Origin: a virus
Lineage: Duplodnaviria > Heunggongvirae > Uroviricota > Caudoviricetes
Virus record (IMG/VR): IMGVR_UViG_2744054675_000007
Location: 1-32,492 of that record
Length of the DNA stretch: 32,492 nt
Direction: 5' to 3' (one strand)
Part shown: piece by piece, positions 1 through 32,492 of the stretch
How positions within the stretch are numbered: the stretch's first letter is position 1
How the letters are laid out: each line of letters begins with the position of its first letter
Made by a program: the position numbers and the translations under genes
The notes under the pieces: model-generated
What the model saw: the letters and a program-made list of their open reading frames with translations, nothing else
Told to the model about the DNA's origin: nothing
Databases searched by the model: none

Positions 1-1254
1 ATGCTGGAACAAATGGGCATTGCCGCGAAGCAAGCCTCGTATAAATTAGCGCAACTCTCCAGCCGCGAAAAAAATCGTGTGCTGGAAAAAATCGCCGATG
101 AACTGGAAGCACAAAGCGAAAGTATCCTCAACGCTAACGCGCAGGATGTTGCAGACGCGTGTGCCAATGGCCTTAGCGAAGCGATGCTTGACCGTCTGGC
201 ACTGACGCCCGCACGGCTGAAAGGCATTGCCGACGATGTGCGCCAGGTGTGCAATCTCGCCGATCCGGTGGGGCAGGTAATCGATGGCGGCGTACTGGAC
301 AGCGGCCTGCGTCTTGAGCGTCGTCGCGTACCGCTGGGGGTGATTGGCGTGATTTATGAAGCGCGCCCGAACGTGACGGTTGATGTTGCTTCCCTGTGCC
401 TGAAAACCGGTAACGCGGTGATCCTGCGCGGCGGCAAAGAAACCTGTCGCACTAACGCTGCAACGGTAGCGGTGATTCAGGACGCCCTGAAATCCTGCGG
501 CTTACCGGCGGGTGCCGTGCAGGCAATTGATAATCCTGACCGTGCGCTGGTCAGTGAAATGCTGCGTATGGATAAATACATCGACATGCTGATCCCGCGC
601 GGTGGGGCTGGTTTGCATAAACTGTGCCGCGAGCAGTCGACAATCCCGGTGATCACAGGCGGTATAGGCGTATGCCATATTTACGTTGATGAAAGCGCAG
701 AGATCGCTGAAGCATTAAAAGTGATCGTCAACGCGAAAACTCAGCGACCGAGCACATGTAATACGGTAGAAACGTTGCTGGTAAATAAAAACATCGCAGA
801 TAGCTTCCTGCCCGCATTAAGCAAACAAATGGCGGAAAGCGGCGTGACGTTACACGCTGATGCAGCCGCGCTGGCGCAGTTGCAGGCAGGCCCCGCGAAG
901 GTGGTGGCTGTTAAAGCCGAAGAGTATGACGATGAGTTTCTGTCATTAGATTTGAACGTCAAAATCGTTAGCGATCTGGATGACGCCATTGCCCATATTC
1001 GTGAACACGGCACGCAACACTCCGATGCGATCCTGACCCGCGATATGCGCAACGCCCAGCGTTTTGTTAACGAAGTGGATTCCTCCGCTGTTTACGTTAA
1101 CGCCTCTACGCGTTTTACCGACGGCGGCCAGTTTGGTCTGGGGGCGGAAGTTGCGGTAAGCACACAAAAACTCCACGCGCGCGGCCCAATGGGGCTGGAA
1201 GCTCTGACCACTTACAAGTGGATCGGCATTGGTGATTACACCATTCGTGCGTAA
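1..1254 (+). CDS. proA: gamma-glutamyl phosphate reductase, complete 417 aa
   Basis: Full-length ORF whose translation matches enterobacterial ProA as I recall it along its whole length; sits immediately upstream of the thrW-type tRNA as in E. coli. Confidence 0.93.
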
Positions 1255-1368
1255 ATAAAACCGGGTGATGCAAAAGTAGCCATTTGATTCACAAGGCCAT
1301 TGACGCATCGCCCGGTTAGTTTTAACCTTGTCCACCGTGATTCACGTTCGTGAACATGTTCTTTCAGG

Positions 1369-1444
1369 GCCGATATAGCTCAGTTGGTAGAGCAGCGCAT
1401 TCGTAATGCGAAGGTCGTAGGTTCGACTCCTATTATCGGCACCA
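1369..1444 (+). tRNA. thrW: tRNA-Thr, anticodon CGT (thrW-type); its 3' end is the likely prophage attachment core
   Basis: 76 nt GCCGATATAGCTCAGTTGGTAGAGCAGCGCATTCGTAATGCGAAGGTCGTAGGTTCGACTCCTATTATCGGCACCA; folds as a cloverleaf with anticodon loop TTCGTAA and a 3' CCA. Confidence 0.85.
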
Positions 1445-1458
1445 TTTAAATCAATGAG

Positions 1459-2619
1459 TTACCTCACATTTAAGTAAACTACGTTCTCCTCTTGTGCCGT
1501 ATTTGTGCCATTGCGACTTATAATCGCATCGATTTTGCTCGCGTGCTCGGTGAGATGCCCGGCTGAAAGGTGAGCGTATCTTTGAACCATTTCGAGAGTT
1601 TCCCATCCACCCATCTCTTTAAGTGCAAGAAGAGAGACTCCGGACTGAACCAGCCAGCTTGCCCAGGTGTGTCTCAGGTCATGGAATCGGAAGTTGCTAA
1701 TGCCTGCCCGCTTTAACGCTCCCTTCCATGCTTTGTTGCTATCGGTTCTCATCTTCCTTACCGCAGCTGTTTTTGTTCCGTCGCTTCGGTAGGCAGGTTT
1801 GGTGTGGACAAATACCCATCTCTTATGGAGCCCCTGCTGTTTTCTTAATATCTGGCATGCGGTTTCGTTAAGAGGAACTCCGATCGCATTGCCAGCTTTT
1901 GTTTCATCAGGGTGCATCCATGCCATTTTCTTATCCAGATCGACCTGTGACCACTCAAGGTCTGTAACGTTGGAACGGCGAAGGCCTGTCGTGATTGCAA
2001 ACATGACCACAGGGAAGAAATGAGGAGCAATTTCTGCAAACAGGCGCTTCGATTCCTCCTCTGTAAGCCATCTAATGCGTCCATTCTTAACGCGTGGTGT
2101 TGATATTTTGGGAGCCCTGTCAAGCCATCCCCATTCAACAGCCATATTGAGAATAGCGCGAAGTATTGCCAGATGTCGCGTCTTCGTTCCTTTGCTTGCC
2201 AGCTTTGGTTTATACTCCGGCACTGGCTTGCCAATCCGCAAACACCTGTCCCGGCTCATTTCCCAGTTCAGGCGATGGCGGCGGTTTTCCATCCCGTCTA
2301 CCGCCTCCATTATTTTTTCTGTTGTTATGTCAGAGAGAATGGTTTCTCTGAAGTGCAACATCCAGAACGATATAATGCTCTTGTCATCATCAATGGACTT
2401 CTTATCCGATTTCTCACGCAGCCACCGTATGCAGGCTTCCTTGAATAGCTTTTTCGGCGATTCCCCGAGATTTTTTACTCTCCACGCTTCTGCTTTCAGA
2501 CGATCGTGAAGTTCTTGCGCTTGCCTTTTGTCCGATGTTTCAAGAGAGCGCCTAACTCTTGATCCATCTGGCGCGACGAAATCGCAGTGCCACGTGCCAC
2601 CGCGTAGTTTGATTGACAT
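1459..2619 (-). CDS. int: phage integrase, tyrosine recombinase
   Basis: 386 aa ORF; C-terminal catalytic region with the R...HDLRHTWASW...RYAHL (H-x-x-R ... Y) tyrosine recombinase signature; AGGAGG RBS upstream of the ATG at 2619; adjacent to the tRNA. Confidence 0.9.
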   Translation of the reverse strand: MSIKLRGGTWHCDFVAPDGSRVRRSLETSDKRQAQELHDRLKAEAWRVKNLGESPKKLFKEACIRWLREKSDKKSIDDDKSIISFWMLHFRETILSDITTEKIMEAVDGMENRRHRLNWEMSRDRCLRIGKPVPEYKPKLASKGTKTRHLAILRAILNMAVEWGWLDRAPKISTPRVKNGRIRWLTEEESKRLFAEIAPHFFPVVMFAITTGLRRSNVTDLEWSQVDLDKKMAWMHPDETKAGNAIGVPLNETACQILRKQQGLHKRWVFVHTKPAYRSDGTKTAAVRKMRTDSNKAWKGALKRAGISNFRFHDLRHTWASWLVQSGVSLLALKEMGGWETLEMVQRYAHLSAGHLTEHASKIDAIISRNGTNTAQEENVVYLNVR

Positions 2620-2843
2620 GCTTTAACCTCCTGCACATCAACCGCATTCACCGCGCTATTGTGTCCCACAGACTTAAGCGCCGCAATGCAGTCTGACTTG
2701 CAAATGCGATATGGACTTTTAGGTTTATCTGGATTTATCTTTGCGGCCTGAAGTCGTCCACTTCGTATCCACTGTGTGATAGTGCCTTTGTCTACCTTCA
2801 GATACGACGCAGCTTCTTCACGAGTGAAGATTTCTTCTTCCAC
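2496..2843 (-). CDS. xis: excisionase-like DNA-binding protein, about 115 aa, GTG start
   Basis: HTH-like segment EEAASYLKVDKGTITQWIRSGRL; GGAGA RBS 6 nt upstream of GTG at 2843; 3' end overlaps the int start as is common for xis-int pairs. The track ORF 2496..2915 has an unsupported N-terminal extension. Confidence 0.55.
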   Translation of the reverse strand: MEEEIFTREEAASYLKVDKGTITQWIRSGRLQAAKINPDKPKSPYRICKSDCIAALKSVGHNSAVNAVDVQEVKACQSNYAVARGTAISSRQMDQELGALLKHRTKGKRKNFTIV

Positions 2844-2942
2844 CTGGAATCTCCATTTATTGGATTGACATGATTGCTGTAGGTCTGGATATCTTGAGAA
2901 ATGAACAGGCCTCATCGAGTGTGAGGCTGTGTTATTTCATGG

Positions 2943-3287
2943 TTAGTCCTTGCGTAGCTCGCTGATTCTTCTGTAAGTCTCTGGCGCTTTGTTCCCGTGT
3001 ATCTTCATTTCAGACTTCAACAGAGCAACGAGGGAATCCCATTCGTTGAGGATGCCTTTGAATGCCGGAACGCGCTTTGCAACCTTGTTGAATGAATCTC
3101 TGATTTCTGGAATCTGCTCAACAAGTGCAACGCATCGCCGGAAGTCTGCTACGTCATATGGAGCGTCGAAGTGATGACCATAGATATTCTTTTTCAGTCC
3201 ACATGCGATTGAGGCAAGAGTTGCGCTACTGATGCCGACATCGCCTGTCGATTGCCATTTCAAAACCTTCATAGCTAAATCTGACAT
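2943..3287 (-). CDS. hypothetical protein, 114 aa
   Basis: ORF with GGAGA RBS before the ATG at 3287 (MSDLAMKVLK...); a terminator hairpin lies immediately upstream. Confidence 0.55.
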   Translation of the reverse strand: MSDLAMKVLKWQSTGDVGISSATLASIACGLKKNIYGHHFDAPYDVADFRRCVALVEQIPEIRDSFNKVAKRVPAFKGILNEWDSLVALLKSEMKIHGNKAPETYRRISELRKD

Positions 3288-3295
3288 TTCTTGTC

Positions 3296-3322
3296 TCCAA
3301 TAAAAAACCGCCATCAGGCGGC
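3296..3322 (-). terminator. rho-independent terminator-like hairpin directly followed by the RBS of the 2943..3287 gene
   Basis: Minus-strand GCCGCC-TGAT-GGCGG followed by TTTTTTATT, then GGAGACAAGAA-ATG. Confidence 0.5.
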
Positions 3323-3353
3323 TTGGTGTTCTTTCAGTTCTATTGGTTACGTC

Positions 3354-3665
3354 TTATTCGATGCGCACTCCTGGTATTTCGCCTTTTGATATTGCTAAGT
3401 CATAAATTTGCGCGGCACTATACCCATCTCGCATCCATGAATCTAAGGCGCGAACAGCCTGGCTACGCTTTTTATCTTCTCTCTCATTTTTGATATCAAC
3501 GAGGACATCAACGCAATTAAGGCAAATGTGGATTTTGTCCTTACATTCGATCATGGCGGCTTTGCCATGATTTCCGCCACACAGTGAGCATAAATCTTCA
3601 GGGTCTGGCTGGTATTGCTGTAATGTTAGAGGGTTGAATGTTGAACAGACCATAATCATCTCCAT
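3354..3665 (-). CDS. hypothetical protein with putative zinc-ribbon (CxxC...CxxC)
   Basis: 103 aa ORF containing CSLCGG ... CLNC cysteine pairs; sits in the int-proximal accessory region. Confidence 0.55.
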   Translation of the reverse strand: MEMIMVCSTFNPLTLQQYQPDPEDLCSLCGGNHGKAAMIECKDKIHICLNCVDVLVDIKNEREDKKRSQAVRALDSWMRDGYSAAQIYDLAISKGEIPGVRIE

Positions 3666-3724
3666 AAAACAAAACCCGCCATAGCGAGTTCAGATAAAAG
3701 AAATCCCCGCGAGTGCGAGGATTG

Positions 3725-4009
3725 TTATTCATTGCCGATATTCACCTTTATCGCGAACACCTTTACCGGTTTATCACCGAAGTGCGGATGTGTGATTGTC
3801 TTGATTTCATATCCGTCATACGGAACATCAATTCTGCGGCTGGAATCGTCGCGCTTCGGATATCCCTTTGTGATAATCAGTCGGTCATACTCCCGGAACA
3901 TAATTCGCTTATTCCAGTAGTCATTACACAGGCGATACTCTTCCGTTTTATCTCCGCGAATCATGGCATCGAAGTATTCACCTTTAACGGCAAGTTGCAG
4001 ATTAGCCAC
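3725..4009 (-). CDS. hypothetical protein, possible ASCH/PUA-like fold, GTG start
   Basis: GGAGG RBS followed by GTG at 4009 (VANLQLAVKGEYFDAMIRGDKTEEYRL...); start overlaps the stop of the upstream gene; domain call is from the motif pattern only. Confidence 0.45.
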   Translation of the reverse strand: MANLQLAVKGEYFDAMIRGDKTEEYRLCNDYWNKRIMFREYDRLIITKGYPKRDDSSRRIDVPYDGYEIKTITHPHFGDKPVKVFAIKVNIGNE

Positions 4010-4721
4010 GGTTAACCTCCTGAGGCGGTTCTGGTAGAGGCATCCAGTGTGTGACATTGCTAATCAGACCATATTCATTAGTTTGAGGATGGTTGCCGTT
4101 ATCGTCTCCGTATTTAAGACTCTCCATAAAGCCATAATGCCTATCACCATTAACGCTCACAAAGCCGTAATAAGCAGGTATAACGCCGATCTCACACGTA
4201 ACCAGTAAAGGAAAACTAGTTCTCCAATTTAGCTCGCCGATTACAGGCATCTGCTCACTACAGCTTATCCAACCATCCGGAGTTACCGGAGAGTTGCCAG
4301 CCTTACGCATGGCGGCGCGGCAGGCTTCATCAACCATAGCTTCTACGTTTTCGAGAAGTACGTAACTGTACTGCTGCCCGCTAACCCATTCTTTTCTGCG
4401 AGGTAATGCGCGTGGGTCCGCTACAATGGATCGCAAACGTTCCAGAACAGCTGGCACATCCGGCGCTGGCGGGGCGGCGTATACTTCAATTGTCCCATTA
4501 TCAATAGGCCACTCCCCATCCTTGATGTAGTCACTTGTGCCGTCAACTTGCTGTTCTGCAATGTGGAATGCACCTATTGGTTTTGCTTCCAGCGATGCCA
4601 GCGCAATTCGTGCCAGTTCTTTAAGATTTTCGCTATATGGTGAAGTATTATCACGGTTGATTACGTGATTAGCTGTATCTATGAGAACTTGCTTTTGTTC
4701 TTCTCTGTTCATAGTGGTCAT
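4002..4721 (-). CDS. hypothetical phage protein with C-terminal DUF551-like region
   Basis: AAGGAGAG RBS before ATG at 4721 (MTTMNREEQ...); C-terminal W/G/Y-rich segment resembles DUF551 as I recall it; the track ORF extends further upstream without RBS support. Confidence 0.5.
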   Translation of the reverse strand: MTTMNREEQKQVLIDTANHVINRDNTSPYSENLKELARIALASLEAKPIGAFHIAEQQVDGTSDYIKDGEWPIDNGTIEVYAAPPAPDVPAVLERLRSIVADPRALPRRKEWVSGQQYSYVLLENVEAMVDEACRAAMRKAGNSPVTPDGWISCSEQMPVIGELNWRTSFPLLVTCEIGVIPAYYGFVSVNGDRHYGFMESLKYGDDNGNHPQTNEYGLISNVTHWMPLPEPPQEVNRG

Positions 4722-4812
4722 CTCACTCTCCTTTGATGCGAATGCCAGGGGCGCGTGGCACATTAACTTCCACGATGCGCACAGTTGGTTTGTACATCTC
4801 AATCGCTGTCAG

Positions 4813-5364
4813 CTAGTCAGCGCCGGTCATATGCTTTTCTGCATCGCCATTAGTCCATTGAACCGGCACACCAATAGCTTTCATCGCAATTTCTATTTCC
4901 CCGGCAATGGCGCTTTTCCCGCAACCAGTAAAACCAGAGACAACGACAAGAACTTCGCCTTTGGCTGGTTTTATTTCCCGCGCTTCCAGTTCTGCTATGC
5001 GCTTTTTTGCTGCTTCCAGCTTCTTGTAAAGAGCATCCCAACTTGTCGAGTTATCCATAACCAGCTTTGTAACCCGCTCTTCGCGTGATTTGTAATACTC
5101 CAGCTCATCCAGCAGTGCCAGCGCAACATTTGGATTAAAAGCAGCAATAAATTCAGCGTTTGCATAAGCCTGAACATCTGTTTCAACCAGGCAGTTAACA
5201 TGACATTCCGCAATCACACCACCGGGTTCTCCTTTCCATTTTTGACAAACAAAAACTCCTGTTAAATTGCCGTGCTGGTTAACAGATGTATGCCCTACGA
5301 TGTAGCTTCCTTTAGTTGCTTTCTCTGCCTTTTCACGCAGTGCCTGATAGTCAATTTCGCTCAC
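4813..5364 (-). CDS. hypothetical early protein, possibly Ead/Ea22-like, GTG start
   Basis: AAGGAGG RBS before GTG at 5364 (VSEIDYQALREKAEK...); the longer track ORF (to 5556) would overlap lar in another frame. Confidence 0.45.
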   Translation of the reverse strand: MSEIDYQALREKAEKATKGSYIVGHTSVNQHGNLTGVFVCQKWKGEPGGVIAECHVNCLVETDVQAYANAEFIAAFNPNVALALLDELEYYKSREERVTKLVMDNSTSWDALYKKLEAAKKRIAELEAREIKPAKGEVLVVVSGFTGCGKSAIAGEIEIAMKAIGVPVQWTNGDAEKHMTGAD

Positions 5365-5584
5365 TGTTTGCCTCCTTTGCTCGCTGATTCCACTCTGCTC
5401 TAACCTCTGAATAAAAAATCGCACAGTCATTTCCAGGCGCTGCATATTTGCTACCAGATTGAGCGCGACACGTACCGCATCGAACGAAATAGAATCGACC
5501 GCCAGAGCCATATTCAGGGTGATCTGCTTCACTGGCAACGTGCGCTGCGCCGCCACAGAATGGACATGGTAGTAGGTTGCTCAT
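5351..5584 (-). CDS. lar: Lar-family restriction alleviation protein (anti-restriction)
   Basis: [12 protein letters not shown]... N-terminus with the CPFCGG plus later CGTC cysteine pattern typical of the Lar family; ATG overlaps the stop of the upstream gene in an ATGA. Confidence 0.65.
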   Translation of the reverse strand: MSNLLPCPFCGGAAHVASEADHPEYGSGGRFYFVRCGTCRAQSGSKYAAPGNDCAIFYSEVRAEWNQRAKEANSERN

Positions 5585-6198
5585 GAATGTACTCCCTTGC
5601 GAAGTTGGTCTGCACAATGCAGCAGGGCATCCGTCGCTTCTTTCACCGTAACGATGTCGCCATCGTCCAGCCCGACAACCGTCGCGTCCTTAACGAACAC
5701 CGAGCAAAGGTCATTAAACGCCTTAGCCCGCACTTCAGCCAGGAAGGCGTCAACCTGCGGAGTTTGCACTGTGATGCTGTCACGCAGGATGAAGTAAGCG
5801 TTAAGCATTCCGGTTTCAGGCATCTCCTCTGCATTAAATGCATCGATTGCAGCATCCATTACAGGGCCAAGTGGTTGAGGGTGTGCGCTACGGATAGCAT
5901 CACATTCAGCTATGATAGATTTGATTTTATCTACCAGGTCAGATGGTGACACGTCGTCAGCTGACCGATTAAACCCAAGCACCTCCCGAACTGCGCAAGA
6001 TTCCGACATTCTTTGGTCGGCTTGCCCTGCTGACATTGAGTAGCGAGCATTCTCCGCCGCCAGCGCCGAAATCTTAGCCTCCGCTTCAGCAAATTTACGC
6101 ACCAGATATTCAGCGTTTGTTTCGTTAACCTTTAAATCTCGTGGAATGCATTTACCTTTCAGAAAACCATCCATCTCAATTAGTGACATTTGTTTCAT
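5581..6198 (-). CDS. hypothetical protein, 205 aa
   Basis: Long ORF; ATGA start/stop overlap with the upstream small ORF and with lar downstream indicates a translationally coupled operon. Confidence 0.6.
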
Positions 6199-6359
6199 TT
6201 TTTCCCACTCCGCAACATCGCATTCAGATATTTGTTGTCATTAACAGAACCGAAACTATTTCTTTTAAGCAATTCCTCTCTCGATGGCATTGGCTTTACG
6301 CGTTGGCGAATAATCATTTCTGCAGGAAGAATGCCGGGGTTGTATGCAAGTCCTCTCAT
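6195..6359 (-). CDS. small hypothetical protein, 54 aa, below the ORF-track size cut-off
   Basis: [57 protein letters not shown]; ATGA overlaps at both ends with flanking genes. Confidence 0.35.
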
Positions 6360-6637
6360 GATTTACTCTCCACGAACTGGTCAATAGCCATGCTAAGTGA
6401 CACACCTAAAGTCTCGATATGCTGCTGAATATCCTGTAGCGTCTGCGCCTGAGATAACAGGATTTCACGGTTGCATAACTCTTTAACCAGATGCTCAAAC
6501 TTGCTGTAATAACCGATACGGCTTAGTGTTTCTTTCCCTGCATTATCACCTTCTTTAATAATTCCTCTTTCACTAAGAATCAGGTCGTGTTTTGTTCCGG
6601 TAATAACGTATTTGCCTAGGTCGATGTTTAGCTTCAT
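6356..6637 (-). CDS. hypothetical protein, 93 aa
   Basis: ORF with GGAG RBS upstream of ATG at 6637; part of the coupled leftward operon. Confidence 0.55.
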
Positions 6638-6653
6638 TGTTAATTACTCCATG

Positions 6654-6968
6654 TTAATTTATTCGTATGCCTTCTCTTTCTTCATCGAGTTTTTTTAGCT
6701 TGTATCGCATAGCTCTTACTGAATAAATTGAGCGGCAGGTTGCAATTGCTATTTCTTCTGCGGAGAACTTACCGAAAAGTGATACTTCGGCTCTTGTCCA
6801 GCGTCTTCCACGAAGTCGGCTAACAATGTCAGCGCCAATCCTTGTTGCTTTCGCCATTACTGCTTTTTCAGTCCTTTCCAGTTTTTCAGCGATAACTTCA
6901 ACTGGCATTGTTGCCGCTACTTCGCGCAAGAAATCGACTTCCCATTTCTCCCAAGGAGTCTTTTTCAT
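6654..6968 (-). CDS. hypothetical protein, 104 aa, two W-containing helix-rich repeats (possible HTH/Myb-like)
   Basis: ORF immediately downstream of the Gp157-like gene in the same orientation. Confidence 0.5.
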   Translation of the reverse strand: MKKTPWEKWEVDFLREVAATMPVEVIAEKLERTEKAVMAKATRIGADIVSRLRGRRWTRAEVSLFGKFSAEEIAIATCRSIYSVRAMRYKLKKLDEEREGIRIN

Positions 6969-6979
6969 AGGCGATACCG

Positions 6980-7468
6980 TTATTTGATAAGAAGTGAAGG
7001 TTTCCCAACTTTGAGTTGAGCGCCGGGGATATTTATTCCTGCTTTTAGTTGGTGTTTGATTGCCAGTTTGTCGGCTTTAATTGTCGTTTCAAACTCAACG
7101 TATTCAGGAGGAAGGGCGCTTGAGTCGATGATTTCTACAGTTTCTGACGGTTTGCGGATTGTTACCTGGTGAATACCTGCTCGAATCTTTTTCTTGCCAA
7201 CCATTTCAAGCGATGACGCTATATATGATTTGATGCTGTCAATCTTATTTTGAATTACTTCGGCTCGCTCATTTAGTGACTTTGCCTCTTCCTTGAGGCG
7301 CTCAGCATAACCAGATTCATTTTTGATGACGGAAAGAAGTTGCTCTATTTTATCGGTAAATTCTCCTTCCATGCCTTCTATTGTGTCAGCAATCATCTCT
7401 GGCTCTAAATCTGAATCCATCAATTTTGCGTATTCATTGGCAATTTCATATAGTTTGCTCACTGGCAA
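6980..7468 (-). CDS. Gp157-family protein, a common RecT/Erf companion in siphophage recombination modules
   Basis: 162 aa ORF beginning MPVSKLYEIANEYAKL...; acidic coiled-coil protein directly downstream of recT. Confidence 0.6.
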   Translation of the reverse strand: MPVSKLYEIANEYAKLMDSDLEPEMIADTIEGMEGEFTDKIEQLLSVIKNESGYAERLKEEAKSLNERAEVIQNKIDSIKSYIASSLEMVGKKKIRAGIHQVTIRKPSETVEIIDSSALPPEYVEFETTIKADKLAIKHQLKAGINIPGAQLKVGKPSLLIK

Positions 7469-8357
7469 CCTCCAGTTTTGCTTTGCATTCTGCGTAAATG
7501 GCTTGTACGTTCTGCTGCAATTTCATTCCAGATGTCAGGCGATATGCTTCTGCAAAATATCGCTTCAAATCATCCATGTTTTCTGCCTGAGCCATTTCAT
7601 CACAAAGAAGTTGTGCTTTTTCCATTATTTCCTGCTGGCGTTTCCGTTCATCTTCGCGGATATCTTCCTCTGATTTGTGCGGCATAACTGGTTCAGTCCA
7701 CACACCTTCTTCTTCGTTTAGTACGTGAATAGCACTATCAAGACGTGATGCCTTAGGCCAATACTTGCTTGCACGCTTTACGACCGTCTTTCGCGCCATC
7801 TCATTCCAGTGATTTACCCATGGTCCTTTATCGCTGAATGCTGCCTTGCTTGTTTTCCTTACAGCCTCAATTTCAGCCAGACTCATCTCTTCCGTTAGAT
7901 AATCACCTGCTGGCGTCTTAACTGTGCAGTAAACGCCAACGATATCACCACGATCACCGAAGGCGTTGTATTTATGGGTTGGTGCTTTATCAAGCCCGTT
8001 TGACTCATAGGTATCGTTAGCATGAACAAGTTTTGCCTGACCCCATGAGATAACACCAGACTCCATTGCAATATGGAGCAATCCCATATAACTGATATCA
8101 AGGCAAACCATGCCGTCGCGCGGAACTAGATAAGCAAGTTTGCTGGCCGGGTTTAAGGTGATGCCGATCGCCGCAACATTGATGATGGCGTTCTGTGCGC
8201 TGGTTGGATTTGCCAGTGCCGTTTTAGCCAGGTAATCGTTTTTCTGGAAATACTGAATTGCAAACTGGCTTTCCTTAGCCCATGTCACCGTCTGTTCAGT
8301 CAATGCTCCGCAGAATAACTGCTCCTGCTGTTTAACGAATTCAACGATATTGCTCAT
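7446..8357 (-). CDS. recT: RecT-family single-strand annealing recombinase
   Basis: 303 aa; segment GPWVNHWNEMARKTVVKRASKYWP matches my recollection of E. coli RecT (GPWVTHWEEMAKKTAIRRLFKYLP). Confidence 0.85.
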   Translation of the reverse strand: MSNIVEFVKQQEQLFCGALTEQTVTWAKESQFAIQYFQKNDYLAKTALANPTSAQNAIINVAAIGITLNPASKLAYLVPRDGMVCLDISYMGLLHIAMESGVISWGQAKLVHANDTYESNGLDKAPTHKYNAFGDRGDIVGVYCTVKTPAGDYLTEEMSLAEIEAVRKTSKAAFSDKGPWVNHWNEMARKTVVKRASKYWPKASRLDSAIHVLNEEEGVWTEPVMPHKSEEDIREDERKRQQEIMEKAQLLCDEMAQAENMDDLKRYFAEAYRLTSGMKLQQNVQAIYAECKAKLEVASEQTI

Positions 8358-8665
8358 GCAGCTTCTCCAAAAATGTGTCTGCGTTTGAATATTGCGAAGG
8401 CATATTCAGCCTTAACTCTTTCGGTTATTGCATCCCAGAACCATTCAGCGGCTTTTTCCTGATAGTTACAGTCATCATCTTCCAGCCAGTCGATAGCGTC
8501 CTTAGTGTGTTCATCTGGTTTATATGAGCGAAGCATTTCGCTTATTGGGTCGCAACGTTTGCAGAGGAGATCAACTTCACTGTTGATTCGCTCGTAATCT
8601 TCATCAGTAAAACTTGCGATTATTTGCGATATTTCACGCTTATCATTCAGAGTCAGAATCATCAT
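8354..8665 (-). CDS. hypothetical protein, 103 aa
   Basis: ORF whose stop overlaps the recT start (ATGA-type coupling). Confidence 0.5.
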   Translation of the reverse strand: MMILTLNDKREISQIIASFTDEDYERINSEVDLLCKRCDPISEMLRSYKPDEHTKDAIDWLEDDDCNYQEKAAEWFWDAITERVKAEYAFAIFKRRHIFGEAA

Positions 8666-8746
8666 CTTTCTCCTGTTCTTTGTGCTGATTGAGCATTTTG
8701 TTCATCTGACGAATGAATTCTTCGTCTGACCAGTTATCTGTAAAAC

Positions 8747-8917
8747 TCATGGGCGGCCTTGTTGTTTCAAAATATCCCAAAGCTTTTCGAGCAAACTTTT
8801 CATTCTTGGTTGTTTAAAGTCTGCTCCGGTTAAAATATTTTTTCGTGAATGCTGTACCGATAAAATCGGGTTGAAAGGGCGAACCGATGCCGCCCCTGCA
8901 ATAGCGAACTGTTGCAT
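8747..8917 (-). CDS. small hypothetical protein, 56 aa, below the ORF-track cut-off
   Basis: AAGGAG RBS 6 nt upstream of ATG at 8917 (MQQFAIAGAASVRPFNPILSV...); stop overlaps the next small ORF start (ATGA). Confidence 0.4.
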   Translation of the reverse strand: MQQFAIAGAASVRPFNPILSVQHSRKNILTGADFKQPRMKSLLEKLWDILKQQGRP

Positions 8918-9007
8918 AGGATGCTCCTTCTGTTTGATTGCATAACGAAAACGCCTCGAGTGAAGCGTTATTGGTATGCGGTAAAGCCGCCAACAGGCGG
9001 CTATTTG

Positions 9008-9133
9008 CTATTGATTCTTTTCAAGAACATCAATGATGTCGTCCGGGTTGTCTCCGTTGTCTTCACAAAATGCTTCGAATTCAGCCCATTTCGCGCTGAT
9101 AAAATCAATTACTCTAATTAATTCGTATTCCAT
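9008..9133 (-). CDS. small acidic hypothetical protein, 41 aa
   Basis: GGAGAAAAAT RBS before ATG at 9133 (MEYELIRVIDFISAKWAEFEAFCEDNGDNPDDIIDVLEKNQ); preceded by a terminator-like hairpin. Confidence 0.4.
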   Translation of the reverse strand: MEYELIRVIDFISAKWAEFEAFCEDNGDNPDDIIDVLEKNQ

Positions 9134-9144
9134 ATTTTTCTCCA

Positions 9145-9176
9145 GACCAAAAGAATGCCGCCCATATAGAGCGGCA
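9145..9176 (-). terminator. terminator-like hairpin plus T-run immediately upstream of the 9008..9133 gene RBS
   Basis: Minus-strand GCCGC-TCTATATGG-GCGGC followed by ATTCTTTTGG, then GGAGAAAAATATG. Confidence 0.4.
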
Positions 9177-9321
9177 AGACTATCAAGGAATGATTTCCAA
9201 TAATCAGAACAAGTCGGCTCCTGTTTAGTTACGAGCGACATTGCTCCGTGTATTCACTCGTTGGAATGAATACACAGCGCAGTGTTTATTCTGTTGTTTG
9301 TGCCAAAAATAAAGGCCACTA

Positions 9322-9573
9322 TCAGGCAGCCTTGTTGTAAATGTTGCAGGTATCAAGTAAGTAATTAGATGGAGCGACATAAATTATGAATTCAGCGTTT
9401 GTCGGGTCCATCTCCATCTCTTGGCCTATTGCCATTCTTGCGTCAGTGTCATCAGCGGCGAAGCATAAAACAGCCCACGCACCCATTGTTTTAAAAAGAA
9501 CTGCAATTGGCTGTGGTTTTACTGAATTTGCGTTAGCGCGAAAATCATAAATCGCACTTTCATGAAATTCCAT
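9322..9573 (-). CDS. hypothetical early protein, 83 aa
   Basis: ORF with GAGGTG RBS before the ATG at 9573; directly downstream of N. Confidence 0.5.
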   Translation of the reverse strand: MEFHESAIYDFRANANSVKPQPIAVLFKTMGAWAVLCFAADDTDARMAIGQEMEMDPTNAEFIIYVAPSNYLLDTCNIYNKAA

Positions 9574-9581
9574 ATCTCACC

Positions 9582-9887
9582 TCAATCGTAATAAGCTGGA
9601 ATTGATTTTCCGCGTTGCTTCTGGCGGCCTGAGCATGTCACACCCATTTCACTGCGTGGCTTGCTGTAGTAAATACGATTCTGTTTACGATCGACTTCTT
9701 CTGCTTTCTTGCAGCGAAGGCTTCCGAGTGAAGCTGCTTTGTCTGCTCTGACGCAACCAGAGAGCTTTAGCGCAATCTTTCGCGCCAGTCGCTGTTCTTG
9801 CATTGCCTGTTCACGTTGAGCCTGTCTGCGTGCTCTGCGGCGATTTCTGGCGTTATCGTCAGCCAGATATGTAATGACTACTGTCAT
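9582..9887 (-). CDS. N: antitermination protein N (lambda-like)
   Basis: Arg-rich motif NARNRRRARRQAQREQ near the N-terminus and a C-terminus (YYSKPRSEMGVTCSGRQKQRGKSIP) matching my recollection of lambda N (WYSKPGERGITCSGRQKIKGKSIP); GGAGG RBS; downstream of nutL. Confidence 0.75.
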   Translation of the reverse strand: MTVVITYLADDNARNRRRARRQAQREQAMQEQRLARKIALKLSGCVRADKAASLGSLRCKKAEEVDRKQNRIYYSKPRSEMGVTCSGRQKQRGKSIPAYYD

Positions 9888-10286
9888 GTTGACCTCCGAT
9901 GAAACAACTTTGGAATTTTTTTATTACAAAGTGGTTTCCTTCCCCGCCAATTAGACGGGGATGGAAGAGCATTTATGAGCCTTCATGGACTCTGCTCGAT
10001 CAGTTCTATTTAATTAATCTCTCAACTGAATGTAAGTATTCACATAAATCCTCCTACCTCTTGTGCAGCTTTCTTGAATATGGTGGCGGCTGCATAACGC
10101 CTATGGAATTGACTTTGGCGATTGGATGGCCGGTGCTGAACTCCGGCTTACTGGTTAGAGCGCCCGCACTACCAGTGACGCTGTCTTGAGGCGCAGATTG
10201 GTTACTGCTTGCCATGAGCGCTGTTTATACATTGGTCGAGCATCAGCCTGCTCATTCATCCAATCCCAAAGCCAACTACTCTTTGG

Positions 10287-10328
10287 TTCCCGCATTTCGG
10301 CGGGACAATCCCATCAATGTTAAAGAGC
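10287..10328 (-). promoter_or_regulatory. putative nutL (boxA-like GCTCTTTAACA plus boxB-like hairpin)
   Basis: Minus-strand GCTCTTTAACA followed by hairpin GTCCCGCCGAAATGCGGGAA; the same boxA and near-identical hairpin recur on the plus strand after cro. Confidence 0.5.
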
Positions 10329-10369
10329 CTGCCAATCTGTTCCGTTTGGCTACCAGCGTCCTGCTGATG

Positions 10370-10410
10370 GCTTAAATTTAAGATCTCTTTAATTAATGGT
10401 CAAGAGTATT
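10370..10410 (-). promoter_or_regulatory. putative OL/PL (leftward early promoter overlapping a P22-type operator)
   Basis: Minus-strand TTGACC (-35), 17 bp, TAAATT (-10) overlapping inverted-repeat ATTTAAGATCTCTTTAAT that resembles the operators next to cro. Confidence 0.4.
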
Positions 10411-10477
10411 TTTGAAGAAAACTTAAATTTTTTTTCGTAACTTAAGTTTGGCTTTGATTTTTAAAGGAAATAAAAAA

Positions 10478-10496
10478 AAAGGGGCGAATGCCCCCT
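10478..10496 (-). terminator. rho-independent terminator directly after the c2 stop codon
   Basis: Minus-strand GGGGGCATTCGCCCC followed by a run of nine T. Confidence 0.55.
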
Positions 10497-11146
10497 TATG
10501 GAAGGTTTGCTAGTTTTGCATCGACAACTACGCCGATGATTTTGCAGTTTCCGTTGATCTCGATCATCGGATATTGTGGGTTAAGTGGTTTTAGAAACTT
10601 CCTGCCTGCATCAATAACTAACTTCTTGAAAGTTGCCTCGTTTTCTCCTTCGAGCTTTGCAACTACCAGTTTCCCGTTACGCGGCTCTACTTCAGGATCG
10701 ACGAGTATTATCATTCCTTCAGGGATACTGAGACCGGCCGGAGCCGTCATTGAGTCTCCCTTCACGTCCAACCAAAACGAATCTTCTGAACAGTCTACGG
10801 TTGTATCGTACCAGTTATCTATTGCACGCTTATGATATGGTTCCACAGCTTCCATCCAGCATCCTGCGCTCACCCAGCTAATCAGAGGGTATGACCCTCT
10901 TGGATCATGCCTACTGTGATAGGCAATGTTTGAAAGACTTTCCTCTCCTTTCATCAGATAGTCAGGGGAACACTTCAACGCATTAGCCAGGGCGAGAAGA
11001 TTCTCTCCATTTGGCTCTGTCTCAGAGCGTTCCCACTGAGATATGGCAACATTAGACACGCCGACCATCTTTCCAAGTGCGGCCTGCCTGATCTTGAGTT
11101 CTTTTCTCCGAGCGCGAATGCGCTCTCCCATCAATTGAGTTTTCAT
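10496..11146 (-). CDS. c2: CI-type prophage repressor (HTH plus S24 LexA-like autopeptidase domain), P22 C2-like
   Basis: 216 aa; N-terminal HTH (IRQAALGKMVGVSNVAISQWERSE); C-terminal S24 motifs (GDSM Ser and downstream KK); matches my recollection of P22 C2; divergent from cro. Confidence 0.9.
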   Translation of the reverse strand: MKTQLMGERIRARRKELKIRQAALGKMVGVSNVAISQWERSETEPNGENLLALANALKCSPDYLMKGEESLSNIAYHSRHDPRGSYPLISWVSAGCWMEAVEPYHKRAIDNWYDTTVDCSEDSFWLDVKGDSMTAPAGLSIPEGMIILVDPEVEPRNGKLVVAKLEGENEATFKKLVIDAGRKFLKPLNPQYPMIEINGNCKIIGVVVDAKLANLP

Positions 11147-11226
11147 AGTTAAGACATCTTAAATAAACTTGACTTAAGATTCCTTTAGTGGATAATTTAA
11201 GTGTTCTTTAATTTCGGAGCGAGTCT
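11147..11226 (+). promoter_or_regulatory. OR operator/promoter region (PR rightward; PRM presumably leftward)
   Basis: Three TTAAG...CTTAA-type inverted repeats (AGTTAAGACATCTTAAAT, ACTTAAGATTCC..., ATTTAAGTGTTCTTTAAT); TTGACT at 11169..11174 and GATAAT at 11191..11196; GGAG RBS before cro. Confidence 0.55.
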
Positions 11227-11412
11227 ATGTACAAGAAAGATGTTATCGACCACTTCGGAACCCAGCGTGCTGTAGCTAAAGCGTTAGGCATTAGCGACGC
11301 AGCAGTCTCTCAGTGGAAGGAAGTCATCCCAGAGAAAGACGCCTATCGACTGGAAGTCGTTACAGCTGGCGCCCTGAAGTATCAAGAAAGCGCTTACCGC
11401 AAAGCGGCATAA
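11227..11412 (+). CDS. cro: Cro-type repressor (P22 Cro-like)
   Basis: 61 aa with HTH QRAVAKALGISDAAVSQW; divergent from c2 across the operator region; matches my recollection of P22 Cro. Confidence 0.9.
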   Translation: MYKKDVIDHFGTQRAVAKALGISDAAVSQWKEVIPEKDAYRLEVVTAGALKYQESAYRKAA

Positions 11413-11419
11413 GCAAATT

Positions 11420-11463
11420 GCTCTTTAACAGTCATGGTCCTCATTCCCGCCGAAATGCGGGAA
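11420..11463 (+). promoter_or_regulatory. putative nutR (boxA-like plus boxB-like hairpin)
   Basis: GCTCTTTAACA followed by hairpin TTCCCGCCGAAATGCGGGAA between cro and cII; mirror copy of the nutL element. Confidence 0.5.
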
Positions 11464-11520
11464 TACAACGCGCATAAGTTGATGCGCATAACTTCTTATT
11501 TGTTAAGGAAATACTTACAT

Positions 11521-11814
11521 ATGGTTCTTGCAAACAAACGCAACGAGGCTCTACGAATCGAGAGTGCGTTGCTTAACAAAATCGCAATGCTTGGAACTGA
11601 GAAGACAGCGGAAGCTGTGGGAGTTGATAAGTCGCAGATCAGCAGGTGGAAGAGGGATTGGATTCCAAAGTTCTCAATGCTGCTTGCTGTTCTTGAATGG
11701 GGTGTCGTTGACGACGACATGGCTCGATTGGCACGACAAGTTGCTTCGATTCTCACCAATAAAAAACGCCCGGCGGCAACCGAGCGTTCTGAACAAATAC
11801 AAATGGAATTTTAA
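11521..11814 (+). CDS. cII: CII-type transcriptional activator (lambda cII-like)
   Basis: 97 aa from the ATG after TAAGGAAATACTTACAT; near-identical to lambda CII as I recall it (MV.ANKRNEALRIESALLNKIAMLGTEKTAEAVGVDKSQISRWKRDWIPKF...). Confidence 0.85.
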   Translation: MVLANKRNEALRIESALLNKIAMLGTEKTAEAVGVDKSQISRWKRDWIPKFSMLLAVLEWGVVDDDMARLARQVASILTNKKRPAATERSEQIQMEF

Positions 11815-11836
11815 TAACATCCAACGAGGTAATTAT

Positions 11837-12109
11837 ATGCGAAACAAAGGCTTTAATCCACCTGATACACACAAAGAAGCTAAGCGTTTGCGCTTCCTTC
11901 GTTCCATTGATGAAAGAACTCAAATCTCTTTTGTGAAAGTTGCCAGAACTGAGCTTCTGAAGGCTGAGGCGAGGGCGTTGCTCCCGTCCCTACCAAAAGA
12001 GGAGGGATATACGTTCATTCCAAACGCATTTCTGGAAAAGCTGCTCAAAGAAGACATATCCGTAAGTCAGTTTAACGATGTTCTTAAGGTCTTTCGTCAA
12101 GGCAGGTAG
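11837..12109 (+). CDS. hypothetical protein, 90 aa
   Basis: GAGG RBS before ATG at 11837 (MRNKGFNPPDTHKEAKRLRFL...); the longer track ORF from 11528 overlaps cII out of frame and is rejected. Confidence 0.5.
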   Translation: MRNKGFNPPDTHKEAKRLRFLRSIDERTQISFVKVARTELLKAEARALLPSLPKEEGYTFIPNAFLEKLLKEDISVSQFNDVLKVFRQGR

Positions 12110-12111
12110 TT

Positions 12112-13059
12112 ATGAGCAATACAGCAAAAATCTACGATTTCAGCGCCGCACACGAGCGCAGGAGCAACAGGATGGAGAACCAGAAAACTGGTTACATTCC
12201 GTTGTACCGGAGCATTCTGAAACAGTCATGGGCGAAAGATGTTTATCTTCGCACCCTGTGGGAAAACCTTCTCCTGAATGCCGCCAGAAAGCCATACAAA
12301 GCGAATTTCAAAGGTCATGAATGGCATCTGCAACCCGGTCAACTGGTTGTGACAGCAGCTGATTTAGGTCTTCAGTTATGCGACAGGCATGGCAAGCCAG
12401 CAAGCCGTGATCAGGTTGAGCGGATGCTTCAGGTTTTTGTGAAAGAGGGGATGGTCTCCATTGATGGAGAGAAGCAAAAAGGTCGTGTGATCACCATCAC
12501 AAATTACCATGAATATGCTCAAAAAATGGACAATTCACCCGCACATGAAGCCGCACAAACAACCGCACATGACGTCGCACATGATGAAGCCAGTAATGGC
12601 GCGGCTTTCAGCGTACATGCCGCACATGAAAGCGCACATGAAGCCGCACAAACAACCGCACATCATGAACAAGAAGGTATTAACAAGAATATAAATAATA
12701 CCCCCCTACCCCCCAATGGGGGAGGCGATGGGCAGGTTAAACCTGAACGTCGCAAGGCAGAACGAATCGACTACGAATCCTTCCTGAACGCCTACAACAC
12801 CGAAGTCGGTGACAGACTTCCACACGCTGTTGCGGTCAACGAGAAACGAAAACGCCGCCTGAAGAAAATCATCCCGCAACTGAAAACGCCAAACGTGGAC
12901 GGTTTCAGAGCGTATGTCAGGGCGTTTGTGCATCAGGCCAAGCCGTTTTACTTCGGAGACAACGACACGGGCTGGACGGCTGATTTTGATTACCTGCTGA
13001 GAGAAGACTCGTTAACGGGAGTTCGGGAAGGGAAGTTTGCAGACAGGGGGATTGCATGA
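12112..13059 (+). CDS. replication initiator, lambda O-like, with internal origin iterons
   Basis: N-terminus [10 protein letters not shown] resembles lambda O (MTNTAKILNF); internal repeated [10 protein letters not shown] peptides encoded by DNA iterons; stop overlaps the helicase start (ATGA). Confidence 0.75.
12536..12720. repeat. origin-like iteron array plus adjacent AT-rich stretch inside the O-like gene
   Basis: At least six GCACATGA-type octamers, including two ~32 bp direct repeats (CGCACATGAAGCCGCACAAACAACCGCACAT), followed by AT-rich TATTAACAAGAATATAAATAATA. Confidence 0.55.
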
Positions 13060-14432
13060 GACAGGATATCGAAGCGAGCGTTATCGGTGGCCTGCTGATT
13101 GGTGGATTAACTCCAACCGCCAGTGACGTTCTGGCAACGCTGGAGCCGGAAGCGTTTTCAATTCCGCTCTACCGGAAAGCCTTCGAGGTTATTCGCAAGC
13201 AGGCGAGAAACAGAAACCTAATCGATGCGCTGATGGTTGCCGAGGCGTGCGGAGAGGAGCATTTCACGTCAATCCTGATGACCAGCAAAAACTGCCCGAG
13301 TGCCGCAAACCTGAAGGGATATGCCGGAATGGTCGCGGATAACTATCACCGCCGTCTGGTGCTGGAAATCATGGATGAAATGCGTGAACCAATCCAAAGC
13401 GGAACCATCGACGCATCGAGTCAGGCGATGGATGAACTTGTAAAGCGTCTTTCAGCCATCAGAAAGCCCCGTGACGAGGTTAAACCTGTACGGTTAGGGG
13501 AAATCATCACTGACTACACTGACACGCTTGACAGGCGTCTGAGGAACGGAGAAGAGTCAGATACCCTGAAGACCGGAATCGACGAACTTGACGCCATCAC
13601 CGGAGGGATGAACGCGGAAGACCTTGTGATAATCGCCGCTCGTCCTGGTATGGGGAAAACCGAACTGGCGCTGAAGATTGCCGAAGGCGTTGCAAGCCGC
13701 GTTATTCCTGGTTCTGACGTCCGGCGCGGGGTATTGATTTTCTCAATGGAAATGAGCGCATTGCAGATTGCAGAGCGAAGCATTGCCAACGCCGGGAGGA
13801 TGTCGGTTAGCGTACTGCGAAATCCTGCATCGATGGATGACGAAGGCTGGGCGCGTGTTGCTAACGGCATGAGTCAGCTTGCAGATTTGGATGTATGGGT
13901 AGTCGATGCCTCGCGGTTATCGGTCGAAGAAATTCGCTCAATCGCAGAGCGGCACAAACAGGAAAATCCAAACCTGTCACTCATCATGGCGGATTATCTT
14001 GGCCTGATTGAGAAGCCGAAAGCAGACCGCAACGACCTCGCAATTGCTCACATCTCCGGAAGCCTGAAGGCGATGGCGAAAGACCTGAAAACGCCTGTTA
14101 TCTCCCTGAGTCAGCTTTCGCGCGATGTTGAGAAGCGACCAAACAAACGCCCGACAAACGCAGATTTGCGTGATTCAGGAAGCATTGAACAGGACGCAGA
14201 CTCAATCATCATGCTCTATCGGGAAGCGGTATATGACGAGAACAGTAGCGCCGCGCCATTTGCTGAAATCATCGTGACGAAAAACCGTTTTGGCTCACTT
14301 GGTACGGTTTACCAGCGGTTCTGCAACGGACACTTTGTTGCATGTGATCAGGATGAAGCCAGACAGATTTGCACAGCATCAAATGCACCTGCTGCGCGTG
14401 GCAGACGATATGCACAAGGGGCGGACGTATGA
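13056..14432 (+). CDS. DnaB-like replicative DNA helicase
   Basis: 458 aa; DnaB N-terminal domain and Walker A GMGKT in a RecA-like C-terminal domain; position after the O-like gene. Confidence 0.9.
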
Positions 14433-14458
14433 CCATCTACATCACTGAGCTTGTAACA

Positions 14459-14489
14459 GGCCTGCTGGTAATCGCAGGCCTTTTTATTT
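14459..14489 (+). terminator. rho-independent terminator (tR2 analogue) between replication genes and the nin region
   Basis: GGCCTGC-TGGTAATC-GCAGGCC followed by TTTTTATTT. Confidence 0.55.
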
Positions 14490-14504
14490 GGGGGAGAGTA
14501 AATC

Positions 14505-14711
14505 GTGGTTGAGTTGATTTTCTCTGCATTGAGGCTTCTCGGTGCTATGTGGATAGTGGCGACGTTCATTGTGGTTGCTGGCTGTTTTGTCCGGTTGGTA
14601 GGCGAAGGTAAAGACCTGGTTGGTGTGCTTTTCGGTAGCATTTTCCTGTGGGTGATTATCGGTGTTATGCCTGTCGCTGTAGCAAAAATGGCGTGGCGTT
14701 TTGTGAGTTGA
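14505..14711 (+). CDS. small hydrophobic membrane protein, 68 aa, GTG start
   Basis: GGGGAGAG RBS then GTG; sequence is almost entirely hydrophobic with two predicted transmembrane segments. Confidence 0.45.
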   Translation: MVELIFSALRLLGAMWIVATFIVVAGCFVRLVGEGKDLVGVLFGSIFLWVIIGVMPVAVAKMAWRFVS

Positions 14712-14728
14712 ACTGAGGATAAGTATCG

Positions 14729-15013
14729 ATGGACGAATCAAGAAAGAAGTTTGAGGAATACGTTGCCAAAAAATTGAAATTACCATTCGAGATGATAACC
14801 GAGGCAAGAAATGGTGATAGGTACTTCGCATTTTCAAGCATGGATATTCGTCACTCCTTAAATGAGTGGTGGGCTTTATGGCAGGCATCGCGAGCAGCTA
14901 TCGAGATTGAGCTTCCTGAAAGCTTTACCATGCATAGTGGGCGAACCCCATATCTGTATGTAAGCGAGGTGCAGAGCGCCATCCGCGCTGCTGGAGTCAA
15001 AGTGAAGGAGTAA
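14729..15013 (+). CDS. hypothetical protein, 94 aa
   Basis: ORF between the small membrane protein and ninB, same orientation. Confidence 0.55.
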   Translation: MDESRKKFEEYVAKKLKLPFEMITEARNGDRYFAFSSMDIRHSLNEWWALWQASRAAIEIELPESFTMHSGRTPYLYVSEVQSAIRAAGVKVKE

Positions 15014-15015
15014 CG

Positions 15016-15426
15016 ATGAAGCAAACAATATTCCTCCGAACTAAGCAACAACAGCAAGCCGCAATCAACGCCATCCTCGCAACACCACTCGATAAAGACA
15101 AGCCAGTCACCATCCGCATTACTGACTACAAGCGCAATCTTGACCAGAACGCAAAATTTCACGCGATGCTGGCGGATATCGCTCGTCAGGTTCAATGGTG
15201 CGGAAAATGGTTAAAACCAGAACAATGGAAGGTTTTGTTGATTAGCGGTCATGCAGTGGCGACAAAGCAGGAAGCTGATGTTTTGCCCGGGCTTGAAGGC
15301 GAATACGTCAACATTCGCGAAAGTAGCGCGCAGATGAGTGTGAAGCGTATGGCAAGTCTTATCGAGTACACAACAGCCTGGGCTATTGGTCAGGGTGTCA
15401 GATTTACCGACAGGAGGTACGAATGA
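15016..15426 (+). CDS. ninB: NinB/Orf-family recombination protein
   Basis: 136 aa; [27 protein letters not shown]... resembles lambda NinB (RSLDQNRKLWACLGDVSRQVEWHGRWL...). Confidence 0.8.
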
Positions 15427-15605
15427 GACGACAGCGACGAAGTTTCACCGACATCATCTGCGAAAACTGCAAATACCTTCCAACGAAGCGCTCCAGAAAT
15501 AAACGCAAGCCAATCCCAAAAGAATCTGACGTAAAAACCTTCAACTACACGGCTCACCTGTGGGATATCCGGTGGCTAAGACATCGTGCGAGGAATACAA
15601 GGTGA
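15423..15605 (+). CDS. ninE: NinE-family protein
   Basis: 60 aa [51 protein letters not shown]..., near-identical to lambda NinE as I recall it. Confidence 0.8.
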
Positions 15606-15772
15606 TTGACCCAAATCGAAGTTACGAACAAGAAAGCGTCGAGCGAGATTTAACGTGCGCTAACTGCGGTCAGAAGCTGCATGTGCTGGAAGTTCACGTG
15701 TGTGAGCACTGCTGCGCAGAGCTGATGAGCGATCCGAATAGCTCAATGTACGAGGAAGAAGACGATGAATGA
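15602..15772 (+). CDS. ninF: NinF-family protein, GTG start overlapping the ninE stop
   Basis: [56 protein letters not shown] matches lambda NinF as I recall it; GTGA overlap. Confidence 0.7.
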
Positions 15773-16487
15773 GTTAATAAATGGCAATGCCATCAAAATG
15801 ACAAGCATTGAAATCGCTGAGTTGGTTGGTAAGCGTCATGACAATGTGAAACGTACCATCGAAACGCTGGCTAAAAATGGTGTTATCCGGCTTCCTCAAA
15901 TTGAGGTTTCCGAAAGAATCAATAACTTAGGGTTCAATGTTCAGTACGAGCATTACGTCTTCGAAGGCGAACAAGGAAAGCGAGACAGTATTGTCATTGT
16001 AGCCCAGTTGTCGCCGGAATTCACCGCTCGTCTTGTTGACCGTTGGAGAGAGCTTGAAGAAACTGCAGTTAATATCCCCAAAACGCTACCAGAAGCGTTG
16101 CGCCTTGCTGCTGACCTTGCAGAGCAGAAAATGCAACTGGAAAACCAGCTCGCAATTGCCGCACCTAAAGTTGAGTTTGCCGATCGCGTTGGCGAGGCCA
16201 GCGGAATTTTGATTGGAAACTTTGCAAAGGTTGTCGGTATTGGTCCAAACAAACTGTTTGCGTGGATGCGCGATCACAAAATCCTTATTGCTTCAGGTTC
16301 CCGGCGCAATGTGCCAATGCAGGAATATATGGATCGCGGCTATTTCACAGTGAAAGAAACAGCGGTCAATACAAATCACGGAATACAGATATCGTTCACC
16401 ACAAAAATCACCGGGCGTGGTCAACAGTGGCTGACCAGAAAGCTGCTCGATAACGGAATGCTGAAAGTAACAGGGGAGGCTGCTTAA
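15765..16487 (+). CDS. Rha/KilAC-type antirepressor-like DNA-binding protein (Roi-like)
   Basis: 240 aa; N-terminal Rha-type regulatory domain and C-terminal KilAC/ANT-like region by motif pattern; located in the nin region as roi is in HK022. Confidence 0.6.
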   Translation: MNELINGNAIKMTSIEIAELVGKRHDNVKRTIETLAKNGVIRLPQIEVSERINNLGFNVQYEHYVFEGEQGKRDSIVIVAQLSPEFTARLVDRWRELEETAVNIPKTLPEALRLAADLAEQKMQLENQLAIAAPKVEFADRVGEASGILIGNFAKVVGIGPNKLFAWMRDHKILIASGSRRNVPMQEYMDRGYFTVKETAVNTNHGIQISFTTKITGRGQQWLTRKLLDNGMLKVTGEAA

Positions 16488-16777
16488 TGGCTAACCTACG
16501 CAAAGAAGCACGCGGCAGAGAATGCCAGGTACGTATTTACGGCATATGCAATGGCAATCCTGAAACTACAGTTCTGGCACATTACCGGATGGCTGGAATT
16601 TGTGGAACGGGGATGAAGCCTGACGACCTGATCGGCGCATGGGCTTGTAGCGCGTGTCACGATGAAATCGACCGACGCACCCATAATCTCGACAACAAAG
16701 ACGCCAGACTTTATCACCTCGAAGGCGTGATCAGGACGCAGGCGATACTGCTGAAGGAGGGGAAGATTAAGCCATGA
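16487..16777 (+). CDS. DUF1364-family protein (YbcO-like, putative metal-binding nuclease)
   Basis: 96 aa with Cys/His pattern CQVRIYGICNG...HYR...CSACHDEIDRRTH; position before rusA as ybcO in DLP12. Confidence 0.6.
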   Translation: MANLRKEARGRECQVRIYGICNGNPETTVLAHYRMAGICGTGMKPDDLIGAWACSACHDEIDRRTHNLDNKDARLYHLEGVIRTQAILLKEGKIKP

Positions 16778-17136
16778 ACGAATATCAGTTTGTGCTTCCA
16801 TACCCGCCGTCGGTGAATACCTACTGGCGAAGACGGGGAAGCCAATACTACATCAGCGATAAAGGCCAGAAATACCGAAAAGATGTACAGCAAATAATCC
16901 GCCAACTTAAGTTAGACATTTTCACCAAATCACGACTCCGCATCAAAGTCATCGCAGACGTTCCAGACTCCCGCCGCCGCGACCTCGATAACATCCTGAA
17001 AGGTTTACTCGACTCCCTTATCCACGCCGGATTTGCGGAAGACGACGAGCAATTCGATGACATTCGCGTAATTCGTGGCGTGAAAGTACCAGGCGGAAGG
17101 CTTGGAATAAAAATCACCGAACTGGAGAACGCATGA
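16774..17136 (+). CDS. rusA: RusA Holliday-junction resolvase
   Basis: 120 aa; DVPDSRRRDLDNILKGLLDSL and GGRLGIKITE match E. coli RusA ([30 protein letters not shown]). Confidence 0.85.
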   Translation: MNEYQFVLPYPPSVNTYWRRRGSQYYISDKGQKYRKDVQQIIRQLKLDIFTKSRLRIKVIADVPDSRRRDLDNILKGLLDSLIHAGFAEDDEQFDDIRVIRGVKVPGGRLGIKITELENA

Positions 17137-17321
17137 ACGCCACAATTCAAACGATACCAGAGCTTCTTATCCAGACACGAGGCAATCAGACCGAAGTGGC
17201 GAGGATGCTTTCCTGCGCAAGAGGAACAGTGCTCAAGTACAACCGAGACAGCAAAGGCGAGCGTCACGTAATAGTTAACGGCGTCCTGATGGTCAAACAG
17301 GGCAAGAGGGGAAGACGATGA
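17133..17321 (+). CDS. ninH: NinH-family protein
   Basis: 62 aa; TIPELLIQTRGNQTEVARMLSCARGTVLKY resembles lambda NinH (TIPDMLVEAYGNQTEVARRLKCSRGTVRKY). Confidence 0.75.
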   Translation: MNATIQTIPELLIQTRGNQTEVARMLSCARGTVLKYNRDSKGERHVIVNGVLMVKQGKRGRR

Positions 17322-17836
17322 GCATAAGAGAACTAAACCTCACCAAAGAGCAGCACGAGTGGCTGAATGGCTGGCTTGAACTGTGGGGCGCATGGGTTTA
17401 TTCAGGTCGTCTGGAAAAGCGCATGAGCAGCGTAATAGCGAAGTTCATGGAGAGCGTAGAGCCGGGAAGAATTATGACAAGGCCAATGTGTAATGATGAT
17501 GATGGAATGTTGATTTCTCAGGTCGTCGATTCCGTCATGTACATTGACAAGAAAGCCTTTGGCATCCTCCTCAGCTACTACGCTCATGGTTCATCTAAGC
17601 GAGCAATTGCATCCTACTATCACGCGACTGCAAAGCCACGCAAGATGTGTGGACGTGGTGGCGAGGGATGGAGAAAACCTTCACTGGCAACCTGTAGAAA
17701 CGAAATTGACGACATCCTGAAAGCGTCGTTATTTGTTTTGTACCAGCCAATGCAAAATGCTTTCAAAATGCGTAAACGTGTTGAGAAAGTTAAGCATGTT
17801 GCTGTTAAAAACCTTGACATGCAATTAGCCATTTAG
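17318..17836 (+). CDS. Q: late-gene antiterminator Q (family uncertain)
   Basis: 172 aa ORF at the canonical Q position between ninH and the late promoter/lysis genes; Cys/His-containing; assignment mainly positional. Confidence 0.55.
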   Translation: MSIRELNLTKEQHEWLNGWLELWGAWVYSGRLEKRMSSVIAKFMESVEPGRIMTRPMCNDDDGMLISQVVDSVMYIDKKAFGILLSYYAHGSSKRAIASYYHATAKPRKMCGRGGEGWRKPSLATCRNEIDDILKASLFVLYQPMQNAFKMRKRVEKVKHVAVKNLDMQLAI

Positions 17837-17898
17837 CCATAATTGGCAGGTAAGCTGCCGTTAGTGACTCTTAAGTTGCAACGGTGGCTTTTTTATTT
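17814..17898 (+). promoter_or_regulatory. putative late promoter PR' with downstream hairpins and T-run (qut/tR'-like)
   Basis: TTGACA at 17814..17819, 18 bp spacer, CATAAT at 17838..17843; hairpin GGCAG-GTAAG-CTGCC then a second stem and CTTTTTTATTT ending at 17898. Confidence 0.35.
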
Positions 17899-17973
17899 GG
17901 GTCAGTCGTATAAAGGTCATTACGGAAGGCTGTTAACCTTCTTATCGTGGTTCGAGTCCACGCTGTCCCGCCA
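17899..17973 (+). tRNA. phage-encoded tRNA-like gene, anticodon GTT (Asn)
   Basis: 75 nt hand-folded cloverleaf: acceptor GGGTCAG/CTGTCCC (one T-T mismatch), anticodon stem GAAGG/CCTTC with loop CTGTTAA, canonical T-arm CGTGG-TTCGAGT-CCACG, 3' GCCA. Confidence 0.45.
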
Positions 17974-17978
17974 AACAT

Positions 17979-18054
17979 GCTGATTTAGCTCCAATGGTAG
18001 AGCAGTCGCCTTGTAAGCGAATGGGTAGCGGGTCAAGTCCGTTAACCAGCACCA
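17979..18054 (+). tRNA. phage-encoded tRNA-like gene, anticodon TGT (Thr)
   Basis: 76 nt hand-folded cloverleaf: acceptor GCTGATT/AACCAGC (one mismatch), D-arm GCTC-CAATGGTA-GAGC, anticodon loop CTTGTAA, T-arm AGCGG-GTCAAGT-CCGTT, 3' ACCA. Confidence 0.45.
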
Positions 18055-18298
18055 AAACTGAGCCGTAGCCACTGGCTATCCTGAATTCATCAGTGATAGT
18101 TACGCTGCGGCCTTCTACACATGACCTTCGTGAAAGCGGGTGGCAAGAGGCTGCGCTAACAACCTCCTGCCGTTTTGCCCGTGCATATCGGTCACGAACA
18201 AATCTGATTACTAAACACAGTAGCCTGGATTTGTTCTATCAGTAACCGACCTTATTCCTAATTAAATAGAGCAAATCCCCTCAATGAAGGGGTAGAGC

Positions 18299-18502
18299 AT
18301 GTACCGTATGGACAAAATCAGAGAATGGTTCAGTTACAGCTTCGGAGGACTGACTGCGATGGGTGGCATTCTCTCCCTGAATGACTGGGCTGTCATCATT
18401 GGTATTCTTTGTACTGTCGGCACATTTGGCGTCAACTGGTACTACAAGCGCAAAGAGCGCGAGGACAGATTGAATGGCAATGTCACCGGCACTACGAAAT
18501 AG
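18299..18502 (+). CDS. holin, probably pinholin type with dual-start motif
   Basis: 67 aa; MYRMDK dual-start-like N-terminus, two hydrophobic segments, charged C-terminus; immediately precedes and overlaps the SAR endolysin. Confidence 0.7.
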
Positions 18503-18977
18503 CGTAATAGCGGCGATAAGTGGCGGGGCTATTGCTATAGCATCTGTGTTAATCACTGGACCAAGTGGTAACGATGGTCTGGAAGGTGTCAGCTACATGC
18601 CATACAAAGATATTGTTGGTGTATGGACTGTATGTCACGGACACACCGGGAAAGACATCATGCTCGGTAAAACGTATACCGAAGCAGAATGCAAAGCCCT
18701 CCTGAATAAAGACCTTGCCACGGTCGCCAGACAAATTAACCCGTACATCAAAGTCGATATACCGGAAACAACGCGCGGCGCTCTTTATTCGTTCGTCTAT
18801 AACGTGGGCGCAGGCAATTTCAGAACATCGACGCTTCTTCGCAAAATCAACCAGGGCGATATCAAGGGTGCATGTGACCAGCTACGTCGCTGGACATACG
18901 CTGGCGGTAAGCAATGGAAAGGGCTGATGACTCGCCGTGAGATTGAGCGTGAAGTCTGTTTGTGGGGGCAGCAATGA
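18474..18977 (+). CDS. SAR endolysin (lysozyme with N-terminal signal-arrest-release domain)
   Basis: 167 aa; weakly hydrophobic Gly/Ala-rich N-terminal segment ([19 protein letters not shown]) followed by a lysozyme-like domain. Confidence 0.8.
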
Positions 18978-19411
18978 GCAGAGTAACCGCGATTATCTCT
19001 GCTCTGGTTATCTGCATCATCGTCTGTCTGTCATGGGCTGTTAATCATTACCGTGATAACGCCATCGCCTACAAAGAGCAGCGCGATAAGGCCGCATCCA
19101 TCATCGCTGACATGCAGAAGCGTCAACGTGATGTAGCAGAACTCGACGCCAGATATACAAAGGAGCTTGCTGATGCTAACGCGACTATCGAAAGTCTCCG
19201 TGCTGATGTTTCTGCTGGGCGTAAGCGCCTGCAAGTCGCCGCCACCTGTGCAAAGTCAACGACCGGAGCCAGCAGCATGGGCGATGGAGAAAGCCCAAGA
19301 CTTACAGCAGATGCTGAACTCAATTATTACCGTCTCAGAAGTGGAATCGACAGGATAACCGCGCAGGTTAACTACCTGCAGGAATACATCAGGACGCAAT
19401 GCCTTCGATGA
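18974..19411 (+). CDS. Rz-like i-spanin
   Basis: ATGA overlap with the endolysin stop; N-terminal TM segment then coiled-coil periplasmic region; contains an embedded +1 frame lipoprotein ORF. Confidence 0.75.
19173..19358 (+). CDS. Rz1-like o-spanin (lipoprotein) embedded in Rz
   Basis: AGGAG RBS, ATG at 19173; signal peptide with lipobox VSAC and Pro-rich mature region ([13 protein letters not shown]), fully inside Rz in another frame. Confidence 0.6.
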
Positions 19412-19632
19412 TAGCGATAATTTTACTCATCATCCTTCACATCTGGCTCTGTAGACAGGGTGGTGATCACTTCTGGAGTAAATCCAGATTAAACATCTCA
19501 TTGCTGATGCTTGATATTGAGCATCTGGCGCGCGGTAAGGGGCTGCGTTGAGATAAGAGCCAGTCATTACAAACACCAGGATTTAGCCTCGCATTCGCGG
19601 GGTTTTTTATTCCCAACTCCATAGGTAATTTT

Positions 19633-20112
19633 ATGACCCAGCATATTGGCGTAAAACTGATTAACGCCTTTCCGATGACGAGACAGGCATATAACGATTT
19701 TCGTGGCTGGCAGCTTCCTGCCGGAGAAAACGGCGAGGACGAAGGCTATCTGGTTGAATATCTGGATGGCGGAAAACCTAACACCGATCGCTTTGATGGC
19801 TACGTTAGCTGGAGTCCAAAAGAAGTATTCGAAAAGGCTTATCGTCCTGTATCAGGGCTAAGTTTCGGCCTTGCCATGGAGGCGTTAAAACAGGGCAAGA
19901 GTTTGCAGCGGGCAGGATGGAATGGGAAAGACCAGTTTGTTTATCTCGTTAAAGGGGAAAAATTAGCGTCTGCGTTGGGTTATGGCTTTGGCGAATATGT
20001 TGGCGAGCCAACTTTCAATGACACGCTTGTATTGAAAAACTCACAGAACCGCCTTGCTACGTGGGTTCCATCCATTGGCGACCTGATGGCTGAAGACTGG
20101 CAAATCATTTAA
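19633..20112 (+). CDS. hypothetical protein with DUF2829-like (Tad2-like) C-terminal domain
   Basis: 159 aa; C-terminal half carries EALKQGKSLQRAGWNGK...FVYLV...WVPSIGDLMAEDWQII, which matches my recollection of the DUF2829 signature; N-terminal half has a weaker similar pattern. Confidence 0.5.
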   Translation: MTQHIGVKLINAFPMTRQAYNDFRGWQLPAGENGEDEGYLVEYLDGGKPNTDRFDGYVSWSPKEVFEKAYRPVSGLSFGLAMEALKQGKSLQRAGWNGKDQFVYLVKGEKLASALGYGFGEYVGEPTFNDTLVLKNSQNRLATWVPSIGDLMAEDWQII

Positions 20113-20407
20113 CCATGTAGGCATTACAAAGCACATCTACGGGTGGGCTTGATAATGAAACCGGAGTTAATTTCTGGTCACCAATTAACGGCAGTACAGC
20201 GAAACAACCCAAGCCAGTAAGTGGGGAAATAACACTGGCAGCCACTGAAAGATGAACCTCCTGCCTTATGGCAAAAAAGATTCTTTGTGGTGGCGGACTG
20301 ATGGAAAGACATCGGATAGAATAAAACAGTGGCTAGGGTAGCTCCCGAAAAGCGGAATCGTCACCGCCAGCCACTGAATCTATGACGAACAACTAGACGA
20401 GGTTGAT

Positions 20408-20650
20408 ATGAGTGAAATTGATAAAATAATAAATGGTACATGTAACTTTCAATCAATGCCGCCAGGTAGTTATGTAAAACAATGTAGTGAAATAGTTAAT
20501 GGTCAGCTTGTAATGTCAAATGCAGGACGCGGAGTTTCTGCGGATGAAAAAAAATCAATAAATGAAGCCCTGTTAAGCATCAATGTTTTTGACTTGTTTC
20601 GCCCATCTTGGGTTATCTTGCAAAATAGTAACCAATTCCCACATTATTGA
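20408..20650 (+). CDS. hypothetical protein, 80 aa, encoded in a visibly AT-rich segment
   Basis: GAGG RBS before ATG; composition clearly more AT-rich than the flanking phage genes. Confidence 0.5.
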   Translation: MSEIDKIINGTCNFQSMPPGSYVKQCSEIVNGQLVMSNAGRGVSADEKKSINEALLSINVFDLFRPSWVILQNSNQFPHY

Positions 20651-20796
20651 TAATTAATTATTAAATTGGTCGCTAAGTCGGCCTTTTTTATTGCCATCAC
20701 AAAAGCCATTCCCTACAGAGTGGCTTTGATAATGGCTTATACCCTACACGGGATAACTTAACTGATATCCCTTTTAACGGATAAACGGAGCCAACA

Positions 20797-21039
20797 ATGG
20801 CAGAGATTATTCCCATGACTGAAGAACAGAAATTCCAGTTAGAGATTTACAAACTGGTCATGAATCAGAACGCAGCCGCAGAAGAAGCATTTCAATTCAT
20901 TGGCACTGACGAGCTGAAGCTTGAGCTATTCAAAATTCACTTCCAGTCAGGCGGCGCTAATTCAGATATCACGATCCGCACATTCGAAGCGGTGCGTAAA
21001 TCGAAGGAAGCGTTAGACCTGTTCACTACCGGAGCATGA
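20797..21039 (+). CDS. hypothetical protein, 80 aa (first of a tandem pair)
   Basis: AACGGAG RBS before ATG; stop separated by 1 nt from the start of the next gene. Confidence 0.55.
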   Translation: MAEIIPMTEEQKFQLEIYKLVMNQNAAAEEAFQFIGTDELKLELFKIHFQSGGANSDITIRTFEAVRKSKEALDLFTTGA

Positions 21040-21040
21040 T

Positions 21041-21232
21041 GTGAGCCGCGTAATCAATTTTGGTAAGGAGAAGAAATTCCCAATTACTCAAGAGCTATAC
21101 GAGCGGCTTGAAAGCGTTATTCATGATTATGGTGAAATCAGTGTATGTGAGGCGATTGGCACACTCGAATTGCTGAAGCAGTCATTGATTGAAAGCATGA
21201 AGAGCCAACGACCTGAAATGACAATTAAGTGA
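21041..21232 (+). CDS. hypothetical protein, 63 aa (second of a tandem pair)
   Basis: ORF immediately following 20797..21039; loosely similar helix-rich acidic pattern. Confidence 0.5.
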   Translation: MSRVINFGKEKKFPITQELYERLESVIHDYGEISVCEAIGTLELLKQSLIESMKSQRPEMTIK

Positions 21233-21279
21233 GATGAATATGGCAGCACTCAACATGCTGCCTTTTATCGTTGATTAGT

Positions 21280-21519
21280 TTAACCGTGAGCTTCACGACC
21301 GTTTTCGTCTTCAGGCACACGGAAACGCCAGTACTTATCTGGCTTAACCCAAACAACACTTTCACCGCTATCAACCCTGAATTTATTAATCACTTTTGTT
21401 GATAGCGCTTGGTTGCCATCCGCATTTTCTTTGAGGTGCTGCTCGTTATGTTGTTTAACGAGATAACCCACAACATCCTGCTGATAAAGGCAACCCTCTG
21501 TTGATAAAACGGACATCAT
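21280..21519 (-). CDS. hypothetical protein, 79 aa
   Basis: Minus-strand ORF downstream of the YodC-like gene, opposite to the surrounding late genes; no clear RBS. Confidence 0.4.
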   Translation of the reverse strand: MMSVLSTEGCLYQQDVVGYLVKQHNEQHLKENADGNQALSTKVINKFRVDSGESVVWVKPDKYWRFRVPEDENGREAHG

Positions 21520-21563
21520 CCATGATGAAATATCATCAAGAGTTAAGGTTGGTGTGTTTGGGG

Positions 21564-21746
21564 CTATGGCTTTGGGGTAACGCGCTCAAGAGATTCCGGT
21601 CTGAAATATCCTTGCTCAAGCTTCTTGCCGGCAAACCATTGACAAAGAAAAGAGTTACCTTGGGTAGATGAAAATAACCTGATAGTCATGTCAGGTCCGC
21701 CTGATTTCAGTTTAACAATGTCACCTGTTTTAAACTCATCATTCAT
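21564..21746 (-). CDS. YodC/DUF2158-like small protein, 60 aa
   Basis: AAGGAG RBS 6 nt before ATG at 21746; FKTGDIVKLKSGGPDMTI motif as in the YodC family from memory. Confidence 0.55.
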   Translation of the reverse strand: MNDEFKTGDIVKLKSGGPDMTIRLFSSTQGNSFLCQWFAGKKLEQGYFRPESLERVTPKP

Positions 21747-21772
21747 AACAATCTCCTTATTGGAAGTAAAAA

Positions 21773-22300
21773 ATGGCACTCACCGACAAACAAGAAATGT
21801 TCTGTCGCGAGTACCTCATCGATTTAAACGCCACGCAAGCGGCTATTCGGGCGGGGTACAGCGCAAAGACAGCCAACCGTACTGCGTCCGAAAACATGTC
21901 AAAACCTGACATACAATTCAGAATCTCCGAATTGAAAGCACAACGCAATGACTCTGTTGGAATAAATGCAGAATACGTACTTAATCGCCTTATTGAAATC
22001 GACCAGATGGATGTGCTCGACATTCTCCTGCAAAACGGTGAGCTAAAACCCATTAAAGACTGGCCTAAGGTATGGCGCACAACGCTATCAGGAATGGATG
22101 TCGTGGAGATGGTATCTGCAGATAGCACCGCACTTCTGAAGAAAATCAAATGGCCTGATAAGGTCAAAAATCTCGAACTTCTTGGTAAGCATGTTTCCGT
22201 TCAGGCGTTTAAAGAACAAGCTTCTCACGAGCTAACCGGCAAAGACGGCGGCGCAATCCAGATTGAAACATCACCAATGAGCACTTTATTCGGAAAATGA
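21773..22300 (+). CDS. terminase small subunit
   Basis: 175 aa; N-terminal MALTDKQEMFCREYLIDLNATQAAIRAGYS HTH typical of small terminases; immediately precedes and overlaps the large terminase. Confidence 0.8.
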   Translation: MALTDKQEMFCREYLIDLNATQAAIRAGYSAKTANRTASENMSKPDIQFRISELKAQRNDSVGINAEYVLNRLIEIDQMDVLDILLQNGELKPIKDWPKVWRTTLSGMDVVEMVSADSTALLKKIKWPDKVKNLELLGKHVSVQAFKEQASHELTGKDGGAIQIETSPMSTLFGK

Positions 22301-23712
22301 CCTCGATTAATCCTATCTTTGAACCGTTCATTGAGGCGCATCGCTATAAAGTCGCCAAAGGCGGTCGAGGTAGCGGTAAATCATGGGCAATTGCGAGGCT
22401 GCTTGTTGAGGCGGCGCGTCGGCAGCCGGTGCGTATTCTCTGCGCTCGCGAGCTGCAAAACAGTATCAGTGATTCGGTAATCCGGTTGCTTGAAGACACT
22501 ATCGAGCGGGAAGGGTATTCGGCTGAGTTTGAAATTCAGCGTTCAATGATTCGTCATCTCGGAACGAATGCTGAATTCATGTTCTACGGCATCAAAAACA
22601 ACCCGACGAAGATTAAATCGCTCGAAGGTATTGATATCTGCTGGGTGGAAGAAGCGGAGGCGGTAACGAAGGAATCATGGGATATCCTGATACCAACCAT
22701 CCGTAAGCCGTTCTCTGAAATATGGGTGAGCTTTAACCCGAAGAACATCCTCGACGATACCTATCAGCGATTCGTCGTAAATCCTCCTGATGATATTTGC
22801 CTGCTGACGGTGAACTACACCGACAACCCGCACTTTCCTGAAGTTCTCCGTCTGGAGATGGAAGAGTGTAAACGCAGAAATCCGACCCTGTATCGTCACA
22901 TCTGGCTTGGTGAGCCAGTGAGCGCAAGTGATATGGCAATCATCAAACGTGAATGGCTTGAAGCCGCAACCGATGCGCACAAGAAACTAGGATGGAAAGC
23001 GAAAGGCGCTGTTGTTTCTGCACATGACCCATCAGATACAGGGCCAGATGCTAAAGGTTACGCATCGCGTCACGGTTCGGTAGTTAAGCGCATTGCCGAA
23101 GGTCTGCTGATGGACATCAACGAGGGTGCTGACTGGGCTACTTCGCTGGCGATTGAAGACGGCGCTGACCATTACCTGTGGGATGGTGATGGTGTTGGTG
23201 CTGGGCTACGCAGACAGACAACGGAAGCGTTCTCCGGCAAGAAAATCACCGCCACGATGTTCAAGGGCAGCGAATCGCCATTCGATGAAGATGCACCATA
23301 TCAGGCCGGAGCATGGGCCGATGAAGTCGTACAGGGCGACAACGTTCGCACTATTGGTGATGTGTTCCGCAATAAGCGAGCGCAATTCTATTACGCGCTG
23401 GCTGACAGGTTGTATCTGACATATCGGGCGGTTGTCTACGGTGAGTATGCAGACCCCGACGACATGCTGAGCTTCGACAAAGAAGCGATAGGCGAGAAGA
23501 TGCTGGAGAAGCTGTTTGCAGAACTGACGCAGATTCAGCGCAAATTCAATAACAACGGGAAGCTGGAGCTTATGACTAAGGTCGAAATGAAGCAGAAGCT
23601 CGGTATTCCATCTCCTAACCTGGCTGATGCGCTGATGATGTGTATGCATTGCCCGGAGTCGGCTGCGCAACCCGACTATTCCAGTTACTCAATTCCTTGT
23701 GGTGTAGGTTGA
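22297..23712 (+). CDS. terminase large subunit
   Basis: 471 aa; Walker A-like GGRGSGKS near the N-terminus and C-terminal nuclease region; canonical position upstream of portal. Confidence 0.9.
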   Translation: MTSINPIFEPFIEAHRYKVAKGGRGSGKSWAIARLLVEAARRQPVRILCARELQNSISDSVIRLLEDTIEREGYSAEFEIQRSMIRHLGTNAEFMFYGIKNNPTKIKSLEGIDICWVEEAEAVTKESWDILIPTIRKPFSEIWVSFNPKNILDDTYQRFVVNPPDDICLLTVNYTDNPHFPEVLRLEMEECKRRNPTLYRHIWLGEPVSASDMAIIKREWLEAATDAHKKLGWKAKGAVVSAHDPSDTGPDAKGYASRHGSVVKRIAEGLLMDINEGADWATSLAIEDGADHYLWDGDGVGAGLRRQTTEAFSGKKITATMFKGSESPFDEDAPYQAGAWADEVVQGDNVRTIGDVFRNKRAQFYYALADRLYLTYRAVVYGEYADPDDMLSFDKEAIGEKMLEKLFAELTQIQRKFNNNGKLELMTKVEMKQKLGIPSPNLADALMMCMHCPESAAQPDYSSYSIPCGVG

Positions 23713-23713
23713 T

Positions 23714-25912
23714 ATGGCAGAAAAAAAGATGACTGACTGGCATCGCAAGGTGCTGTGCAACTTTGATAATGCCTGGTCAGCAACGCAGGATATGCGTGAG
23801 CAGATTATTGAGGCTCAACGTTTCGTCCGGGTATCCGGCGCACAGTGGGAAGGCAGCACAAACGCTGGTTACTCATTTGATGAAGGCAGGTTTGAGCATT
23901 ATCCGCGTTTTGAACTGAATAAGATTTCCCGTGAATGTGATCGCATCATTGGCGAGTATCGGCAGAATCGCATCAGCGTTAAATTCAGGCCAAAGGATGA
24001 CAAGGCATCGGAAGCGTTAGCCGAAAAGATGAACGGCAAATTCCGCGCTGATTATCAGGAAACATCCGGTGGCGAAGCGTGTGATAACGCATTTGATGAT
24101 GCTGTAACGGGCGGATTCGGTTGTTTCCGCATGTGTGCTGATTACGAAGATGAAATGGATCCGAGTAACGAGCAGCGACGCATCAGTCTTCTTCCTGTTT
24201 ACGACCCAGCGACATGCGTCTTCTTCGATCAGGACAGCAAGCAATATGACCGCTCTGATGCTATGTGGGCTATGGAAATGTTCTCCATGACGCCTAAAGC
24301 GTTCGAGGCTGAATACCCTGATTCCATCGCGGCAAGCCTTTCTCGTGATGACACTGGCACTCAATATGACTGGTCAACTCCTGATGCTATCTATGTTGGT
24401 CGCTACTACGAAGTTCGCATAGAGAAGGTGAAGCTCACGGCGTGGCGCAACCCTGTTAGCGGAGAAACGGCAATTTATGATGAAGAGCAAATCAAAGATA
24501 TTGTCGACGAGCTGACCGATGGTGCATTCGAACTGATTGGCGAGCGAACGGTGAAGAAGCGCCGCGTTTATTGCGGTCTTCTGTCTGGCGCTGAATGGCT
24601 GGAAGAACCGAAGCGTATTCCGGGCGAACATATTCCTCTCATCCCGGTATATGGGCGTCGCTCATTTGTTGATAATCAGGAGCGAATCGAAGGCCACGCA
24701 GCAAAAGCGATGGATGCACAGCGTCTTGAGAACCTGATGGTTTCCATGATTGCAGATAACGCTACTCAGGCCGGCGGTGATGGCATTCCTATCGTGGATG
24801 TTGATTTCATTCCCGGTCCATTAATGAATCACTGGGCAGAGAGAAATAAGAAAAGGCCTGCAGTTCTTCCCATGACCAGCAAGAAGGACAAAAACGGAAC
24901 GGTCATTTCAGAGGCTCAGGTTGCTGGCTGGACACCTCCGACACAAATGCCTCCTGCTCTTGCCGGGCTATTGCAGTACACCGGAACGGCTATTCAGCAA
25001 ATTACAGGCGCGTCGCAGCTTGAGAACATGCCGAGCAACGTTGCTACCGATACCGTTGATAGCATCTTTAACCGGATGGATACGCAGTCCTATATCTACA
25101 TGGACAACATGGCTAAATCCATGCGTCGCGCTGGCGTTGTGTGGCTTTCTATGGCTCGTGAAGTCTATGGCAGCGATACGCCGATGCGTATCGTTAATGA
25201 GGACGGCAGCGATGACGTGGCGCTGATGACTGGTGAAGTGGTTGACCGTCAGACAGGCCAGGTTATCGCGCTTAACGACCTTTCGCAGGGTAACTATGAA
25301 GTGACTGTCGATGTTGGTCAGTCGTTCGCTACTCGCCGTGATGCAACGGTTAAGTCGTTACTTTCCATGCTGGCACTTATCCCGCCAGGAACGCCGAAGC
25401 ATGACCTTGTATCGTCGATGATTCTCGACAATATGGACGGCGAAGGGATGGAGGACCTTAAAGAATACAACCGCAATCAGTTGCTTCTGTCTGGCGTTAT
25501 CAAGCCGAGAACGCCAGAAGAGCAGCAAATGGTTGAGCAGGCGAAACAACAACAGGCCAGTCAGCCAGATCCGGCTATGGTTGCTGCGCAAGGTCAGCTT
25601 CTTGCTGGTCAGGCTGAATTGCAGAAAGCGCAGAACGAACAGGCAGCCATTCAGGTTAAAGCATTCCAGGCACAGACTGATGCTCAGGTTGCAGCGGCAA
25701 ATGTTGTGAAAATCCTCGCATCTGCCGATAGCCAGCAGAAATCTGATATCCGCGAGGCTCTGAAACTGCTCGGACAGTTCCAGCAACAGCAAGGAGACAA
25801 TGCCCGTGCTGATGCAGAGCTTGTCCTGAAAAGTCAGGCACAGGGCCATGCGCAGCGCATGGACATCAGCAGCATCCTGCAAAAACCAACTCAGCAACAA
25901 CCACAGCAGTAA
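23714..25912 (+). CDS. portal protein (P22 gp1-like)
   Basis: 732 aa; blocks such as FYEV, KRRRVY, GEHIPLIPVYG and the C-terminal DPAMVAAQGQLLAGQAELQKAQN match P22 portal as I recall it. Confidence 0.9.
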   Translation: MAEKKMTDWHRKVLCNFDNAWSATQDMREQIIEAQRFVRVSGAQWEGSTNAGYSFDEGRFEHYPRFELNKISRECDRIIGEYRQNRISVKFRPKDDKASEALAEKMNGKFRADYQETSGGEACDNAFDDAVTGGFGCFRMCADYEDEMDPSNEQRRISLLPVYDPATCVFFDQDSKQYDRSDAMWAMEMFSMTPKAFEAEYPDSIAASLSRDDTGTQYDWSTPDAIYVGRYYEVRIEKVKLTAWRNPVSGETAIYDEEQIKDIVDELTDGAFELIGERTVKKRRVYCGLLSGAEWLEEPKRIPGEHIPLIPVYGRRSFVDNQERIEGHAAKAMDAQRLENLMVSMIADNATQAGGDGIPIVDVDFIPGPLMNHWAERNKKRPAVLPMTSKKDKNGTVISEAQVAGWTPPTQMPPALAGLLQYTGTAIQQITGASQLENMPSNVATDTVDSIFNRMDTQSYIYMDNMAKSMRRAGVVWLSMAREVYGSDTPMRIVNEDGSDDVALMTGEVVDRQTGQVIALNDLSQGNYEVTVDVGQSFATRRDATVKSLLSMLALIPPGTPKHDLVSSMILDNMDGEGMEDLKEYNRNQLLLSGVIKPRTPEEQQMVEQAKQQQASQPDPAMVAAQGQLLAGQAELQKAQNEQAAIQVKAFQAQTDAQVAAANVVKILASADSQQKSDIREALKLLGQFQQQQGDNARADAELVLKSQAQGHAQRMDISSILQKPTQQQPQQ

Positions 25913-26002
25913 TTAACCCATAACGTGCAATGGCTGTCTTTATGAGGCCTGGCACCCTATTGCCTTCCGATGGGCTGAACATCGAGTAAACAGGGGTAAC
26001 AA

Positions 26003-26896
26003 ATGGATCAGATGGCAGAAAACACACCAGAAGTTGAAATCGAAACCGACGCGTCAGAGCAGATTCCTGATGATGTCGAACTGGCTGAAGAAGTCGAAAC
26101 AGAAGATGGCAGTGAGTCCTCCGGCAATGATGCAGAGGAAGCTACTGAAACTGATGACGACGAATCAGAGCAGGAATTCTACTTTGGTGACGAAAAGCTG
26201 GATTCGCCAACCAGCGAAGATGGCGCAGAGCATGGACTGGTAAAACACCTGCGCAAGACGATTAAAGAGAAAGACCGCGAACTGAAAGAGCTGATGCGTC
26301 AGTCTCAGAAACCCGTCGAGCAGCAGCCGGTAATCACTCAACCACCGCGAATGCCAAAACTGGATGATGAGGACATCGGTTTCGATGAAGAAATCTATCA
26401 GCAACGTATGGCTAAGTGGGCAGAGGAAAACGGCAAATACCAGGAGCAAGTACGAGAGCGGAAACGAGAGGAAGAGGCGCGTACCGCAACTCTTCAGCAG
26501 AAAGCAGCCAATTACATGCAGAGAGTAAAAGCACTGAAAGTGGCTGGCTACCAGGATGCAGAGCAGGCTGTACGCGAAGATGTTCCTGTTCATATTCAGG
26601 ACATGATCCTTCTTGAGTCAGAGAAGCCTGAAATCGTTGTTCTGGCACTCGGTCGCAACGCTGAACTGCGCAAGCAACTGGCAGAAGCTACCAACCCCGT
26701 AGCAATTGGTCGTCTGCTGGAACGTATCGAATCGAAGGCCAGAATCATGCCAAAAGCAAAAACCACGGCAGCCACAACCCCGACAGTTAAGGGGAGCAAC
26801 GGCGCAGTAATCAATAACCTCGACAAACTGAAAGCCAAGGCGCTGGAAACTGGTGACTGGACGCCGTATTTCGCCGCTAAAAAGGCAAAAAAATAA
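26003..26896 (+). CDS. scaffolding protein (P22 gp8-like)
   Basis: 297 aa acidic, helix-rich protein between portal and coat. Confidence 0.8.
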   Translation: MDQMAENTPEVEIETDASEQIPDDVELAEEVETEDGSESSGNDAEEATETDDDESEQEFYFGDEKLDSPTSEDGAEHGLVKHLRKTIKEKDRELKELMRQSQKPVEQQPVITQPPRMPKLDDEDIGFDEEIYQQRMAKWAEENGKYQEQVRERKREEEARTATLQQKAANYMQRVKALKVAGYQDAEQAVREDVPVHIQDMILLESEKPEIVVLALGRNAELRKQLAEATNPVAIGRLLERIESKARIMPKAKTTAATTPTVKGSNGAVINNLDKLKAKALETGDWTPYFAAKKAKK

Positions 26897-26914
26897 CCTA
26901 TCGGAGCATTAAGC

Positions 26915-28168
26915 ATGGCTAACCAATTAGCAAAAGACCTTGAAATCATGTTCGAAAACTACGTTGAAGGCTTTGAGGCCGCCTGCGTAGTTTCCCGTAA
27001 CGCTAAAAAATTCCGTCCCGGTGATACAGCAATGCAGCGAGCAGGTGATGTTCTGTATCGTCCGCAGCATTACCACATGAACATTGAGGAAGGCCTCGAC
27101 CTCAGCAGCAAAACACCAACAGCACTGGTTCAGCGCCTTGTTCCTTCTGTGTTCAAGGAGCCGAAAAACATTCTGTACACTCTGGATGCGCGTGAAATGC
27201 GTGACCCGGAACATAAAACTGAAGCTGGTCGCGCCGCAGGTATGCGCCTTGCTGCACAGATTGACTCTGACCTGATTTCCATGGTCACGCAGCGTGCTAC
27301 TAACGTGATCACAATGGCTGACTCAACCACTGGTTCACAGGGCCGTGATTTGTGGAACTGTGCGGCAGGTATTGATGCCACCATGACGGCGATTGGTGTA
27401 CCACAGGGTATCAACCGCCGCTCTTTCTGGAACCCCTTCAACTATAAAGACCTTGCTGGCGAGCTTGGTCACCGTGCTTATGCTCAGGGCGCAACCCTGA
27501 CAGCATACGAAAAAGCGCAGATCCCTCCGGTTGCGTCCTTCGATAGCTACAAGACCGATATTTCCGGTCGTGTTCCGAAGGGTACAGCAACTTCCATTAC
27601 GCTGGCAGCAGCACCTGCGCACAAGGTTGAAGCGAAAGATGCTAACGATATGCCAGTGGATAACCGACAGGGGACCATTACGGTATCTGCTGAAGGTTTG
27701 CAGGTTGGCGATGCGTTTACCATCGCAGGGGTGAATTCCGTACACCAGATCACCAAAGATACCACCGGGCAGCCGCAGGTATTCCGCGTTCTGGCAGTTA
27801 GCGGAACGACAGTAACTATATCCCCGAAAATTCTGCCGCCTGACAACGCGGATGTCGCCAGCCGTCCATATGCAAACGTTGATGCTAATGCGGCAAGTAG
27901 CGCAGCAATCACCATTCTCAACAAGAACGCAGCACCGGCTAACCTGTTCTGGGCTGATGGTTCTGTTGAACTGATGTACGGCAAACTGGCGTTCCCGACT
28001 GGTCAGGGTCCACAGGTAATGACAGCAACCACCGAGCAGGGCGCTACGCTGATCATGTCTTACGCCTTCGACCACATCAAAGGCGTAACCACTGCGCGTT
28101 TCACCACTCTGTACGGTTGCTCTGTACTTGTTCCTGAATATACAGGCATCGTTATTGCCGGGCAGTAA
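26915..28168 (+). CDS. major capsid (coat) protein, P22 gp5-like
   Basis: 417 aa; position after scaffold; segments such as YANVDAN and NLFWADGS resemble P22 coat. Confidence 0.85.
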   Translation: MANQLAKDLEIMFENYVEGFEAACVVSRNAKKFRPGDTAMQRAGDVLYRPQHYHMNIEEGLDLSSKTPTALVQRLVPSVFKEPKNILYTLDAREMRDPEHKTEAGRAAGMRLAAQIDSDLISMVTQRATNVITMADSTTGSQGRDLWNCAAGIDATMTAIGVPQGINRRSFWNPFNYKDLAGELGHRAYAQGATLTAYEKAQIPPVASFDSYKTDISGRVPKGTATSITLAAAPAHKVEAKDANDMPVDNRQGTITVSAEGLQVGDAFTIAGVNSVHQITKDTTGQPQVFRVLAVSGTTVTISPKILPPDNADVASRPYANVDANAASSAAITILNKNAAPANLFWADGSVELMYGKLAFPTGQGPQVMTATTEQGATLIMSYAFDHIKGVTTARFTTLYGCSVLVPEYTGIVIAGQ

Positions 28169-28175
28169 TTTTGGT

Positions 28176-28198
28176 GGGGCTTCGGCCCCATTTTTATT
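28176..28198 (+). terminator. rho-independent terminator after the coat gene
   Basis: GGGGC-TTCG-GCCCC followed by ATTTTTATT. Confidence 0.5.
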
Positions 28199-28209
28199 GG
28201 GAGAAGACA

Positions 28210-28398
28210 ATGGCACGAACAATGCTCTATAAGCCGGGCAACATGATCACCTGTGGTCAGTTTGCTGTCGATTACATCATTGTTGATGACGAAGAAGTTA
28301 AATCTCACCTGAAAAAAGGCTGGGTAAAAACTCCTGAAGAAACCGCAACGAAGCAAAAAGTGGCTAAGGCGGAAGAAGATGGCGAAAACGAAGGGTGA
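28210..28398 (+). CDS. small hypothetical protein, 62 aa
   Basis: GGAGAAGA RBS before ATG at 28210 (MARTMLYKPGNMITCGQF...); between coat and the gp4-like gene. Confidence 0.45.
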   Translation: MARTMLYKPGNMITCGQFAVDYIIVDDEEVKSHLKKGWVKTPEETATKQKVAKAEEDGENEG

Positions 28399-28840
28399 TC
28401 TCGTTCTTAAGGCTTTACGAAAAGCCGGGCTGTATTCCAATGCCACGTTGACAGATGCCGACCCTCAGGCAATAGAAGATGCCATTAATGACCTCGAAGA
28501 CATGATGGCAGCATGGCAGGCGAAAGGTATCGAGCTTGGATATCAGTTTGCTGATACAGAAAACGGCATCATGCCGTTACCTGACGATGATTCAGGTATC
28601 CCTGCATGGGCAAATGATGGCGTCGCTTTGAAACTCGCTGTGCAAGTGTGCATGGATAACGTCATTCAGCCGTCAGATGCTCTCCTTACCGCTGCTGACA
28701 GCGCATATCAGACAATCTGCATCGCTTTAACCAAAATACCACCACTTGAGCGGCGAAATGACATGCCTCGCGGTAGTGGTAACAAAAGCGCGTTTACGTG
28801 GAATCGGTTTTACATCGAGAAAGATGATCCGAGTACGTGA
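28379..28840 (+). CDS. head completion/portal-associated protein, P22 gp4-like
   Basis: 153 aa ORF at the gp4 position. Confidence 0.7.
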   Translation: MAKTKGDLVLKALRKAGLYSNATLTDADPQAIEDAINDLEDMMAAWQAKGIELGYQFADTENGIMPLPDDDSGIPAWANDGVALKLAVQVCMDNVIQPSDALLTAADSAYQTICIALTKIPPLERRNDMPRGSGNKSAFTWNRFYIEKDDPST

Positions 28841-28849
28841 GGTGAATAA

Positions 28850-30268
28850 ATGCCGATTCAGCAACTTCCGCTTATGAAAGGTGTCGGCAAAGACTTCCGA
28901 AACGCCGACTATATCGACTATCTGCCAGTGAATATGCTGGCTACACCCAAAGAAATACTCAACAGCAGCGGATATCTTCGCTCATTCCCGGGCATTGCCA
29001 AACGCTCTGATGTAAACGGTGTATCGCGCGGAGTCGAGTACAACATGGCGCAGAATGCTGTTTATCGCGTGTGTGGCAGCAAGCTGTATAAGGGCGAAAG
29101 TGAAGTCGGTGATGTTGCCGGAAGTGGTAGAGTATCAATGGCGCATGGTCGAACATCTCAGGCTGTAGGCGTTAATGGTCAACTGGTCGAGTATCGTTAT
29201 GATGGCACGGTTAAAACCGTCTCAAACTGGCCTACAGACAGTGGATTCACTCAGTATGAGTTAGGTTCAGTTCGCGACATTACGCGCTTACGTGGGCGTT
29301 ATGCGTGGTCAAAAGACGGCACTGATTCATGGTTTATCACTGACCTTGAAGACGAATCGCACCCTGACCGCTACAGCGCACAATATCGTGCCGAGTCGCA
29401 GCCTGACGGCATCATCGGCATCGGAACATGGCGAGACTTCATCGTCTGCTTTGGTTCATCGACGATTGAATATTTCTCCCTGACGGGTGCAACAACCGTT
29501 GGTGCCGCGTTGTATGTCGCACAGCCATCGCTGATGGTGCAGAAAGGCATTGCCGGAACCTACTGCAAAACGCCGTTTGCTGATTCCTATGCGTTCATCA
29601 GCAATCCGGCAACAGGTGCGCCGTCTGTGTATATCATCGGCTCAGGTCAGGTATCACCAATCGCCAGCGCGAGCATTGAGAAAATACTACGCTCCTACAC
29701 TGCTGATGAACTGGCTGATGGCGTGATGGAATCGTTGCGGTTTGATGCTCATGAGTTGCTGATTATTCACCTGCCGCGCCATGTTCTTGTTTACGACGCA
29801 TCTTCAAGCGCCAATGGTCCGCAATGGTGTGTGTTGAAAACAGGCCTGTATGACGATGTGTACCGCGCTATCGACTTCATTTACGAAGGCAATCAGATAA
29901 CGTGCGGCGATAAGCTGGAGTCCGTGACCGGGAAATTGCAATTCGACATCAGCAGCCAGTACGACAAGCAACAGGAACACCTGCTGTTTACTCCGTTGTT
30001 CAAAGCGGATAACGCCAGAGTGTTCGACCTTGAGGTTGAATCGTCAACTGGCGTTGCGCAGTACGCCGACCGCCTTTTTCTCTCTGCAACCACTGACGGC
30101 ATCAATTACGGGCGTGAGCAGATGATTGAGCAGAATGAACCGTTCGTTTACGACAAGCGTGTTTTGTGGAAGCGAGTAGGGCGCATCAGGAAAAATGTCG
30201 GCTTCAAATTGCGCGTTATCACGAAGTCATCTGTCACTCTGTCTGGCGCTCAGATAAGGATTGAGTAA
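28850..30268 (+). CDS. head completion protein, P22 gp10-like
   Basis: 472 aa ORF at the gp10 position. Confidence 0.75.
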
Positions 30269-31116
30269 TGGCTGATTCGAATCTCAATGTGCCGGTAATC
30301 ATCCAAGCTACGCGGCTCGATACATCAGTCCTTCCACGCAATATCTTCTCGCAGTCGTATCTGCTTTACGTTATCGCACAGGGCACTGATGTTGGTAACG
30401 TGGCGAACAAGGCCAACGAGGCCGGACAGGGCGCTTATGACGCACAAGTCAGGAACGATGAGCAGGATGTGATTCTCGCTGACCATGAGCAGCGAATTTC
30501 TGCTGCGGAAGCAACACTTGTTAATCATGAGGAGCGAATCAGCCAGGCAGAATCAACTCTTCAGGAACATGAAACGCGAATCGCTCAGAATGAAAGCGAT
30601 ATTGCGTCGCTTGATACCAGAGTTCAGTCGCTGGAATCGCAGGTTTCAGACCATGAATCGCGCATTGATGCTCTGGAGTATGCCACTACTCGCAAGAAGT
30701 CAGAGGTTGTTTACTCTGGCGTATCTGTAACCATCCCGACAGCGCCGACCGACCTTGTTAGCCTGCTGAAAACGCTCACGCCGTCATCCGGCACGTTGGC
30801 ACCATTCTTCGACACCGTTAACAACAAGATGGTTGTGTTCAACGAGAACAAAACCTTGTTCTTCAAGCTGTCGATCGTCGGGACGTGGCCCAGCGGAACC
30901 GCCAACAGGTCAATGCAGCTAACCTTTTCCGGCTCTGTTCCTGACACGTTGGTCAGCAGTCGTAATGCGGCGACAACAACCGACAACATCCTGTTAGCTA
31001 CGTTCTTCAGCGTGGATAAAGACGGCTTTCTTGCCACAAATGGCAGTACGTTAACCATTCAGTCAAATGGGGCGGCGTTTACTGCCACAACCATCAAGAT
31101 AATCGCGGAGCAGTAA
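30268..31116 (+). CDS. tail needle protein (P22 gp26-like N-terminus and coiled coil, divergent C-terminal domain)
   Basis: N-terminus [43 protein letters not shown] matches gp26; central repeats of the HE.RI type; about 130 aa C-terminal region unlike P22. Confidence 0.8.
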
Positions 31117-31571
31117 TGATTCAGTTCAAACCAACGCGAAACATCGACCTGATAGAAGCAGTCGGAAATCACCCTGACATTATTGCCGGGAGCAACAACG
31201 GTGATGGATACGACTATAAACATGATTGCCGTTACTTTGAGGTGAACGTGCACTGGCAGTTCGGCGGCATTGTTTACTATCAGGAGATTCAGCCGCTGAC
31301 ATTCGATTGCCACGCCATGTACCTGCCAGAGGTTCGTGGATTCAGCAAGGAAATCGGGCTGGCGTTCTGGCGATACATTCTGACTAACACCACCGTTCAG
31401 TGCGTCACATCATTTGCTGCACGCAAATTCCGCCACGGTCAGATGTACTGCGCAATGATTGGCCTTAAGCGTGTAGGAACCATCAAGAAATACTTCAAAG
31501 GCGTGGATGACGTGACGTTTTACAGCGCAACACGCGAAGAACTAATCGACTTCCTGAATCACGGGAGATAG
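31116..31571 (+). CDS. virion assembly protein, P22 gp14-like (positional)
   Basis: 151 aa ORF directly after the tail needle, ATGA-coupled. Confidence 0.5.
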   Translation: MIQFKPTRNIDLIEAVGNHPDIIAGSNNGDGYDYKHDCRYFEVNVHWQFGGIVYYQEIQPLTFDCHAMYLPEVRGFSKEIGLAFWRYILTNTTVQCVTSFAARKFRHGQMYCAMIGLKRVGTIKKYFKGVDDVTFYSATREELIDFLNHGR

Positions 31572-31573
31572 CC

Positions 31574-32269
31574 ATGTTATATGCATTTAAGCTGGGCAGA
31601 AAACTGCGCGGCGAGGAACCTTATTGCCCTGAAAAAGGCGGGAAAGGTGGCAGTTCTGATAAAAGTGCAAAGTATGCCGCAGAAGCTCAGAAGTATGCCG
31701 CAGACCTGCAAAATCAGCAGTTCAACACCATCATGAACAACCTGAAACCGTTTACTCCTCTGGCTGAGAAGTATGTCGGCAGCCTCGAGAACTTATCGTC
31801 TCTGGAGGGGCAAGGTCAGGCACTTAACCAGTATTACAACTCTCAGCAGTACAAAGATCTTGCTGGTCAGGCGCGCTATCAGAGTCTGGCTGCAGCGGAA
31901 GCAACAGGTGGATTGGGTTCCACCGCAACCAGTAATCAGTTAGCAACAATCGCACCAACGCTTGGTCAGCAGTGGCTGTCTGGTCAGATGAACAACTACC
32001 AGAATCTGGCAAACGTTGGGTTTGGTGCTCTGCAAGGTCAGGCAAACGCAGGGCAGACATATGCCAACAACATGAGCCAGATTTCACAGCAAAGCGCGGC
32101 ACTGGCGGCGGCAAACGCTAATAGACCTTCCGGCCTTCAATCTGCAATAGGCGGGGCTGCCTCTGGAGCAATTGCTGGAGCACAGCTTGGCAGCATTGTT
32201 CCCGGTATTGGTACTGGTATTGGTGCCGCTGTTGGCGGCGGTCTTGGTCTTCTTGGTTCACTGTTTTAA
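31574..32269 (+). CDS. ejection protein, P22 gp7-like
   Basis: 231 aa; Gln/Ala/Gly-rich with Gly-rich hydrophobic C-terminus. Confidence 0.65.
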   Translation: MLYAFKLGRKLRGEEPYCPEKGGKGGSSDKSAKYAAEAQKYAADLQNQQFNTIMNNLKPFTPLAEKYVGSLENLSSLEGQGQALNQYYNSQQYKDLAGQARYQSLAAAEATGGLGSTATSNQLATIAPTLGQQWLSGQMNNYQNLANVGFGALQGQANAGQTYANNMSQISQQSAALAAANANRPSGLQSAIGGAASGAIAGAQLGSIVPGIGTGIGAAVGGGLGLLGSLF

Positions 32270-32279
32270 GGGTTAATCA

Positions 32280-32492
32280 ATGGCTACGTGGCAACAGGGT
32301 ATTAATTCTGGTGGTTTTCTGGCTGGCATCGGTACGCAAAATGAGAATGCGCCAAAGGCAAGCGACATTAACGCAACGCTTGGTCTGATCCGCGAAAACA
32401 ATGAACTGGCTCGCTCAGGTGCAAATAACGTTGGTCTGACCGCGTTACGTGGTCTGGCTGGAGTTGCTGATATTTACAATCAGGAACAGCAA
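32280..32492 (+). CDS. ejection protein, P22 gp20-like, 5' partial (runs off the window end)
   Basis: ATG at 32280 ([18 protein letters not shown]...), open to the window edge; position after the gp7-like gene. Confidence 0.55.

Follow-up and report, generated by a model that had tools for sequence, protein, structure and literature searches.

Introduction

Lambdoid phages have long been described as having N-antiterminated operons with terminators, and conserved boundary sequences have been described at their mosaic joints. Phage HK022 overcomes its own terminators by put RNA rather than by N. The names tL2b-d reportedly go back to Luk and Szybalski in 1983. Terminators in operons of this kind have been suggested to bring about partial termination, or to block spurious non-antiterminated transcription (PMC8022706). 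The idea of 'short conserved boundary sequences' in lambdoid mosaicism is cited in PMC3029335.

Three named elements are the closest relatives of those reported here. The first is t'I of lambda, at the far end of the exo-xis region. The TGA stop codon of orf55 falls within its loop, and directly after the hairpin come the TTGC-N6-TTGC cII site that belongs to pI and then xis. The second is tL4 of HK022. The third is tL2a of lambda, the 3' end of LPR1/PreS, an Hfq-dependent sRNA detected by northern blot and RIL-seq in a bioRxiv preprint of 2024 (10.1101/2024.10.31.621285). Lambda PreS is ~88 nt long with a processed form of ~68 nt, is made in the lytic cycle only and not in lysogens, and activates dnaN translation; according to the primers of that study, the sRNA starts at GGAGCAATGTCGCTCGTAACT and has TGTTCTGATTATTGGAA as its seed (10.1101/2024.10.31.621285). 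Here we describe three elements of a prophage, A, B and C, that correspond to t'I, tL2a/PreS and tL4, respectively, and we compare the genes that surround them.

Results

Elements A, B and C lie in the pL operon of a thrW prophage

The DNA analysed (hereafter the window) is the whole stretch of 32,492 nt at positions 1 to 32,492 of IMG/VR virus record IMGVR_UViG_2744054675_000007. It holds a lambda-like E. coli prophage integrated at thrW. The window starts with E. coli proA (1..1254), and the tRNA-Thr gene thrW occupies 1369..1444, directly after which the prophage begins. The genes for the integrase (1459..2619), the excisionase Xis (2496..2843) and a LexA-type repressor (10496..11146) are on the minus strand, and cro and cII are on the plus strand. 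From int to N there is a run of small early genes on the minus strand. Elements A, B and C are all read on the minus strand as well, inside this pL (early left) operon and downstream of the N gene and nutL.

A pL-like promoter was found at 10403..10375 (minus), with nutL (10290..10328, minus; boxA GCTCTTTAAC and boxB CCGCCGAAATGCGG) between it and N. A second site, nutR (11420..11460, plus), has the same boxA and an identical boxB and follows cro. The combined boxA and boxB pattern gave exactly two matches, with none expected by chance, and the two flank the immunity region, reproducing the lambda arrangement of a leftward and a rightward copy. The N-like antitermination gene (9582..9887, minus) is the first gene of pL and matches phrog_271 (E 8e-36). 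Its homologue in the relative MB53 was named 'transcriptional antitermination N peptide' by PGAP, and the Pfam N_peptide match of its product is weak, below the family cut-off. With N and nut sites the prophage differs from HK022 and its put system.

Terminator-like hairpins of the pL operon fall in non-coding DNA

A preliminary description of this DNA had noted hairpins with a T-run ahead of a ribosome-binding site (RBS) and an ATG. All of these sites were seen on the minus strand, at 3324..3285 (A), 3723..3651 (C) and 9176..9131 (B). Folding predicted stable stems of -8.7 to -14.1 kcal/mol. In each of the three elements, GC-rich stems of 8-9 bp on the pL-sense strand are followed directly 3' by a U-tract, as in intrinsic terminators. 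Folding of the sequence context gave z = -4.3 for A (74 nt), -3.5 for C and -2.1 for B. The assignment of A and C as terminators draws on GenBank annotations, and RNA 3' ends in the U-tracts are expected by analogy, northern blot and RIL-seq having placed such an end only in the lambda counterpart of B.

Shuffled sequence also contains terminator-like sites (16.7 +/- 4.7 per 16 kb), as would be expected if the hairpins had arisen by chance and were without function. However, 35 sites were observed in 1..16000, and the sense-strand sites of the pL operon (1459..9887), seven out of seven, fall in the 6.9% (583 nt) that is non-coding (p ~8e-9 under uniform placement). Fold z-scores reach -4.3 to -4.5, the elements are each kept in hundreds of phage records despite varying flanks, and stems have been replaced in a compensatory manner. 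Conservation and placement together effectively refute chance as the explanation.

Every true non-coding gap of at least 60 nt in the pL operon holds at least one terminator-like site. The interval 8666..8746 was rejected as a terminator-free gap, a small ORF covering it. Two lesser hairpins were also recorded on the minus strand. A weak one with a T-run (9312..9333; z = -0.6) overlaps the stop codon of the ral-like gene and is conserved in lambda, and one with a poor T-tail (2909..2927; z = -4.2, -7.6 kcal/mol) lies between the gene that follows A and xis. An Rfam search of 2800..10500 with gathering and E-value thresholds returned no family. On the plus strand the same build, consisting of terminator, T-run, GGAG-type site and start codon, occurs at 14458..14507 and 28173..28212, and it is therefore a general feature of the antiterminated operons of this prophage.

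Element A is an orthologue of lambda t'I in altered surroundings

Terminator A (3299..3324, minus) has a stem at 3324..3305 (AAGCCGCCTGATGGCGGTTT; -12.4 kcal/mol), a TGAT loop and a T-run at 3307..3299 (U-tract TTTTTTATT). The succession of hairpin, T-run, GGAGA and ATG that had been described ahead of the gene at 2943..3287 was confirmed: the T-run extends to 3299, GGAG occupies 3298..3295 and the ATG 3287..3285. This gene (2943..3298 with its RBS, minus; stop at 2943) encodes 114 aa and is a homologue of HK022_32. The segment 3341..3298 is 97.7% identical to lambda 29102..29145 over 44 nt, and the two were also aligned by eye. In the P22 record L06296 the sequence of A is marked as a terminator 'identical to' that of lambda t'I, with the ribosome-binding site of eaC directly behind it. 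Judged by its sequence, element A is the orthologue of lambda t'I, with which it shares stem, loop, T-run, orientation and a location distal in the exo-xis region.

The surroundings of A differ from those of t'I in lambda. In the window orf55 has been replaced and only a remnant of its 3' end is left (3353..3313, with an 11-bp deletion), 30 nt separate the upstream stop codon from the stem, and GGAG and the 114-aa gene come next, unlike the pI and xis of lambda. No cII-dependent, pI-type TTGC-N6-TTGC site was found near 2800..3300, and the regulatory context of A therefore differs from that of lambda t'I. In P22 (NC_002371) the t'I hairpin is used in the opposite direction, as the terminator of the aI RNA; no paI-like promoter was found in the window. 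The HK620 and Sf6 records annotate pI and a 'boundary sequence' adjoining the t'I homologue, and bsq2 of Sf6 is annotated immediately downstream of the homologue, not on it. The segment 3298..3341 (minus) is a conserved boundary block common to lambda, P22, HK022, HK620, Sf6 and 933W-type phages, and homology to the window breaks off at 3298 for lambda, 3281 for P22 and 3299 for the 933W type. Phage 933W keeps a portion of orf55 near xis (PMC8614690).

Element C is a tandem terminator that includes the tL4 orthologue

A weaker element had been described ahead of the ORF 3354..3665. An element is indeed present there, but it consists of two tandem hairpins, each with its own T-run. The first terminator (3694..3723, minus; stem 3723..3702, -12.5 kcal/mol, tail TCTTTTAT) has a stem that begins 1 nt past the upstream gene's stop codon (3727..3725). 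The second (3660..3691, minus) has its stem at 3691..3672 (-8.7 kcal/mol), a T-run at 3674..3666 (tail TTTTGTTTTAT) and GGAG at 3663..3660. Alignment of 3723..3695 with the 'tL4 terminator' of HK022 (X51962 2417..2445) revealed one mismatch in 29 nt, at a loop base, and element C occupies the position of tL4, after the gene in the ASCH/ea8.5 slot. By this alignment the first hairpin of C is the orthologue of HK022 tL4. Lambda has a corresponding tandem pair at 29356..29305 (first hairpin 29356..29335), between ea8.5 and orf55. The second hairpin and the ribosome-binding region TTTTATGGAGATGAT are common to the window, the HK022 tL4 region and lambda. A plasmid description puts lambda tL3 directly after exo (PMC8402550), a position that the lambda hairpin 31287..31265 fits, and the operon order is therefore tL3, tL4, t'I.

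In the window, the gene after C is of the 933W L0063 / Sf6 gene 19 type, whereas orf55 stands in this slot in lambda. It encodes 99 aa (3354..3653, minus). The product matches phrog_3680 (E 4e-68) from residue 5 and weakly resembles the N-terminal zinc-binding domain of ClpX. Given where the phrog_3680 match begins, and with GGAG 6 nt before ATG 3653, this gene most likely starts at ATG 3653 and not at 3665.

Element B is the predicted terminator of a PreS/LPR1 variant

The similar element noted before the 41-aa gene at 9133 was found as described, with a stem at 9176..9156 (-14.1 kcal/mol), TTCTTTT at 9155..9149, GGAG at 9143..9140 and ATG at 9133..9131. Upstream of it, a 155-nt block (9338..9184) is 96% identical to lambda 34103..33950. 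Hairpin B itself falls in the same alignment columns as the lambda hairpin 33952..33931, at the tL2a position, and the stem differs: it is of the type found upstream of gene 17 in P22 and phage L, where it is an annotated terminator (phage L, MW013502). The segment 9149..9247 (minus), which ends with B, is a homologue of PreS/LPR1. Its first 56 nt, from GGAGCAATG through the seed TGTTCTGATTATTGGAA, are identical to lambda at 56 of 56 positions, and the whole 17-18-nt seed, removed in the seed deletion made by the authors of the lambda study, lies within them. Also shared with lambda are the position after the ral-like gene and a GC hairpin with a U-tail directly before the variable ea10 slot. 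By homology, the segment probably gives rise to an Hfq-dependent sRNA. Since 9247..9149 matches PreS, terminator B belongs to this upstream sRNA gene and not to the 41-aa gene.

The 3' part of the homologue departs from lambda PreS. The lambda tL2a sequence (GCCCUCCAGUGUGAGGGC + U6) was not found in the window, where a different stem (GCCGCUCUAUAUGGGCGGC, of the P22/L type) and an interrupted U-tail stand at the same aligned position. As a terminator is present but is not that of lambda, the window PreS was filed as a variant. An extra 11-14 nt able to pair with the seed are absent from lambda. Because the tail, UUCUUUU, is interrupted, it may support termination and the binding of Hfq less well than the lambda tail does. 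The variant would miss the conservation cut-off used in the lambda study, which asks for 92% identity or more and allows up to 3 gaps (10.1101/2024.10.31.621285).

Two alternative stems occur at the same aligned terminator position, suggesting that selection acts on the structure and not on the sequence. A further hairpin, H2 (9248..9275, minus), lies immediately 5' of the PreS-like 5' end. Its position is occupied in relatives by four completely different perfect stems, with 98.6% of cells paired compared to 80% in shuffled and 31-50% in slid alignments. Alternative stems, seeds and terminators reassort at the PreS locus, and 14 combinations were seen. In the annotation of phage 611R6 the PreS-like region is the N-terminal part of a 77-aa ORF (9241..9008). 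This reading was ruled out: P22/L types have ATA in place of the ATG, indel lengths are not divisible by three, and substitutions in the stems are compensatory.

Because experiments have shown that in lambda the counterpart of B forms the end of an Hfq-dependent sRNA, at tL2a, the hairpins of A and C might likewise be mainly RNA 3'-end, stability or Hfq-binding modules, acting in 3'-UTR sRNAs or in mRNA protection, rather than attenuators. The ~40 nt upstream of the t'I hairpin, which are kept even where they are non-coding (P22 and the window), would fit such a role. However, in lambda this upstream block is no more than the last part of the orf55 coding sequence, and its 11-bp deletion in the window argues against tight constraint. 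Moreover, the phage sRNAs reported from RIL-seq in lambda are limited to LPR1, LPR2 and 6S, with none at tL4 or t'I (10.1101/2024.10.31.621285). We therefore consider a main role of this kind for A and C unlikely.

Unrelated small genes are exchanged around resident terminators

The 41-aa gene (9008..9143 with its RBS, minus; GGAG 9143..9140, ATG 9133) matches phrog_15754 (E 5e-15). It stands in a slot that holds ea10 in lambda, gene 17 in P22 and L and other genes elsewhere, and that is empty in HK542. Two hairpins follow it (8942..9002, minus; z = -4.5), one at 9002..8985 (AGCCGCCTGTTGGCGG) and one at 8969..8950 with a T-run. The latter is common to lambda (33512..33493), upstream of cIII. 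The former, at 9002..8987 (AGCCGCCTGTTGGCGG), is identical to the t'I stem at 15 of 16 positions, with 0.03 matches expected by chance. The true recurrence of sequence in this operon thus sits after the 41-aa gene, not where the preliminary description had looked.

That description had proposed a recurring cassette. The architecture does recur, and it coincides with mosaic joints, but the sequence is not repeated. Pairwise alignment of the junctions against shuffles gave z = 0.3 for A and B, which share only TGGAGA, and z = 1.1 for B and C. For A and the second hairpin of C, z was 4, a modest likeness limited to the 3' arm, T-run and GGAG. Elements A, B and C were therefore rejected as copies of one cassette, the A-B and B-C pairs being no better than shuffles. 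Each of the three junctions is a conserved linker around which hundreds of lambdoid phages have exchanged the neighbouring genes.

To compare what surrounds these linkers, IMG/VR contigs were collected with exact patterns of the terminators, and their flanks were clustered. Such patterns hold the linker constant by construction. As it was the linker that brought in each contig, the counts demonstrate that reassortment takes place but do not give its frequency. The t'I 21-mer had at least 122 usable matches. Among the matches listed, at least six related contexts come after it (lambda pI-xis in 53, the HK620/Sf6 type in 40, the window gene type in 21, P22 eaC in 2, and others) and at least four come before it (orf55 in 91, P22 eaG in 22, the window type in 5, and others), and the upstream and downstream contexts are freely combined. 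Homology of the flanks stops immediately behind the T-run, or else extends for a few codons of the gene. At least nine gene types stand upstream of the tL4 pair, each with its stop codon just before the first stem, and at least three stand downstream of it, starting at a shared ATG; in one contig (L147) it is joined directly to a gene of the 2943..3287 type. Slot B has two stem alleles, and what comes behind them is ea10, gene 17, the 41-aa gene, one of at least four further ORFs or no gene at all, which makes at least seven cargo types besides the empty form. Gene 17 occurs behind both alleles. The blocks thus have unrelated flanks on both sides in different phages, as boundary sequences do, among loci that were retrieved by the block itself.

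These data bear on the earlier proposal that the small genes are cargo with built-in attenuators, each having arrived as a mobile unit with its own terminator and RBS. Several features of slot B would agree with it. Hairpins lie on both sides of the cargo, the one at 9002..8985 directly after the 41-aa gene, while the empty HK542 form has only one; TTTTTTGAYGGAGGAWATATG is common to several different cargos; and the 41-aa gene has a GC content of 0.37, compared to 0.46 for the operon. However, one terminator stands before many unrelated genes, and gene 17 and the HK022_32-type gene of L147 stand behind different terminators. A and B are unrelated in sequence, and terminator B is part of the upstream PreS-like sRNA gene. 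We find the proposal largely unsupported and a cargo-borne origin of the attenuators improbable. One terminator before many genes, and one gene behind several terminators, indicate that the terminators are resident linkers and not cargo-borne. The breaks in homology, which lie behind the T-run or at the start codon, leave the terminator on the side of the backbone. Collectively, these results show that the terminator and RBS form a resident linker and that the ORFs are exchanged.

The small genes are probably expressed by N-dependent read-through

In elements A, B and C, the T-run is separated from the RBS by 0-10 nt, leaving no room for a promoter, and no sigma-70-like site was found in the intervals from terminator to start codon ahead of 3287, 3653 and 9133. 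With the T-run abutting the RBS and no internal promoter, anatomy and homology suggest that the downstream small genes would be transcribed only by read-through. The earlier suggestion that such genes are reached only by N-modified transcription gains support from the N gene, the nutL and nutR sites and the absent promoters.

Small accessory genes in variable slots, among them a 41-aa gene of low GC content with a downstream hairpin, also recall classical morons, which are autonomous small genes with their own promoters active in the lysogen. The own promoter was not found at any of the three start codons, however, and a moron identity was rejected. In addition, lambda PreS, which comes from the same region, is not expressed in lysogens (10.1101/2024.10.31.621285). 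Expression of the small genes as morons is thus very improbable.

We conclude that A, B and C are, with high probability, intrinsic terminators that punctuate the N-antiterminated pL operon of this thrW prophage. Termination and N read-through in this prophage would, by homology, proceed as follows. Upon induction, polymerase starting at pL would cross nutL and N would be made. N-modified polymerase would then read through every hairpin, as far as xis and int, while unmodified polymerase would stop at the hairpins. Because the hairpins would stop polymerase that is not modified by N, the distal genes, down to xis and int, would be delayed-early. Terminator B would have a second role in forming the 3' end and U-tail of the PreS/LPR1 homologue (9247..9149). 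In the read-through mRNAs, a hairpin would lie immediately ahead of a ribosome-binding site that is strong and independent of it.

Discussion

The orthologues of elements A, B and C are, in turn, t'I, tL2a/PreS and tL4, which received their names and annotations in the years from 1989 to 2024. The elements of the window are already known in kind. What we observed for the window is how they are built, which elements they are orthologous to, that nut sites and an N gene are present, and that the flanks reassort. In annotation, the elements should be labelled as pL-operon terminators of the t'I, tL4 and tL2a types, and 9247..9149 as a PreS-like sRNA rather than as the 5' part of a 77-aa ORF. What is modestly new is descriptive, namely the reassorting stems, seeds and terminators of PreS and the presence of at least seven cargo genes in the slot after the PreS terminator.

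Over evolution, the blocks of terminator and RBS may have served as short conserved linkers at which lambdoid phages swap whole ORFs. A broader joint reading is possible, although we hold it only tentatively and think it more doubtful than not. Terminator-RBS linkers would be preferred portals of homologous recombination for ORF swaps that are precise to the start codon. The PreS locus would be a three-part mosaic (four 5' stems, four seeds and two terminators), in which the window combines a lambda seed with a P22-type 3' module that can sequester the seed and would alter target regulation, and H2 would be a processing signal that creates the 5' end of the sRNA.

The locus can be set beside two described classes of variable loci. 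With morons, the lambdoid promoter-gene-terminator insertions, the window genes share small size and variability, fixed slots and, after the 41-aa gene, a hairpin. They are unlike morons in that they have no promoter of their own, and in that the terminator lies upstream of the gene and is part of the backbone. With the boundary sequences of lambdoid phages, the window shares short conserved non-coding blocks with unrelated flanking genes reassorted on both sides. Unlike boundary sequences in general, the blocks in the window are specifically a terminator hairpin, a T-run and an RBS.

Hairpins at the 5' end of the PreS-like sRNA

The region of hairpin H2 (9248..9290, minus strand) adjoins the window homologue of PreS, the lambda Hfq-dependent sRNA, on its 5' side. 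Alignment of related sequences revealed four wholly different perfect stems at the H2 position, set between conserved flanks, GAATAAGCAC on the 5' side and GAGCAATRTCGCTCGTAAC on the 3' side. The second helix there, H3, carries G.U, A.U and G.C changes among the relatives, for which pairing is valid only on the pL-sense strand. The H2 region is probably a processing site that generates the 5' end of the sRNA. A faint likeness to boxA was also observed in the motif CGCTCGTAAC.

Comparison of the PreS locus of the window (9149..9247) with 135 related sequences revealed a mosaic built from four H2 stems, four seed-region types and two terminators, of which 14 combinations were observed. The combination present in the window, a lambda seed with a P22-type terminator, was found in 8 of the 135 sequences, a biased sample. 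In the predicted fold of the window RNA, an extra 3' segment would pair with the seed. In the public record of phage vB_EcoP-611R6, a 77-aa CDS is annotated at 1220..1453 (window counterpart 9008..9241), which spans the PreS-like sRNA and its terminator and continues into the 41-aa gene. Most likely, the gene call in that record has been extended too far.

Repeated terminators and their junctions

Two near-identical terminator stems, AGCCGCCTGWTGGCGG, occur within one operon at 8985..9002 and 3308..3323 (both minus strand), separated by 5.7 kb; only 0.03 such matches are expected by chance. Recombination between these stems would remove everything from cIII to the t'I region. The rightward operons, early and late, carry the build of terminator, T-run, GGAG-type site and start codon as well, at 14458..14507 and 28173..28212 (plus strand). 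In the second of these, TTTTTATTGGGAGAAGACAATG at 28191 is similar to TTTTTTATTGGAGACAAGAAATG of element A, the t'I orthologue. A further terminator follows the lysis genes (19585..19604, plus strand), and its stem, CCTCGCATTCGCGGGG, is a 16-mer that also forms the tL4 stem of HK022; window 3720..3705 differs from it by a single base. In contig IMGVR_UViG_2563366928_000012 (~11168..11300), orf55 and t'I are absent and the tL4 tandem terminators abut the gene of the 2943..3287 type, the junction point being a shared start codon.

The 99-aa protein of the 933W L0063 type (3354..3653, minus strand) contains a C-x2-C ... C-x2-C segment. Its residues 19-65 weakly match the ClpX N-terminal zinc-binding domain (NCBIfam, E 0.0017), which hints that a ClpX-related function may be possible.

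Other features of the prophage

A lambda oop-type terminator, AGAACGCTCGGTTGCCGCCGGGCGTTTT, is located at 11763..11790 (minus strand). The cII site TTGC-N6-TTGC at 11530..11543 (minus strand) occupies the pRE position, and no such site was found near xis or int of this prophage. A match to the Rfam int-alpA RNA (20326..20388, plus strand) scored 42 bits, above the gathering score of 35.8, and sits in the late region, an unexpected location for this motif. Two phage-borne tRNA genes, Asn-GTT and Thr-TGT (17899..18054, plus strand), lie just 3' of a strong promoter-like site (17814..17843), an arrangement similar to that of Stx-type phages.

Follow-up and report, generated by a model that had tools for sequence, protein, structure and literature searches.

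What do the three small genes lying close to int in this prophage encode, and what might their products do for the phage? We analyzed a 32,492-nucleotide stretch of phage DNA (the window), in which three open reading frames, all on the minus strand, lie inside positions 3354-4721. A first-pass annotation made from the letters alone had taken this region for variable int-proximal cargo and had tentatively called a zinc-ribbon protein, an ASCH/PUA-like protein and a DUF551-like protein. We find that all three are genuine, though unremarkable, accessory genes of a P22/lambda-type prophage, and that one of them encodes a probable homolog of the ClpX zinc-binding domain (ZBD), which is the one mildly new point of the analysis. 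The genes and the segments that flank them are these:

4002..4721, minus strand: DUF551 protein gene, 239 amino acids, ATG at 4721; a mosaic of the P22 EaA type
3725..4009, minus strand: ASCH protein gene, 94 amino acids, GTG at 4009 with GGAGG 6 nucleotides upstream; phrog_625
3654..3724, minus strand: linker between the ASCH and zinc-finger genes, with two terminator-like hairpins and the GGAG ribosome-binding site of the zinc-finger gene
3723-3702 and 3691-3672, minus strand: the two hairpins of this linker, from a terminator scan
3354..3653, minus strand: zinc-finger protein gene, 99 amino acids, ATG at 3653 with GGAG 6 nucleotides upstream; phrog_3680
3305..3324, minus strand: intrinsic-terminator-like hairpin just 3' of the zinc-finger gene, from the same kind of scan; homologous to lambda t5

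Gene limits and position in the early left operon

The three reading frames are conserved genes and not chance open reading frames. Conservation was a point on which the first-pass annotation had made its reading depend, and homologs were found for all three: 671 for the ASCH protein, 36 for the zinc-finger protein and at least 7964 for the DUF551 protein. PHROG matches are strong for the zinc-finger protein (phrog_3680, E=4e-68) and for the other two (2e-50 and 2e-45). Independent gene calls made on an NCBI E. coli contig that matches the window also give products of 239, 94 and 99 amino acids. For the zinc-finger gene the 99-residue frame from 3653 is preferred over a 103-residue reading frame starting at 3665, and for the ASCH gene the 94-residue frame is preferred over one of 110 residues. 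The stop of the DUF551 gene overlaps the start of the ASCH gene by 8 nucleotides.

The genes belong to the early operon that is transcribed leftward from pL in a P22-like prophage, which sits at tRNA-Thr (thrW) beside proA, includes int and has P22-type late genes downstream. [quoted passage not shown] The slot filled by the zinc-finger gene, between conserved terminator linkers, is the one taken by orf55 in lambda and HK022. The operon, the position next to xis and the near-identical flanking linkers are all shared with the ea8.5/orf55 slot of lambda; in contrast to lambda, the ASCH gene takes the place of ea8.5, the ClpX-ZBD-like gene takes the place of orf55, and an extra gene of 114 amino acids (phrog_1229) lies between the slot and xis.

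The linker at 3654..3724 is near-identical in lambda (where it lies between ea8.5 and orf55), HK022 and Sp5, and its RNA has a predicted fold of -24.6 kcal/mol (z=-3.9). Its second hairpin, 3691-3672, ends 18 nucleotides before the ATG of the zinc-finger gene and corresponds to the predicted terminator t4 of Bloch et al. 2014 (PMC4195576). The same paper lists the predicted lambda terminator t5, which lies just 3' of orf55. The hairpin at 3305..3324 (fold z=-4.7) has an exact 23-nucleotide match in lambda at 29106-29128. A scan of positions 2400-8500 against Rfam returned no family, and no sigma-70-like site was detected on the minus strand from 3300 to 4900. We considered whether the zinc-finger gene might be a 'moron' expressed in the lysogen and rejected this for want of a promoter. 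Terminators do stand on both sides, as a moron might have, but there is no promoter-like site nearby and the predicted slot terminators of lambda match those of the window almost exactly, and these two points argue against such a gene.

The three genes are independent accessory genes that have been shuffled by recombination. Parts of a 2-kb stretch covering them occur in 3809 of the 5426 complete E. coli genomes, and none of these genomes contains 80% or more of it. The block made of the zinc-finger and ASCH genes is 98% identical to that of 933W/Sp5. A functional pairing of these two genes was rejected, because Sf6 carries the zinc-finger gene without an adjoining ASCH gene and HK022 carries the ASCH gene without the zinc-finger gene. 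The mosaic distribution across E. coli genomes makes the variable-cargo character of the region, as first proposed, a real one.

A zinc-finger protein related to the ClpX zinc-binding domain

Of the three products, that of the gene nearest to xis appears from profile comparisons to consist of a free-standing C4 finger of the ClpX type with a C-terminal tail of helices after it. The finger was located with the family profile, hhalign and Pfam:

3480..3590, minus strand: ClpX-ZBD-like zinc finger, residues 22-58, CSLCGGNHGKAAMIECKDKIHICLNCVDVLVDIKNER

The two CxxC pairs noted at the outset are indeed present. Their cysteines (C22xxC25 and C44xxC47, with 18 residues between the pairs) do not vary among 18 diverse homologs with identities down to 26%, and the CxxC-18-CxxC spacing equals that of E. 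coli ClpX. All three of the original domain calls hold, with the qualification that 'zinc-ribbon' was too generic for a finger homologous to the N-terminal C4 zinc-binding domain of ClpX. When the family profile was compared with PDB sequences the top seven matches were all ClpX (best E=1.3e-7), hhalign against residues 1-60 of E. coli ClpX gave a probability of 96.9% (E=1.3e-10), and the Pfam family zf-C4_ClpX (PF06689) was matched by 15 of 18 family members (best E=3.3e-11). One distant member (P0288) is strikingly ClpX-like: GGPDGLKICRDCVSLCNDIIRD.

The likeness depends on the breadth of the profile, and it became significant only after distant members from a search of 1.84 billion proteins had entered. 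The protein alone scores 15.8 bits against PF06689, below the cut-off of 27; a single-sequence search of the PDB gave no significant match, and a profile of the narrow family reached only E=0.62 there. The search of 1.84 billion proteins recovered no ClpX sequence at E<=0.001. It contained only 20 representative clusters of this family, which is confined to phages of Enterobacterales. As in the ClpX ZBD (PDB 1OVX, 2DS5-8), a long helix with the pattern ICxxCVDLxxxIxxE begins at the second CxxC; identity is 35% over 40 aligned columns, and the profile-level match is significant. The AlphaFold2 model is too poor for a fold search: the finger has pLDDT of about 52 and shows helices instead of a treble clef, and within it only the helix beginning at the second CxxC is confident.

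The protein gave no match to an AAA+ module, and its C-terminal 45 residues or so form two predicted helices that are unrelated to ClpX; it would thus be a homolog of the ZBD and not a ClpX. The gene equals Sf6 gp19, 933W L0063 and Sakai ECs_1162, and the protein is 96-97% identical to those of Sf6 and 933W. We also considered kinship with the lambda Ea8.5 type of homeodomain/zinc-finger protein. The zinc site of Ea8.5 is C-terminal, and the searches of PDB sequences brought up no Ea8.5 structure, so this candidate was dropped.

The ASCH and DUF551 proteins

From its predicted model and its motif, the 94-residue protein is a minimal PUA-like beta-barrel of the GKER subgroup of ASCH proteins, with the GxKxxExR pocket motif. 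The motif is seen in the translation and in the alignment of homologs:

3932..3955, minus strand: ASCH octapeptide GDKTEEYR (GxKxxExR), residues 19-26

G19, K21, E24 and R26 do not vary across 33 homologs; in the HK022 copy, Arg stands where the motif has Gly. In the predicted model (pLDDT 85.5) the octapeptide sits between a helix (residues 10-18) and a strand (23-27), and in fold the model comes closest to ASCH proteins, among them the ac4C amidohydrolase YqfB. In EOLA1 the octapeptide likewise lies between helix alpha1 and strand beta2 (PMC6803910, which also defines the motif). A PUA-like barrel with helix alpha1 followed by the octapeptide is common to the GKER ASCH proteins TthASCH (2DP9), EOLA1 (5Y7D), TRIP4-ASCH and ZmASCH (5GUQ), and the octapeptide has the same residue numbers, 19-26, as in EOLA1 and YqfB (9KYF, GKTR subgroup). 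Unlike these known proteins, the one described here is phage-encoded, belongs among the smaller members of the family, and falls below Pfam and hhalign significance in sequence similarity. Its motif aligns residue for residue with residues 19-26 of YqfB in an hhalign comparison that is not significant (E=0.43). The ASCH call is therefore sustained by the octapeptide and the predicted fold, and not by the Pfam score: PF04266 matches residues 6-28 only, scoring 13 bits (E=0.17) where the cut-off is 21.2, and 19 of the 33 homologs match it, all below threshold (best E=0.013). A single-sequence search of the PDB found nothing significant, and a profile search of PDB sequences found no ASCH entry.

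The ASCH gene equals Sakai ECs_1163 and HK022 gp34. It was found in 332 phage records, those of virulent Jerseyvirus and Ralstonia phages among them, and the protein is 52-77% identical in virulent phages of Salmonella, Klebsiella, Erwinia and Ralstonia; its role is thus not specific to lysogeny. Comparison with four homologs gave dN/dS values of 0.09-0.22. About 45% of complete E. coli genomes carry an ASCH domain of the GKER type.

The largest of the three proteins is, judged from its sequence, a mosaic whose C-terminal 95 residues are a DUF551 domain:

4020..4274, minus strand: DUF551 domain, residues 150-234, Pfam PF04448 (E=4.8e-11, 43.8 bits)

The match spans the whole profile (1-68 of 68) and lies well above the gathering score of 22, so that what had been called DUF551-like is DUF551 proper. 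Nearly all homologs carry a precomputed PF04448 record. The C-terminal module recurs, at least 90% identical, behind other N-termini in 34 proteins of 273-408 amino acids. P22 EaA, YfdS of E. coli CPS-53 and variant V2 of Ea22 in Stx phages have the same C-terminal PF04448 ending in THWMPLPEPP. The early-left accessory location is also that of EaA-type proteins, and in 933W-type phages the annotation is EaA-like. In contrast to P22 EaA, YfdS and Ea22 V2, the N-terminal 140 residues are a different mosaic, made of phrog_660 and phrog_3323 pieces. This combination of N-terminus and DUF551 was seen on a single contig, an NCBI E. coli contig that encodes the one exact match (P0157). A single-sequence PDB search with the protein gave nothing significant. 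DUF551 is found fused to Ea22 coiled coils and to a MazZ-type pyrophosphohydrolase (PMC10834534; PF04447 co-matches here). The exchange of N-termini suggests that the domain most likely serves as a portable binding module with no catalytic activity, which would tether variable N-terminal modules to a common partner.

Possible roles in early infection

For the locus as a whole we consider it somewhat probable that shuffled early-left accessory genes, whose three products have early host-directed roles, is the correct explanation. The products are most likely early host-modulating proteins. All three genes would be expressed only when N-antiterminated transcription from pL passes the terminators, early after induction or infection, and the proteins would then act on host processes and not on virion production. 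Their place in the early left operon, with a Lar-like restriction-alleviation gene as neighbor, agrees with such a role. The first-pass annotation had put forward host-interaction or anti-defense factors as plausible. The PADLOC defense-protein models gave no match at E<=0.01 for the three proteins, NCBIfam gave no usable match for any of them, and literature searches found no paper and no experiment on these genes or proteins, the locus tags ECs1162-4 and L0063-5 leading only to unrelated papers.

The zinc-finger protein most likely forms a dimer resembling that of the ClpX ZBD, to judge from its sequence. This dimer could act as a decoy, diverting proteins whose docking site is the ClpX N-domain, or, alternatively, could be a mere dimerization scaffold that presents the conserved C-terminal helices. 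[quoted passage not shown] By analogy with other GKER-type proteins, the ASCH protein would most likely bind RNA and hydrolyze an N4-acyl group on cytidine, with the Lys21/Glu24 dyad doing the chemistry. An example of a target is ac4C34 of elongator tRNA-Met, which in E. coli carries ac4C made by TmcA (PMC2500205). In a recent preprint, ac4C was removed from tRNA by each of the 19 ASCH proteins tested, and the Lys and Glu of the octapeptide were essential for this activity; no phage ASCH protein was among the assayed enzymes (bioRxiv 10.64898/2026.02.27.708502).

The ASCH protein could instead be a non-enzymatic reader of a modified base or a nucleic-acid end, of the YTH, EVE or TRIP4-ASCH type, or a ribonuclease like ZmASCH, and might shield or process RNA or DNA of the phage or of the host, for instance in restriction alleviation. 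We consider this rather unlikely, since K21 and E24, the catalytic dyad of GKER deacetylases, are invariant together with R26 across the 33 homologs, the activity has been found in every ASCH protein assayed so far, and the best structural matches are ASCH proteins proper, not YTH or EVE. A more general alternative is that the three genes are inert hitch-hikers, selfish cargo or decaying reading frames kept by linkage and recombination, as the extreme mosaicism and the absence of a reported phenotype would suggest. The exo-xis region is, moreover, dispensable for lambda growth (PMC10834534). However, purifying selection on the ASCH gene, its retention in virulent phages, where inert DNA is not kept, the invariance of the Cys ligands and motif residues, the intact ribosome-binding sites and the translationally coupled starts and stops make inert cargo a very improbable account.

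A more specific proposal for the zinc-finger protein is that it mimics the adaptor-docking domain of ClpX and selectively shuts off adaptor-dependent ClpXP proteolysis early in lytic growth. It might titrate proteins that need the ClpX ZBD as a docking site (for example SspB, RssB-sigma-S, lambda-O-type replication initiators or antitoxins), or might form heterodimers with ClpX's own ZBD. Were this so, phage replication proteins would be stabilized or toxin-antitoxin-based abortive infection would be blocked, an anti-protease strategy parallel to those by which cIII acts against FtsH and RexB against ClpP. Literature searches for phage ClpX-finger proteins or inhibitors found nothing relevant, and we hold the mimic to be decidedly unlikely in this specific form. 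A real, if doubtful, possibility is that the protein has nothing to do with ClpXP, its finger being a zinc-stabilized module for dimerization or nucleic-acid binding and its C-terminal helices (...IYDAIxxGKIPxxRI) the functional part, as an analog of orf55 and, for example, a small transcription or anti-restriction factor. Conservation of the C-terminal motif is independent of the finger, orf55 is what the gene replaces in its slot, and zinc fingers recur in early lambdoid proteins such as Lar and Ea8.5. [quoted passage not shown] Against a role apart from ClpXP, the likeness to ClpX extends past the four cysteines into the helix that follows, and the ClpX-like appearance of distant members suggests that a shared binding surface has been retained.

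As it stands the importance of these genes is small, since near-identical ones have already been deposited for 933W, Sp5, Sf6 and HK022, and RefSeq gives two of the three the same domain names. Because the preprint cited above reports that ASCH proteins erase tRNA ac4C, and because the GKER-type domain is found in so many E. coli genomes and in virulent phages, possible phage editing of the wobble modification of host tRNA-Met would be worth testing. The exo-xis region shifts the balance between lysis and lysogeny and the induction of Stx prophages. The principal Stx2 phages of E. coli O157:H7 carry a 'hypothetical protein' that is probably a stand-alone homolog of the ClpX adaptor-docking domain, and this homology may offer a concrete and cheap hypothesis for one piece of the 'dark matter' of that region.

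Prophage setting and gene limits

From its proA/tRNA-Thr/integrase start and its early, replication, lysis and P22-type head genes, the window is a lambdoid prophage of the P22-like kind, integrated at thrW. An excisionase-like HTH ORF follows the integrase gene. Further along are genes for an Ead/Ea22-like protein, a Lar-like restriction-alleviation protein, Gp157 and RecT, with the replication, lysis and P22-type head genes beyond. The features that frame the region, and the three genes considered here, are as follows:

1-1254, 3' end of proA, which opens the window
1369-1444, tRNA-Thr(CGT) gene
1459-2619, minus strand, tyrosine integrase gene
3354-3653, minus strand, Zn gene (99 aa; ATG start at 3653, GGAG 6 nt upstream)
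3725-4009, minus strand, ASCH gene (94 aa; GTG start at 4009, GGAGG 6 nt upstream)
4721-4002, minus strand, DUF551 gene (239 aa; TAA stop)

The three ORFs noted in the first-pass annotation are present, all on the minus strand (3354-4721), and reading the DNA refined their limits. They are real genes: PHROG profiles (E-values 1e-45 to 1e-68) start exactly at the refined start of each, homologs number from hundreds to thousands, and dN/dS for the ASCH gene is 0.09–0.22. One NCBI E. coli contig encodes precisely this DUF551 protein and shows an identical gene order; the products called there independently are 239, 94 and 99 aa long. The DUF551 stop and the ASCH start share 8 nt (GTGGCTAA), a junction that recurs in strain 998 and phage HK022, where ASCH has another gene before it.

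The three genes belong to the leftward early operon and sit between xis and the recombination module. The region is the counterpart of the lambda exo-xis region, which is dispensable, is transcribed early from pL and affects the lysis-lysogeny decision (PMC10834534, PMC8614690). A scan of the minus strand from 3300 to 4900 found no promoter-like site ahead of any of the three genes, so their expression should need N-antiterminated transcription from pL. Such dependence does not fit a moron expressed in the lysogen.

Several neighbors were also noted. The truly int-proximal cargo gene, outside the three-gene region, is a 114-aa gene between the Zn gene and xis (2943-3287, minus strand; phrog_1229, 'N15 early protein homolog' in HK022) with no Pfam match. 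The Ead/Ea22-like gene (4813-5364, minus strand) has its true start at GTG 5364, preceded by GGAGG, and encodes 183 aa rather than the 247 aa of the longer ORF. It overlaps the stop of the 77-aa Lar-like gene (5351-5584, minus strand) by 14 nt, and its frame has no entry in the gene list of the matching contig. In the late-regulatory/lysis region, at 17899-18054, the prophage carries two tRNA genes of its own, for Asn(GTT) and Thr(TGT).

The Zn protein and the orf55 slot

The first-pass annotation called the Zn protein a zinc ribbon. Among homologs, C22/C25 and C44/C47, the two CxxC pairs separated by 18 residues, never vary. The single sequence only hints at a ClpX C4 finger (15.8 bits in Pfam, where the cut-off is 27; PDB entry 2ds7, E=0.06). 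The family is very small and all its members come from Enterobacterales phages or prophages: there are 36 clusters at 90% identity, and a search of 1.84 billion proteins yields only 20 representatives. [quoted passage not shown] Moreover, hhalign against E. coli ClpX 1-60 gave 96.9% probability, 15 of 18 family members matched Pfam zf-C4_ClpX (best E=3.3e-11), and the pattern CS(F/L)CG...(Y/H)ICxxCVD(L/V)xxDIxxE is common to both. These matches identify the 'ribbon', at the level of sequence, as a stand-alone homolog of the ClpX ZBD. AF2 models the finger poorly and thus gives its fold no independent support; the remainder is confidently predicted as a long and a short helix, with a conserved C-terminal end (...IYDAIxxGKIPxxRI(D/E)).

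The ClpX ZBD is a docking platform for SspB and RssB, and free ZBD in trans inhibits RssB-dependent degradation of sigma-S (PMC7226468). A decoy or anti-adaptor role for the Zn protein is therefore mechanistically possible; we found no literature on a phage protein with a stand-alone ClpX-type finger acting in this way.

About 72 nt separate the ASCH and Zn genes (3654-3724, minus strand) and contain two terminator-like hairpins and the Zn-gene ribosome-binding site. This linker is ~97% identical to the lambda ea8.5-orf55 spacer and to its HK022 and Sp5 equivalents, with homology breaking off exactly at the next gene's start codon. On the other side, lambda has an identical copy, just 3' of orf55, of the hairpin that follows the Zn gene (3324-3305). 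Of the terminators predicted by Bloch et al. 2014 (PMC4195576), t4 is the second upstream hairpin and t5 the downstream one. Because both linkers match the sequences on either side of lambda orf55 (NC_001416, about 29336-29353 and 29106-29128), and their HK022 and Sp5 counterparts, at about 97–100% identity, the Zn gene is assigned as an alternative (allelic) cassette in the orf55 slot, between conserved terminators. The linker is found in 316 phage records and the Zn gene in only 52, which marks a conserved cassette-exchange slot, with the linkers as obvious substrates for module exchange.

The ASCH and DUF551 proteins

The ASCH protein has no significant match in Pfam or NCBIfam, and the PF04266 search proposed earlier as a check formally fails (13 bits against a cut-off of 21.2). 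The ASCH call is instead favored by the octapeptide G19-x-K21-x-x-E24-x-R26, invariant in 33 homologs, and by the RefSeq name of the 94-aa protein. The signature octapeptide of ASCH proteins lies between helix alpha1 and strand beta2 (PMC6803910), its position in our model. ASCH proteins are the best fold matches, but with modest scores and YTH/EVE-type readers close behind, and we therefore class the protein within the 'GKER' subgroup as a minimal, divergent ASCH.

A 2026 preprint reports that each of 19 ASCH proteins assayed removed ac4C from tRNA, an activity for which Lys and Glu of the octapeptide were essential (bioRxiv 10.64898/2026.02.27.708502); unlike the protein studied here, none is phage-encoded. 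E. coli elongator tRNA-Met carries ac4C34 (PMC2500205). By analogy, our preferred mechanism is that the protein would bind RNA and hydrolyze N4-acylcytidine in a K21/E24-dependent manner. A non-catalytic reader or a nuclease is a serious rival. The protein probably serves lytic growth generally rather than lysogeny, since its gene occurs in 332 phage records that include virulent Jerseyvirus, Klebsiella, Erwinia and Ralstonia phages.

In the HK022 homolog (positions 3613-3897 of its record), Arg replaces the otherwise invariant Gly19 (RREK rather than RGEK/RGDK), and the pocket may be inactivated or altered. A close structural neighbor of the model, the 168-aa viral 'Restriction alleviation protein' A0A8S5UN54 in BFVD (28% identity, TMq 0.68), may combine a Lar-type zinc finger with an ASCH of this type in one chain; if so, it would functionally link the ASCH and Lar-like genes of one operon.

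Residues 150-234 of the DUF551 protein match the entire PF04448 profile (E=4.8e-11). The C-terminal 95–100 aa are shared, with at least 90% identity, by 34 proteins of 273–408 aa that begin with other N-termini, and the N-terminal 140 aa of the protein here are themselves a patchwork. Fusion partners include Ea22 coiled coils and MazZ-type pyrophosphohydrolases. DUF551 is also carried by YfdS of CPS-53, loss of which sensitizes cells to H2O2. A PDB sequence search found no structure. The most economical reading is that DUF551 is a portable binding domain.

Mosaicism and standing

The region is strongly mosaic. None of 5426 complete E. coli genomes carries at least 80% of the 2-kb stretch, and pieces occur in 3809. 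The Zn+ASCH block is 98% identical to its counterpart in Stx2 phages 933W and Sp5 and is found in 43 phage records and 133 genomes. The two genes are not an obligate pair: in Sf6 the Zn gene adjoins a Lar-like gene, and in HK022 ASCH adjoins an orf55 homolog. In a 257-aa Zn homolog (P0279), the first 180 aa are of a kind usual in mosaic EaA/DUF551-type proteins (...PVAWTDEEEL...) and are fused to the last two-thirds of the Zn protein, from which the first CxxC is missing. Probably the product of a recombinant or a pseudogene, it shows recombination within Zn/EaA/DUF551-type genes themselves.

The earlier interpretation is thus partly supported: its domain calls stand (ASCH by octapeptide and RefSeq name, the zinc protein refined to a ClpX-type finger, PF04448), and RefSeq names already match two of them; the host-interaction or anti-defense functions that it put forward are candidates. 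None of the three proteins matches a defense-system model. Nearly the same sequences are present in 933W, Sp5, Sf6 and HK022, and the three-gene interval is an ordinary prophage feature. Modestly new are the homology to the ClpX ZBD, in a protein that all annotations call hypothetical, and the recognition that its gene and lambda orf55 are allelic cassettes with conserved terminators on both sides.

Follow-up and report, generated by a model that had tools for sequence, protein, structure and literature searches.

A Lar-family zinc-ribbon gene in an overlapping gene chain of the probable leftward early operon of a P22-like Escherichia coli prophage

When a gene of the Lar family, whose name refers to restriction alleviation, lies in a chain of tightly overlapping genes, do its neighbours belong with it to a counter-defence module? 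The question is raised by a viral DNA of 32,492 nucleotides (IMG/VR record IMGVR_UViG_2744054675_000007, hereafter the window), in which five minus-strand genes encoding proteins of 93, 54, 205, 77 and 183 aa overlap one after another, at an ATGA in three cases and by 14 nt in the fourth. An earlier reading of these letters (hereafter the sequence-only reading) had assigned the 77-aa product to the Lar family and had taken the tight coupling of its neighbours as a sign of a co-expressed counter-defence or host-takeover module. It is likely that the interval is instead a non-essential accessory part of the leftward early (PL) operon, the 'ea' or exo-xis region, of a P22-like E. coli prophage; this judgement applies jointly to the accessory nature of the segment, the role of Lar, the independence of its neighbours and the mobility of the block that carries lar. 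Nothing here shows that the tightly packed neighbours form a counter-defence module, and the interval is an ordinary stretch of the ea/exo-xis operon.

Position and junctions of the gene chain

The prophage is integrated at thrW, the tRNA-Thr(CGU) gene adjoining proA in E. coli; proA and tRNA-Thr are 100% identical to their E. coli counterparts, and the region is 100% identical to a public assembly. Recognisable genes include int (1459-2619), an HTH excisionase-like gene (2496-2915), RecT (7446-8357), an N-like gene (9582-9887) and a cI-like repressor gene (10496-11146), and the element also encodes Gp157 and a 732-aa portal-sized ORF. Its closest isolated phages are HK106 and two members of Lederbergvirus, ST104 and Salfasec13b. 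The chain sits between xis/int and RecT, with all small genes on one strand. Just downstream (leftward) of the cI-like gene, a candidate PL-like promoter (10375-10403, minus strand; TTGACC-17-TAAATT, a consensus match only) probably drives the whole leftward operon, that is, the N-like gene and then RecT, Gp157 and the chain. As no minus-strand terminator-like site was found by sequence patterns between 8950 and 3723, an N-antiterminated PL transcript would, after infection or induction, pass RecT and Gp157 and then the five genes, which would share one terminator-free mRNA.

All five genes are read from the minus strand. The 93-aa gene (6637-6356), which begins 16 nt downstream of a 104-aa gene at 6654-6968, has an ATGA in common with the 54-aa gene (6359-6195), as has the latter with the 205-aa gene (6198-5581) and this in turn with lar (5584-5351), while the 3' end of lar overlaps the GTG-started 183-aa gene (5364-4813) by 14 nt. 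These coordinates and overlapping start/stop junctions are exactly those given in the sequence-only reading. The five ORFs are best regarded as real genes rather than chance ORFs, because every one of them matches a protein family. Every start has a GGAG-type Shine-Dalgarno sequence 6-9 nt 5' of it, placed in the 3'-terminal part of the gene before, so that ribosomes may re-initiate, or translation may be coupled, along the chain. Translational re-initiation and coupling are usual for phage operons.

The identical 4/4/4/14-nt junction pattern is present in E. coli JCKP02, and both junctions that flank lar are retained in seven related loci from E. coli, Salmonella phage ST104, Kluyvera and IMG/VR contigs, so that the overlaps are conserved in related prophages. 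The further step of reading a dedicated module from the tight coupling is not supported. Overlaps are the norm in the leftward operon (8 of its 17 junctions), and the right arm shows overlaps of 1 or 4 nt along its whole length; coupling is generic in this operon, and for this element such a series of overlaps is nothing out of the ordinary. Among 70 viral contigs, the Lar gene overlaps its upstream gene in 44 cases.

The location resembles that of the lambda exo-xis region, a mosaic, early pL-transcribed set of non-essential small genes that has xis on one side and the recombination genes on the other and lies on the same strand (PMC8614690, PMC10834534). Its Ea22 protein is likewise a mosaic, built from an N-terminal segment, a coiled coil and a C-terminal domain that varies and is sometimes DUF551 (PMC8614690, PMC10834534). 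In contrast to this resemblance, Ea22 is the only lambda exo-xis gene represented here, and a Lar-family gene is not mentioned in the same papers (PMC8614690, PMC10834534).

The Lar-family protein and its neighbours

The sequence of the 77-aa product shows a C4 zinc ribbon and places it in the Lar family (PF14354), to which the sequence-only reading had assigned this CPFCGG-containing ORF. It matches the Pfam profile Lar_restr_allev over positions 2-58 of 58 with 38.5 bits (E 1.4e-9), passing the gathering score of 28.6 bits, and it matches phrog_599, 'Lar-like restriction alleviation protein', with E 1.2e-12. The match to NCBIfam TIGR03655 (anti_R_Lar; 29.4 bits, E 7e-7) falls below the curated cutoff of 39.6 bits, which is stricter than Pfam's. 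All hallmarks of the family are present (PCPFCG...CGTC...WNQR), namely the PCPFCG knuckle, the second CxxC that completes the C4 zinc ribbon and the C-terminal WNxR helix, and its 77 aa lie within the size range of roughly 55-85 aa. Across 56 family members C7, P8, F9, C10, G11, C36, C39 and R68 are invariant, and P6, W65 and N66 are conserved in at least 90%. The AF2 model (pLDDT 84.7) predicts three strands and a C-terminal helix at residues 55-66. The start is assigned to the ATG at 5584 rather than the TTG at 5617, because homologues are 77 aa long with the N-terminus from 5584.

The same lar gene is present in 47 complete E. coli genomes and 12 phage records. In the E. coli genomes it is named 'Lar family restriction alleviation protein' by PGAP, a label also found in RefSeq; most GenBank records of the phages leave the ORF unannotated, and it was missed there because the Ea22 frame is open across lar. 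The label exists already, this type of region is known from the literature, and the importance of the finding beyond annotation hygiene is small. A search for Lar relatives yielded 2 loci in genome contigs (one genome per species) and 71 in viral contigs. One contig, P0140, is short of one T in the T6 run at 5413-5418, which brought up a programmed frameshift joining Lar to Ea22. This candidate was dismissed as a probable assembly error, being found in a single 1.5-kb contig at a site with no canonical slippery heptamer in the lar frame.

For the neighbours, recognised but functionally uncharacterised families (DUF5405, DUF2737, phrog_614 and Ead/Ea22) account for all four. The 93-aa protein, the first of the chain, belongs to DUF5405 (26.3 bits against a Pfam cutoff of 21.6, E 1e-5; phrog_154, E 4e-31) and is 99% identical to a PGAP 'DUF5405 family protein' in the related locus L001; a sequence search against solved structures returned no solved relative for it. 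The 54-aa protein, which has an ATGA overlap on each side, matches DUF2737 over its full length (1-53 of 53, E 4.9e-31; phrog_1117, E 6e-38) and is homologous to ST104 orf10, which a note in the ST104 record likens to HK620 hkaI and P22 orf56.

The 205-aa protein has no Pfam match, Ead_Ea22 (PF13935) included, and is placed in phrog_614 with E 1.5e-42; phrog_368 is matched both by it and by the 183-aa protein. Alignment with its relatives shows a conserved N-terminal module, a swapped centre and an invariant T-x-x-x-D-A-x-L-x-E motif, and its DNA homology to relatives is confined to the two ends of the gene. The C-terminus is QLRKG, the codons of which hold the Shine-Dalgarno sequence for lar. 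Structure prediction, which had been suggested for this protein, gave helices only, and with pLDDT 67.7 and pTM 0.28 the low-confidence AF2 model was too poor for a fold search. The name 'hNH endonuclease' given to some relatives was set aside as annotation noise, as these proteins carry neither an HNH nor any other Pfam domain. The sequence features suggest an Ea22-type mosaic coiled-coil protein like the 183-aa neighbour.

The latter matches Ead_Ea22 (PF13935) at residues 2-126 with E 3.4e-27 and consists of an N-terminal Ea22 domain, a coiled coil and a short C-terminal domain, following the domain logic described for Ea22 proteins (PMC10834534). The C-terminal part contains a Walker-A-like GFTGCGKS (4912-4935) and has weak matches to P-loop kinases. 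Its reading frame remains open as far as 5556; the start is nevertheless placed at the GTG at 5364, which has a strong AAGGAGG 6 nt before it and from which the Pfam match is reached at residue 2. Past a 91-nt gap, the operon continues with a 239-aa protein (4002-4721, minus strand) that carries a DUF551 domain (Pfam, E 4.8e-11). In another E. coli (P0136), the DUF551 domain and the GNSPVTPDGW linker seen in this protein are fused directly to this Lar.

A conserved, probably mobile block carrying lar

Nucleotide comparison delimits a conserved block of about 440 bp (5315-5751, minus strand) that runs from the last 171 nt of the 205-aa gene through lar to ~50 nt into the Ea22 gene, so that both overlapping lar junctions fall within it. 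The block is 94-99% identical to four related loci (L001, L002, L005 and L007), yet these have no homology to the middle of the 205-aa gene or to the remainder of Ea22, and lar is 97-99% identical in nucleotides where the flanking genes are non-homologous. The protein identities among relatives differ accordingly, being 90-99% for lar and 32-56% for its neighbours. Beyond this, a longer block comprising DUF2737, the 205-aa gene, lar and the N-terminal part of Ea22 is 99% identical in prophages that have an Erf or Rad52 type module with Abc2 in place of RecT/Gp157, and DUF5405 is missing from otherwise identical blocks. It is likely that lar moves between phages within the ~440-bp block, with recombination breakpoints inside the flanking coding sequences; the overlaps would persist because the breakpoints of the block in which lar travels lie inside its neighbours.

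The isolated phages ST104, HK106 and Salfasec13b share the order DUF2737, phrog_614 protein, lar and Ead/Ea22 with identical junctions, and their lar genes are 96.6-97.8% identical in nucleotides; the notes of the ST104 record liken orf8-orf10 to HK620 hkaG-hkaI. They differ from the present element in carrying other alleles in the middle of the 205-aa gene and over most of the length of Ea22, in having Erf/Abc recombination genes and no DUF5405, and in that their lar is mostly unannotated. Three contexts in which the 205-aa gene seemed to have no lar downstream were withdrawn, as lar is present in the DNA there and was merely uncalled. The prophage in L084 is degraded and was uninformative.

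Possible functions of the Lar protein

Is there a dedicated module in which the 93-, 54- and 205-aa proteins, co-expressed with Lar, themselves serve counter-defence or host takeover? In its favour, the three genes would share an early transcript with lar in a phage accessory region and are probably linked to it in translation, anti-defence genes are known from regions of this kind, and DUF5405, DUF2737 and phrog_614 are functionally uncharacterised. Even so, this is very unlikely. PADLOC returned no meaningful match among 10 proteins of the region, none of the three proteins has an interpretable Pfam or NCBIfam match, and sequence searches of all five chain proteins against solved structures gave nothing usable. 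Two of the three are members of DUF5405 and DUF2737 and the third is a coiled-coil mosaic related to Ea22; the lack of DUF5405 in the otherwise identical blocks described above and the generic nature of coupling in the operon also count against a module. Around Lar genes in 67 diverse viral contigs no recurring neighbour family was seen, and phenotypes published for the exo-xis/ea region bear on the choice between lysis and lysogeny and not on anti-restriction (PMC8614690, PMC10834534). The 93-, 54-, 205- and 183-aa genes are best regarded as accessory genes in their own right, for which no partnership with Lar can be demonstrated. A functional link of a different kind would unite the QLRKG-ending coiled-coil protein, the zinc ribbon and the Ea22-like protein in a three-gene unit, in which the ribbon, rather than countering restriction, would serve Ea22-type oligomers tuning lysis-lysogeny as an adaptor or as a subunit that binds DNA or protein. 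Such a link is conceivable because QLRKG/Ea22-like flanking is constant in Escherichia, Salmonella and Kluyvera and because two independent direct Lar-DUF551 fusions exist, DUF551 being also a C-terminal domain of Ea22 variants (PMC10834534). Every close or moderately distant locus has the sandwich with its overlapping junctions, be it from E. coli, ST104, Kluyvera or an IMG/VR contig, the block moves whole between prophages with different recombination modules, and a pro-lysogenic phenotype of Ea22 has been published. However, flanks that are exchanged while lar stays nearly constant are the opposite of what co-evolving partners would present, the breakpoints inside the neighbouring genes explain the linkage, and near the more distant Lar genes the sole recurrence is a second Lar gene (4 of 59). 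The three-gene unit is accordingly considered unlikely, and the broader proposal that the Lar ribbon of enterobacterial lambdoid phages is an exchangeable module of the Ea22 system, working with the flanking coiled-coil proteins to which it would be translationally linked on both sides and not as a stand-alone anti-restriction protein, quite unlikely; if true, it would make the label 'Lar family' misleading for most members.

The one characterised member of the family is Lar/RalR of the Rac prophage of E. coli K-12 (b1348, 64 aa), which was reported to alleviate restriction and enhance EcoKI modification (King & Murray 1995, cited in PMC4041452, PMC6158711) and was later described as a non-specific DNase toxin paired with the RalA sRNA (PMC4041452). 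It shares with the 77-aa protein PF14354, the PCPFCG...CxxC zinc ribbon and the WNxR C-terminal helix, and its gene likewise lies between recombination genes and xis in the leftward operon of a lambdoid prophage, with a stop that also overlaps the next gene, by 8 nt. Identity is 26% over 42 residues, mostly zinc ligands, and the present protein is longer by virtue of two insertions, including a GNDC(P/A)xFY segment with an extra Cys; the gene that follows is rcbA in Rac and Ea22-like here. That the 77-aa protein is, like RalR, a DNase toxin of a type I toxin-antitoxin pair is highly improbable. K52, needed for DNase activity (K52Q abolishes both activity and toxicity), aligns with Q67 of WNQR here and with Q across the subfamily; C14, T37, Y39 and R49 are replaced by G, S, S and E, so that among the positions needed for RalR toxicity and DNase activity (14, 37, 39, 49, 51 and 52) only N51 is kept. 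The zinc-ribbon model of the 77 residues has no recognisable catalytic constellation. RalA has no homologue in the window, where blastn of ralA gave only chance matches of 10-14 nt and no Rfam family except tRNA and int-alpA reached its gathering score, although an sRNA without homology to RalA is conceivable. Moreover, the gene is carried by temperate phages that are functional, HK106 and ST104 among them.

The preferred reading keeps the anti-restriction role, which is plausible by transfer from Rac Lar. Of the proposal in the sequence-only reading that the gene is an anti-restriction gene of the Lar family, the family assignment stands, and the role is carried over from a distant relative that has also been called a DNase toxin. 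The family name rests on that single 64-aa protein with its conflicting toxin description, and as the present subfamily differs at its critical residues, any functional label is provisional. By homology with Rac Lar, the leading candidate for the job of the 77-aa protein, held tentatively, is that it would bind the host type IA restriction-modification complex and would change its action, so that unmodified phage DNA is methylated instead of cut. A functional analogue exists in lambda Ral, a small pL-expressed protein that alleviates restriction by stimulating type IA enzymes to methylate de novo (PMC12707154). Its activity is that reported for Rac Lar, although it has no sequence similarity to the 77-aa protein. 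As no Ral homologue was detected in the window by Pfam or tblastn, Lar would not be redundant here; the related prophage in L001 carries both Ral and this Lar.

Setting of the lar gene chain

The window starts with proA and tRNA-Thr(CGU), at 100% identity to E. coli, and its positions 2081-9698 are 100% identical to the E. coli assembly GCA_001620375.1. The integrase gene (1459-2619) is followed by an HTH excisionase-like gene, and a stretch of about 4 kb with small genes in leftward orientation, the chain among them, separates the latter from Gp157 (6980-7468), after which come RecT (7446-8357), an N-like gene (9582-9887) and a cI-like repressor gene (10496-11146). The large ORFs of the right arm, among them a portal-sized one of 732 aa, fit genes for replication, lysis and the head. 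Two phage-borne tRNA genes, Asn(GTT) at 17899-17973 (+) and Thr(TGT) at 17979-18054 (+), lie directly 3' of a 172-aa ORF (17318-17836). An Rfam int-alpA RNA match at 20326-20388 (+), with 42 bits against a gathering score of 35.8, is placed between lysis-region and terminase-region ORFs, distant from the integrase gene; this motif is usually described at the integrase gene.

Because the nearest isolated phages are P22-like (ST104 and Salfasec13b, both Lederbergvirus, and HK106) and in view of the gene layout, the chain falls within the P22-like 'ea' region. The lambdoid counterpart, the 'exo-xis' region, is non-essential and notoriously mosaic, with early transcription from pL (PMC8614690, PMC10834534). 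A PL-like promoter was found by pattern match at 10403-10375 on the minus strand, and a pattern search of that strand from 8950 to 3723 returned no terminator-like site, a picture consistent with a single long leftward transcript that would cross the chain.

The order, coordinates and overlapping junctions of the five minus-strand ORFs, as given by the sequence-only reading, were confirmed when re-read from the window sequence. The chain comprises a 93-aa gene (6637..6356; DUF5405, 26.3 bits against a cutoff of 21.6; phrog_154), a 54-aa gene (6359..6195; full-length DUF2737, E 5e-31), a 205-aa gene (6198..5581; phrog_614, E 1.5e-42), the 77-aa lar gene (5584..5351; PF14354 Lar_restr_allev, 38.5 bits against a cutoff of 28.6; phrog_599) and a 183-aa gene with a GTG start (5364..4813; Ead_Ea22, E 3e-27). 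As each has a protein-family match, all five are genuine rather than chance ORFs. ATGA overlaps join the first four genes at their three junctions, and lar overlaps the 183-aa gene by 14 nt. A GGAG-type Shine-Dalgarno sequence stands 6-9 nt before every start, within the gene ahead of it, for instance AAGGGAG-7 nt-ATG for lar and AAGGAGG-6 nt-GTG for the 183-aa gene.

Family and possible activity of the 77-aa protein

The PF14354 and phrog_599 matches bear out the earlier assignment of the CPFCGG-containing ORF to the Lar family. With TIGR03655 of NCBIfam, a narrower, curated model than PF14354, the protein scores 29.4 bits, under the curated cutoff of 39.6. In a 56-member family alignment every sequence has C7, P8, F9, C10, G11, C36, C39 and R68, and at least 90% have P6, W65 and N66. 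The AlphaFold2 model, a confident one (pLDDT 84.7, pTM 0.69), predicts a three-stranded zinc ribbon against a C-terminal helix bearing WNQR; a Foldseek search with this model gave no PDB match below E 0.1. Identity to Rac Lar/RalR, to our knowledge the sole characterised member of the family, is 26% over 42 residues. The 77-aa protein adds one more uncharacterised member to a known family, in an already known kind of region.

Rac Lar has been reported to alleviate restriction and to enhance EcoKI modification (King & Murray 1995, as cited in PMC4041452 and PMC6158711), which parallels the faster de novo methylation by type IA enzymes caused by lambda Ral (PMC12707154). Restriction alleviation by the 77-aa protein is our best guess, a tentative one based on distant homology; it is favoured because the protein is of the same family, its gene has the same Rac-like position between recombination genes and xis, and no Ral was found in the window prophage by Pfam or tblastn. 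Later work by Guo et al. presents Rac Lar as a toxin, a non-specific DNase that the sRNA RalA controls (PMC4041452). A RalR-like toxin activity is unlikely here, since key residues differ, no RalA homologue is present and the phages that carry lar are viable. Residue K52 of RalR, whose change to Q kills DNase activity, has a natural Q as its counterpart (WNQR vs WNKR), and the 77-aa protein departs from RalR at four of the remaining five toxicity positions; across the family the K52 equivalent is R in 21, Q in 13 and K in 8 of 56 members. The window contains no RalA homologue, and lar is carried by viable temperate phages.

Overlapping junctions and the question of a module

The overlaps are conserved in related prophages: E. 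coli JCKP02 has the same 4/4/4/14-nt junctions, and those flanking lar are kept in seven related loci (E. coli, Salmonella phage ST104, Kluyvera and IMG/VR). However, the tight coupling, previously taken as the mark of a co-expressed counter-defence module, is generic, with overlaps at 8 of the 17 junctions in the leftward operon. Overlaps of 1 and 4 nt occur repeatedly in the right arm, and among 70 diverse viral contigs the upstream gene overlaps the Lar-family gene in 44 and ends at most 20 nt away in 12 more; such packing is general for small phage early genes. Elements that share lar at 97-99% nucleotide identity are non-homologous to the window over the middle of the upstream gene and over the greater part of the Ea22 gene. 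What is conserved is a block (~5315-5751) made up of the final 171 nt of the upstream gene, lar itself and the initial ~50 nt of Ea22. As recombination breakpoints lie inside the flanking coding sequences, the junctions move along with lar, and their conservation appears to be a linkage effect. A larger block, DUF2737-205-Lar-Ea22(N), is found at 99% identity in prophages with an Erf or Rad52 type module plus Abc2, which carry no RecT/Gp157 and no DUF5405.

It is improbable that Lar and the flanking coiled-coil/Ea22 proteins form a functional unit, even though in every close or moderately distant relative lar is flanked on one side by a coiled-coil protein ending in QLRKG and on the other by a protein that is Ea22-like or coiled-coil, and DUF551 is directly fused to a Lar domain in two independent arrangements (P0136, 153 aa; P0146, 133 aa). 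P0136 follows the window's Lar sequence through residue 75 and continues with a GNSPVTPDGW linker and DUF551; the same linker precedes DUF551, the C-terminal domain, in the next protein of the window (239 aa, 4002-4721). Some Ea22 variants likewise have DUF551 as their C-terminal domain (PMC10834534). Against such a unit, lar is retained while its flanking genes are exchanged, and 67 more distant viral contigs show no family common to Lar neighbours, the sole recurrence being a second Lar gene upstream (4/59). Neither PADLOC nor interpretable Pfam or NCBIfam matches linked any neighbour to defence or counter-defence. The sequence-only interpretation is borne out in part: assignment to the Lar family and conservation of the overlaps stand, and the proposed co-expressed counter-defence module does not.

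Neighbouring proteins and annotation of lar

The 205-aa protein has an exact copy in public E. coli assemblies (P0001) and belongs to a strongly mosaic family with a conserved N-terminal module (36 residues), a coiled coil and a swappable centre; T146, D150, A151, L153 and E155 are invariant within a 12-residue motif. Its AlphaFold2 model is all-helical at low confidence, and phrog_368 is common to this protein and the Ea22-like protein. The codons of the near-invariant C-terminal QLRKG double as the lar Shine-Dalgarno sequence. At the end of the protein (5581-5600), as in loci L001, L002 and L005-L009, the K-G-V codons form the AAGGGAG or AAAGGAG of the downstream gene, and the QLRKG end may be held by nucleotide-level as well as protein-level constraint. 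The label 'hNH endonuclease' that relatives (P0012, P0014, P0020-P0037) bear in NCBI records was rejected, as they have no HNH or other Pfam domain, and is probably a propagated misannotation.

In the 183-aa protein the N-terminus and coiled coil are those of a standard Ea22, and the C-terminal domain is short and unusual. The literature portrays Ea22 proteins as tetrameric, mosaic in build and variable in the C-terminal domain (domain build: PMC10834534), with a pro-lysogenic phenotype. The C-terminal ~55 aa contain a Walker-A-like GFTGCGKS (residues 144-151, window 4912-4935) and weakly match (E 0.003-0.3) the P-loop starts of APS kinase, ArsA and FtsY-type proteins; so short a piece cannot be a complete NTPase, and for an Ea22 protein such a C-terminal domain is odd.

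Among 5426 complete E. coli genomes 47 have this lar allele, in each case under the name 'Lar family restriction alleviation protein', and it is present in 12 phage records, with annotation in one; its 90% cluster occurs on 479 contigs, and the family search for Lar returned 527 proteins. The Ea22 frame (4813-5556, minus) is open for 64 codons upstream of the GTG start, across lar, and gene callers therefore often take the long ORF and drop lar, which lacks annotation in three of six public gene calls. On one public contig, the Lar(1-57)::Ea22 fusion P0140 corresponds to one T lost from the T6 run at 5413-5418 (minus, within lar); a programmed frameshift was dismissed because this single 1.5-kb assembly probably contains an error. 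The JCKP02 prophage (L001) has a lambda-type Ral gene (L001 8750-8950) as well as this Lar allele, which would make for redundancy if both proteins act on type IA enzymes.

Follow-up and report, generated by a model that had tools for sequence, protein, structure and literature searches.

Does the early-control region of this prophage carry an antiterminator and an RNA site that belong together, or do an N protein and a boxB hairpin of different specificities meet here? The question comes from a preliminary description of the window (the whole 32,492-nt stretch of DNA that we analyzed), which read positions 9582 to 11463 as a mosaic of lambda-like N and cII around a P22-type c2/cro core with mirrored nut elements. 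We compared the region with lambda, P22, and HK620, as had been proposed, and also with phage 21, and known modules were identified. The region is indeed a mosaic, with a lambda-type cII and a c2/cro pair of the P22 family. We are roughly 85% confident that this interval serves early regulation (immunity) in a P22-like E. coli prophage of the CUS-3 type and is built from known lambdoid modules.

The interval is 99.0% identical to CUS-3 over 88% of its length, and the same genes are annotated in CUS-3; its identity to Gally is 97.8% over 91% of the interval. The region is a textbook lambdoid mosaic, and this combination of modules is already in GenBank in these two phages. The immunity region of CUS-3, an E. 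coli K1 phage (GenBank CP000711; King et al. 2007, J Bacteriol), has the same order of N, a leader with a 206-nt cassette, c2, cro, and a lambda-type cII. It differs from the window in the short, HK620-type interior of its long leader stem and in a phage-21-like N C terminus (...VGRQKMKLGSKPLI), where the window N ends ...SGRQKQRGKSIPAYYD. HK620 differs from the window in its 434/L-like cI, lambda-like cro, and P22-c1-like cII and in the H-19B/P22-like C terminus of its N. Outside the interval, the prophage could be defective.

We found a repressor and Cro of the P22/21 type, that is, a helix-turn-helix repressor with an S24 autopeptidase and a P22_Cro-family protein. The c2 gene (10496..11146, minus strand) encodes 216 aa with the Pfam domains HTH_3 and Peptidase_S24, and its product is identical to phage 21 cI at 210/216 positions and to P22 c2 at 199/216. 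The 61-aa cro product (11227..11412, plus strand; P22_Cro, Pfam 8.7e-28) shares 59/61 residues with phage 21 and 58/61 with P22. The earlier statement that both genes match P22 is therefore right as to family, but the nearest relative is coliphage 21 (97%), followed by P22 (92-95%). A promoter scan placed pL at 10368..10403 on the minus strand (-35 TTGACC at 10403-10398, a 17-nt spacer, and -10 TAAATT at 10380-10375), and its transcript probably starts at the A at 10368 (AUCAGCAGGACGC...), as judged from the homologous pL start annotated in phage 21. The same scan placed pR (TTGACT-16-GATAAT) at 11169-11196 on the plus strand, overlapping the OR operators.

Three operators of the P22/21 type lie on each side, overlapping pL on the left and pR/pRM on the right. 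We located OL1 (10376-10393), OL2 (10412-10429), and OL3 (about 10439-10456; the set spans 10376..10456) by motif scan, repeats, and alignment, and OR3 (11147-11164), OR2 (11172-11189), and OR1 (11195-11212) by alignment and by promoter and motif scans. The OR segment, 11147-11212, differs from phage 21 at 1 nt and from P22 at 3 nt. Each of the 6 matches to TTAAGN4CTT in the window belongs to OL or OR, and none of 100 shuffles reached 6; OL3 departs from the simple search pattern at one position. An intrinsic terminator after c2 (t-imm; 10478..10497, minus strand) was called in the terminator scan and is homologous to an annotated phage 21 terminator. Promoters and terminators stand at their expected places. 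Botstein and Herskowitz reportedly found in 1974 that P22 immC and phage 21 immunity have a common specificity. Phage 21 and P22 (imm21 and immC) are near-identical to the window in repressor, Cro, OR, and OL, whereas they have their own N arginine-rich motifs (ARMs), their own boxBs (a CUAACC hexaloop and a GACAA pentaloop, respectively), and their own cII/c1 genes.

To the right, cII (11521..11814, plus strand) encodes 97 aa, gives a Pfam Phage_CII match at 3.5e-48, and is identical to lambda cII at 95/97 positions, in agreement with its first description as lambda-like. A site search found a cII binding site, TTGCGTTTGTTTGC, which corresponds to the pRE -35 region, within the 5' end of the gene (11530-11543, minus strand). 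Where cII reaches its 3' end, the terminator scan called an overlapping oop-like terminator on the antisense strand (11763..11790, minus strand), in the position of the annotated P22 oop terminator.

The c2/cro core is flanked by mirrored elements. We found exactly two copies of the boxA sequence GCTCTTTAACA in the 32.5-kb window, at 10318-10328 (minus) and 11420-11430 (plus); this repeat alone is weak evidence, as 18 of 100 shuffles had at least two matches at up to one mismatch. The sequence CCCGCCGAAATGCGGG likewise occurs exactly twice, at 10289-10304 (minus) and 11446-11461 (plus), and no shuffle of 100 reached two copies. The exact inverted repeat extends over 19 nt (TCCCGCCGAAATGCGGGAA; 10287-10305 and 11445-11463). 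The boxA-like sequence and hairpin that had been seen inverted, to the left of c2 and to the right of cro, are thus exact repeats, a boxA of 11 nt and a hairpin element of 19 nt. As RNA, both boxAs read GCUCUUUAACA. The left one lies in a leader segment that aligns across lambda, 21, P22, and HK620, and phage 21 homology breaks off directly after the right one. Repeat search and folding gave the boxB hairpins UCCCGC-CGAAAU-GCGGGA at 10288..10305 (minus) and AUUCCCGC-CGAAAU-GCGGGAAU at 11443..11464 (plus), with the same 6-nt loop and stems of 6 bp at nutL and 8 bp at nutR. Each boxA (CGCUCUUUAACA-like) is followed by its boxB after a spacer of 12 nt at nutL and 14 nt at nutR, within the range of about 8-15 nt expected of an N/nut system, in sense orientation for the adjacent promoter in both early transcripts.

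With nutL between pL and N and nutR between cro and cII, the layout is that common to lambda, 21, P22, and HK620. The boxA, spacer, and boxB of both sites, and the stretch that joins nutR to the cII start codon, are base-identical to those of HK620, whose nutL and nutR are annotated features labeled "putative" (GenBank NC_002730; Clark et al. 2001, J Mol Biol 311:657, via PMC2629481). The identification of the repeats as nutL and nutR is borne out by this match, which also establishes that they are present in a related phage. The loop does differ from the lambda boxB pentaloop, as had been remarked. A lambda-type boxB has a 5-nt GNRNA loop on a U-A closing pair, whereas the window loop has 6 nt on a C-G closing pair.

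Gene N (9582..9887, minus strand), the first open reading frame 3' of pL, encodes a mosaic antiterminator of 101 aa. It is preceded by a Shine-Dalgarno sequence read as GGAGG at 9893..9897 on the minus strand (context CAUCGGAGGUCAACAUG; identical in HK620, HF4s, Gally, IME10, and CUS-3). The protein matches PHROG 271, "anti-termination protein N-like," at 7.9e-36, and its nearest full-length relative is that of HF4s (98/101). Residues 1-64 are of the HK620 type (98% identical to HK620 N) and include the ARM, NARNRRRARRQAQREQ; residues 37-97 are of the phage 21 type (63/99 identical over N as a whole); and residues 62-98 form a lambda/Sf6-like RNA-polymerase-binding tail. This tail matches lambda N residues 74-109 (PDB 6GOV chain N) with an E value of 3.2e-7 and, on that sequence match, has its homologue in the segment through which lambda N touches RNA polymerase. 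The preliminary description had N matching lambda at both ends; this proved correct for the C terminus but not for the N terminus, where the ARM scores 1 bit against lambda N. Homology of the reading frame to N is supported by both the PHROG and the 6GOV matches, although the Pfam N_peptide score (16.9 bits) is under the gathering cutoff of 27.9.

We then scored which boxB accompanies which ARM. HK620-type ARMs go with a CGAAAU boxB at nutL in 116/116 ARM-to-nutL pairings; these come from two samples of IMG/VR contigs and annotated phages that overlap in part, some contigs being in both. In the sample picked by an unrelated leader motif, all 58 HK620-type ARMs had the CGAAAU boxB at nutL, and 47 had an inverted copy in the locus; in the sample picked by N peptides, the counts were 58/58 and 57. 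Phage-21-type ARMs had the phage 21 boxB in 9/9 cases (N-peptide sample), and P22-type ARMs go with the GACAA boxB. The c2/cro core occurs in nature with three ARM/boxB pairs (P22, 21, and HK620 type), and both nut sites match the ARM each time. We found that the window has both the ARM and the boxB of HK620 and so falls in the HK620-type N specificity class. Because ARM and boxB co-occur in all 116 pairings, a specificity mismatch is absent, and the question of N-boxB specificity raised by the unusual loop largely dissolves, the more so as the nut sites are annotated in HK620.

Two other readings of these elements have to be weighed. The hairpins might act as DNA, as inverted repeats at cassette ends, a protein-binding palindrome, or intrinsic terminators, rather than as RNA elements. 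They are symmetric around the c2-cro core and lie exactly at the ends of phage 21 and P22 homology, and the left intergenic region is annotated as "boundary sequence" in CUS-3. We consider this reading very improbable nevertheless, since both copies lie just 3' of boxA in sense orientation for pL or pR, neither is followed by a U run or was called in the terminator scan, and the hairpins found at both places in lambda, 21, and P22 differ, co-varying with the N ARM and not with the repressor. A role as a recombination junction would be compatible with nut function and is better assigned to the conserved boxA and leader sequence. The other reading takes N to be a lambda-like protein on a non-lambda boxB, which would mean that specificity is relaxed or that recent recombination left a mismatched pair that possibly does not function. 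The C-terminal 37 residues do resemble lambda N, the adjoining cII is that of lambda, and the ARM has the generic A-x-x-RRR-x-RR pattern that is present in lambda too. This reading is just as hard to credit as the DNA-level one: the similarity of the ARM to that of lambda N (10/24 identical) is not significant, the ARM is 98-100% identical to those of HK620 and mEp213 N, and it is paired with a CGAAAU boxB at both nut sites in every scored locus. Lambda Trp18 has a role in boxB recognition, known from the NMR structures of lambda N bound to boxB. By inspection, the equivalent position in the window is not aromatic, and residues 1-40 contain no Trp. We therefore favor a cognate HK620-type ARM/boxB pair.

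What such a pair might look like is suggested by P22. The window ARM is nearest to that of P22 gp24 (15/27 identical); both share an MTV-ITY start and an NA+xRR..RR core, and the hydrophobic positions K-L-A-I of the P22 ARM are Q-A-Q-R in the window. The window boxB is nearest to P22 boxB-right (14 identical positions in a 19-column alignment), with which it shares the CCGC/GCGG stem and the C 5' of a G-A-A core. The C of the P22 GACAA loop is extruded in the NMR structure. The window boxB lacks this bulged C, which leaves GAAA flanked by C and U, and the predicted loop may form a GNRA tetraloop above a C-U mismatch or else a true hexaloop. With 6 nt in the loop, the recognition geometry may differ from that of the 5-nt GNRA-like boxB loops of lambda and P22. 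Judged from sequence, the HK620-type pair looks like a P22-lineage pair minus the extruded loop base. The complex of P22 gp24 (N) with boxB-left or boxB-right is represented by PDB 1A4T (cited via PMC6023938). As for the structure of N, the ARM folds only on RNA. In a full-text literature search, no experiments on the binding of HK620-type N to its boxB were found.

The leader between nutL and N was described as about 400 nt long and structured, which agrees with our result: boxB lies 400 nt from the N ATG, and the whole leader folds with a z-score of -5.7. It is a lambda-type leader with a 20-bp long stem and two inserts. The 5' arm, GUUGGCUUUGGGAUUGGAUG (10257..10276, minus), pairs in the predicted fold with the 3' arm, CAUCCAAUCGCCAAAGUCAAU (10108..10128, minus), with outer pairs GGCUUUGGG/CCAAAG, between boxB and the N Shine-Dalgarno sequence. 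The same stem is predicted in the leaders of lambda, phage 21, P22, and HK620, with compensatory inner sequences; its inner 8 bp are swapped relative to HK620 (GUGACGUG/CGCGUCAC) and lambda (GUGUGUG/CACACAC). The lambda leader resembles that of the window in the start of its transcript and in the order boxA, boxB, long stem with the same outer pairs, Shine-Dalgarno sequence, and AUG and differs in the inner stem sequence and the interior. In lambda, nutL, the RNase III-processed long stem, and translational autoregulation of N have been studied (Wilson et al. 1997, 2002, as summarized in PMC5725501), and by homology the window stem would be an RNase III and N-autoregulation element.

One insert enlarges the interior of this stem. 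We found by alignment and folding that the interior (10129..10256, minus) is a 128-nt "variant B," common to Gally, IME10, and Stx2_5044, compared with 41 nt in HK620 and CUS-3. The other insert changes the position of the stem. The 3' arm does not abut the N ribosome binding site but ends 220 nt from the AUG in the window and CUS-3 because a 206-nt cassette intervenes, whereas it ends 11-24 nt from the AUG in lambda, 21, P22, HK620, and Gally. By analogy with lambda, this shift may alter the logic of RNase III processing and autoregulation. HK620 has a minimal leader of 147 nt from boxA to ATG, with neither variant-B interior nor cassette, and across N leaders this distance varies between 147 and 604 nt. 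Optional inserts with predicted structure are concentrated in these leaders. Two open reading frames on the minus strand, of 53 aa (10054-10215) and 37 aa (9859-9972), were rejected as genes: both cross a cassette boundary and lose their frame between variants through 2-nt indels, and the 53-aa frame, the one searched against Pfam and PHROG, has no match in either. The promoter and terminator scan called neither element inside the leader, where a GC-rich hairpin (CCCCGUC/GGCGGGG) lacks a U tract.

The cassette itself (9902..10107, minus) is an optional non-coding segment with five predicted hairpins, between the 3' arm and the N Shine-Dalgarno sequence. It contains an invariant SD-AUG-UGA block, AGGAGGAUUUAUGUGAAU, at 10055->10038, with the AUG at 10045-10043 and the UGA at 10042-10040. 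Present in CUS-3 and absent from HK620, HF4s, Gally, and IME10, the cassette was found in 134/5426 E. coli genomes and 64 IMG/VR contigs, 5' of HK620-, P22-, and H-19B-like N genes. No reading frame is conserved between its variants. Rfam, searched with the whole window (gathering threshold) and with 9500-11900 (E<=5), gave no real match in the interval, only weak chance matches, one of them over the oop terminator. A scan of GTDB species representatives with the 18-nt SD-AUG-UGA motif returned only unrelated Firmicutes and others, and distant blastn against phages returned only CUS-3 and HK140. We found neither experimental work on the cassette nor a description of it in a full-text literature search. 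We rejected by reasoning a put-like RNA, as the cassette is confined to the N leader, is missing from the pR operon, and stands beside an N/nut system that is complete.

Is the cassette functional? It may be hitchhiking DNA without a function, a scar of leader recombination or a decayed small gene, tolerated since the N Shine-Dalgarno sequence is intact. We give this possibility somewhat less than an even chance. It fits the optional nature of the cassette, which is missing from close relatives and found in only about a quarter of the E. coli genomes with an HK620-type N, and the lack of any matching Rfam family. Moreover, the 3' end of the cassette, CCAAAGTTGTTT|C, mimics the 3' arm of the long stem, CCAAAGTCAAT|C, which suggests illegitimate or homologous exchange. 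Against this possibility, stems are kept while loops vary: Alifold and pair counts gave 99.4% of cells paired, compared with 34-47% with slid partners, and 5 compensatory pairs, although these changes come from only 2-3 independent lineages. The 18-nt SD-AUG-UGA block was present in 37/37 elements found by an independent pattern, the cassette sits at exactly the same position in the leaders of three N ARM classes, and the fold z-score of the whole leader points the same way. The further proposal, that the cassette is an undescribed, horizontally exchanged cis-regulatory module for N expression, inserted in the leaders of at least three N specificity classes, and, as a smaller possibility, that HK620-type N acts on a GAAA tetraloop, is tentative and to our mind rather unlikely.

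According to the model that we favor for the region as a whole, C2 and Cro of phage 21/P22 specificity would act on the three OL and three OR operators and so control pL and pR. Transcripts from both promoters would each carry boxA and then boxB (UCCCGCCGAAAUGCGGGA). We infer that the HK620-type ARM binds boxB and, with host Nus factors at boxA, would make RNA polymerase resistant to termination. The lambda-type cII to the right of nutR has its own pRE site in its 5' end. The long stem would serve, as in lambda, for RNase III processing and N autoregulation, in a leader enlarged by two optional inserts, the longer stem interior and the cassette, the latter placing the stem about 206 nt farther from the N ribosome binding site.

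These results bear on annotation as well as on mechanism. Of 5426 complete E. coli genomes, 508 (about 9%) encode an HK620-type N, which is mostly labeled "hypothetical protein," and such proteins score under the Pfam N_peptide threshold. The HK620-type ARM/boxB pair is common in E. coli prophages; if HK620-type N does act on a GAAA tetraloop without an extruded base, this would be a recognition mode uncharacterized among N-boxB pairs. Among the optional inserts, the start-stop cassette is so well conserved that its effect on N translation control is worth testing. If it is a regulatory module, it could make N translation independent of the nutL/RNase III autoregulatory loop or load ribosomes on an otherwise untranslated 480-nt leader.

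We put at about 0.85 the probability that the interval encodes a working N/nut antitermination module of HK620 specificity, embedded in an immunity core of the 21/P22 type and accompanied by a lambda-type cII. The window is a P22-like prophage, with an integrase beside tRNA-Thr, a DnaB-like helicase, a Q-type antiterminator, and P22 portal and coat genes. The integrase gene lies at 1459 to 2619, and integration adjoins tRNA-Thr(CGT) at 1369 to 1444. Directly downstream of the Q-type antiterminator open reading frame (ORF) (17318 to 17836) are two phage-borne tRNAs, Asn(GTT) and Thr(TGT) (17899 to 17973 and 17979 to 18054, plus strand). The late region also holds an ORF with a Tad2-like (Thoeris anti-defense 2) domain (19633 to 20112, plus strand; PF11195, 6.4e-22), flanked by lysis genes on one side and terminase genes on the other. 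A match to the Rfam int-alpA RNA (RF02996; 42 bits versus a gathering score of 35.8) also lies in the late region, at 20326 to 20388 (plus strand), an odd place this far from the integrase.

The immunity core consists of c2 (10496 to 11146, minus strand; Pfam HTH_3 and Peptidase_S24) and cro (11227 to 11412, plus strand; Pfam P22_Cro, 8.7e-28), followed by cII (11521 to 11814, plus strand; Pfam Phage_CII, 3.5e-48). The preliminary description called c2 and cro P22 type. This is correct at the family level, but we found that the nearest relative is coliphage 21. The c2 product is identical to phage 21 cI at 210 of 216 residues and to P22 c2 at 199 of 216, Cro matches phage 21 at 59/61 and P22 at 58/61, and the three OR operators are 1 nt off those of phage 21 and 3 nt off those of P22. 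All six window matches to the half-operator pattern TTAAGN4CTT fall in OL or OR, a number reached in 0 of 100 shuffles. By the paradigms of lambda, P22, and 21, the repressor would have the matching specificity. The cII protein is identical to that of lambda at 95 of 97 residues, and the lambda cII site TTGCGTTTGTTTGC is located within the 5' end of cII. Further cII-site-like TTGC-N6-TTGC matches outside pRE occur at 8068 to 8081 (minus), 8614 to 8627 (plus), and 17630 to 17643 (minus), and the last of these lies within the Q-type ORF, the location of paQ in lambda. The total of five is not above chance (23/100 shuffles reach five).

Mirrored boxA and hairpin motifs had been reported left of c2 and right of cro, and we located exact copies of both at those positions. 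There are exactly two copies of the boxA sequence GCTCTTTAACA in the window, at 10318 to 10328 (minus) and 11420 to 11430 (plus). The hairpin sequence CCCGCCGAAATGCGGG also has two exact copies, at 10289 to 10304 (minus) and 11446 to 11461 (plus), and 0/100 shuffles reach two. A repeat finder recovered a perfect 19-nt inverted repeat at 10287 to 10305 and 11445 to 11463. The boxB 18-mer is UCCCGCCGAAAUGCGGGA, and in RNA folding both copies form a hairpin whose 6-nt loop is CGAAAU; the nutL stem has 6 bp and the nutR stem 8 bp. At both sites, the hairpin follows boxA by 12 to 14 nt on the strand read from the adjacent promoter. A promoter scan placed pL at 10403 to 10375 (minus; TTGACC-17-TAAATT) and pR at 11169 to 11196 (plus; TTGACT-16-GATAAT). 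We found that boxA, spacer, and boxB of both sites are base for base those annotated as nutL and nutR in the HK620 GenBank record. From nutR up to the start codon of cII, the sequence is likewise identical to HK620. In alignments, homology to phage 21 and P22 ends directly after boxA on both the left and right sides. Thus, the conserved boxA and leader are the recombination joints of the mosaic.

N itself (9582 to 9887, minus strand; PHROG 271 "anti-termination protein N-like," 7.9e-36) had been said to match lambda N at both ends. The C-terminal match was confirmed, but it is restricted to residues 62 to 98 (6GOV, E=3.2e-7, against solved structures); the arginine-rich motif (ARM) scores 1 bit and is of the HK620 type. 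Residues 1 to 64 are 98 to 100% identical to HK620 and mEp213 N, residues 37 to 97 are 88% identical to phage 21 N, and residues 63 to 101 share 77% identity with Sf6 gp37 and 60% with lambda N. The ARM, MTVVITYLADDNARNRRRARRQAQREQ, is nearest to that of P22 gp24 (15/27 identical; lambda, 10/24). By its sequence, N is a three-part mosaic whose RNA-binding end is other than lambda's.

We scored ARM-boxB pairing in IMG/VR contigs and annotated phages drawn as two samples, with some contigs common to both. Among loci collected by an unrelated leader motif, TCCCGCCGAAATGCGGGA was at nutL in 58 of 58 with an HK620-type ARM, and an inverted second copy lay inside the fetched locus in 47/58. When loci were collected by N peptide patterns, boxB was again at nutL in 58/58, with a second copy in 57/58. 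In that sample, phage-21-type ARMs had the phage 21 boxB in 9/9. P22-type ARMs were paired with the GACAA boxB. In nature, one c2/cro core is therefore combined with three ARM/boxB pairs, and at both nut sites the boxB is always of the type that accompanies the ARM present. Such a pattern is expected of a cognate recognition pair, and it removes the apparent mismatch behind the earlier question of N-boxB specificity. On the paradigms of lambda, P22, and 21, the ARM would bind boxB, and Nus-dependent antitermination would follow. Phage mEp213 (NC_019720) carries a pair of N genes, the first HK244/lambda-like and the other HK620-like; upstream of the HK620-like gene, boxB has a stem-breaking substitution (CCCTCCGAAATGCGGG).

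The window's boxB is nearest to P22 boxB-right (ACCGC-CGACAAC-GCGGU versus CCCGC-CGAAAU-GCGGG; 14 of 19 columns identical, with one gap at C). In the P22 NMR structures, the gapped C is the base that flips out of the GNRA-like fold. Its absence leaves GAAA between C and U, a loop that may be a GNRA tetraloop resting on a C-U mismatch or else a true hexaloop. The searchable literature yielded no experimental study of the HK620-type N/boxB pair.

By homology with the pL start annotated in phage 21, the pL transcript is placed as beginning at 10368 (AUCAGCAGGACGC..., as in lambda), which gives a 5' untranslated region of 481 nt. We folded this leader, as the preliminary description had proposed, and found it structured well beyond shuffled controls (z = -5.7, 0/100). 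A 20-bp stem, GUUGGCUUUGGGAUUGGAUG / CAUCCAAUCGCCAAAGUCAAU (10257 to 10276 / 10108 to 10128), forms the leader core. Folding predicts this stem for further leaders as well, where the outer pairs are unchanged and the inner sequences differ in a compensatory way: GUGACGUG/CGCGUCAC in HK620 and CUS-3, GUGUGUG/CACACAC in lambda, and their own sequences in phage 21 and P22. For lambda, PMC5725501 (citing Wilson et al. 1997, 2002) ties the structured region from nutL to the N Shine-Dalgarno (SD) sequence to RNase III and N-mediated translational repression. Following lambda, P22, and 21, RNase III would cleave the long stem.

The distance from boxA to the N ATG is 147 nt in the minimal HK620 leader versus 441 nt in the window, which has two inserts. 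One lengthens the stem interior (128 nt versus 41) and is common to Gally, IME10, and Stx2_5044; the other is a 206-nt cassette (9902 to 10107, minus) common to CUS-3. Loci with HK620 ARMs fall into classes of 147, 182, 234, 351 to 354, 371, 398, 441, and 601 to 604 nt, a spread that makes the N leader a hot spot of optional insertion. In mEp213 and the Stx2c phage Stx2_5044, but not in the window, an extra insertion of ~250 nt directly follows the nutL boxB. Leaders without the cassette (2424 to 2502 in HK620, sequence L005; Gally) contain a small upstream ORF of 25 to 41 aa ending in KVNHRRST. It ends in ACATGA, so that its stop overlaps the N start codon in a coupling-like ATGA. This overlap probably arose by chance, since no SD precedes the ORF and its product shows no sequence conservation. 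The window stretch considered alongside it is 10054 to 10215 (minus).

The 3' arm of the long stem and the N SD bracket the cassette exactly, and the stem is thereby shifted from 11 to 24 nt to 220 nt away from the AUG. We found it in 134 of 5,426 complete Escherichia coli genomes as two sequence variants (~99% and ~79% identity), in 64 IMG/VR contigs, and, among phages, in CUS-3 and HK140. It precedes N genes of three ARM types, HK620-type, P22-type, and H-19B-like. When 32 distinct sequences are aligned, five hairpins emerge whose stems are conserved and whose loops vary; pairing holds in 99.4% of cells, versus 34 to 47% with partners slid. Compensatory changes occur at five pairs. We rate this support as moderate, since the changes go back to no more than two or three lineages and the same alignment was the source of the structure. 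An 18-nt block, AGGAGGAUUUAUGUGAAU, with a strong SD, AUG, and UGA (AUG-UGA at 10045 to 10040, minus), is present in 37/37 elements retrieved by an independent pattern. We found no conserved reading frame across cassette variants and no match to the cassette in Rfam. The likeliest role for the cassette would be to modulate N translation or processing, and the rival view of a tolerated scar is almost as probable. Its 3' end resembles the 3' arm of the long stem (CCAAAGUUGUUU followed by C versus CCAAAGUCAAU followed by C), a likeness that may point to an exchange between leaders as its source. In contig IMGVR_UViG_2558309087_000002, an extra 66-aa ORF (MSSRISNEQKDRL...) comes after the cassette and uses the SD that normally serves N, with a divergent HK620-like N further downstream.

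For the module as a whole, we observed directly the identities, positions, and orientations of its parts, their predicted folds, and ARM-boxB co-occurrence. The nut sites were already annotated in HK620 (2001), and the combination of modules is already known from CUS-3 (2007) and Gally. The interval is 99.0% identical in CUS-3, where the genes are annotated the same and the N-cI spacer is labeled "boundary sequence," and 97.8% identical in Gally. Two modest leads follow, the recognition geometry of the CGAAAU boxB and the start-stop leader cassette. We counted this N type in 508 of 5,426 complete E. coli genomes. Its usual annotation in RefSeq E. coli genomes (PGAP naming) is "hypothetical protein," and its Pfam N_peptide score of 16.9 bits is below the cutoff of 27.9. 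HK620-type N is thus a common antiterminator class with an annotation gap.

Follow-up and report, generated by a model that had tools for sequence, protein, structure and literature searches.

Two nin-region accessory genes between the tR2 terminator and ninB of a P22-like phage

Which genes are placed between the last replication gene and ninB of a temperate phage, when would they be expressed, and what might their products do? An earlier sequence-only reading of the DNA analyzed here had described two open reading frames at this locus, one for a small membrane protein of 68 residues with two transmembrane segments and one for an unrelated protein of 94 residues. It had placed both at the position of ren behind a tR2-like terminator and had considered that small membrane proteins at such a site could act as superinfection-exclusion or toxin-like factors. 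Here, we report on the anatomy of the locus, on the conservation of both genes, on their predicted expression, and on the readings of their function that can be weighed against each other.

The locus and its place in the early-right operon

The window, i.e., the whole stretch of DNA that was analyzed, comprises 32,492 nucleotides of the Caudoviricetes record IMGVR_UViG_2744054675_000007. Bases 8000-32492 show ~95-96% identity over 74-77% of the length to the phages Kapi1 and CUS-3, and the window is a P22-like (Lederbergvirus-type) E. coli phage or prophage. The early genes are arranged as listed in Table 1. Within the O-like initiator gene, iteron-like direct repeats with 12-nt phasing (CCGCACATGAAG / CCGCACAAACAA) are found at 12539-12681; they encode a His/Ala-rich repeat of the initiator protein and are presumably the replication origin. 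The last of the replication genes encodes the DnaB-type helicase, the analogue of P22 gene 12, and ends in a TGA that shares the tetranucleotide ATGA (14429-14432) with the ATG of ninA. Following ninB, small nin ORFs, a Roi/Ant-like gene, an HNH gene, rusA and the Q-like antiterminator gene are encoded in this order. The hairpin with its T-run, the GTG-initiated ORF of 68 codons and the ATG-initiated ORF of 94 codons were all found where they had been described before. Taking identity, anatomy and the expression logic outlined below together, we consider it very likely that the nin region of a P22-like lambdoid phage starts with this segment, within the early-right (pR) operon.

Table 1. Positions of the features at and around the locus, numbered from the first base of the window.
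Feature	Position	Strand	Basis and remarks
N-like antiterminator gene	9582-9887	minus	
Repressor gene	10496-11146	minus	
pR-like promoter	11169-11196	+ (operon)	sigma-70 consensus scan
O-like initiator gene	12112-13059	+	cII-like gene also in the same operon
DnaB-type replicative helicase gene	13056-14432	+	Pfam DnaB_C 1.3e-77, DnaB 4.6e-13
ninA, 27-aa hydrophobic micro-ORF spanning tR2	14429-14512	+	phrog_5907, 4.6e-18
tR2 intrinsic terminator	14458-14490	+	terminator scan; stem GGCCTGC/GCAGGCC, 8-nt loop, then TTTTTATTT
Shine-Dalgarno-like GGGGGAGAG	14491-14499	+	5 nt before the GTG; alignment of window, lambda, P22, H-19B and HK022
Gene for 68-aa predicted two-helix inner-membrane protein	14505-14711	+	GTG start; phrog_1165
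Gene for 94-aa predicted soluble alpha/beta protein, mosaic family	14729-15013	+	ATG start; phrog_343, E 3.5e-23
ninB, Orf-type recombination mediator	15016-15426	+	Pfam NinB 1e-55; phrog_72
Q-like antiterminator gene	17318-17836	+ (operon)	

The terminator scan revealed a hairpin of 8 pairs, of which 6 are G-C, at 14458-14481 (AGGCCTGC-TGGTAATC-GCAGGCCT), which is followed by the tail TTTTTATTT. The hairpin is retained in the RNA centroid fold as the sole stable element of the surrounding 92 nt; as a whole, the 92-nt ninA region is no more stably folded than shuffled sequence (z -0.61), and the terminator hairpin alone is structured. From AACAGGCC through GGGGGAGAG the window is identical to the tR2 of lambda and P22, and from AACAGGCCTGCTGGTAATCGCAGGCCTTTTTATTTGGGGGAGAG onward the window, lambda, P22 and H-19B are identical when aligned by eye. 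Because this identity includes lambda, the terminator is the lambda tR2 itself. The records of HK620 and Nil3 already label the element tR2, and the P22 record labels it a terminator. The tR2-like terminator of the sequence-only reading therefore stands, at its site and with a firmer name, but its setting had been missed, since the hairpin lies inside a 27-residue ORF and is not intergenic.

This ORF, ninA, runs through the hairpin and the T-run and ends with its stop codon at 14510-14512, which overlaps the GTG (14505) of the 68-codon ORF (GTGGTTGA). It is annotated as NinA in HK620, HK630 and P22, and 398 phage records were matched in a tblastn search with the peptide, among them lambda (40567-40635). 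Over residues 1-23, the peptide is the same as P22 NinA, and it agrees with lambda NinA at 22 of these 23 positions. The ATGA junction at the ninA start is kept behind at least six different upstream genes. In lambda and P22, the hairpin, the U-tract and the following Shine-Dalgarno (SD) sequence are identical to those of the window, and the same ATGA overlap with the preceding gene is present. However, in these phages ninA is an ORF of 26-27 codons which differs from the ninA of the window in the last four codons and in its downstream partner: it overlaps ninB by ATGA (...CATGAAAAAA), whereas ninA of the window overlaps the GTG of the 68-codon gene (...TAAATCGTGGTTGAG). The divergence begins after the common GGGGGAGAG, which precedes ninB in lambda and P22 and the 68-codon gene in the window. 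This SD-like sequence, conserved in 51 of 52 distinct upstream versions, thus serves whichever gene comes first after tR2.

The translation start of NinA was reported to be active, and for a tR2 placed ~30 nt into an ORF translation costs only ~10% of the termination efficiency (Li et al., PMC4824070). With such a small loss, translation of ninA alone is unlikely to defeat the terminator. Several further observations concern ninA itself. Among ~50 distinct versions, the substitutions in the stem (GCA>GCG or GGC>GGT, in either arm) are synonymous and preserve wobble pairing, and four synonymous codons are in use for Leu8; in this shallow sample there are hints of a joint constraint by RNA structure and coding. 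In one locus (L026), two extra G in the G-run shift the frame of ninA. In the HK022-type loci (L086/L005/L013) the first 10 codons of ninA are absent, and tR2 hairpin, SD and 68-codon gene are retained. Here, an ORF has been inserted upstream, and its TAA directly precedes the hairpin, ~45 nt before the 68-codon gene; the terminator is therefore intergenic in these loci, and translation of ninA is not needed.

The assignment to the ren position could not be upheld. In lambda, the order is P, ren (40280-40570), ninA/tR2 (40567-40635) and ninB, and in H-19B it is P, ren, ninA/tR2, a broken homologue of the 68-codon gene and a homologue of the 94-codon gene. The ren gene thus lies upstream of tR2 in both phages and the two ORFs lie downstream of it; their slot is the one from tR2 to ninB, and it can be filled in a phage that also has ren. 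As H-19B carries ren as well as both ORFs, these are not positional substitutes for ren. Moreover, a BLASTP search at E <= 100 yielded no alignment of either protein with Ren. Lambda Ren, which protects from Rex exclusion, is like both ORFs a small non-essential product encoded between the replication genes and ninB, but it differs from them in its gene position upstream of tR2 and in sequence, and it is encoded together with them in H-19B.

The 68-codon gene and its product

The phrog_1165 profile matches the 68-residue product end to end (residues 1-68 of 68, E 4.4e-36), and conservation was assessed in a comparison set of 90 loci with a homologue, made up of the window, nine loci of reference phages and 80 viral contigs. 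In 88 of them, the frame is open over exactly 68 codons; the exceptions are H-19B with a premature stop and one Salmonella phage with a C-terminal frameshift. The H-19B copy (L002, AF034975, 1577-1621) stops after 14 codons, and the stretch from ren to the nin ORFs is unannotated in its record. At the aligned start position, 87 loci have GTG and 3 have ATG. These three belong to the most divergent Salmonella clade, and one of these loci lacks any terminator and has AAGGAGG as a strong SD. Between clades that are 45-57% identical, dN/dS is 0.25-0.37 at saturated synonymous divergence (dS 1.0-1.9), compared to about 0.7-1.3 in shifted frames of the same pairs; in very close pairs of the gene, dN/dS is near 1. 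Of all frames, only the annotated one is open in all 45 distinct DNA versions (45/45). Two minus-strand ORFs (14484-14888 and 14348-14641) were also considered as real genes and were rejected, each being interrupted in some clade among the 45 versions. By these comparative data the 68-codon ORF is a genuine gene. Its conservation at the DNA level, with GTG or ATG at the same aligned position, agrees with the GTG-initiated ORF proposed earlier.

An internal ATG (Met15) was examined as the true start and rejected: the residue is G or L in other clades, and conservation extends over residues 1-14, among them a basic residue at position 10. The GTG start is therefore the conserved one. The records of reference phages treat the gene differently. 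It is left unannotated in HK620 (L085, AF335538, 795-1001), it is annotated as a 52-residue version from the internal ATG in HK630 (L084, 843-1001) and mEp235 (L001, 1625-1783), and the 68-residue form is annotated in HK022 and mEp213. The HK022_58 product of HK022 is 97% identical to the protein of the window over 67 residues, has the same length and is encoded at the same place behind tR2. HK022_58, mEp213 gp58 and orf70 of Stx2-phage 86, all of them hypothetical proteins of phrog_1165, differ in nothing of substance from the protein of the window.

The AlphaFold2 model, which was calculated from an alignment of 29 sequences, is a helical hairpin with helices at residues 2-33 and 38-67 and a mean pLDDT of 89.7. 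The hydropathy is high (GRAVY 1.61) with Kyte-Doolittle maxima at residues 11-29 and 41-59. Model and hydropathy both bear out the earlier description as a small protein with two transmembrane segments, and two hydrophobic helices with a short polar turn are also the traits of phrog_1165. Invariant or near-invariant in the family alignment are G13, W16, F21, K36, D37, W49, G53, P56, K61 and W64. The net charge is +1.5 to +1.9 in the C-terminal flank and about 0 in the turn between the helices. By the positive-inside rule, this charge bias suggests that both ends would reside in the cytoplasm and the short GxGKD(P) turn in the periplasm.

The family is narrow, with 26 clusters at E <= 0.001 in a profile search of 1.84 billion representative proteins. 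Within E. coli it is nevertheless common: close DNA copies of the gene are present in 530 of 5426 complete genomes (~10%), always annotated as "hypothetical protein". Sequence-profile searches of the PDB gave no meaningful match for the 68- or the 94-residue family, and the products of 27, 68 and 94 residues found no match in Pfam (in a copy without PF26207), NCBIfam or PADLOC. A full-text literature search for phrog_1165, PF26207 or the sequence motifs of both ORFs returned nothing, and nothing about either ORF was found in the literature on the nin region, membrane protein and exclusion.

The 94-codon gene and the exchange of both genes

The second protein is unrelated to the first, as had been noted before, and belongs to a family with 194 homologues, nearly all of which carry the precomputed domain PF26207. 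Its identity is 72% to Sf6 gp48 and 65% to mEp235 gp47, and one relative is named "phiTE_015 family protein" in one RefSeq genome. Three motifs are near-invariant in the family, namely N-terminal MDESRKQFE, central W..WQASRAAIEIELP and C-terminal AIRAAGIKVKE, and the alignment shows that the segments between them are swapped among the members. The protein of Sf6 gene 48 is encoded in the same slot before ninB and has the same N-terminal, central and C-terminal motifs; compared to Sf6 gp48 and the "phiTE_015 family", it is the combination of N-terminal and C-terminal half that is unusual in the window. The exact variant of the window was found over >=80% of its length in only 8 of 5426 E. coli genomes and parts of it at 95-99% identity in 368, in line with the mosaic build of the family. 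In a few database proteins, the N- or C-terminal part of the family is joined to PF10765, PF05766 or PF25688 proteins. The last codons of the gene, AAG GAG TAA, form the SD of ninB, which starts two bases downstream.

For these homologues, a confident common fold was obtained. Fold searches with the model of the 94-residue protein retrieved only uncharacterized phage proteins or noise, and structural relatives are present in other, unrelated phages of Salmonella, Pseudomonas and Aeromonas. With low confidence, the protein may be a cytoplasmic protein-binding accessory factor that is built of two recombining half-modules.

The two genes do not always occur together. Among the 90 loci, the 68-codon ORF is followed by a member of the 94-residue family 17 nt downstream in 49, directly by ninB 7 nt downstream in 32, as in HK620 and HK630, and by another or no called ORF in 9. 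In Sf6 and Gally, relatives of the 94-residue protein are present. As each ORF is found elsewhere without the other, they are separate, exchangeable accessory cassettes between tR2 and ninB. The upstream side varies as well, with a DnaB-type helicase, a lambda-P type gene, ren or others preceding the 68-codon gene; in 37 of 90 loci the upstream gene is without similarity to the helicase of the window.

Distant homologues of 63-64 residues and 25-35% identity were placed in three prophage loci by a scan of genome contigs with a narrower alignment. In these loci of Izhakiella capsodis and Erwinia endophytica (L092, L093 and L094; 2498-2692), the gene has an ATGA-type overlap with the last replication gene, which encodes a 448-residue DnaB-type helicase in one and other proteins in two, and it lies upstream of ninB without the ninA/tR2 element. 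One of them (L093) encodes an 87-residue member of the 94-residue family at 3073-3336, before ninB. The slot of first gene after the replication module is hence conserved well beyond E. coli.

Expression and possible function

A simple sigma-70 consensus scan, which weak or non-canonical sites may escape, found no promoter-like site in 14432-15016. SD and start of the 68-codon gene follow immediately downstream of the tR2 U-tract, i.e., the start lies beyond the release point, so that transcripts stopped at tR2 encode neither protein. From the identity to the lambda tR2 that has been used experimentally (PMC4824070) and from the N-like gene, we infer that tR2 would stop transcription from pR and that N would override it. 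Both genes would then be expressed only from transcripts which are carried through tR2 by N-modified polymerase, and both products would probably be delayed-early products of lytic growth or induction that are silent in the lysogen. The 68-residue protein would be translated from its own SD and/or by termination-reinitiation from ninA; the overlapping stops and starts suggest such a coupling along helicase, ninA and the 68-codon gene. Since the HK022-type loci keep hairpin, SD and gene, and the upstream ORF ends before the hairpin, coupling through ninA is optional.

With this expression in mind, we tentatively propose that the 68-residue protein might be embedded in the membrane without enzymatic activity and, in the course of lytic growth, bind or modulate an inner-membrane component of host or phage. 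It could for example limit the entry of secondary DNA or blunt a membrane-acting host response. With low confidence, it would be dispensable for plaque formation, and in at least one phage, H-19B with its premature stop, the gene is dispensable. The gene is carried by phages with different virion types (HK022, HK620, Stx phages and mEp213) and is thus not tied to one DNA-delivery machinery.

The earlier idea of a superinfection-exclusion or toxin-like factor, here taken to mean that the protein would guard the lysogen by exclusion or abortive infection, comparable to SieB, Rex or HK97 gp15, or would damage membranes as a toxin-like peptide, would suit a very small, very hydrophobic protein with two transmembrane segments that is encoded in a variable accessory slot of a temperate phage and occurs widely in the prophages of E. 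coli (530 of 5426 complete genomes). Inner-membrane proteins of similar small size act as exclusion factors in other phages. However, small size and inner-membrane location are the only features that T4 Imm, HK97 gp15 and P22 SieA/SieB have in common with the 68-residue protein, which is without a family match in PADLOC, Pfam or PHROG function. PADLOC returned 0 families at E <= 1, Pfam and NCBIfam were empty, and no partner antitoxin or antisense element is evident on either strand. Unlike SieB or Rex, both genes lie in line in the repressed pR operon past tR2, and expression in the lysogen is not expected for a gene directly behind tR2 without a promoter-like site; this position makes a lysogen-protecting exclusion or toxin role less likely. 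Its spread over different virion types and the pseudogene in H-19B also argue against it. Overall, we found no evidence for this role and regard it as rather unlikely. A related and more specific suggestion, by which the phrog_1165 hairpin would be a dedicated effector of the lytic phase that blocks secondary phage DNA or neutralizes a RexB-type abortive-infection channel, is in our estimate unlikely. A reading as holin finds no basis in the gene order either, as the genes lie ~2.3 kb upstream of the Q-like gene and a lysis cassette would follow Q.

A role in phage DNA replication, such as anchoring the replication complex to the inner membrane or regulating it there, would account for the place right after the last replication gene, which is retained across E. 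coli, Salmonella and Erwiniaceae prophages, and for the frequent joining to that gene by ATGA or another overlapping stop-start. But the gene follows unrelated replication genes, as the 37 of 90 upstream genes unlike the helicase of the window demonstrate, and lambda, P22 and many other relatives are entirely without it. The gene order of the nin region is conserved in general, and position alone is weak evidence; we therefore judge this role to be quite improbable. One or both ORFs might also be non-functional filler, i.e., gene-caller artefacts or decaying remnants that flank conserved recombination junctions. The 94-residue family is indeed most conserved at its extreme ends and in the central motif, coinciding with the junctions of the mosaic, and the codons for its C-terminus also supply the SD of ninB; for the 68-codon gene, dN/dS near 1 in very close pairs and the broken H-19B copy point in the same direction. 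Against this stand the length, frame and start of the 68-codon gene, which are preserved over saturation of synonymous sites (dS 1.0-1.9, dN/dS about 0.3), its recognizable homologues of 25-35% identity in another bacterial family, and the 194 homologues of the 94-codon ORF with their confident common fold and structural relatives in Salmonella, Pseudomonas and Aeromonas phages. We consider filler to be highly improbable, and the modulator of an inner-membrane component remains the reading that we tentatively prefer.

In summary, the terminator is a textbook element, the tR2 of lambda, and both ORFs belong to the accessory genes of the nin region that have been catalogued before; HK022, mEp213, Sf6 and hundreds of prophages have near-copies of the two proteins on record as "hypothetical". 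The correct geography of their slot is "first gene after tR2" and not "ren". For annotation, the comparative data favor the 68-residue GTG form over the 52-residue version or a missing annotation, including that of HK620. The 68-residue microprotein with its two predicted transmembrane segments is a tractable candidate, being narrowly distributed but common (~10% of complete E. coli genomes), with its slot kept as far as Erwiniaceae prophages. If the protein were indeed a dedicated lytic-phase effector, its place as first gene after tR2 or after the replication module would ensure that it is synthesized only after the phage is committed to N-dependent delayed-early expression.

Follow-up and report, generated by a model that had tools for sequence, protein, structure and literature searches.

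Organisation of the late leader and its flanking genes

The window, by which we mean the whole stretch of 32,492 nucleotides analysed here (IMG/VR record IMGVR_UViG_2744054675_000007), carries a P22-like prophage integrated at thrW of E. coli. The left junction (1369–2619) comprises a host thrW-type tRNA-Thr(CGU) gene on the plus strand (1369–1444; found by ARAGORN, Rfam score 71.8 bits) and an integrase gene on the minus strand (1459–2619; Pfam Phage_integrase), and the flank upstream of this tRNA gene is 100% identical to E. coli proA. Integration into a host tRNA-Thr with an anticodon other than that of the phage tRNA-Thr, as proposed in the first-pass annotation, was thus confirmed by the tRNA-Thr(CGU) gene lying beside the integrase ORF and downstream of proA. 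Elsewhere in the window the prophage shows no signs of decay, its ORFs being dense, contiguous and of the sizes expected.

The gene at 17318–17836 on the plus strand encodes a Q-family late antiterminator of 172 amino acids (Pfam PF06530 Phage_antitermQ, E = 1.6e-25), and the homologous records carry an “antitermination protein Q” at the same place. The gene runs at its 3′ end into the -35 element of the late promoter PR′, which spans 17814–17843 on the same strand with TTGACA at 17814–17819 and CATAAT at 17838–17843, separated by 18 bp. This promoter matched the consensus at 11 of 12 positions in a promoter scan, and the homologous site in Sf6 is annotated as PR′. The promoter spacer contains a direct repeat, ATTAGCCA (17824–17831) and TTTAGCCA (17832–17839), at the position of the Q-binding element (QBE) of phage 21, annotated in the same spacer as ATTGAGCA/AATGAGCA; by analogy, the repeat in the window is a putative QBE. 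The promoter is followed by the intrinsic terminator tR′ of the late leader (17852–17898, plus strand), with a hairpin at 17852–17890 and the T-run TTTTTTATTT at 17889–17898. The hairpin has a folding energy of -20.2 kcal/mol (z = -4.63), a stability reached by 0 of 200 shuffled sequences; it has the sequence of the phage 21 terminator, and the Sf6 homologue is annotated as tR′. The promoter scan and the hairpin thus support the putative late promoter and terminator that had been noticed ahead of the tRNA genes.

The first tRNA gene, tRNA-Asn with anticodon GUU (17899–17973, plus strand), starts with the base directly 3′ of the T-run (17898 to 17899), exactly as had been read earlier, and is separated by a spacer of 5 nt from tRNA-Thr with anticodon UGU (17979–18054, plus strand). 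A conserved non-coding leader of 244 nt (18055–18298, plus strand) connects the tRNA cassette to the lysis genes. It is ~96% identical to Sf6 and BTP1, where it is kept despite differing downstream holin genes, and it contained no third tRNA by ARAGORN and no Rfam family at E ≤ 1 in a permissive scan. The lysis cassette (18299–19411, plus strand; Pfam PF16080, PF00959 and PF03245) contains genes for a class II holin (18299–18502), an endolysin of the Phage_lysozyme family (18474–18977) and an Rz spanin (18962–19411). A Tad2-like anti-defence gene is located 1.6 kb downstream of the tRNA cassette in the same operon. The location of the tRNA genes between Q and lysis, likened at first to lambdoid phages, agrees with the Pfam hits on both flanks and with the annotations of phage 21, Sf6 and BTP1.

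Two phage tRNA genes of a conserved family

The pair had first been recognised by hand-folding as adjacent GTT-Asn and TGT-Thr genes, and both were called in place by ARAGORN and by the Rfam tRNA model RF00005. The Rfam scores were 55.3 bits (E = 1.7e-9) for tRNA-Asn and 52.1 bits (E = 1.4e-8) for tRNA-Thr, well above the gathering score of 29 bits and not sub-threshold, the outcome that had been named as speaking against them. AsnRS recognises the GUU anticodon and G73, whereas the identity elements for ThrRS are G1-C72, C2-G71, G35 and U36. The tRNA-Asn sequence has G34, U35 and U36, the discriminator base G73 and an encoded CCA end, and its T-loop (GGTTCGAGTCC) carries the universal T54-Ψ55-C56 together with A58. 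The tRNA-Thr sequence has G1-C72, C2-G71, G35 and U36 along with A73 and an encoded CCA end.

The single mismatch reported earlier in each acceptor stem was found at U4·U69 in tRNA-Asn and at A5·C68 in tRNA-Thr. The tRNA-Asn of the window is the commonest allele of its family, with 69 identical loci in the allele tally, and is identical in sequence to the copies in phage 21, Sf6 and BTP1. As judged from the alleles of the family, U4·U69 and U13·U22 are conserved traits of this tRNA and U4·U69 is not a mark of decay.

The module was found in at least 120 IMG/VR contigs and in 254 of 5,426 complete E. coli genomes, and the Asn and Thr genes occurred together in ~114 of 120 loci, even in loci that have the two in reverse order and with diverged sequences. 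The single-sequence MFE z-scores of the two tRNAs (-1.7 and -0.3) were as usual for tRNAs and are uninformative for this class of RNA, and so covariation was used instead. In the tRNA-Thr family, seven pairs have changed on both sides, 94.8% of the cells are paired and none of 500 shuffles reached the observed covariation score; the anticodon arm is invariant because it served as the search anchor, and is therefore silent on covariation either way. In the tRNA-Asn family, compensatory changes were seen at 6-66, 7-65 and 28-42 in a sublineage. These compensatory changes indicate that the cloverleaf is maintained by selection at the level of the family. In an ungapped comparison of the upstream regions, the cassette abutted the T-run in at least three distinct promoter/terminator contexts; because the T-run varies by 1 nt in length, many rows of this comparison are blurred, and it shows only that several promoter/terminator types abut the cassette.

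These results together show that the two genes are genuine phage tRNA genes belonging to the known phage 21-type late-leader Asn/Thr cassette of P22-like and lambdoid phages; the reading as a whole, including the expression and codon supply expected of the cassette, is given a probability of about 0.75. The module itself is already known, with annotations in phage 21, Sf6, BTP1 and SfI and discussion in the literature, and its finding here is a correct rediscovery of a feature annotated in reference phages that by itself adds little.

Private substitutions in the tRNA-Thr gene

The tRNA-Thr of the window differs from the commonest allele of its family by two private substitutions, G5→A (17983) and T54→G (18032). 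The first creates the sole acceptor-stem mismatch of this tRNA, A5·C68. The second is the G that had been noticed at the first T-loop position; owing to G54 (GGGTCAAGTCC) the tRNA-Thr fails the universal T54-Ψ55-C56/A58 test, which tRNA-Asn passes. G54 was present in 0 of 122 related loci and T54 in all 122, and A5 occurred in only two of the 122, both with T68, so that the pair is kept there. Pair 5-68 is a standard one in all 19 other tRNA-Thr alleles, through five pair types. The two changes cost 9.4 bits in the Rfam score (52.1 as compared with 61.5 for the Sf6 allele), and the energy of the cloverleaf in silico was -16.3 against -23.1 kcal/mol, a loss of ~6.8 kcal/mol with a smaller predicted T-loop. 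Neither the 254 E. coli genomes nor the GenBank records of phages contained a match of ≥99% to this tRNA-Thr, and its private alleles were absent from IMG/VR, GTDB species representatives and JGI metagenomes. The region carries ~9 private differences in 510 nt, two of them within the 76-nt tRNA-Thr, which is approximately the rate of the flanking non-coding DNA; others are found nearby, for example at 17811, 17845, 17847, 18055 and 18103. On its sequence, the tRNA-Thr of the window is probably a weakened copy.

Whether this weakening amounts to decay was weighed together with the possibility of an error in the sequence. A tRNA-Thr decaying here as a hypomorph or incipient pseudogene beside an intact tRNA-Asn would be compatible with the cassette being genuine, and we give it a little under even odds. 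Both substitutions lie at constrained positions (pair 5-68 and T54), they lower the Rfam score and the predicted stability of the cloverleaf and shrink the predicted T-loop, neither was seen in any of the collections searched, and they have accumulated at roughly the rate of the neighbouring non-coding DNA. However, a rate test would need more than two substitutions, both tools still place the gene far above threshold, its identity elements and CCA end are all intact, and the prophage ORFs elsewhere in the window are undecayed; moreover, some tRNAs tolerate acceptor-stem A·C mismatches and variants other than T54. That A5 and G54 are instead sequencing or assembly errors, the real sequence being the commonest allele, is quite improbable. 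None of the collections searched contained the allele a second time and both changes fall at positions otherwise held fixed by selection, as errors might, but the further private substitutions nearby are those expected of a truly diverged lineage, and neither 17983 nor 18032 lies in a homopolymer of more than three bases. The earlier choice between functional tRNAs and relics is thus answered in part: at the level of the family, the compensatory changes indicate maintenance by selection and the Asn mismatch is a family trait, while the two defects of the Thr copy are private and at constrained positions. If real, this tRNA-Thr is a natural double mutant (A5·C68 and G54) of a strongly conserved phage tRNA, and would offer a ready-made hypomorph for tests of cassette function.

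Expected expression and codon supply

The cassette begins one base past the T-run of tR′, and the promoter scan of the plus strand from 17843 to the holin gene found no further promoter-like site. A separate tRNA promoter was ruled out on the same grounds, and transcription of the cassette would thus be possible only from PR′, by polymerase reading through tR′. The tRNAs would be expressed mainly after antitermination by Q, at the head of the late transcript, and would be released from it by the tRNA-maturation machinery of the host. The RNase P cleavage sites would lie at G1 of each tRNA, and both the encoded CCA ends and the spacing of 5 nt fit trimming by exonucleases. In the phage L paper, excision of these tRNAs from the late mRNA is stated as not known (PMC8022706), and a literature search for expression data on the BTP1 tRNAs found none.

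Such processing might be the main purpose of the cassette, with the tRNA structures acting in cis so that cleavage by RNase P and RNase E separates the terminator leader from the late mRNA and gives the latter a defined 5′ end, decoding being secondary. The cassette is fixed at the extreme 5′ end of the late transcript and directly follows the T-run in no fewer than three promoter/terminator contexts, which would suit such a role. We nevertheless regard it as very improbable, because a pure processing signal would have no need of the anticodons, CCA ends and synthetase identity elements that are conserved here, the Asn-with-Thr anticodon identity is kept across rearranged cassettes, and P22 and lambda share the late-operon layout without the tRNAs.

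As genuine tRNAs, the pair would add decoding of ACA, ACG and ACU and of AAC and AAU during the bulk synthesis of lysis and virion proteins. The comparison of late-gene and host codon usage that the first-pass annotation had proposed supports this for one tRNA and hardly for the other. ACA occurs 14.5 times per 1,000 codons in the late genes as compared with 6.3 in a 50-kb sample of the host (odds ratio 2.3, p = 2e-6), and since the host uses this codon rarely and the phage is enriched in it 2.3-fold, the case for codon supply by tRNA-Thr(UGU) is reasonable. Also in favour of codon supply, 17 of the 19 Asn codons in the coat gene are AAC. ACA is, however, only the seventh most enriched codon in the late genes, and its enrichment is equal in the early genes, whose translation precedes the expected appearance of the tRNA, which counts against a role in late supply. 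The case for tRNA-Asn is weak. The Asn codons are barely enriched (odds ratios of 1.16–1.26, p = 0.04–0.09), and E. coli K-12 has four tRNA-Asn genes; supplementation therefore does not explain the tRNA-Asn gene. The same codon pattern has been published for SfI (PMC3636060) and phage L (PMC8022706), and the authors of the SfI study called the significance of its tRNA-Asn “not clear” (PMC3636060). P22 and lambda lack the cassette (PMC8022706), which is thus dispensable.

A tentative link to tRNA-cleaving nucleases

A counter-defence role of the pair is a rival reading, favoured in that codon bias leaves the tRNA-Asn gene unexplained. The Asn(GUU)/Thr(UGU) pair in the late operon of lambdoid and P22-like phages would here be a putative counter-measure against PARIS-type (AriB) or similar enterobacterial tRNA-cleaving nucleases, mainly replacing or shielding the host tRNAs that are cut, with resistant phage versions sustaining late translation; we consider this rather unlikely. 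The anticodons of the cassette are those of two AriB targets, tRNA-Thr(UGU) as a prime one and tRNA-Asn(GUU) as a secondary but biologically relevant one, and the T5 variants of Lys, Thr and Asn rescue infection (PMC12409363). The AriB site has been defined as U36-A-A-U39-C40/A41 (the slash marking the cut), at which cleavage is abolished by U39→A and inhibited by A41→C (PMC12409363). The host sites read UAAUC/A in thrU and UAAUC/C in asnT, and those in the window read UAAGC/G in tRNA-Thr and UAACC/U in tRNA-Asn, so that at determinants 39 and 41 the phage tRNAs have G39 and G41 (Thr) or C39 and U41 (Asn) against U39 with A41 or C41 in the host. The T5 tRNA-Thr (UAAGC/A) shows the same replacement of A31-U39 by C31-G39 as that of the window. 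Furthermore, C39 is present in 115 of 116 cassette tRNA-Asn genes across five anticodon-stem sequences, and the co-occurrence of Asn and Thr even with reversed order and divergent sequences, the Tad2-like gene downstream in the same operon and the restriction by PARIS of lambda, a phage that has no tRNAs (PMC9122126), all point in the same direction.

Against these stand several observations. A G31-C39 pair is common in tRNA-Asn of other bacteria, and a difference from the host at position 39 is likely in any tRNA that has diverged, so that the match at the AriB determinants carries little weight. Readers of A-starting codons generally abound in phage tRNA sets, which confounds the coincidence of anticodons. 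In T7 and T5 the triggers of PARIS are early proteins, whereas the cassette tRNAs would appear late. The primary target tRNA-Lys(UUU) was found in 0 of 120 cassettes and is absent from the window by ARAGORN, while in the published experiments rescue depended on the T5 tRNA-Lys variant (PMC12409363). A literature search for a link between AriB and lambdoid tRNAs found none, only unrelated papers. Were the counter-defence role true, it would answer the published puzzle of a tRNA-Asn unjustified by codon usage in phage 21, Sf6 and SfI-type phages, and the idea of an anti-defence role for viral tRNAs, applied to large virulent phages such as T5, would come to cover small temperate ones.

Comparison with known systems

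The closest likeness of the cassette is to that of phage 21 (OL657228.1), in which the order of the tRNAs, the 5-nt spacing and the site after the tR′ T-run and before the holin gene are the same. The tRNA-Asn genes are identical at 75 of 75 positions, the tRNA-Thr genes at 74 of 76, only that of the window having A5 and G54, and the terminator hairpins are identical. The annotated tRNA-Asn and tRNA-Thr of phage 21, Sf6 and BTP1 are 97–100% identical to the pair in the window, and the cassette is also annotated in SfI, HK446, Kapi1 and mEp506. The promoter spacer carries ATTAGCCA/TTTAGCCA as in Sf6, where phage 21 has its QBE ATTGAGCA/AATGAGCA, implying that the Q specificity differs, and the holin belongs to the HP1 class II family and not to S21 or lambda S.

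The Stx-phage 933W has the tRNA cluster ileZ-argN-argO between Q and the stx/lysis genes. In both systems, the tRNA genes lie downstream of a Q-dependent late promoter and terminator and would be co-transcribed with the late genes, and the two differ in their tRNA identities, which are Ile and Arg in 933W and Asn and Thr in the window. The host genes thrU and asnT share with the phage tRNAs the anticodon loops, the discriminator bases and the CCA ends, and G1-C72 and C2-G71 for ThrRS are shared as well. However, the identity is only 55/76 (72%) with thrU and 48/76 (63%) with asnT, and the anticodon stems differ at four of five pairs in Thr and three of five in Asn; recent capture of host thrU or asnT was ruled out on these values.

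The tRNAs of T5 are not close homologues of those in the window, with 50/76 (Thr) and 48/78 (Asn) identical positions. The Thr and Asn anticodons, two of three, are nevertheless the same, position 39 is not U in either phage, and the two tRNA-Thr have C31-G39 in common in place of the host A31-U39. The tRNA-Lys(UUU) partner found in T5 is absent from the window, and T5, with its large early cluster of tRNA genes, is virulent, whereas the phage in the window is temperate and its pair would be expressed late.

The tRNA pair belongs to a known late-leader cassette

ARAGORN called three tRNA genes in the whole window, all on the + strand: tRNA-Thr(cgt) at 1369–1444, tRNA-Asn(gtt) at 17899–17973 and tRNA-Thr(tgt) at 17979–18054, which scored 71.8, 55.3 and 52.1 bits, respectively, with the Rfam tRNA model (gathering score 29). 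As the first-pass annotation had claimed from folding by hand, the latter two lie directly behind a T-run (TTTTTTATTT, 17889–17898), and both passed the two tRNA finders comfortably rather than scoring below threshold. Both genes encode the CCA end. The Rfam alignment reproduced the acceptor-stem mismatch claimed for each (U4·U69 in tRNA-Asn, A5·C68 in tRNA-Thr) and added one further non-standard pair for each, U13·U22 in the D stem of tRNA-Asn and G27·A43 as the uppermost pair of the Thr anticodon stem. The T-loop of this tRNA-Thr is GUCAAGU and not UUCAAGU, and the G reported for its first position (54) is thus present.

The first 1,368 bases of the window match proA from E. coli (strain LF82, for example) with 100% identity, and the integrase gene follows tRNA-Thr(CGU) on the opposite strand. 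This junction is the thrW attachment site, known for P22-like phages (PMC8022706), in agreement with the proposed integration at a host tRNA-Thr of another anticodon, and, judged by its ORFs, the prophage is P22-like and apparently intact. The pair was rightly placed between Q and lysis, with a Q-family antiterminator upstream (17318–17836, PF06530) and a class II holin (18299–18502), endolysin (18474–18977) and Rz (18962–19411) downstream. The order is Q, late promoter PR′, terminator tR′, tRNA-Asn, a 5-nt spacer, tRNA-Thr, a 244-nt conserved leader without an Rfam match to a further RNA family, and the lysis genes. Directly after Rz and 1.6 kb beyond the two tRNA genes, a 159-aa ORF (19633–20112, +) matches PF11195 (Tad2-like, Thoeris anti-defense 2; E = 6.4e-22, residues 77–159) and is probably an anti-defence gene of the late operon. 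Between the lysis and terminase regions, 20326–20388 (+) matches the int-alpA sRNA family RF02996 with 42 bits (gathering score 35.8) and several alignment gaps.

Megablast of 17780–18300 matched 181 phage records, many of which annotate "tRNA-Asn" and "tRNA-Thr" between "antitermination protein Q" and "holin". For Sf6 (AF547987), PR′, the qut site, tR′, tRNA-Asn and tRNA-Thr are all annotated, every one with a note of its similarity to phage 21, and BTP1 has the same two tRNAs. The phage 21 record (OL657228) annotates −35, QBE, −10, start site, pause element, terminator, tRNA-Asn, tRNA-Thr and S21; window and phage 21 share one and the same terminator hairpin sequence, and their tRNAs are identical at 75/75 (Asn) and 74/76 (Thr) positions. 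Published descriptions include Asn GTT and Thr TGT genes in a P22-like prophage (PMC2629481) and tRNAs at the same position in Sf6, ST64T, PS3 and p21 (PMC3636060). Thus, the pair is the already annotated phage 21-type late-leader cassette, and its interpretation as phage tRNAs familiar from lambdoid phages is supported. The cassette tRNA-Thr occurs on at least 120 IMG/VR contigs and in 254 of 5,426 complete E. coli genomes, and at least three distinct promoter/terminator arrangements place the same T-run next to the cassette, which argues for a mobile mosaic module.

Several IMG/VR contigs carry larger cassettes around the same tRNA-Thr (L006, L009, L040, L056, L075, L077, L098, L114 and others), with the order Asn-Phe(GAA)-Thr-Arg(UCU), sometimes then Gly; rarer forms are Asn-Tyr-Thr-Ser, Ser-Thr-Arg-Met and a reversed Thr-Asn. 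On contig L015, a tRNA-Ile(GAT) at 13532–13606 replaces tRNA-Asn. In the anticodon arm it agrees with the Asn gene apart from the single anticodon change GTT→GAT, which identifies this cassette tRNA as an anticodon-shift mutant. The virulent phage N4 (NC_008720.1, 32625–32700) and relatives have a tRNA-Thr 84% identical to that of the cassette; E. coli thrU is more distant (72%), a hint of a phage tRNA-Thr lineage shared across unrelated phage types.

The family is under selection and the window carries a private tRNA-Thr allele

A search anchored on the Thr anticodon arm, neutral for the positions in question, tallied 122 loci among the matches listed. In a cloverleaf-scored alignment of the 20 distinct tRNA-Thr alleles, 94.8% of cells were paired and seven pairs had changed on both sides (5/7 in the acceptor stem, 2/5 in the T stem). 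None of 500 shuffles and no slid control reached the covariation score of this alignment. The tRNA-Asn mismatches U4·U69 (17 of 21 alleles) and U13·U22 (20 of 21) include the commonest allele and are therefore family traits; compensatory changes at 6–66, 7–65 and 28–42 mark a 15-locus sublineage. These patterns show that the cassette tRNAs, as a family, are maintained by selection. Two tRNA-Thr copies (L013, L118) located after Asn-Phe are 3′-truncated or chimeric, diverge past position 66 and received no ARAGORN call; they are a real example of cassette decay.

The window tRNA-Asn is the commonest allele, and its tRNA-Thr differs from the commonest (85 of 122 loci among the matches listed) by exactly G5→A and T54→G. 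The 5–68 pair takes five standard forms in the Thr family (GC, GU, UA, AU, CG) and is unpaired only in the window allele among those listed; two other loci have A5, both with T68, keeping the pair. Position 54 is T in all 122 relatives among the matches listed. The allele was absent from the 254 E. coli genomes carrying the gene and from phage GenBank records (best identity 97.4% in both), and exact searches gave no match for the G54 allele in species-representative genomes, IMG/VR and JGI metagenomes or for the A5 allele in IMG/VR. With both changes, the Rfam score drops to 52.1 bits from 61.5 and the in silico cloverleaf energy rises from −23.1 to −16.3 kcal/mol, the energy change being nearly all due to G5→A; G54 is predicted to extend the T stem and shrink the loop. 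Since the surrounding 510 nt hold about nine window-private differences, two within 76 nt are close to the local neutral rate. The two changes could also be sequencing errors; recent weakening of this copy is the most economical explanation.

Codon supplementation and PARIS as possible roles

The suggested codon-usage comparison used as host sample 42 genes annotated in a 50-kb stretch of the LF82 chromosome. ACA reached 14.5 per 1000 in late and 16.6 in early genes against 6.3 in the host sample (late vs host OR 2.3, p = 2e-6), AAC 26.5, 22.7 and 21.2 (OR 1.26, p = 0.04), and AAC + AAU 43.8, 44.8 and 37.9 (OR 1.16, p = 0.085). The window coat gene uses AAC for 17 of 19 Asn codons. This pattern reproduces SfI, which has ACA bias without Asn bias and where the significance of tRNA-Asn "is not clear" (PMC3636060), and matches phage L, with AAC at 24 of 25 Asn codons of the coat gene (PMC8022706). 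These data make codon supplementation plausible for Thr(UGU), and the case for Asn(GUU) is weak.

Counter-defence against PARIS, whose nuclease AriB cleaves tRNAs, Thr(UGU) and Asn(GUU) among them, was considered as another role. AriB cuts between positions 40 and 41 within the determinant U36-A-A-U39-C40|A41, where U39→A abolishes and A41→C inhibits cleavage, and T5 variants of Lys, Thr and Asn tRNAs neutralise PARIS (Belukhina et al, PMC12409363). Positions 36–41 read UAAUC|A in host thrU, UAAGC|G in window and phage 21 Thr and UAAGC|A in T5 Thr; they read UAAUC|C in host asnT, UAACC|U in window and phage 21 Asn and UAAGU|U in T5 Asn. In favour of this role, C39 occurs in 115 of 116 cassette tRNA-Asn genes among the matches listed, across five anticodon-stem sequences, Asn and Thr stay together in about 114 of 120 loci among the matches listed, rearranged cassettes included, and lambda is restricted by PARIS (PMC9122126). 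Against it, tRNA-Lys(UUU), the primary AriB target and needed for the published rescue, is in no cassette among these matches, larger and rearranged forms included; other bacteria commonly have G31-C39 in tRNA-Asn; and phage tRNA sets generally favour A-starting codons. Our literature search found no paper connecting AriB to lambdoid tRNAs. Overall, counter-defence seems unlikely. The PARIS/AriB connection, as a candidate lead, and the private double-mutant Thr allele are the two points of value that remain for this cassette.

Late promoter and proposed expression

The putative late promoter and terminator upstream of the tRNAs were confirmed as a promoter-like TTGACA-18-CATAAT site (17814–17843; 11/12 positions matched) and a hairpin (17852–17890; −20.2 kcal/mol, z = −4.6, more stable than 200/200 shuffles). 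The promoter scan found no other promoter-like site on the + strand between 17843 and the holin gene, and the space from T-run to tRNA-Asn is too small for one. The tRNAs would be transcribed only by read-through of tR′, chiefly after Q modifies the polymerase, and would therefore appear together with the late proteins; RNase P cutting at G1 of tRNA-Asn would detach a leader of ~46–49 nt holding the terminator hairpin. Just 3′ of the −10, window-private substitutions at 17845 and 17847 (+; TGGCAGG vs TAGAAGG in Sf6 and BTP1) lie within the initially transcribed region, the site of a sigma-dependent pause element in phage 21, and could affect Q loading.

The −35/−10 spacer is filled by a direct repeat, ATTAGCCA/TTTAGCCA (17824–17839, +), where phage 21 has the Q-binding element ATTGAGCA/AATGAGCA. 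By analogy, this repeat is a putative Q-binding element of a specificity unlike that of phage 21. Its presence suggests an antiterminator of the Q21 family with a different DNA specificity, shared with Sf6, whose spacer repeat is the same as that of the window.

Follow-up and report, generated by a model that had tools for sequence, protein, structure and literature searches.

The window, as we call the 32,492-nt stretch of DNA that we analysed, is a lambdoid, P22-like prophage. Between its lysis and packaging genes lies a gene array of the exchangeable accessory type: tRNA genes are followed by the lysis genes, a 50-codon ORF, a Tad2-like gene, the cassette region that concerns us here, a DUF2560 gene, and a 63-codon ORF, and then by two genes on the minus strand and the genes for the small and large subunits of terminase, which start at 21773 (see the table). 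The same gene order is found in annotated E. coli prophages, Sf6, HK97, P22, and others, and the whole region is 93-98% identical among the phages that share the locus. A search for the locus in genome contigs from a wider range of species returned 7 loci, nearly all of them identical. Another tRNA gene, tRNA-Thr(CGU), lies near the start of the window (1369-1444) and may be the attachment site of the prophage.

Features of the cassette region and the flanking genes (positions in the window)
Feature	Position	Strand	Evidence or remark
tRNA-Asn and tRNA-Thr(UGU) genes	17899-18054		just upstream of the holin gene
Holin, lysozyme, and Rz genes	18299-19411		
Half copy of a hairpin 5' arm, CATTACAAA	19565-19573	+	left joint of the Tad2-like cassette
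DUF2829 / Tad2-like accessory gene	19633-20112	+	Pfam PF11195, E = 6.4e-22
Backbone hairpin of class C, holding motif copy 1	20122-20157	+	-13.3 kcal/mol, z = -3.4
Variable spacer from hairpin C to the core	20158-20187	+	three alternative versions among phages
Conserved non-coding core, 126 nt	20188-20313	+	cassettes always inserted right after the terminal GACATC
Moron cassette (leader, ORF80, and terminator), ~380 nt	about 20314-20694	+	alignment with empty, Gp49, and Q-holin-site loci
Candidate -10 element, TAGAAT	20317-20322	+	-35-like CGGACT at 20294-20299, 17-nt spacer
Three-stem leader RNA, Rfam RF02996 (int-alpA)	20326-20388	+	42 bits, E = 1.3e-5
Shine-Dalgarno sequence GAGG, part of the portable leader	20399-20402	+	5 nt before the ATG
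ORF80, gene for an AT-rich orphan protein, 80 codons	20408-20650	+	A8 run at 20546-20553
Predicted intrinsic terminator of the cassette, stem GGUCG/CGGCC then U6	20668-20689	+	terminator scan
Backbone hairpin of class B, holding motif copy 2	20693-20736	+	-21.1 kcal/mol, z = -5.6
Small hairpin of the DUF2560 leader, UUAUaCCC-UACAC-GGGAUAA (the so-called third copy)	20737-20756	+	-4.7 kcal/mol, z = -1.6
DUF2560 gene, homologue of P22 orf80, backbone	20797-21039	+	Pfam PF10834, E = 2.6e-42; P22 annotation

The Tad2-like gene, whose Pfam match covers residues 77-159, is a candidate for a Thoeris anti-defence sponge. It is itself a cassette: it is bracketed by a direct repeat, CATTACAAA (19565-19573 and 20122-20130), and HK97, Sf6, P22, and BIS08P22 have other genes in its place. 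In Sf6, the gene upstream of the position of this cassette runs directly into a full hairpin. A terminator (19585-19604) precedes the Tad2-like gene. On the other side of the cassette region, the two minus-strand genes (21280-21779, opposite to the late operon) encode DUF6953 and DUF2158 proteins; the pair begins just past a terminator (21242-21262), abuts the start of terS, and looks like a second moron with the orientation of the P22 moron pid.

ORF80 has the lowest G+C content in the window, at 34.6% (24.7% at third codon positions) versus 48.3% for the window and 45-52% for the neighbouring genes. An earlier note on this DNA had described the gene as visibly more AT-rich than its neighbours. 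Windowed G+C bears this out, as ORF80 falls outside the range of the flanking genes and into the lowest 0.1% of all 243-nt windows. The protein is rare (only six clusters among 5.8 billion proteins) and has no match in Pfam, PHROG, PADLOC, or the PDB; its AlphaFold model consists of three helices at low confidence (pLDDT 64) and has no significant fold match in BFVD. Purifying selection acts on ORF80: dN/dS is 0.17-0.21 against homologues that are 73-75% identical. One homologue (P0003, 73% identity) sits at another hotspot, between the genes for the Q antiterminator and the holin, and most of our 1.7-kb query region is present in only 1 of 5426 complete E. coli genomes. Truncated versions with 52 codons are common in E. 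coli (P0005, P0006; L209 1095-1253). These are consistent with a slippage frameshift in the A8 run at 20546-20553 and could represent either decay or phase variation.

The limits of the insert are clear from a three-way alignment of E. coli strains with the same insert, with a Gp49 gene, or with no insert: the left joint lies directly after GACATC (20313) and the right joint is the 5' base of hairpin B. Because the homologue at the Q-holin site has the same type of leader and the same terminator (through TTTTTTATTGC) with no hairpin, the mobile unit runs from ~20314 to 20694 and excludes the hairpins. Within this unit the order of parts is the -10-like TAGAAT, the 63-nt leader, the Shine-Dalgarno sequence, ORF80, and the intrinsic terminator, which is conserved in the homologues, with a better stem there. 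We examined what follows the end of the core at 127 loci that were anchored on the hairpin. About 57 are empty, 13 have a Gp49 cassette, 10 have a cassette with a tiny ORF, 4 have another type, and 3 have a type that is led by an int-alpA element. Thus, one joint is either empty or holds the Gp49 cassette or one of three other types. On the strength of this variable insert, of its deviant base composition, and of what is predicted to be a terminator of its own (a stem and U6), we class the cassette as a classic moron whose coding part is the AT-rich gene. Its site is a known hotspot: the region between the lysis and packaging genes, where lambdoid late operons vary and where pid also resides in P22. 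The presence of other inserts or none at this site, and of a homologue at a second hotspot, together with the rarity of the protein and of the query region, agrees with the proposal in the earlier note that the gene is separately acquired cargo. One of the other cassette types, found in L016 (about 13075-13240) and at 12 other loci at the same joint, contains only a 23-codon ORF (MSAEGFNNPSKFRDEWDSSVKSK) with a strong Shine-Dalgarno sequence (GAAGGAG), which ends 3 nt before hairpin B.

Upstream of ORF80, the earlier note had seen a stretch (20113-20407) without any ORF that has a ribosome binding site and had suggested that it could carry a small RNA. We likewise found no ORF preceded by a Shine-Dalgarno sequence there, and the stretch does contain a structured RNA element, a full-length match to the int-alpA model of Rfam. 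The leader scores 42.0 bits against a gathering score of 35.8, which the leaders in phage BIS08P22 (L005) and in L131 also pass. Our covariation sample comprised seven variants, three of which have largely different stem sequences, and all three stems are kept. Overall, 91.4% of cells are paired and 8 of 15 pairs are changed on both sides, with covariation in each of the three stems; when partners were slid as a control, 28-52% of cells were paired and 0-1 pairs covaried. The single-stranded segments CUAG, CGAAAAG, and AUCGUCA are nearly invariant, as is a segment just downstream of the leader, GACGARCAACUAGRCGAGGKUG, which includes the Shine-Dalgarno sequence. At least four unrelated ORFs, distributed over two hotspots, have this leader in front of them (ORF80, an 89-codon ORF, a DUF551 gene, and a 91-codon ORF), and 57 of 5426 complete E. 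coli genomes contain it, behaviour that fits a portable module for expression.

The family name int-alpA presumably implies a location near integrase or alpA genes. The leader instead lies in the late operon, upstream of orphan ORFs and away from any integrase or alpA neighbourhood, and the intA-alpA region of E. coli K-12 (CP4-57) gave no match to it. With the int-alpA RNA motif of Weinberg and colleagues (2017, PMC5737381), the leader shares the three-stem junction, the conserved CUAG and CGAAAAG, and the bases of the P3 loop, but it lacks the U-tract that follows P1 in the int-alpA consensus, and its context is small orphan genes at two lambdoid moron hotspots. The match to RF02996 names the element and does not explain it. 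In L129, a related prophage, there is a match to another Rfam family, isrJ (44 bits; gathering score 37), immediately past the Q gene (323-401).

The earlier note had also described a motif of roughly 20 nt, CTAC...GATAAT, that recurs three times upstream of the genes of the island. Copies 1 and 2 are homologous; the third shares only CCCTACA and GATAA with the others, which is no more than a loose resemblance. The first copy lies where it was reported, at 20137-20157, and the second and third lie at 20713-20734 and 20742-20757, one base to the right of the reported positions. Copies 1 and 2 belong to longer homologous units (20122-20157 and 20695-20734) with 31 identical bases; the units align with a score of 17, whereas none of 4602 other windows scores above 6 (z = 6.9). 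The motif is conserved in related phages: we found the homologous units in over 100 phage contigs, so the similarity of the two copies is far beyond chance. That the motif lies upstream of island genes is true only loosely. Copy 2 abuts the right end of the cassette and precedes the backbone DUF2560 gene, while copy 1 is remote from the cassette, 157 nt upstream of its left end, with the conserved core in between.

Both units fold into imperfect hairpins of ~40 nt, and the motif corresponds to the loop and the 3' arm. Hairpin C has an outer stem (CAUUA/UAAUG), a CA/GA internal loop, and an inner stem (AAGCaCA/UGGGCUU). Hairpin B has an outer stem (GCCAU/AUGGC), an internal loop, a 10-bp inner stem, and the loop CCUACA, and reads GCCAU-CACA-AAAGCCAUUC-ccuaca-GAGUGGCUUU-GAUA-AUGGC. 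We anchored 128 phage loci on the conserved DUF2560 leader and read the position just upstream, which is occupied by four classes of sequence. Class A is found at "empty" sites (for example TTATTGCAGAGGCCATTCAATGAGTGGTCTCGACAATGG); class B, which includes copy 2 of the window, accompanies the ORF80 and Gp49 cassettes and others; class C, represented in the window by copy 1, is at these loci joined directly to the DUF2560 leader; and class D occurs in L129. All of the hairpin variants that we tested (14/14, from all four classes) fold alike, with z from -3.7 to -8.5. In the shape that they share, 5-7 bp make up the outer stem and 9-10 bp the inner stem, the loop has 3-6 nt, and in most variants the internal loop is a 2x2 CA/GA. 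In an alignment of 45 columns, 96.6% of cells are paired, a percentage that is inflated because we set the limits of the alignment by hand and took the structure from the sequences in it; controls with slid partners gave 30-50%. Eight of the 17 pairs are changed on both sides.

Several features bear on the strand and the molecule in which the hairpins might act. U.G is found at pair 18-29 in 11 of the 14 sequences, and polymorphisms within the classes change G.U to G-C or A-U and so keep the pairing. The common loop of class C, cUACGg, is a UNCG-type tetraloop, and tetraloops of this type are especially stable in RNA. For hairpins of classes A and C, the fold of the plus strand, which is the strand of the late operon, is favoured by 4-11 kcal/mol over that of the minus strand. 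The compensatory changes, the conserved G.U pair, the stability of the plus strand, and the cUACGg loop together favour a role in RNA on the plus strand. Class B hairpins are equally stable on either strand, which leaves room for a role at the level of DNA. The geometry, about two helical turns with an internal loop, is that of an RNase III substrate, a likeness of geometry only. We rejected the idea that the hairpins are intrinsic terminators on either strand: they are followed by GAUAAUG or GGCUUAUACC with no U-tract, and a terminator scan did not flag them. A search of Rfam found no known RNA family for the hairpins or for the core at E < 1, and the papers that we read contain no description of these hairpins in P22-like phages.

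Just beyond hairpin B, the leader of the DUF2560 gene has a diversity of 0.008, the lowest of the stretches that we measured. This leader (20737-20796) can form three mutually exclusive hairpins (UUAUaCCC/GGGAUAA, GGGAUA/UAUCCC, and UAUCC/GGAUA). The alternative hairpins along with the low diversity suggest that it is a regulatory switch.

The hairpins also mark mosaic joints in the backbone. Among 208 loci, we counted at least 12 unrelated sequences directly upstream of hairpin C, each of which ends exactly at the 5' base of the hairpin, often with a stop codon 1-14 nt before it. Only two main sequences follow hairpin C, namely the segment that leads to the core or the DUF2560 leader. The full hairpin occurs just twice in the 32.5-kb window, and both motif and hairpins are absent where the homologue of ORF80 sits at the Q-holin site. 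By these comparisons, the hairpins are part of the recipient backbone and do not travel with the ORF80 cassette.

On balance we think it probable, with the functions being our inference, that a moron cassette has been placed between a conserved core and a backbone hairpin, and that the motif is a part of that hairpin and not a promoter. The cassette would have been inserted immediately after the 126-nt core and immediately before hairpin B. The hairpins most likely act in late RNA and also serve as homology for the exchange of cassettes. In the late polycistronic RNA they would be processing or stability elements, as their RNase III-like geometry suggests; and because they place 36-44 nt of conserved sequence at the edges of cassettes, they could double as homology patches through which phage recombinases swap cassettes. 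The leader would be a portable cis-acting module for the expression of small cargo genes. In a lysogen, the cassette might be weakly transcribed from a promoter of its own, with transcription stopping at its own terminator.

The hairpins might instead be DNA-level recombination sites of a dedicated cassette system, similar to the attC sites of integrons or to PeSLs of the T4 type, that fold in single-stranded DNA or act as crossover points, with the core as the common insertion site. Cassettes always enter at a single point after the core and end at the hairpin, mosaic joints coincide with the edges of the hairpins, and the Tad2-like cassette is bracketed by its CATTACAAA repeat; furthermore, in some phages hairpin C is fused to the DUF2560 leader as if the DNA between two hairpins had been deleted, and the PeSLs are a precedent (PMC2839356, PMC4122927). 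However, no dedicated recombinase is evident in the cassette region, the left joints of the cassettes are not hairpins, and the pid moron enters P22 a few bases past the hairpin. The conserved U.G pair and the bias towards the plus strand favour RNA over DNA-level sites, and ordinary homologous recombination by enzymes of the Red/Erf type explains the pattern without a dedicated system. We therefore consider such a system unlikely.

A similarly doubtful explanation is that the hairpins have no function and are a leftover palindromic linker, with an incidental fold, that hitch-hikes with the exchanged backbone. Given that the region is 93-98% identical among phages, recent spread does account for much of the conservation. 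But across four classes whose inner stems are unrelated in sequence, the outer stem, the internal loop, and the length and position of the inner stem are unchanged, and the polymorphisms within classes preserve pairing.

The core is nearly invariant in 79 copies from phages of E. coli, Shigella, and Salmonella, including HK97, HK022, Sf6, and P22. Its diversity is 0.023 (0.011 in the last 86 nt), versus 0.085 at the third codon positions of the DUF2560 gene, and is lower than that at the non-synonymous positions of this neighbouring gene, a contrast that the selection of loci inflates. It could be with the core that the hairpins really work, which would count against the reading that we favour. 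Within the core is AACCUCC, a complement of the Shine-Dalgarno regions downstream. We rejected an RNA fold for the core because common polymorphisms, at 20236 and 20262, disrupt the stems predicted for it. It is very unlikely that the core is a gene for a small protein, either on the plus strand from the ATG at 20252 or on the minus strand. The ATG-initiated frame MNLLPYGKKDSLWWRTDGKTS is kept in most copies, a 44-codon ORF on the minus strand (20178-20312) spans the core almost exactly, and in phage Huey a small CDS is annotated here in a different frame (MAKKILCGG..., ATG 20269). Yet the plus-strand ORF has no Shine-Dalgarno sequence, its C-terminus varies with the cassette (giving 21 to 54 aa), an indel in an A-run frameshifts it in 6 loci, and the common polymorphisms are non-synonymous in its frame; and the minus-strand ORF would start in variable cassette DNA, without conserved signals.

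Finally, the earlier note had suggested that the CTAC...GATAAT motif may be a shared promoter or binding site that frees the island genes from late antitermination. That it is such a sigma-70 promoter or operator we find hardly credible. It is true that GATAAT resembles a -10 element, that TTACAA or TCACAA loosely resembles a -35 element, and that morons of this hotspot can carry their own promoters, as pid of P22 does (PMC8835761). But the hexamers are 20 and 24 nt apart, with no -35 element at 16-18 nt, and a scan for the promoter consensus did not flag the motif. GATAAT is base-paired in the hairpin, and other classes have GACAAT or CTTAAT in its place; the inner stems have unrelated sequences and yet compensate (a poor fit to a sequence-specific site in DNA); copy 1 is 250 nt from ORF80; and the motif is absent beside the Q-holin copy of the ORF80 homologue. 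Independent expression of the cassette, if there is any, would more plausibly come from the candidate -10 element TAGAAT, which would be a weak promoter. TAGAAT matches 5 of the 6 positions of the consensus hexamer, and CGGACT, a poor -35 element that lies inside the core, matches 3 of 6; the consensus promoter scan did not flag this site. L129 carries TGATATAAT in the register of TAGAAT. Because the copies at the Q-holin site have no such element, a promoter at TAGAAT is plausible but is not a constant feature.

A more ambitious proposal, which we regard as improbable, is that the hairpins, the core, and the int-alpA-type leader together form a platform for capturing, swapping, and expressing small accessory genes. 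If so, anti-defence genes like the Tad2-like neighbour would be among its cargo, the platform would be a lambdoid counterpart of the PeSLs of T4 or of attI/attC in integrons, and the leader would be a regulatory RNA held in common with the integrative elements that carry int-alpA.

Whatever its mechanism, the locus matters because the gap between the lysis and packaging genes of lambdoid phages collects genes that manipulate the host or counter its defences, such as pid, Tad2-like genes, and Gp49. Here the grammar of this gap is displayed at base resolution, with a single insertion point, hairpins at the joints, and a reusable structured leader. With the core and the hairpins as anchors, there is a practical route to new cargo genes. 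The leader gives an orphan Rfam motif a first genomic context outside int-alpA, and the hairpins provide candidate processing signals for the late RNA of phages that can be put to the test.

How does this locus compare with known systems? The polycistronic mRNAs of phages contain intercistronic hairpins that are RNase III sites or stabilisers, for example the early sites of T7. Our hairpins are like these in geometry alone, with ~19 stacked positions and a small internal loop, between the cistrons of a long transcript. A second comparison is with the boundary or linker sequences of lambdoid phages, a concept reportedly due to Clark and colleagues in 2001. Boundary sequences are short and conserved, lie at the joints of mosaic modules, and are thought to focus homologous exchange. 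The hairpins, too, are short conserved sequences at module joints. However, the "bsq" boundary features that are annotated in the Sf6 record do not include this locus, and to our knowledge sequences of the bsq type have not been described as conserved folds with compensatory change.

In T4-type phages, PeSL (promoter-early stem-loop) cassettes join a strong sigma-70 promoter to a functional terminator (PMC2839356, PMC4122927). As with PeSLs, short conserved stem-loop motifs here flank orphan genes in hyperplastic regions, and the joints of insertions, deletions, and replacements fall at their copies. In contrast to PeSLs, the hairpins have neither a promoter consensus nor a U-tract, and hence neither the strong promoter nor the terminator stem-loop. 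As for integrons, there is no recombinase gene between 18000 and 23700.

The nearest relative in kind is pid, the ORFan moron of P22 (Cenens et al. 2013, PMC3573128; Wolput et al. 2022, PMC8835761). This moron has been studied by experiment: it is transcribed from a weak promoter, has a long 5' UTR, and needs its Rho-independent terminator for the transcript to be stable (PMC8835761). In P22 (L008, about 2255-2335), the 5' UTR region of pid is antisense to the fossil N-terminus of a Terminase_2 small subunit (TDKQEMFCHEYLIDLNATQAAIWAEI), and this fossil is nearly identical to the start of the small terminase gene at 21773 in the window. The differences from ORF80 are several. Whereas pid lies on the opposite strand, a few bases downstream of a class A hairpin and after ATGGCTTATACC, the ORF80 cassette has the orientation of the late operon and lies between the core and a hairpin. 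The two proteins are unrelated, and the 5' UTR of pid, 174 nt long, does not belong to the int-alpA type. Otherwise the likeness is close: each is a small orphan gene in the same region of the late operon, between the core or hairpin and the orf80/DUF2560 gene, and related phages have either no insert or a different insert at the site. ORF80 itself adds another orphan moron to those already known, which makes the finding more useful than surprising.

Follow-up and report, generated by a model that had tools for sequence, protein, structure and literature searches.

An Sf6-type tail needle gene in a P22-like prophage of Escherichia coli

Introduction

The needle that closes the tail of P22-like phages has been described for Sf6, HS1 and P22. 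The full-length needle of Sf6, gp9, has been modelled into the cryo-EM density of the virion, where the needle N termini take up a quasi-sixfold conformation that reconciles a trimeric needle with a hexameric hub (PMC9728967). Crystals of the Sf6 and HS1 knobs, which lie at the needle tip, bind three L-glutamates and yielded a list of the residues in contact with L-glutamate, together with a phosphate triad at the distal tip (PMC3741392). The same report describes the knob fold as TNF-like, resembling the knobs of adenovirus fibre and PRD1 (PMC3741392). In P22, cryo-electron tomography has captured a sequence in which the needle contacts the cell surface, the particle reorients and the needle is lost, after which the ejection proteins build a conduit across the envelope (PMC9400499).

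The tips of these needles are not all alike. Needles of the P22 type, such as the 233-aa gp26 of HK620 (PDB 5BU5, 5BU8, 5BVZ), are knobless. Leavitt et al. 2013 found Sf6-type knobs in 69 of 164 P22-like genomes, only in phages of Escherichia and Shigella and in none of 48 Salmonella phages (PMC3741392). Among P22-like phages these knobs vary by no more than 4.9% (Leavitt et al. 2013; PMC3741392).

Here we analyse a needle gene contained in a 32,492-nucleotide stretch of viral DNA, referred to below as the window. The needle that it encodes is already known, having been characterised, crystallised and correctly auto-annotated, and the locus holds nothing new. For annotation purposes ‘tail needle protein, Sf6-type knob’ is a suitable label, and the gene can serve as one marker for a prophage of the P22-like group (Lederbergvirus) at thrW. 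The needle also provides a textbook case of domain-level mosaicism, its plug, shaft and tip being exchanged independently. This mosaicism was reportedly described in 2011-2013, with structural confirmation in 2022.

Gene structure and genomic context

The features of the window that bear on the needle are collected in Table 1. The gene itself occupies exactly 30268-31116, as initially annotated: the ORF list and the translation both give a single open frame of 282 codons with an ATG start and a TAA stop, and the translation contains no internal stop. It aligns colinearly with Sf6 gene 9, without indels, and for that reason a reading of the ORF as two genes was rejected. At the 5' end the ATG shares one base with the TAA of the upstream 472-aa gp10 ORF, and at the 3' end the TAA shares one base with the ATG of a downstream 151-aa ORF, the junction reading TAATG in both places. 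A one-base shared junction is likewise present 5' of gene 9 in the Sf6 annotation (record position 8254).

Table 1. Positions in the window of the needle gene, its modules and other features
Feature	Position	Strand	Basis or remark
proA, E. coli chromosome	1-1254		left window end
tRNA-Thr(CGT), thrW	1369-1444		left window end
Tyrosine integrase	1459-2619	minus
Q-like antiterminator	17318-17836
Phage tRNA-Asn(GTT) and tRNA-Thr(TGT)	17899-18054		just downstream of the Q-like antiterminator
gp4-type head-to-tail adaptor	28379-28840	plus	PHROG 637, E 5.7e-70
gp10-type tail hub (head closure Hc3), with a hexameric channel expected to be plugged by the needle	28850-30268	plus	PHROG 578, E 2.6e-228
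AAGGA Shine-Dalgarno-like motif	30256-30260	plus	7 nt 5' of the needle ATG, read from the sequence
Tail needle gene, orthologue of Sf6 gene 9 and P22 gene 26	30268-31116	plus	ORF list and translation
N-terminal plug domain, codons 1-73	30268-30486	plus	BLASTP and PDB matches; hub-binding role from PMC9728967
Coiled-coil shaft, codons 74-140	30487-30687	plus	periodicity, a/d register, identity to P22 and Sf6
Sf6-type C-terminal knob, codons 141-282	30688-31113	plus	PDB 3RWN and 4K6B, PF16532, ligand residues
gp14 homologue (DUF2824)	31116-31571	plus	PHROG 651, E 4.5e-77
gp7-type ejection protein	31574-32269	plus	PHROG 598, E 1.3e-98
Gene-20 homologue	from 32280, past the window end	plus	open frame; synteny with Sf6 and P22

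The GC content of the knob segment is 0.518, compared with 0.505 for the remainder of the needle gene and 0.483 for the window, and on this comparison there is no indication of a foreign origin of the knob segment. Tandem Repeats Finder reported no DNA-level tandem repeats between 30200 and 31200. The 14-residue periodicity of the shaft (see below) is thus visible in the protein only, which argues that the shaft is not a recent array of DNA duplications.

On either side of the needle gene lie a gp10-type hub gene, syntenic with Sf6 gene 8 and P22 gene 10, and a gp14 homologue, syntenic with Sf6 gene 10 and P22 gene 14. This gp10-needle-gp14 order is the same in Sf6, HK620, P22 and a prophage of E. 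coli E62. Upstream of the gp4 gene are those for the small and large terminase, portal, scaffold and coat, all of which match PHROG families, so that the virion module represented in the window (terminases, portal, scaffold, coat, gp4, gp10, gp14 and gp7) appears intact. From terminase to needle, the module is about 94% identical to those of phiKp_30, phiv205-1, Kapi1 and CUS-3, Sf6 being more distant. The presence of proA, thrW and the integrase gene within positions 1-2619 points to a prophage integrated at thrW beside proA. The two phage tRNA genes downstream of the antiterminator are also found, at 96-98% identity, in Sf6, BTP1, vB_SosS_Oslo and 720R6; being annotated in all four, the pair is nothing unusual in phages of this group.

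Domain composition of the needle

The protein was compared with the products of Sf6 gene 9, HK620 gene 26 and P22 gene 26 and with the E. coli E62 prophage copy, both by alignment and by segment-wise BLASTP. It is made up of three modules, for which the relationships to these needles differ.

The plug domain, residues 1-73, is identical to that of Sf6 gp9 (100%) and shares 94.5% identity with HK620 and 82% with P22 gp26. When only residues 1-60 are considered the corresponding values are 100%, 96.7% and, for P22 gp26, 81.7% (E 7e-34). The initial annotation had called the first 60 or so residues near-identical to P22 gp26; the homology is clear, although at 81.7% the wording was slightly generous. 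A search of PDB chains matched the domain to 8EAP_B (gp26 residues 1-62; E 1.7e-27) and also to 2POH and 3C9I.

Coiled-coil repeats had been noted in the middle of the protein and are readily recognised there. Residues 74-140 form five 14-residue double-heptad units with the pattern H-E-x-R-I-x-x-x-E-x-x-(L/I/V)-x-x. When the heptads are placed in their best register, L, I, V or M occurs at 13 of the 23 a/d positions, compared with 1-10 in the other registers. BLASTP identity in this segment is 94% to Sf6, about 31% to the P22 shaft (E 5e-11) and about 29% to HK620. With HMMER searches of PDB chains, residues 1-137/144 could be aligned to the P22 gp26 structures 2POH, 3C9I, 4ZKP, 4LIN and 4ZXQ (E about 5e-44). 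Like the shafts of its close homologues, this one is probably a trimeric coiled coil.

For the C-terminal part the closest matches lie elsewhere. Among all PDB chains, residues 130-282 match the Sf6 knob (3RWN, ‘Gene 9 protein’; E 4.5e-90) and the ‘HS1 knob domain’ (4K6B; E 1.3e-89), both at about 98% identity. The Pfam family PF16532 (Phage_tail_NK, ‘Sf6-type phage tail needle knob’) is matched with 384.5 bits against a cut-off of 27, all 175 positions of the profile being covered by needle residues 108-282, while the PHROGs family phrog_1030, ‘tail needle knob’, matches the full length of the needle (E 9e-135). Together these results support the original suggestion that the protein resembles the knob-bearing needles of other P22-like phages. 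We gave greater weight to the near-identity (98%) with two crystal structures, one of them determined at 1.1 Å, than to any structure model.

The initial annotation also held that the last 130 or so residues are unrelated to P22 gp26, and this is borne out. Starting from the motif that it named, residues 147-282 (136 aa) are 97.8% identical to Sf6 gp9 (E 8e-94). The same segment has no significant BLASTP match to P22 gp26, the best reaching only E 0.17 over 29 aa, and it has no BLASTP match at all to HK620 gp26. Nor do residues 141-282 show significant BLASTP similarity to the P22 and HK620 tips (residues 141-233), so that the tip is not of the P22 type. When the knob region is aligned to those tips with MAFFT, the alignment contains many gaps and only scattered identities. 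Thus, with the P22, Sf6 and HK620 needles side by side, the C-terminal region is alignable to Sf6 and not to P22 gp26. It follows that the domain does differ from that of P22, as had been claimed, but that ‘divergent’ is not the right term, since the tip is a non-homologous replacement. Chance does not account for any of these results.

The residues that contact L-glutamate in the crystals (E146, K200, S248, D250, L255 and K277) are all kept in the knob of the window, and its phosphate triad, S231-R232-N233, is intact. By homology, the knob is predicted to be a TNF-like jelly-roll trimer with one L-glutamate site at each subunit interface.

Comparison with characterised needles

The closest of the characterised needles is that of Sf6. 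The two proteins are of equal length (282 aa) and agree at 275 of 282 residues, with no indels; at the DNA level the genes are 95.6% identical. They have the three-module architecture in common, with identities of 100% in the plug, 94% in the shaft and 98% in the knob, and Sf6 also has the same neighbouring genes, the same TAATG junctions and the same L-glutamate and phosphate contact residues. Written with the window residue first, the seven differences are S92R, E100D, A113S, S131T, D162N, A234S and A270S.

Three of these, out of 142 residues (2.1%), fall in the knob, a difference that lies inside the published 4.9% spread. Read in the Sf6-to-window direction they are N162D, S234A, which adjoins S231-R232-N233, and S270A. 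The idea that they alter the interaction of the knob with ligand or membrane, and in this way tune delivery kinetics or host preference, strikes us as very improbable. At position 270 the alanine of the window is shared with HS1, Sf6 having serine.

While the HS1 knob is about 98% identical (E 1.3e-89), the HS1 needle as a whole is longer, with 317 aa and 16 shaft heptads (PMC3741392) against 11 heptads in Sf6 and the window. The shaft of the window needle is therefore of the short Sf6 type, unlike that of HS1. Longer shafts are also seen among other relatives. The needle genes of 720R6, Gally and JEP4 give two-piece matches with 105 extra bases (35 aa, five heptads). In records ON470605.1, OV696608.1 and MT740315.1 the gene spans 952 nt compared with 847 nt in the query, an excess of the same size. 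This length corresponds to a long shaft of the HS1 type (317 aa), the N-terminal domain and the knob being the same. Shaft length is evidently polymorphic among close relatives of the needle.

P22 gp26 has a homologous plug (82% over residues 1-73) and a homologous trimeric coiled-coil core (about 31%), and gene 26 likewise lies between genes 10 and 14; its plug-and-release role is presumably the same. Its tip (residues 141-233), in contrast, is replaced in the window by a non-homologous knob of 142 residues. Of the two further needles proposed as comparators alongside P22, Sf6 proved apt but HK620 did not, its 233-aa needle being P22-type and without a knob. The HK620 gene is 89.8% identical in DNA over its first 224 nt and similarity stops around codon 75. 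More generally, for HK620, Dewey and UPF_BP1, DNA similarity ends at nt 209-224, about codons 70-75. A break at this point supports the published view that plug, shaft and tip are exchanged independently.

Among E. coli prophage copies the best match, from strain E62, has three residue differences from the window needle, and the gene is 96.7% identical in DNA to that of the Kapi1 ‘tail needle knob protein’. Across Sf6, Kapi1, N7, Louie and phiKp_30, DNA identity ranges from 95.6 to 96.7%.

Identity and function of the needle

Every attribute of an Sf6-type needle that can be read from a sequence is present in the window: plug, shaft, knob, ligand residues and a position between the gp10 and gp14 genes. 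Taking together the matches to 3RWN and 4K6B, PF16532 and PHROG 1030, the mere seven differences from Sf6 gp9 in 282 residues, the conserved ligand residues and the synteny, the gene almost certainly encodes a tail needle of the Sf6 type in an E. coli prophage of the P22-like group (Lederbergvirus), with plug, shaft and knob, that would be released at infection. No feature of the sequence speaks against this identification.

The overall identity of 98% to Sf6 gp9 suggests that the protein would be a homotrimer in the virion (PMC9728967). Three chains would thus form a needle fibre of three modules. The N-terminal helical domain (about residues 1-73) would enter the hexameric gp10 hub, seal the portal channel and retain the DNA. 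From there the trimeric coiled-coil shaft (residues 74-140, about 11 heptads) would extend past the tailspikes and carry at its tip the jelly-roll knob (residues 141-282), with one L-glutamate per subunit interface. As the tailspikes digest the O-antigen, the needle tip would be brought to the outer membrane, and release of the needle would then unplug the channel, allowing the homologues of gp7, gp20 and gp16 to exit along with the DNA. The type of tip may alter the kinetics of this release step, rather than the choice of host. This picture of trimer formation, plugging, release and a kinetic role leans on homology together with experiments on Sf6, HS1 and P22.

The experiments of most relevance to the tip are those with chimeras. 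P22 carrying the Sf6 or HS1 knob infects Salmonella normally, whereas several changes to the tip slow the release of K+, and hence DNA delivery; in the P22 hybrid with the HS1 knob, K+ is released at 40-70% of the wild-type rate (PMC3741392). For Sf6, selected host-range mutations are located in the tailspike (PMC9400499). The normal infection by the chimeras and the location of the Sf6 mutations speak against the proposal in the initial annotation that the needle tip may influence host range. Given normal infection combined with slower K+ release, the best-supported interpretation is that the needle acts as a plug whose tip would affect delivery kinetics and would not be a determinant of host range.

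A different role for the knob has nevertheless to be considered: it might bind a receptor and so determine host range, for example through OmpA or OmpC in the outer membrane, in the manner of the adenovirus and PRD1 knobs. The crystallographic report likens its TNF-like fold to that of the knobs with which adenovirus fibre and PRD1 bind their receptors, and places the knob where it would be the first part to meet the outer membrane (PMC3741392). The restriction of Sf6-type knobs to Escherichia and Shigella phages in the 2013 survey of 164 genomes (PMC3741392) would also suit such a role. We nonetheless consider it unlikely, as P22 furnished with either knob plates on Salmonella as well as infecting it normally (PMC3741392), and a record labelled as a Klebsiella phage has a needle gene 96% identical to that of the window.

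Two further readings concern the integrity of the gene. It might be a relic in a defective prophage fragment from which a functional needle is no longer made. Few-gene remnants carrying a homologue of the Sf6-type needle were reported from more than 100 E. coli genomes by Leavitt et al. 2013 (PMC3741392), truncated copies are common in our own searches (919 records match the needle gene, but only 474 of them at 80% coverage or more) and the window stops before the tailspike gene. Against this, the ORF is untruncated and aligns colinearly with Sf6 gp9 from end to end, and it stands in a contiguous series of intact ORFs that includes the thrW integrase, Q-like antiterminator, endolysin and terminases and runs through gp7 to the start of gp20. 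These ORFs have strong family matches and the array exceeds a few-gene fragment, making a relic quite improbable here. As to whether the ORF could be a fusion, or an annotation artefact, of a gp26 N-terminal fragment and a separate knob gene, genes for stand-alone knobs with little or no N-terminal extension do exist in large virulent phages (PMC3741392). Here, though, the open frame is unbroken, architecture and length equal those of Sf6 gp9, and the coiled coil is continuous into the knob, the 3RWN and 4K6B constructs themselves holding shaft residues from position 130. An origin by such an artefact can be given practically no credence.

Distribution of the needle and its knob

A protein of exactly this 282-aa sequence is already present in NCBI under WP_063266262.1 (‘tail needle knob protein [Escherichia coli]’). 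The 90%-identity cluster to which it belongs has 3,620 members. A search of 5,426 complete E. coli genomes gave matches to the gene in 915; in at least 471 the match extends over 80% or more of its length, and RefSeq uses the label ‘tail needle knob protein’. About a tenth of complete E. coli genomes carry the gene.

The 90% cluster also lists two entries of 153-159 aa named ‘DUF2824 family protein’ which have no sequence in common with the needle. They resemble the neighbouring gp14 family and were dismissed, their inclusion looking like a collection artefact.

The phage phiKp_30 (LC768498.2), labelled as infecting Klebsiella pneumoniae, carries a knobbed needle gene at 96.0% DNA identity. 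Between 12744 and 22692, this genome matches 92% of the virion module of the window at 94% identity.

Beyond the P22-like group, knob-only homologues that share the PF16532 knob are found at 33-50% identity over about residues 140-268. Examples come from the Ackermannviridae (Cba120 and SFP10), the T4-like RB43 and Aeromonas phage 31, with others in the phages SUMAE (Vibrio), PP99 (Pectobacterium) and ECBP5 (E. coli). Most of these matches begin at about residues 112-142 and do not include the gp26 plug domain, and their existence fits the published idea that the knob came into the P22-like group from outside. Many of the genes are annotated as ‘hypothetical’. The match to E. coli phage sortsyn covers more of the needle, residues 8-268, at 42% identity.
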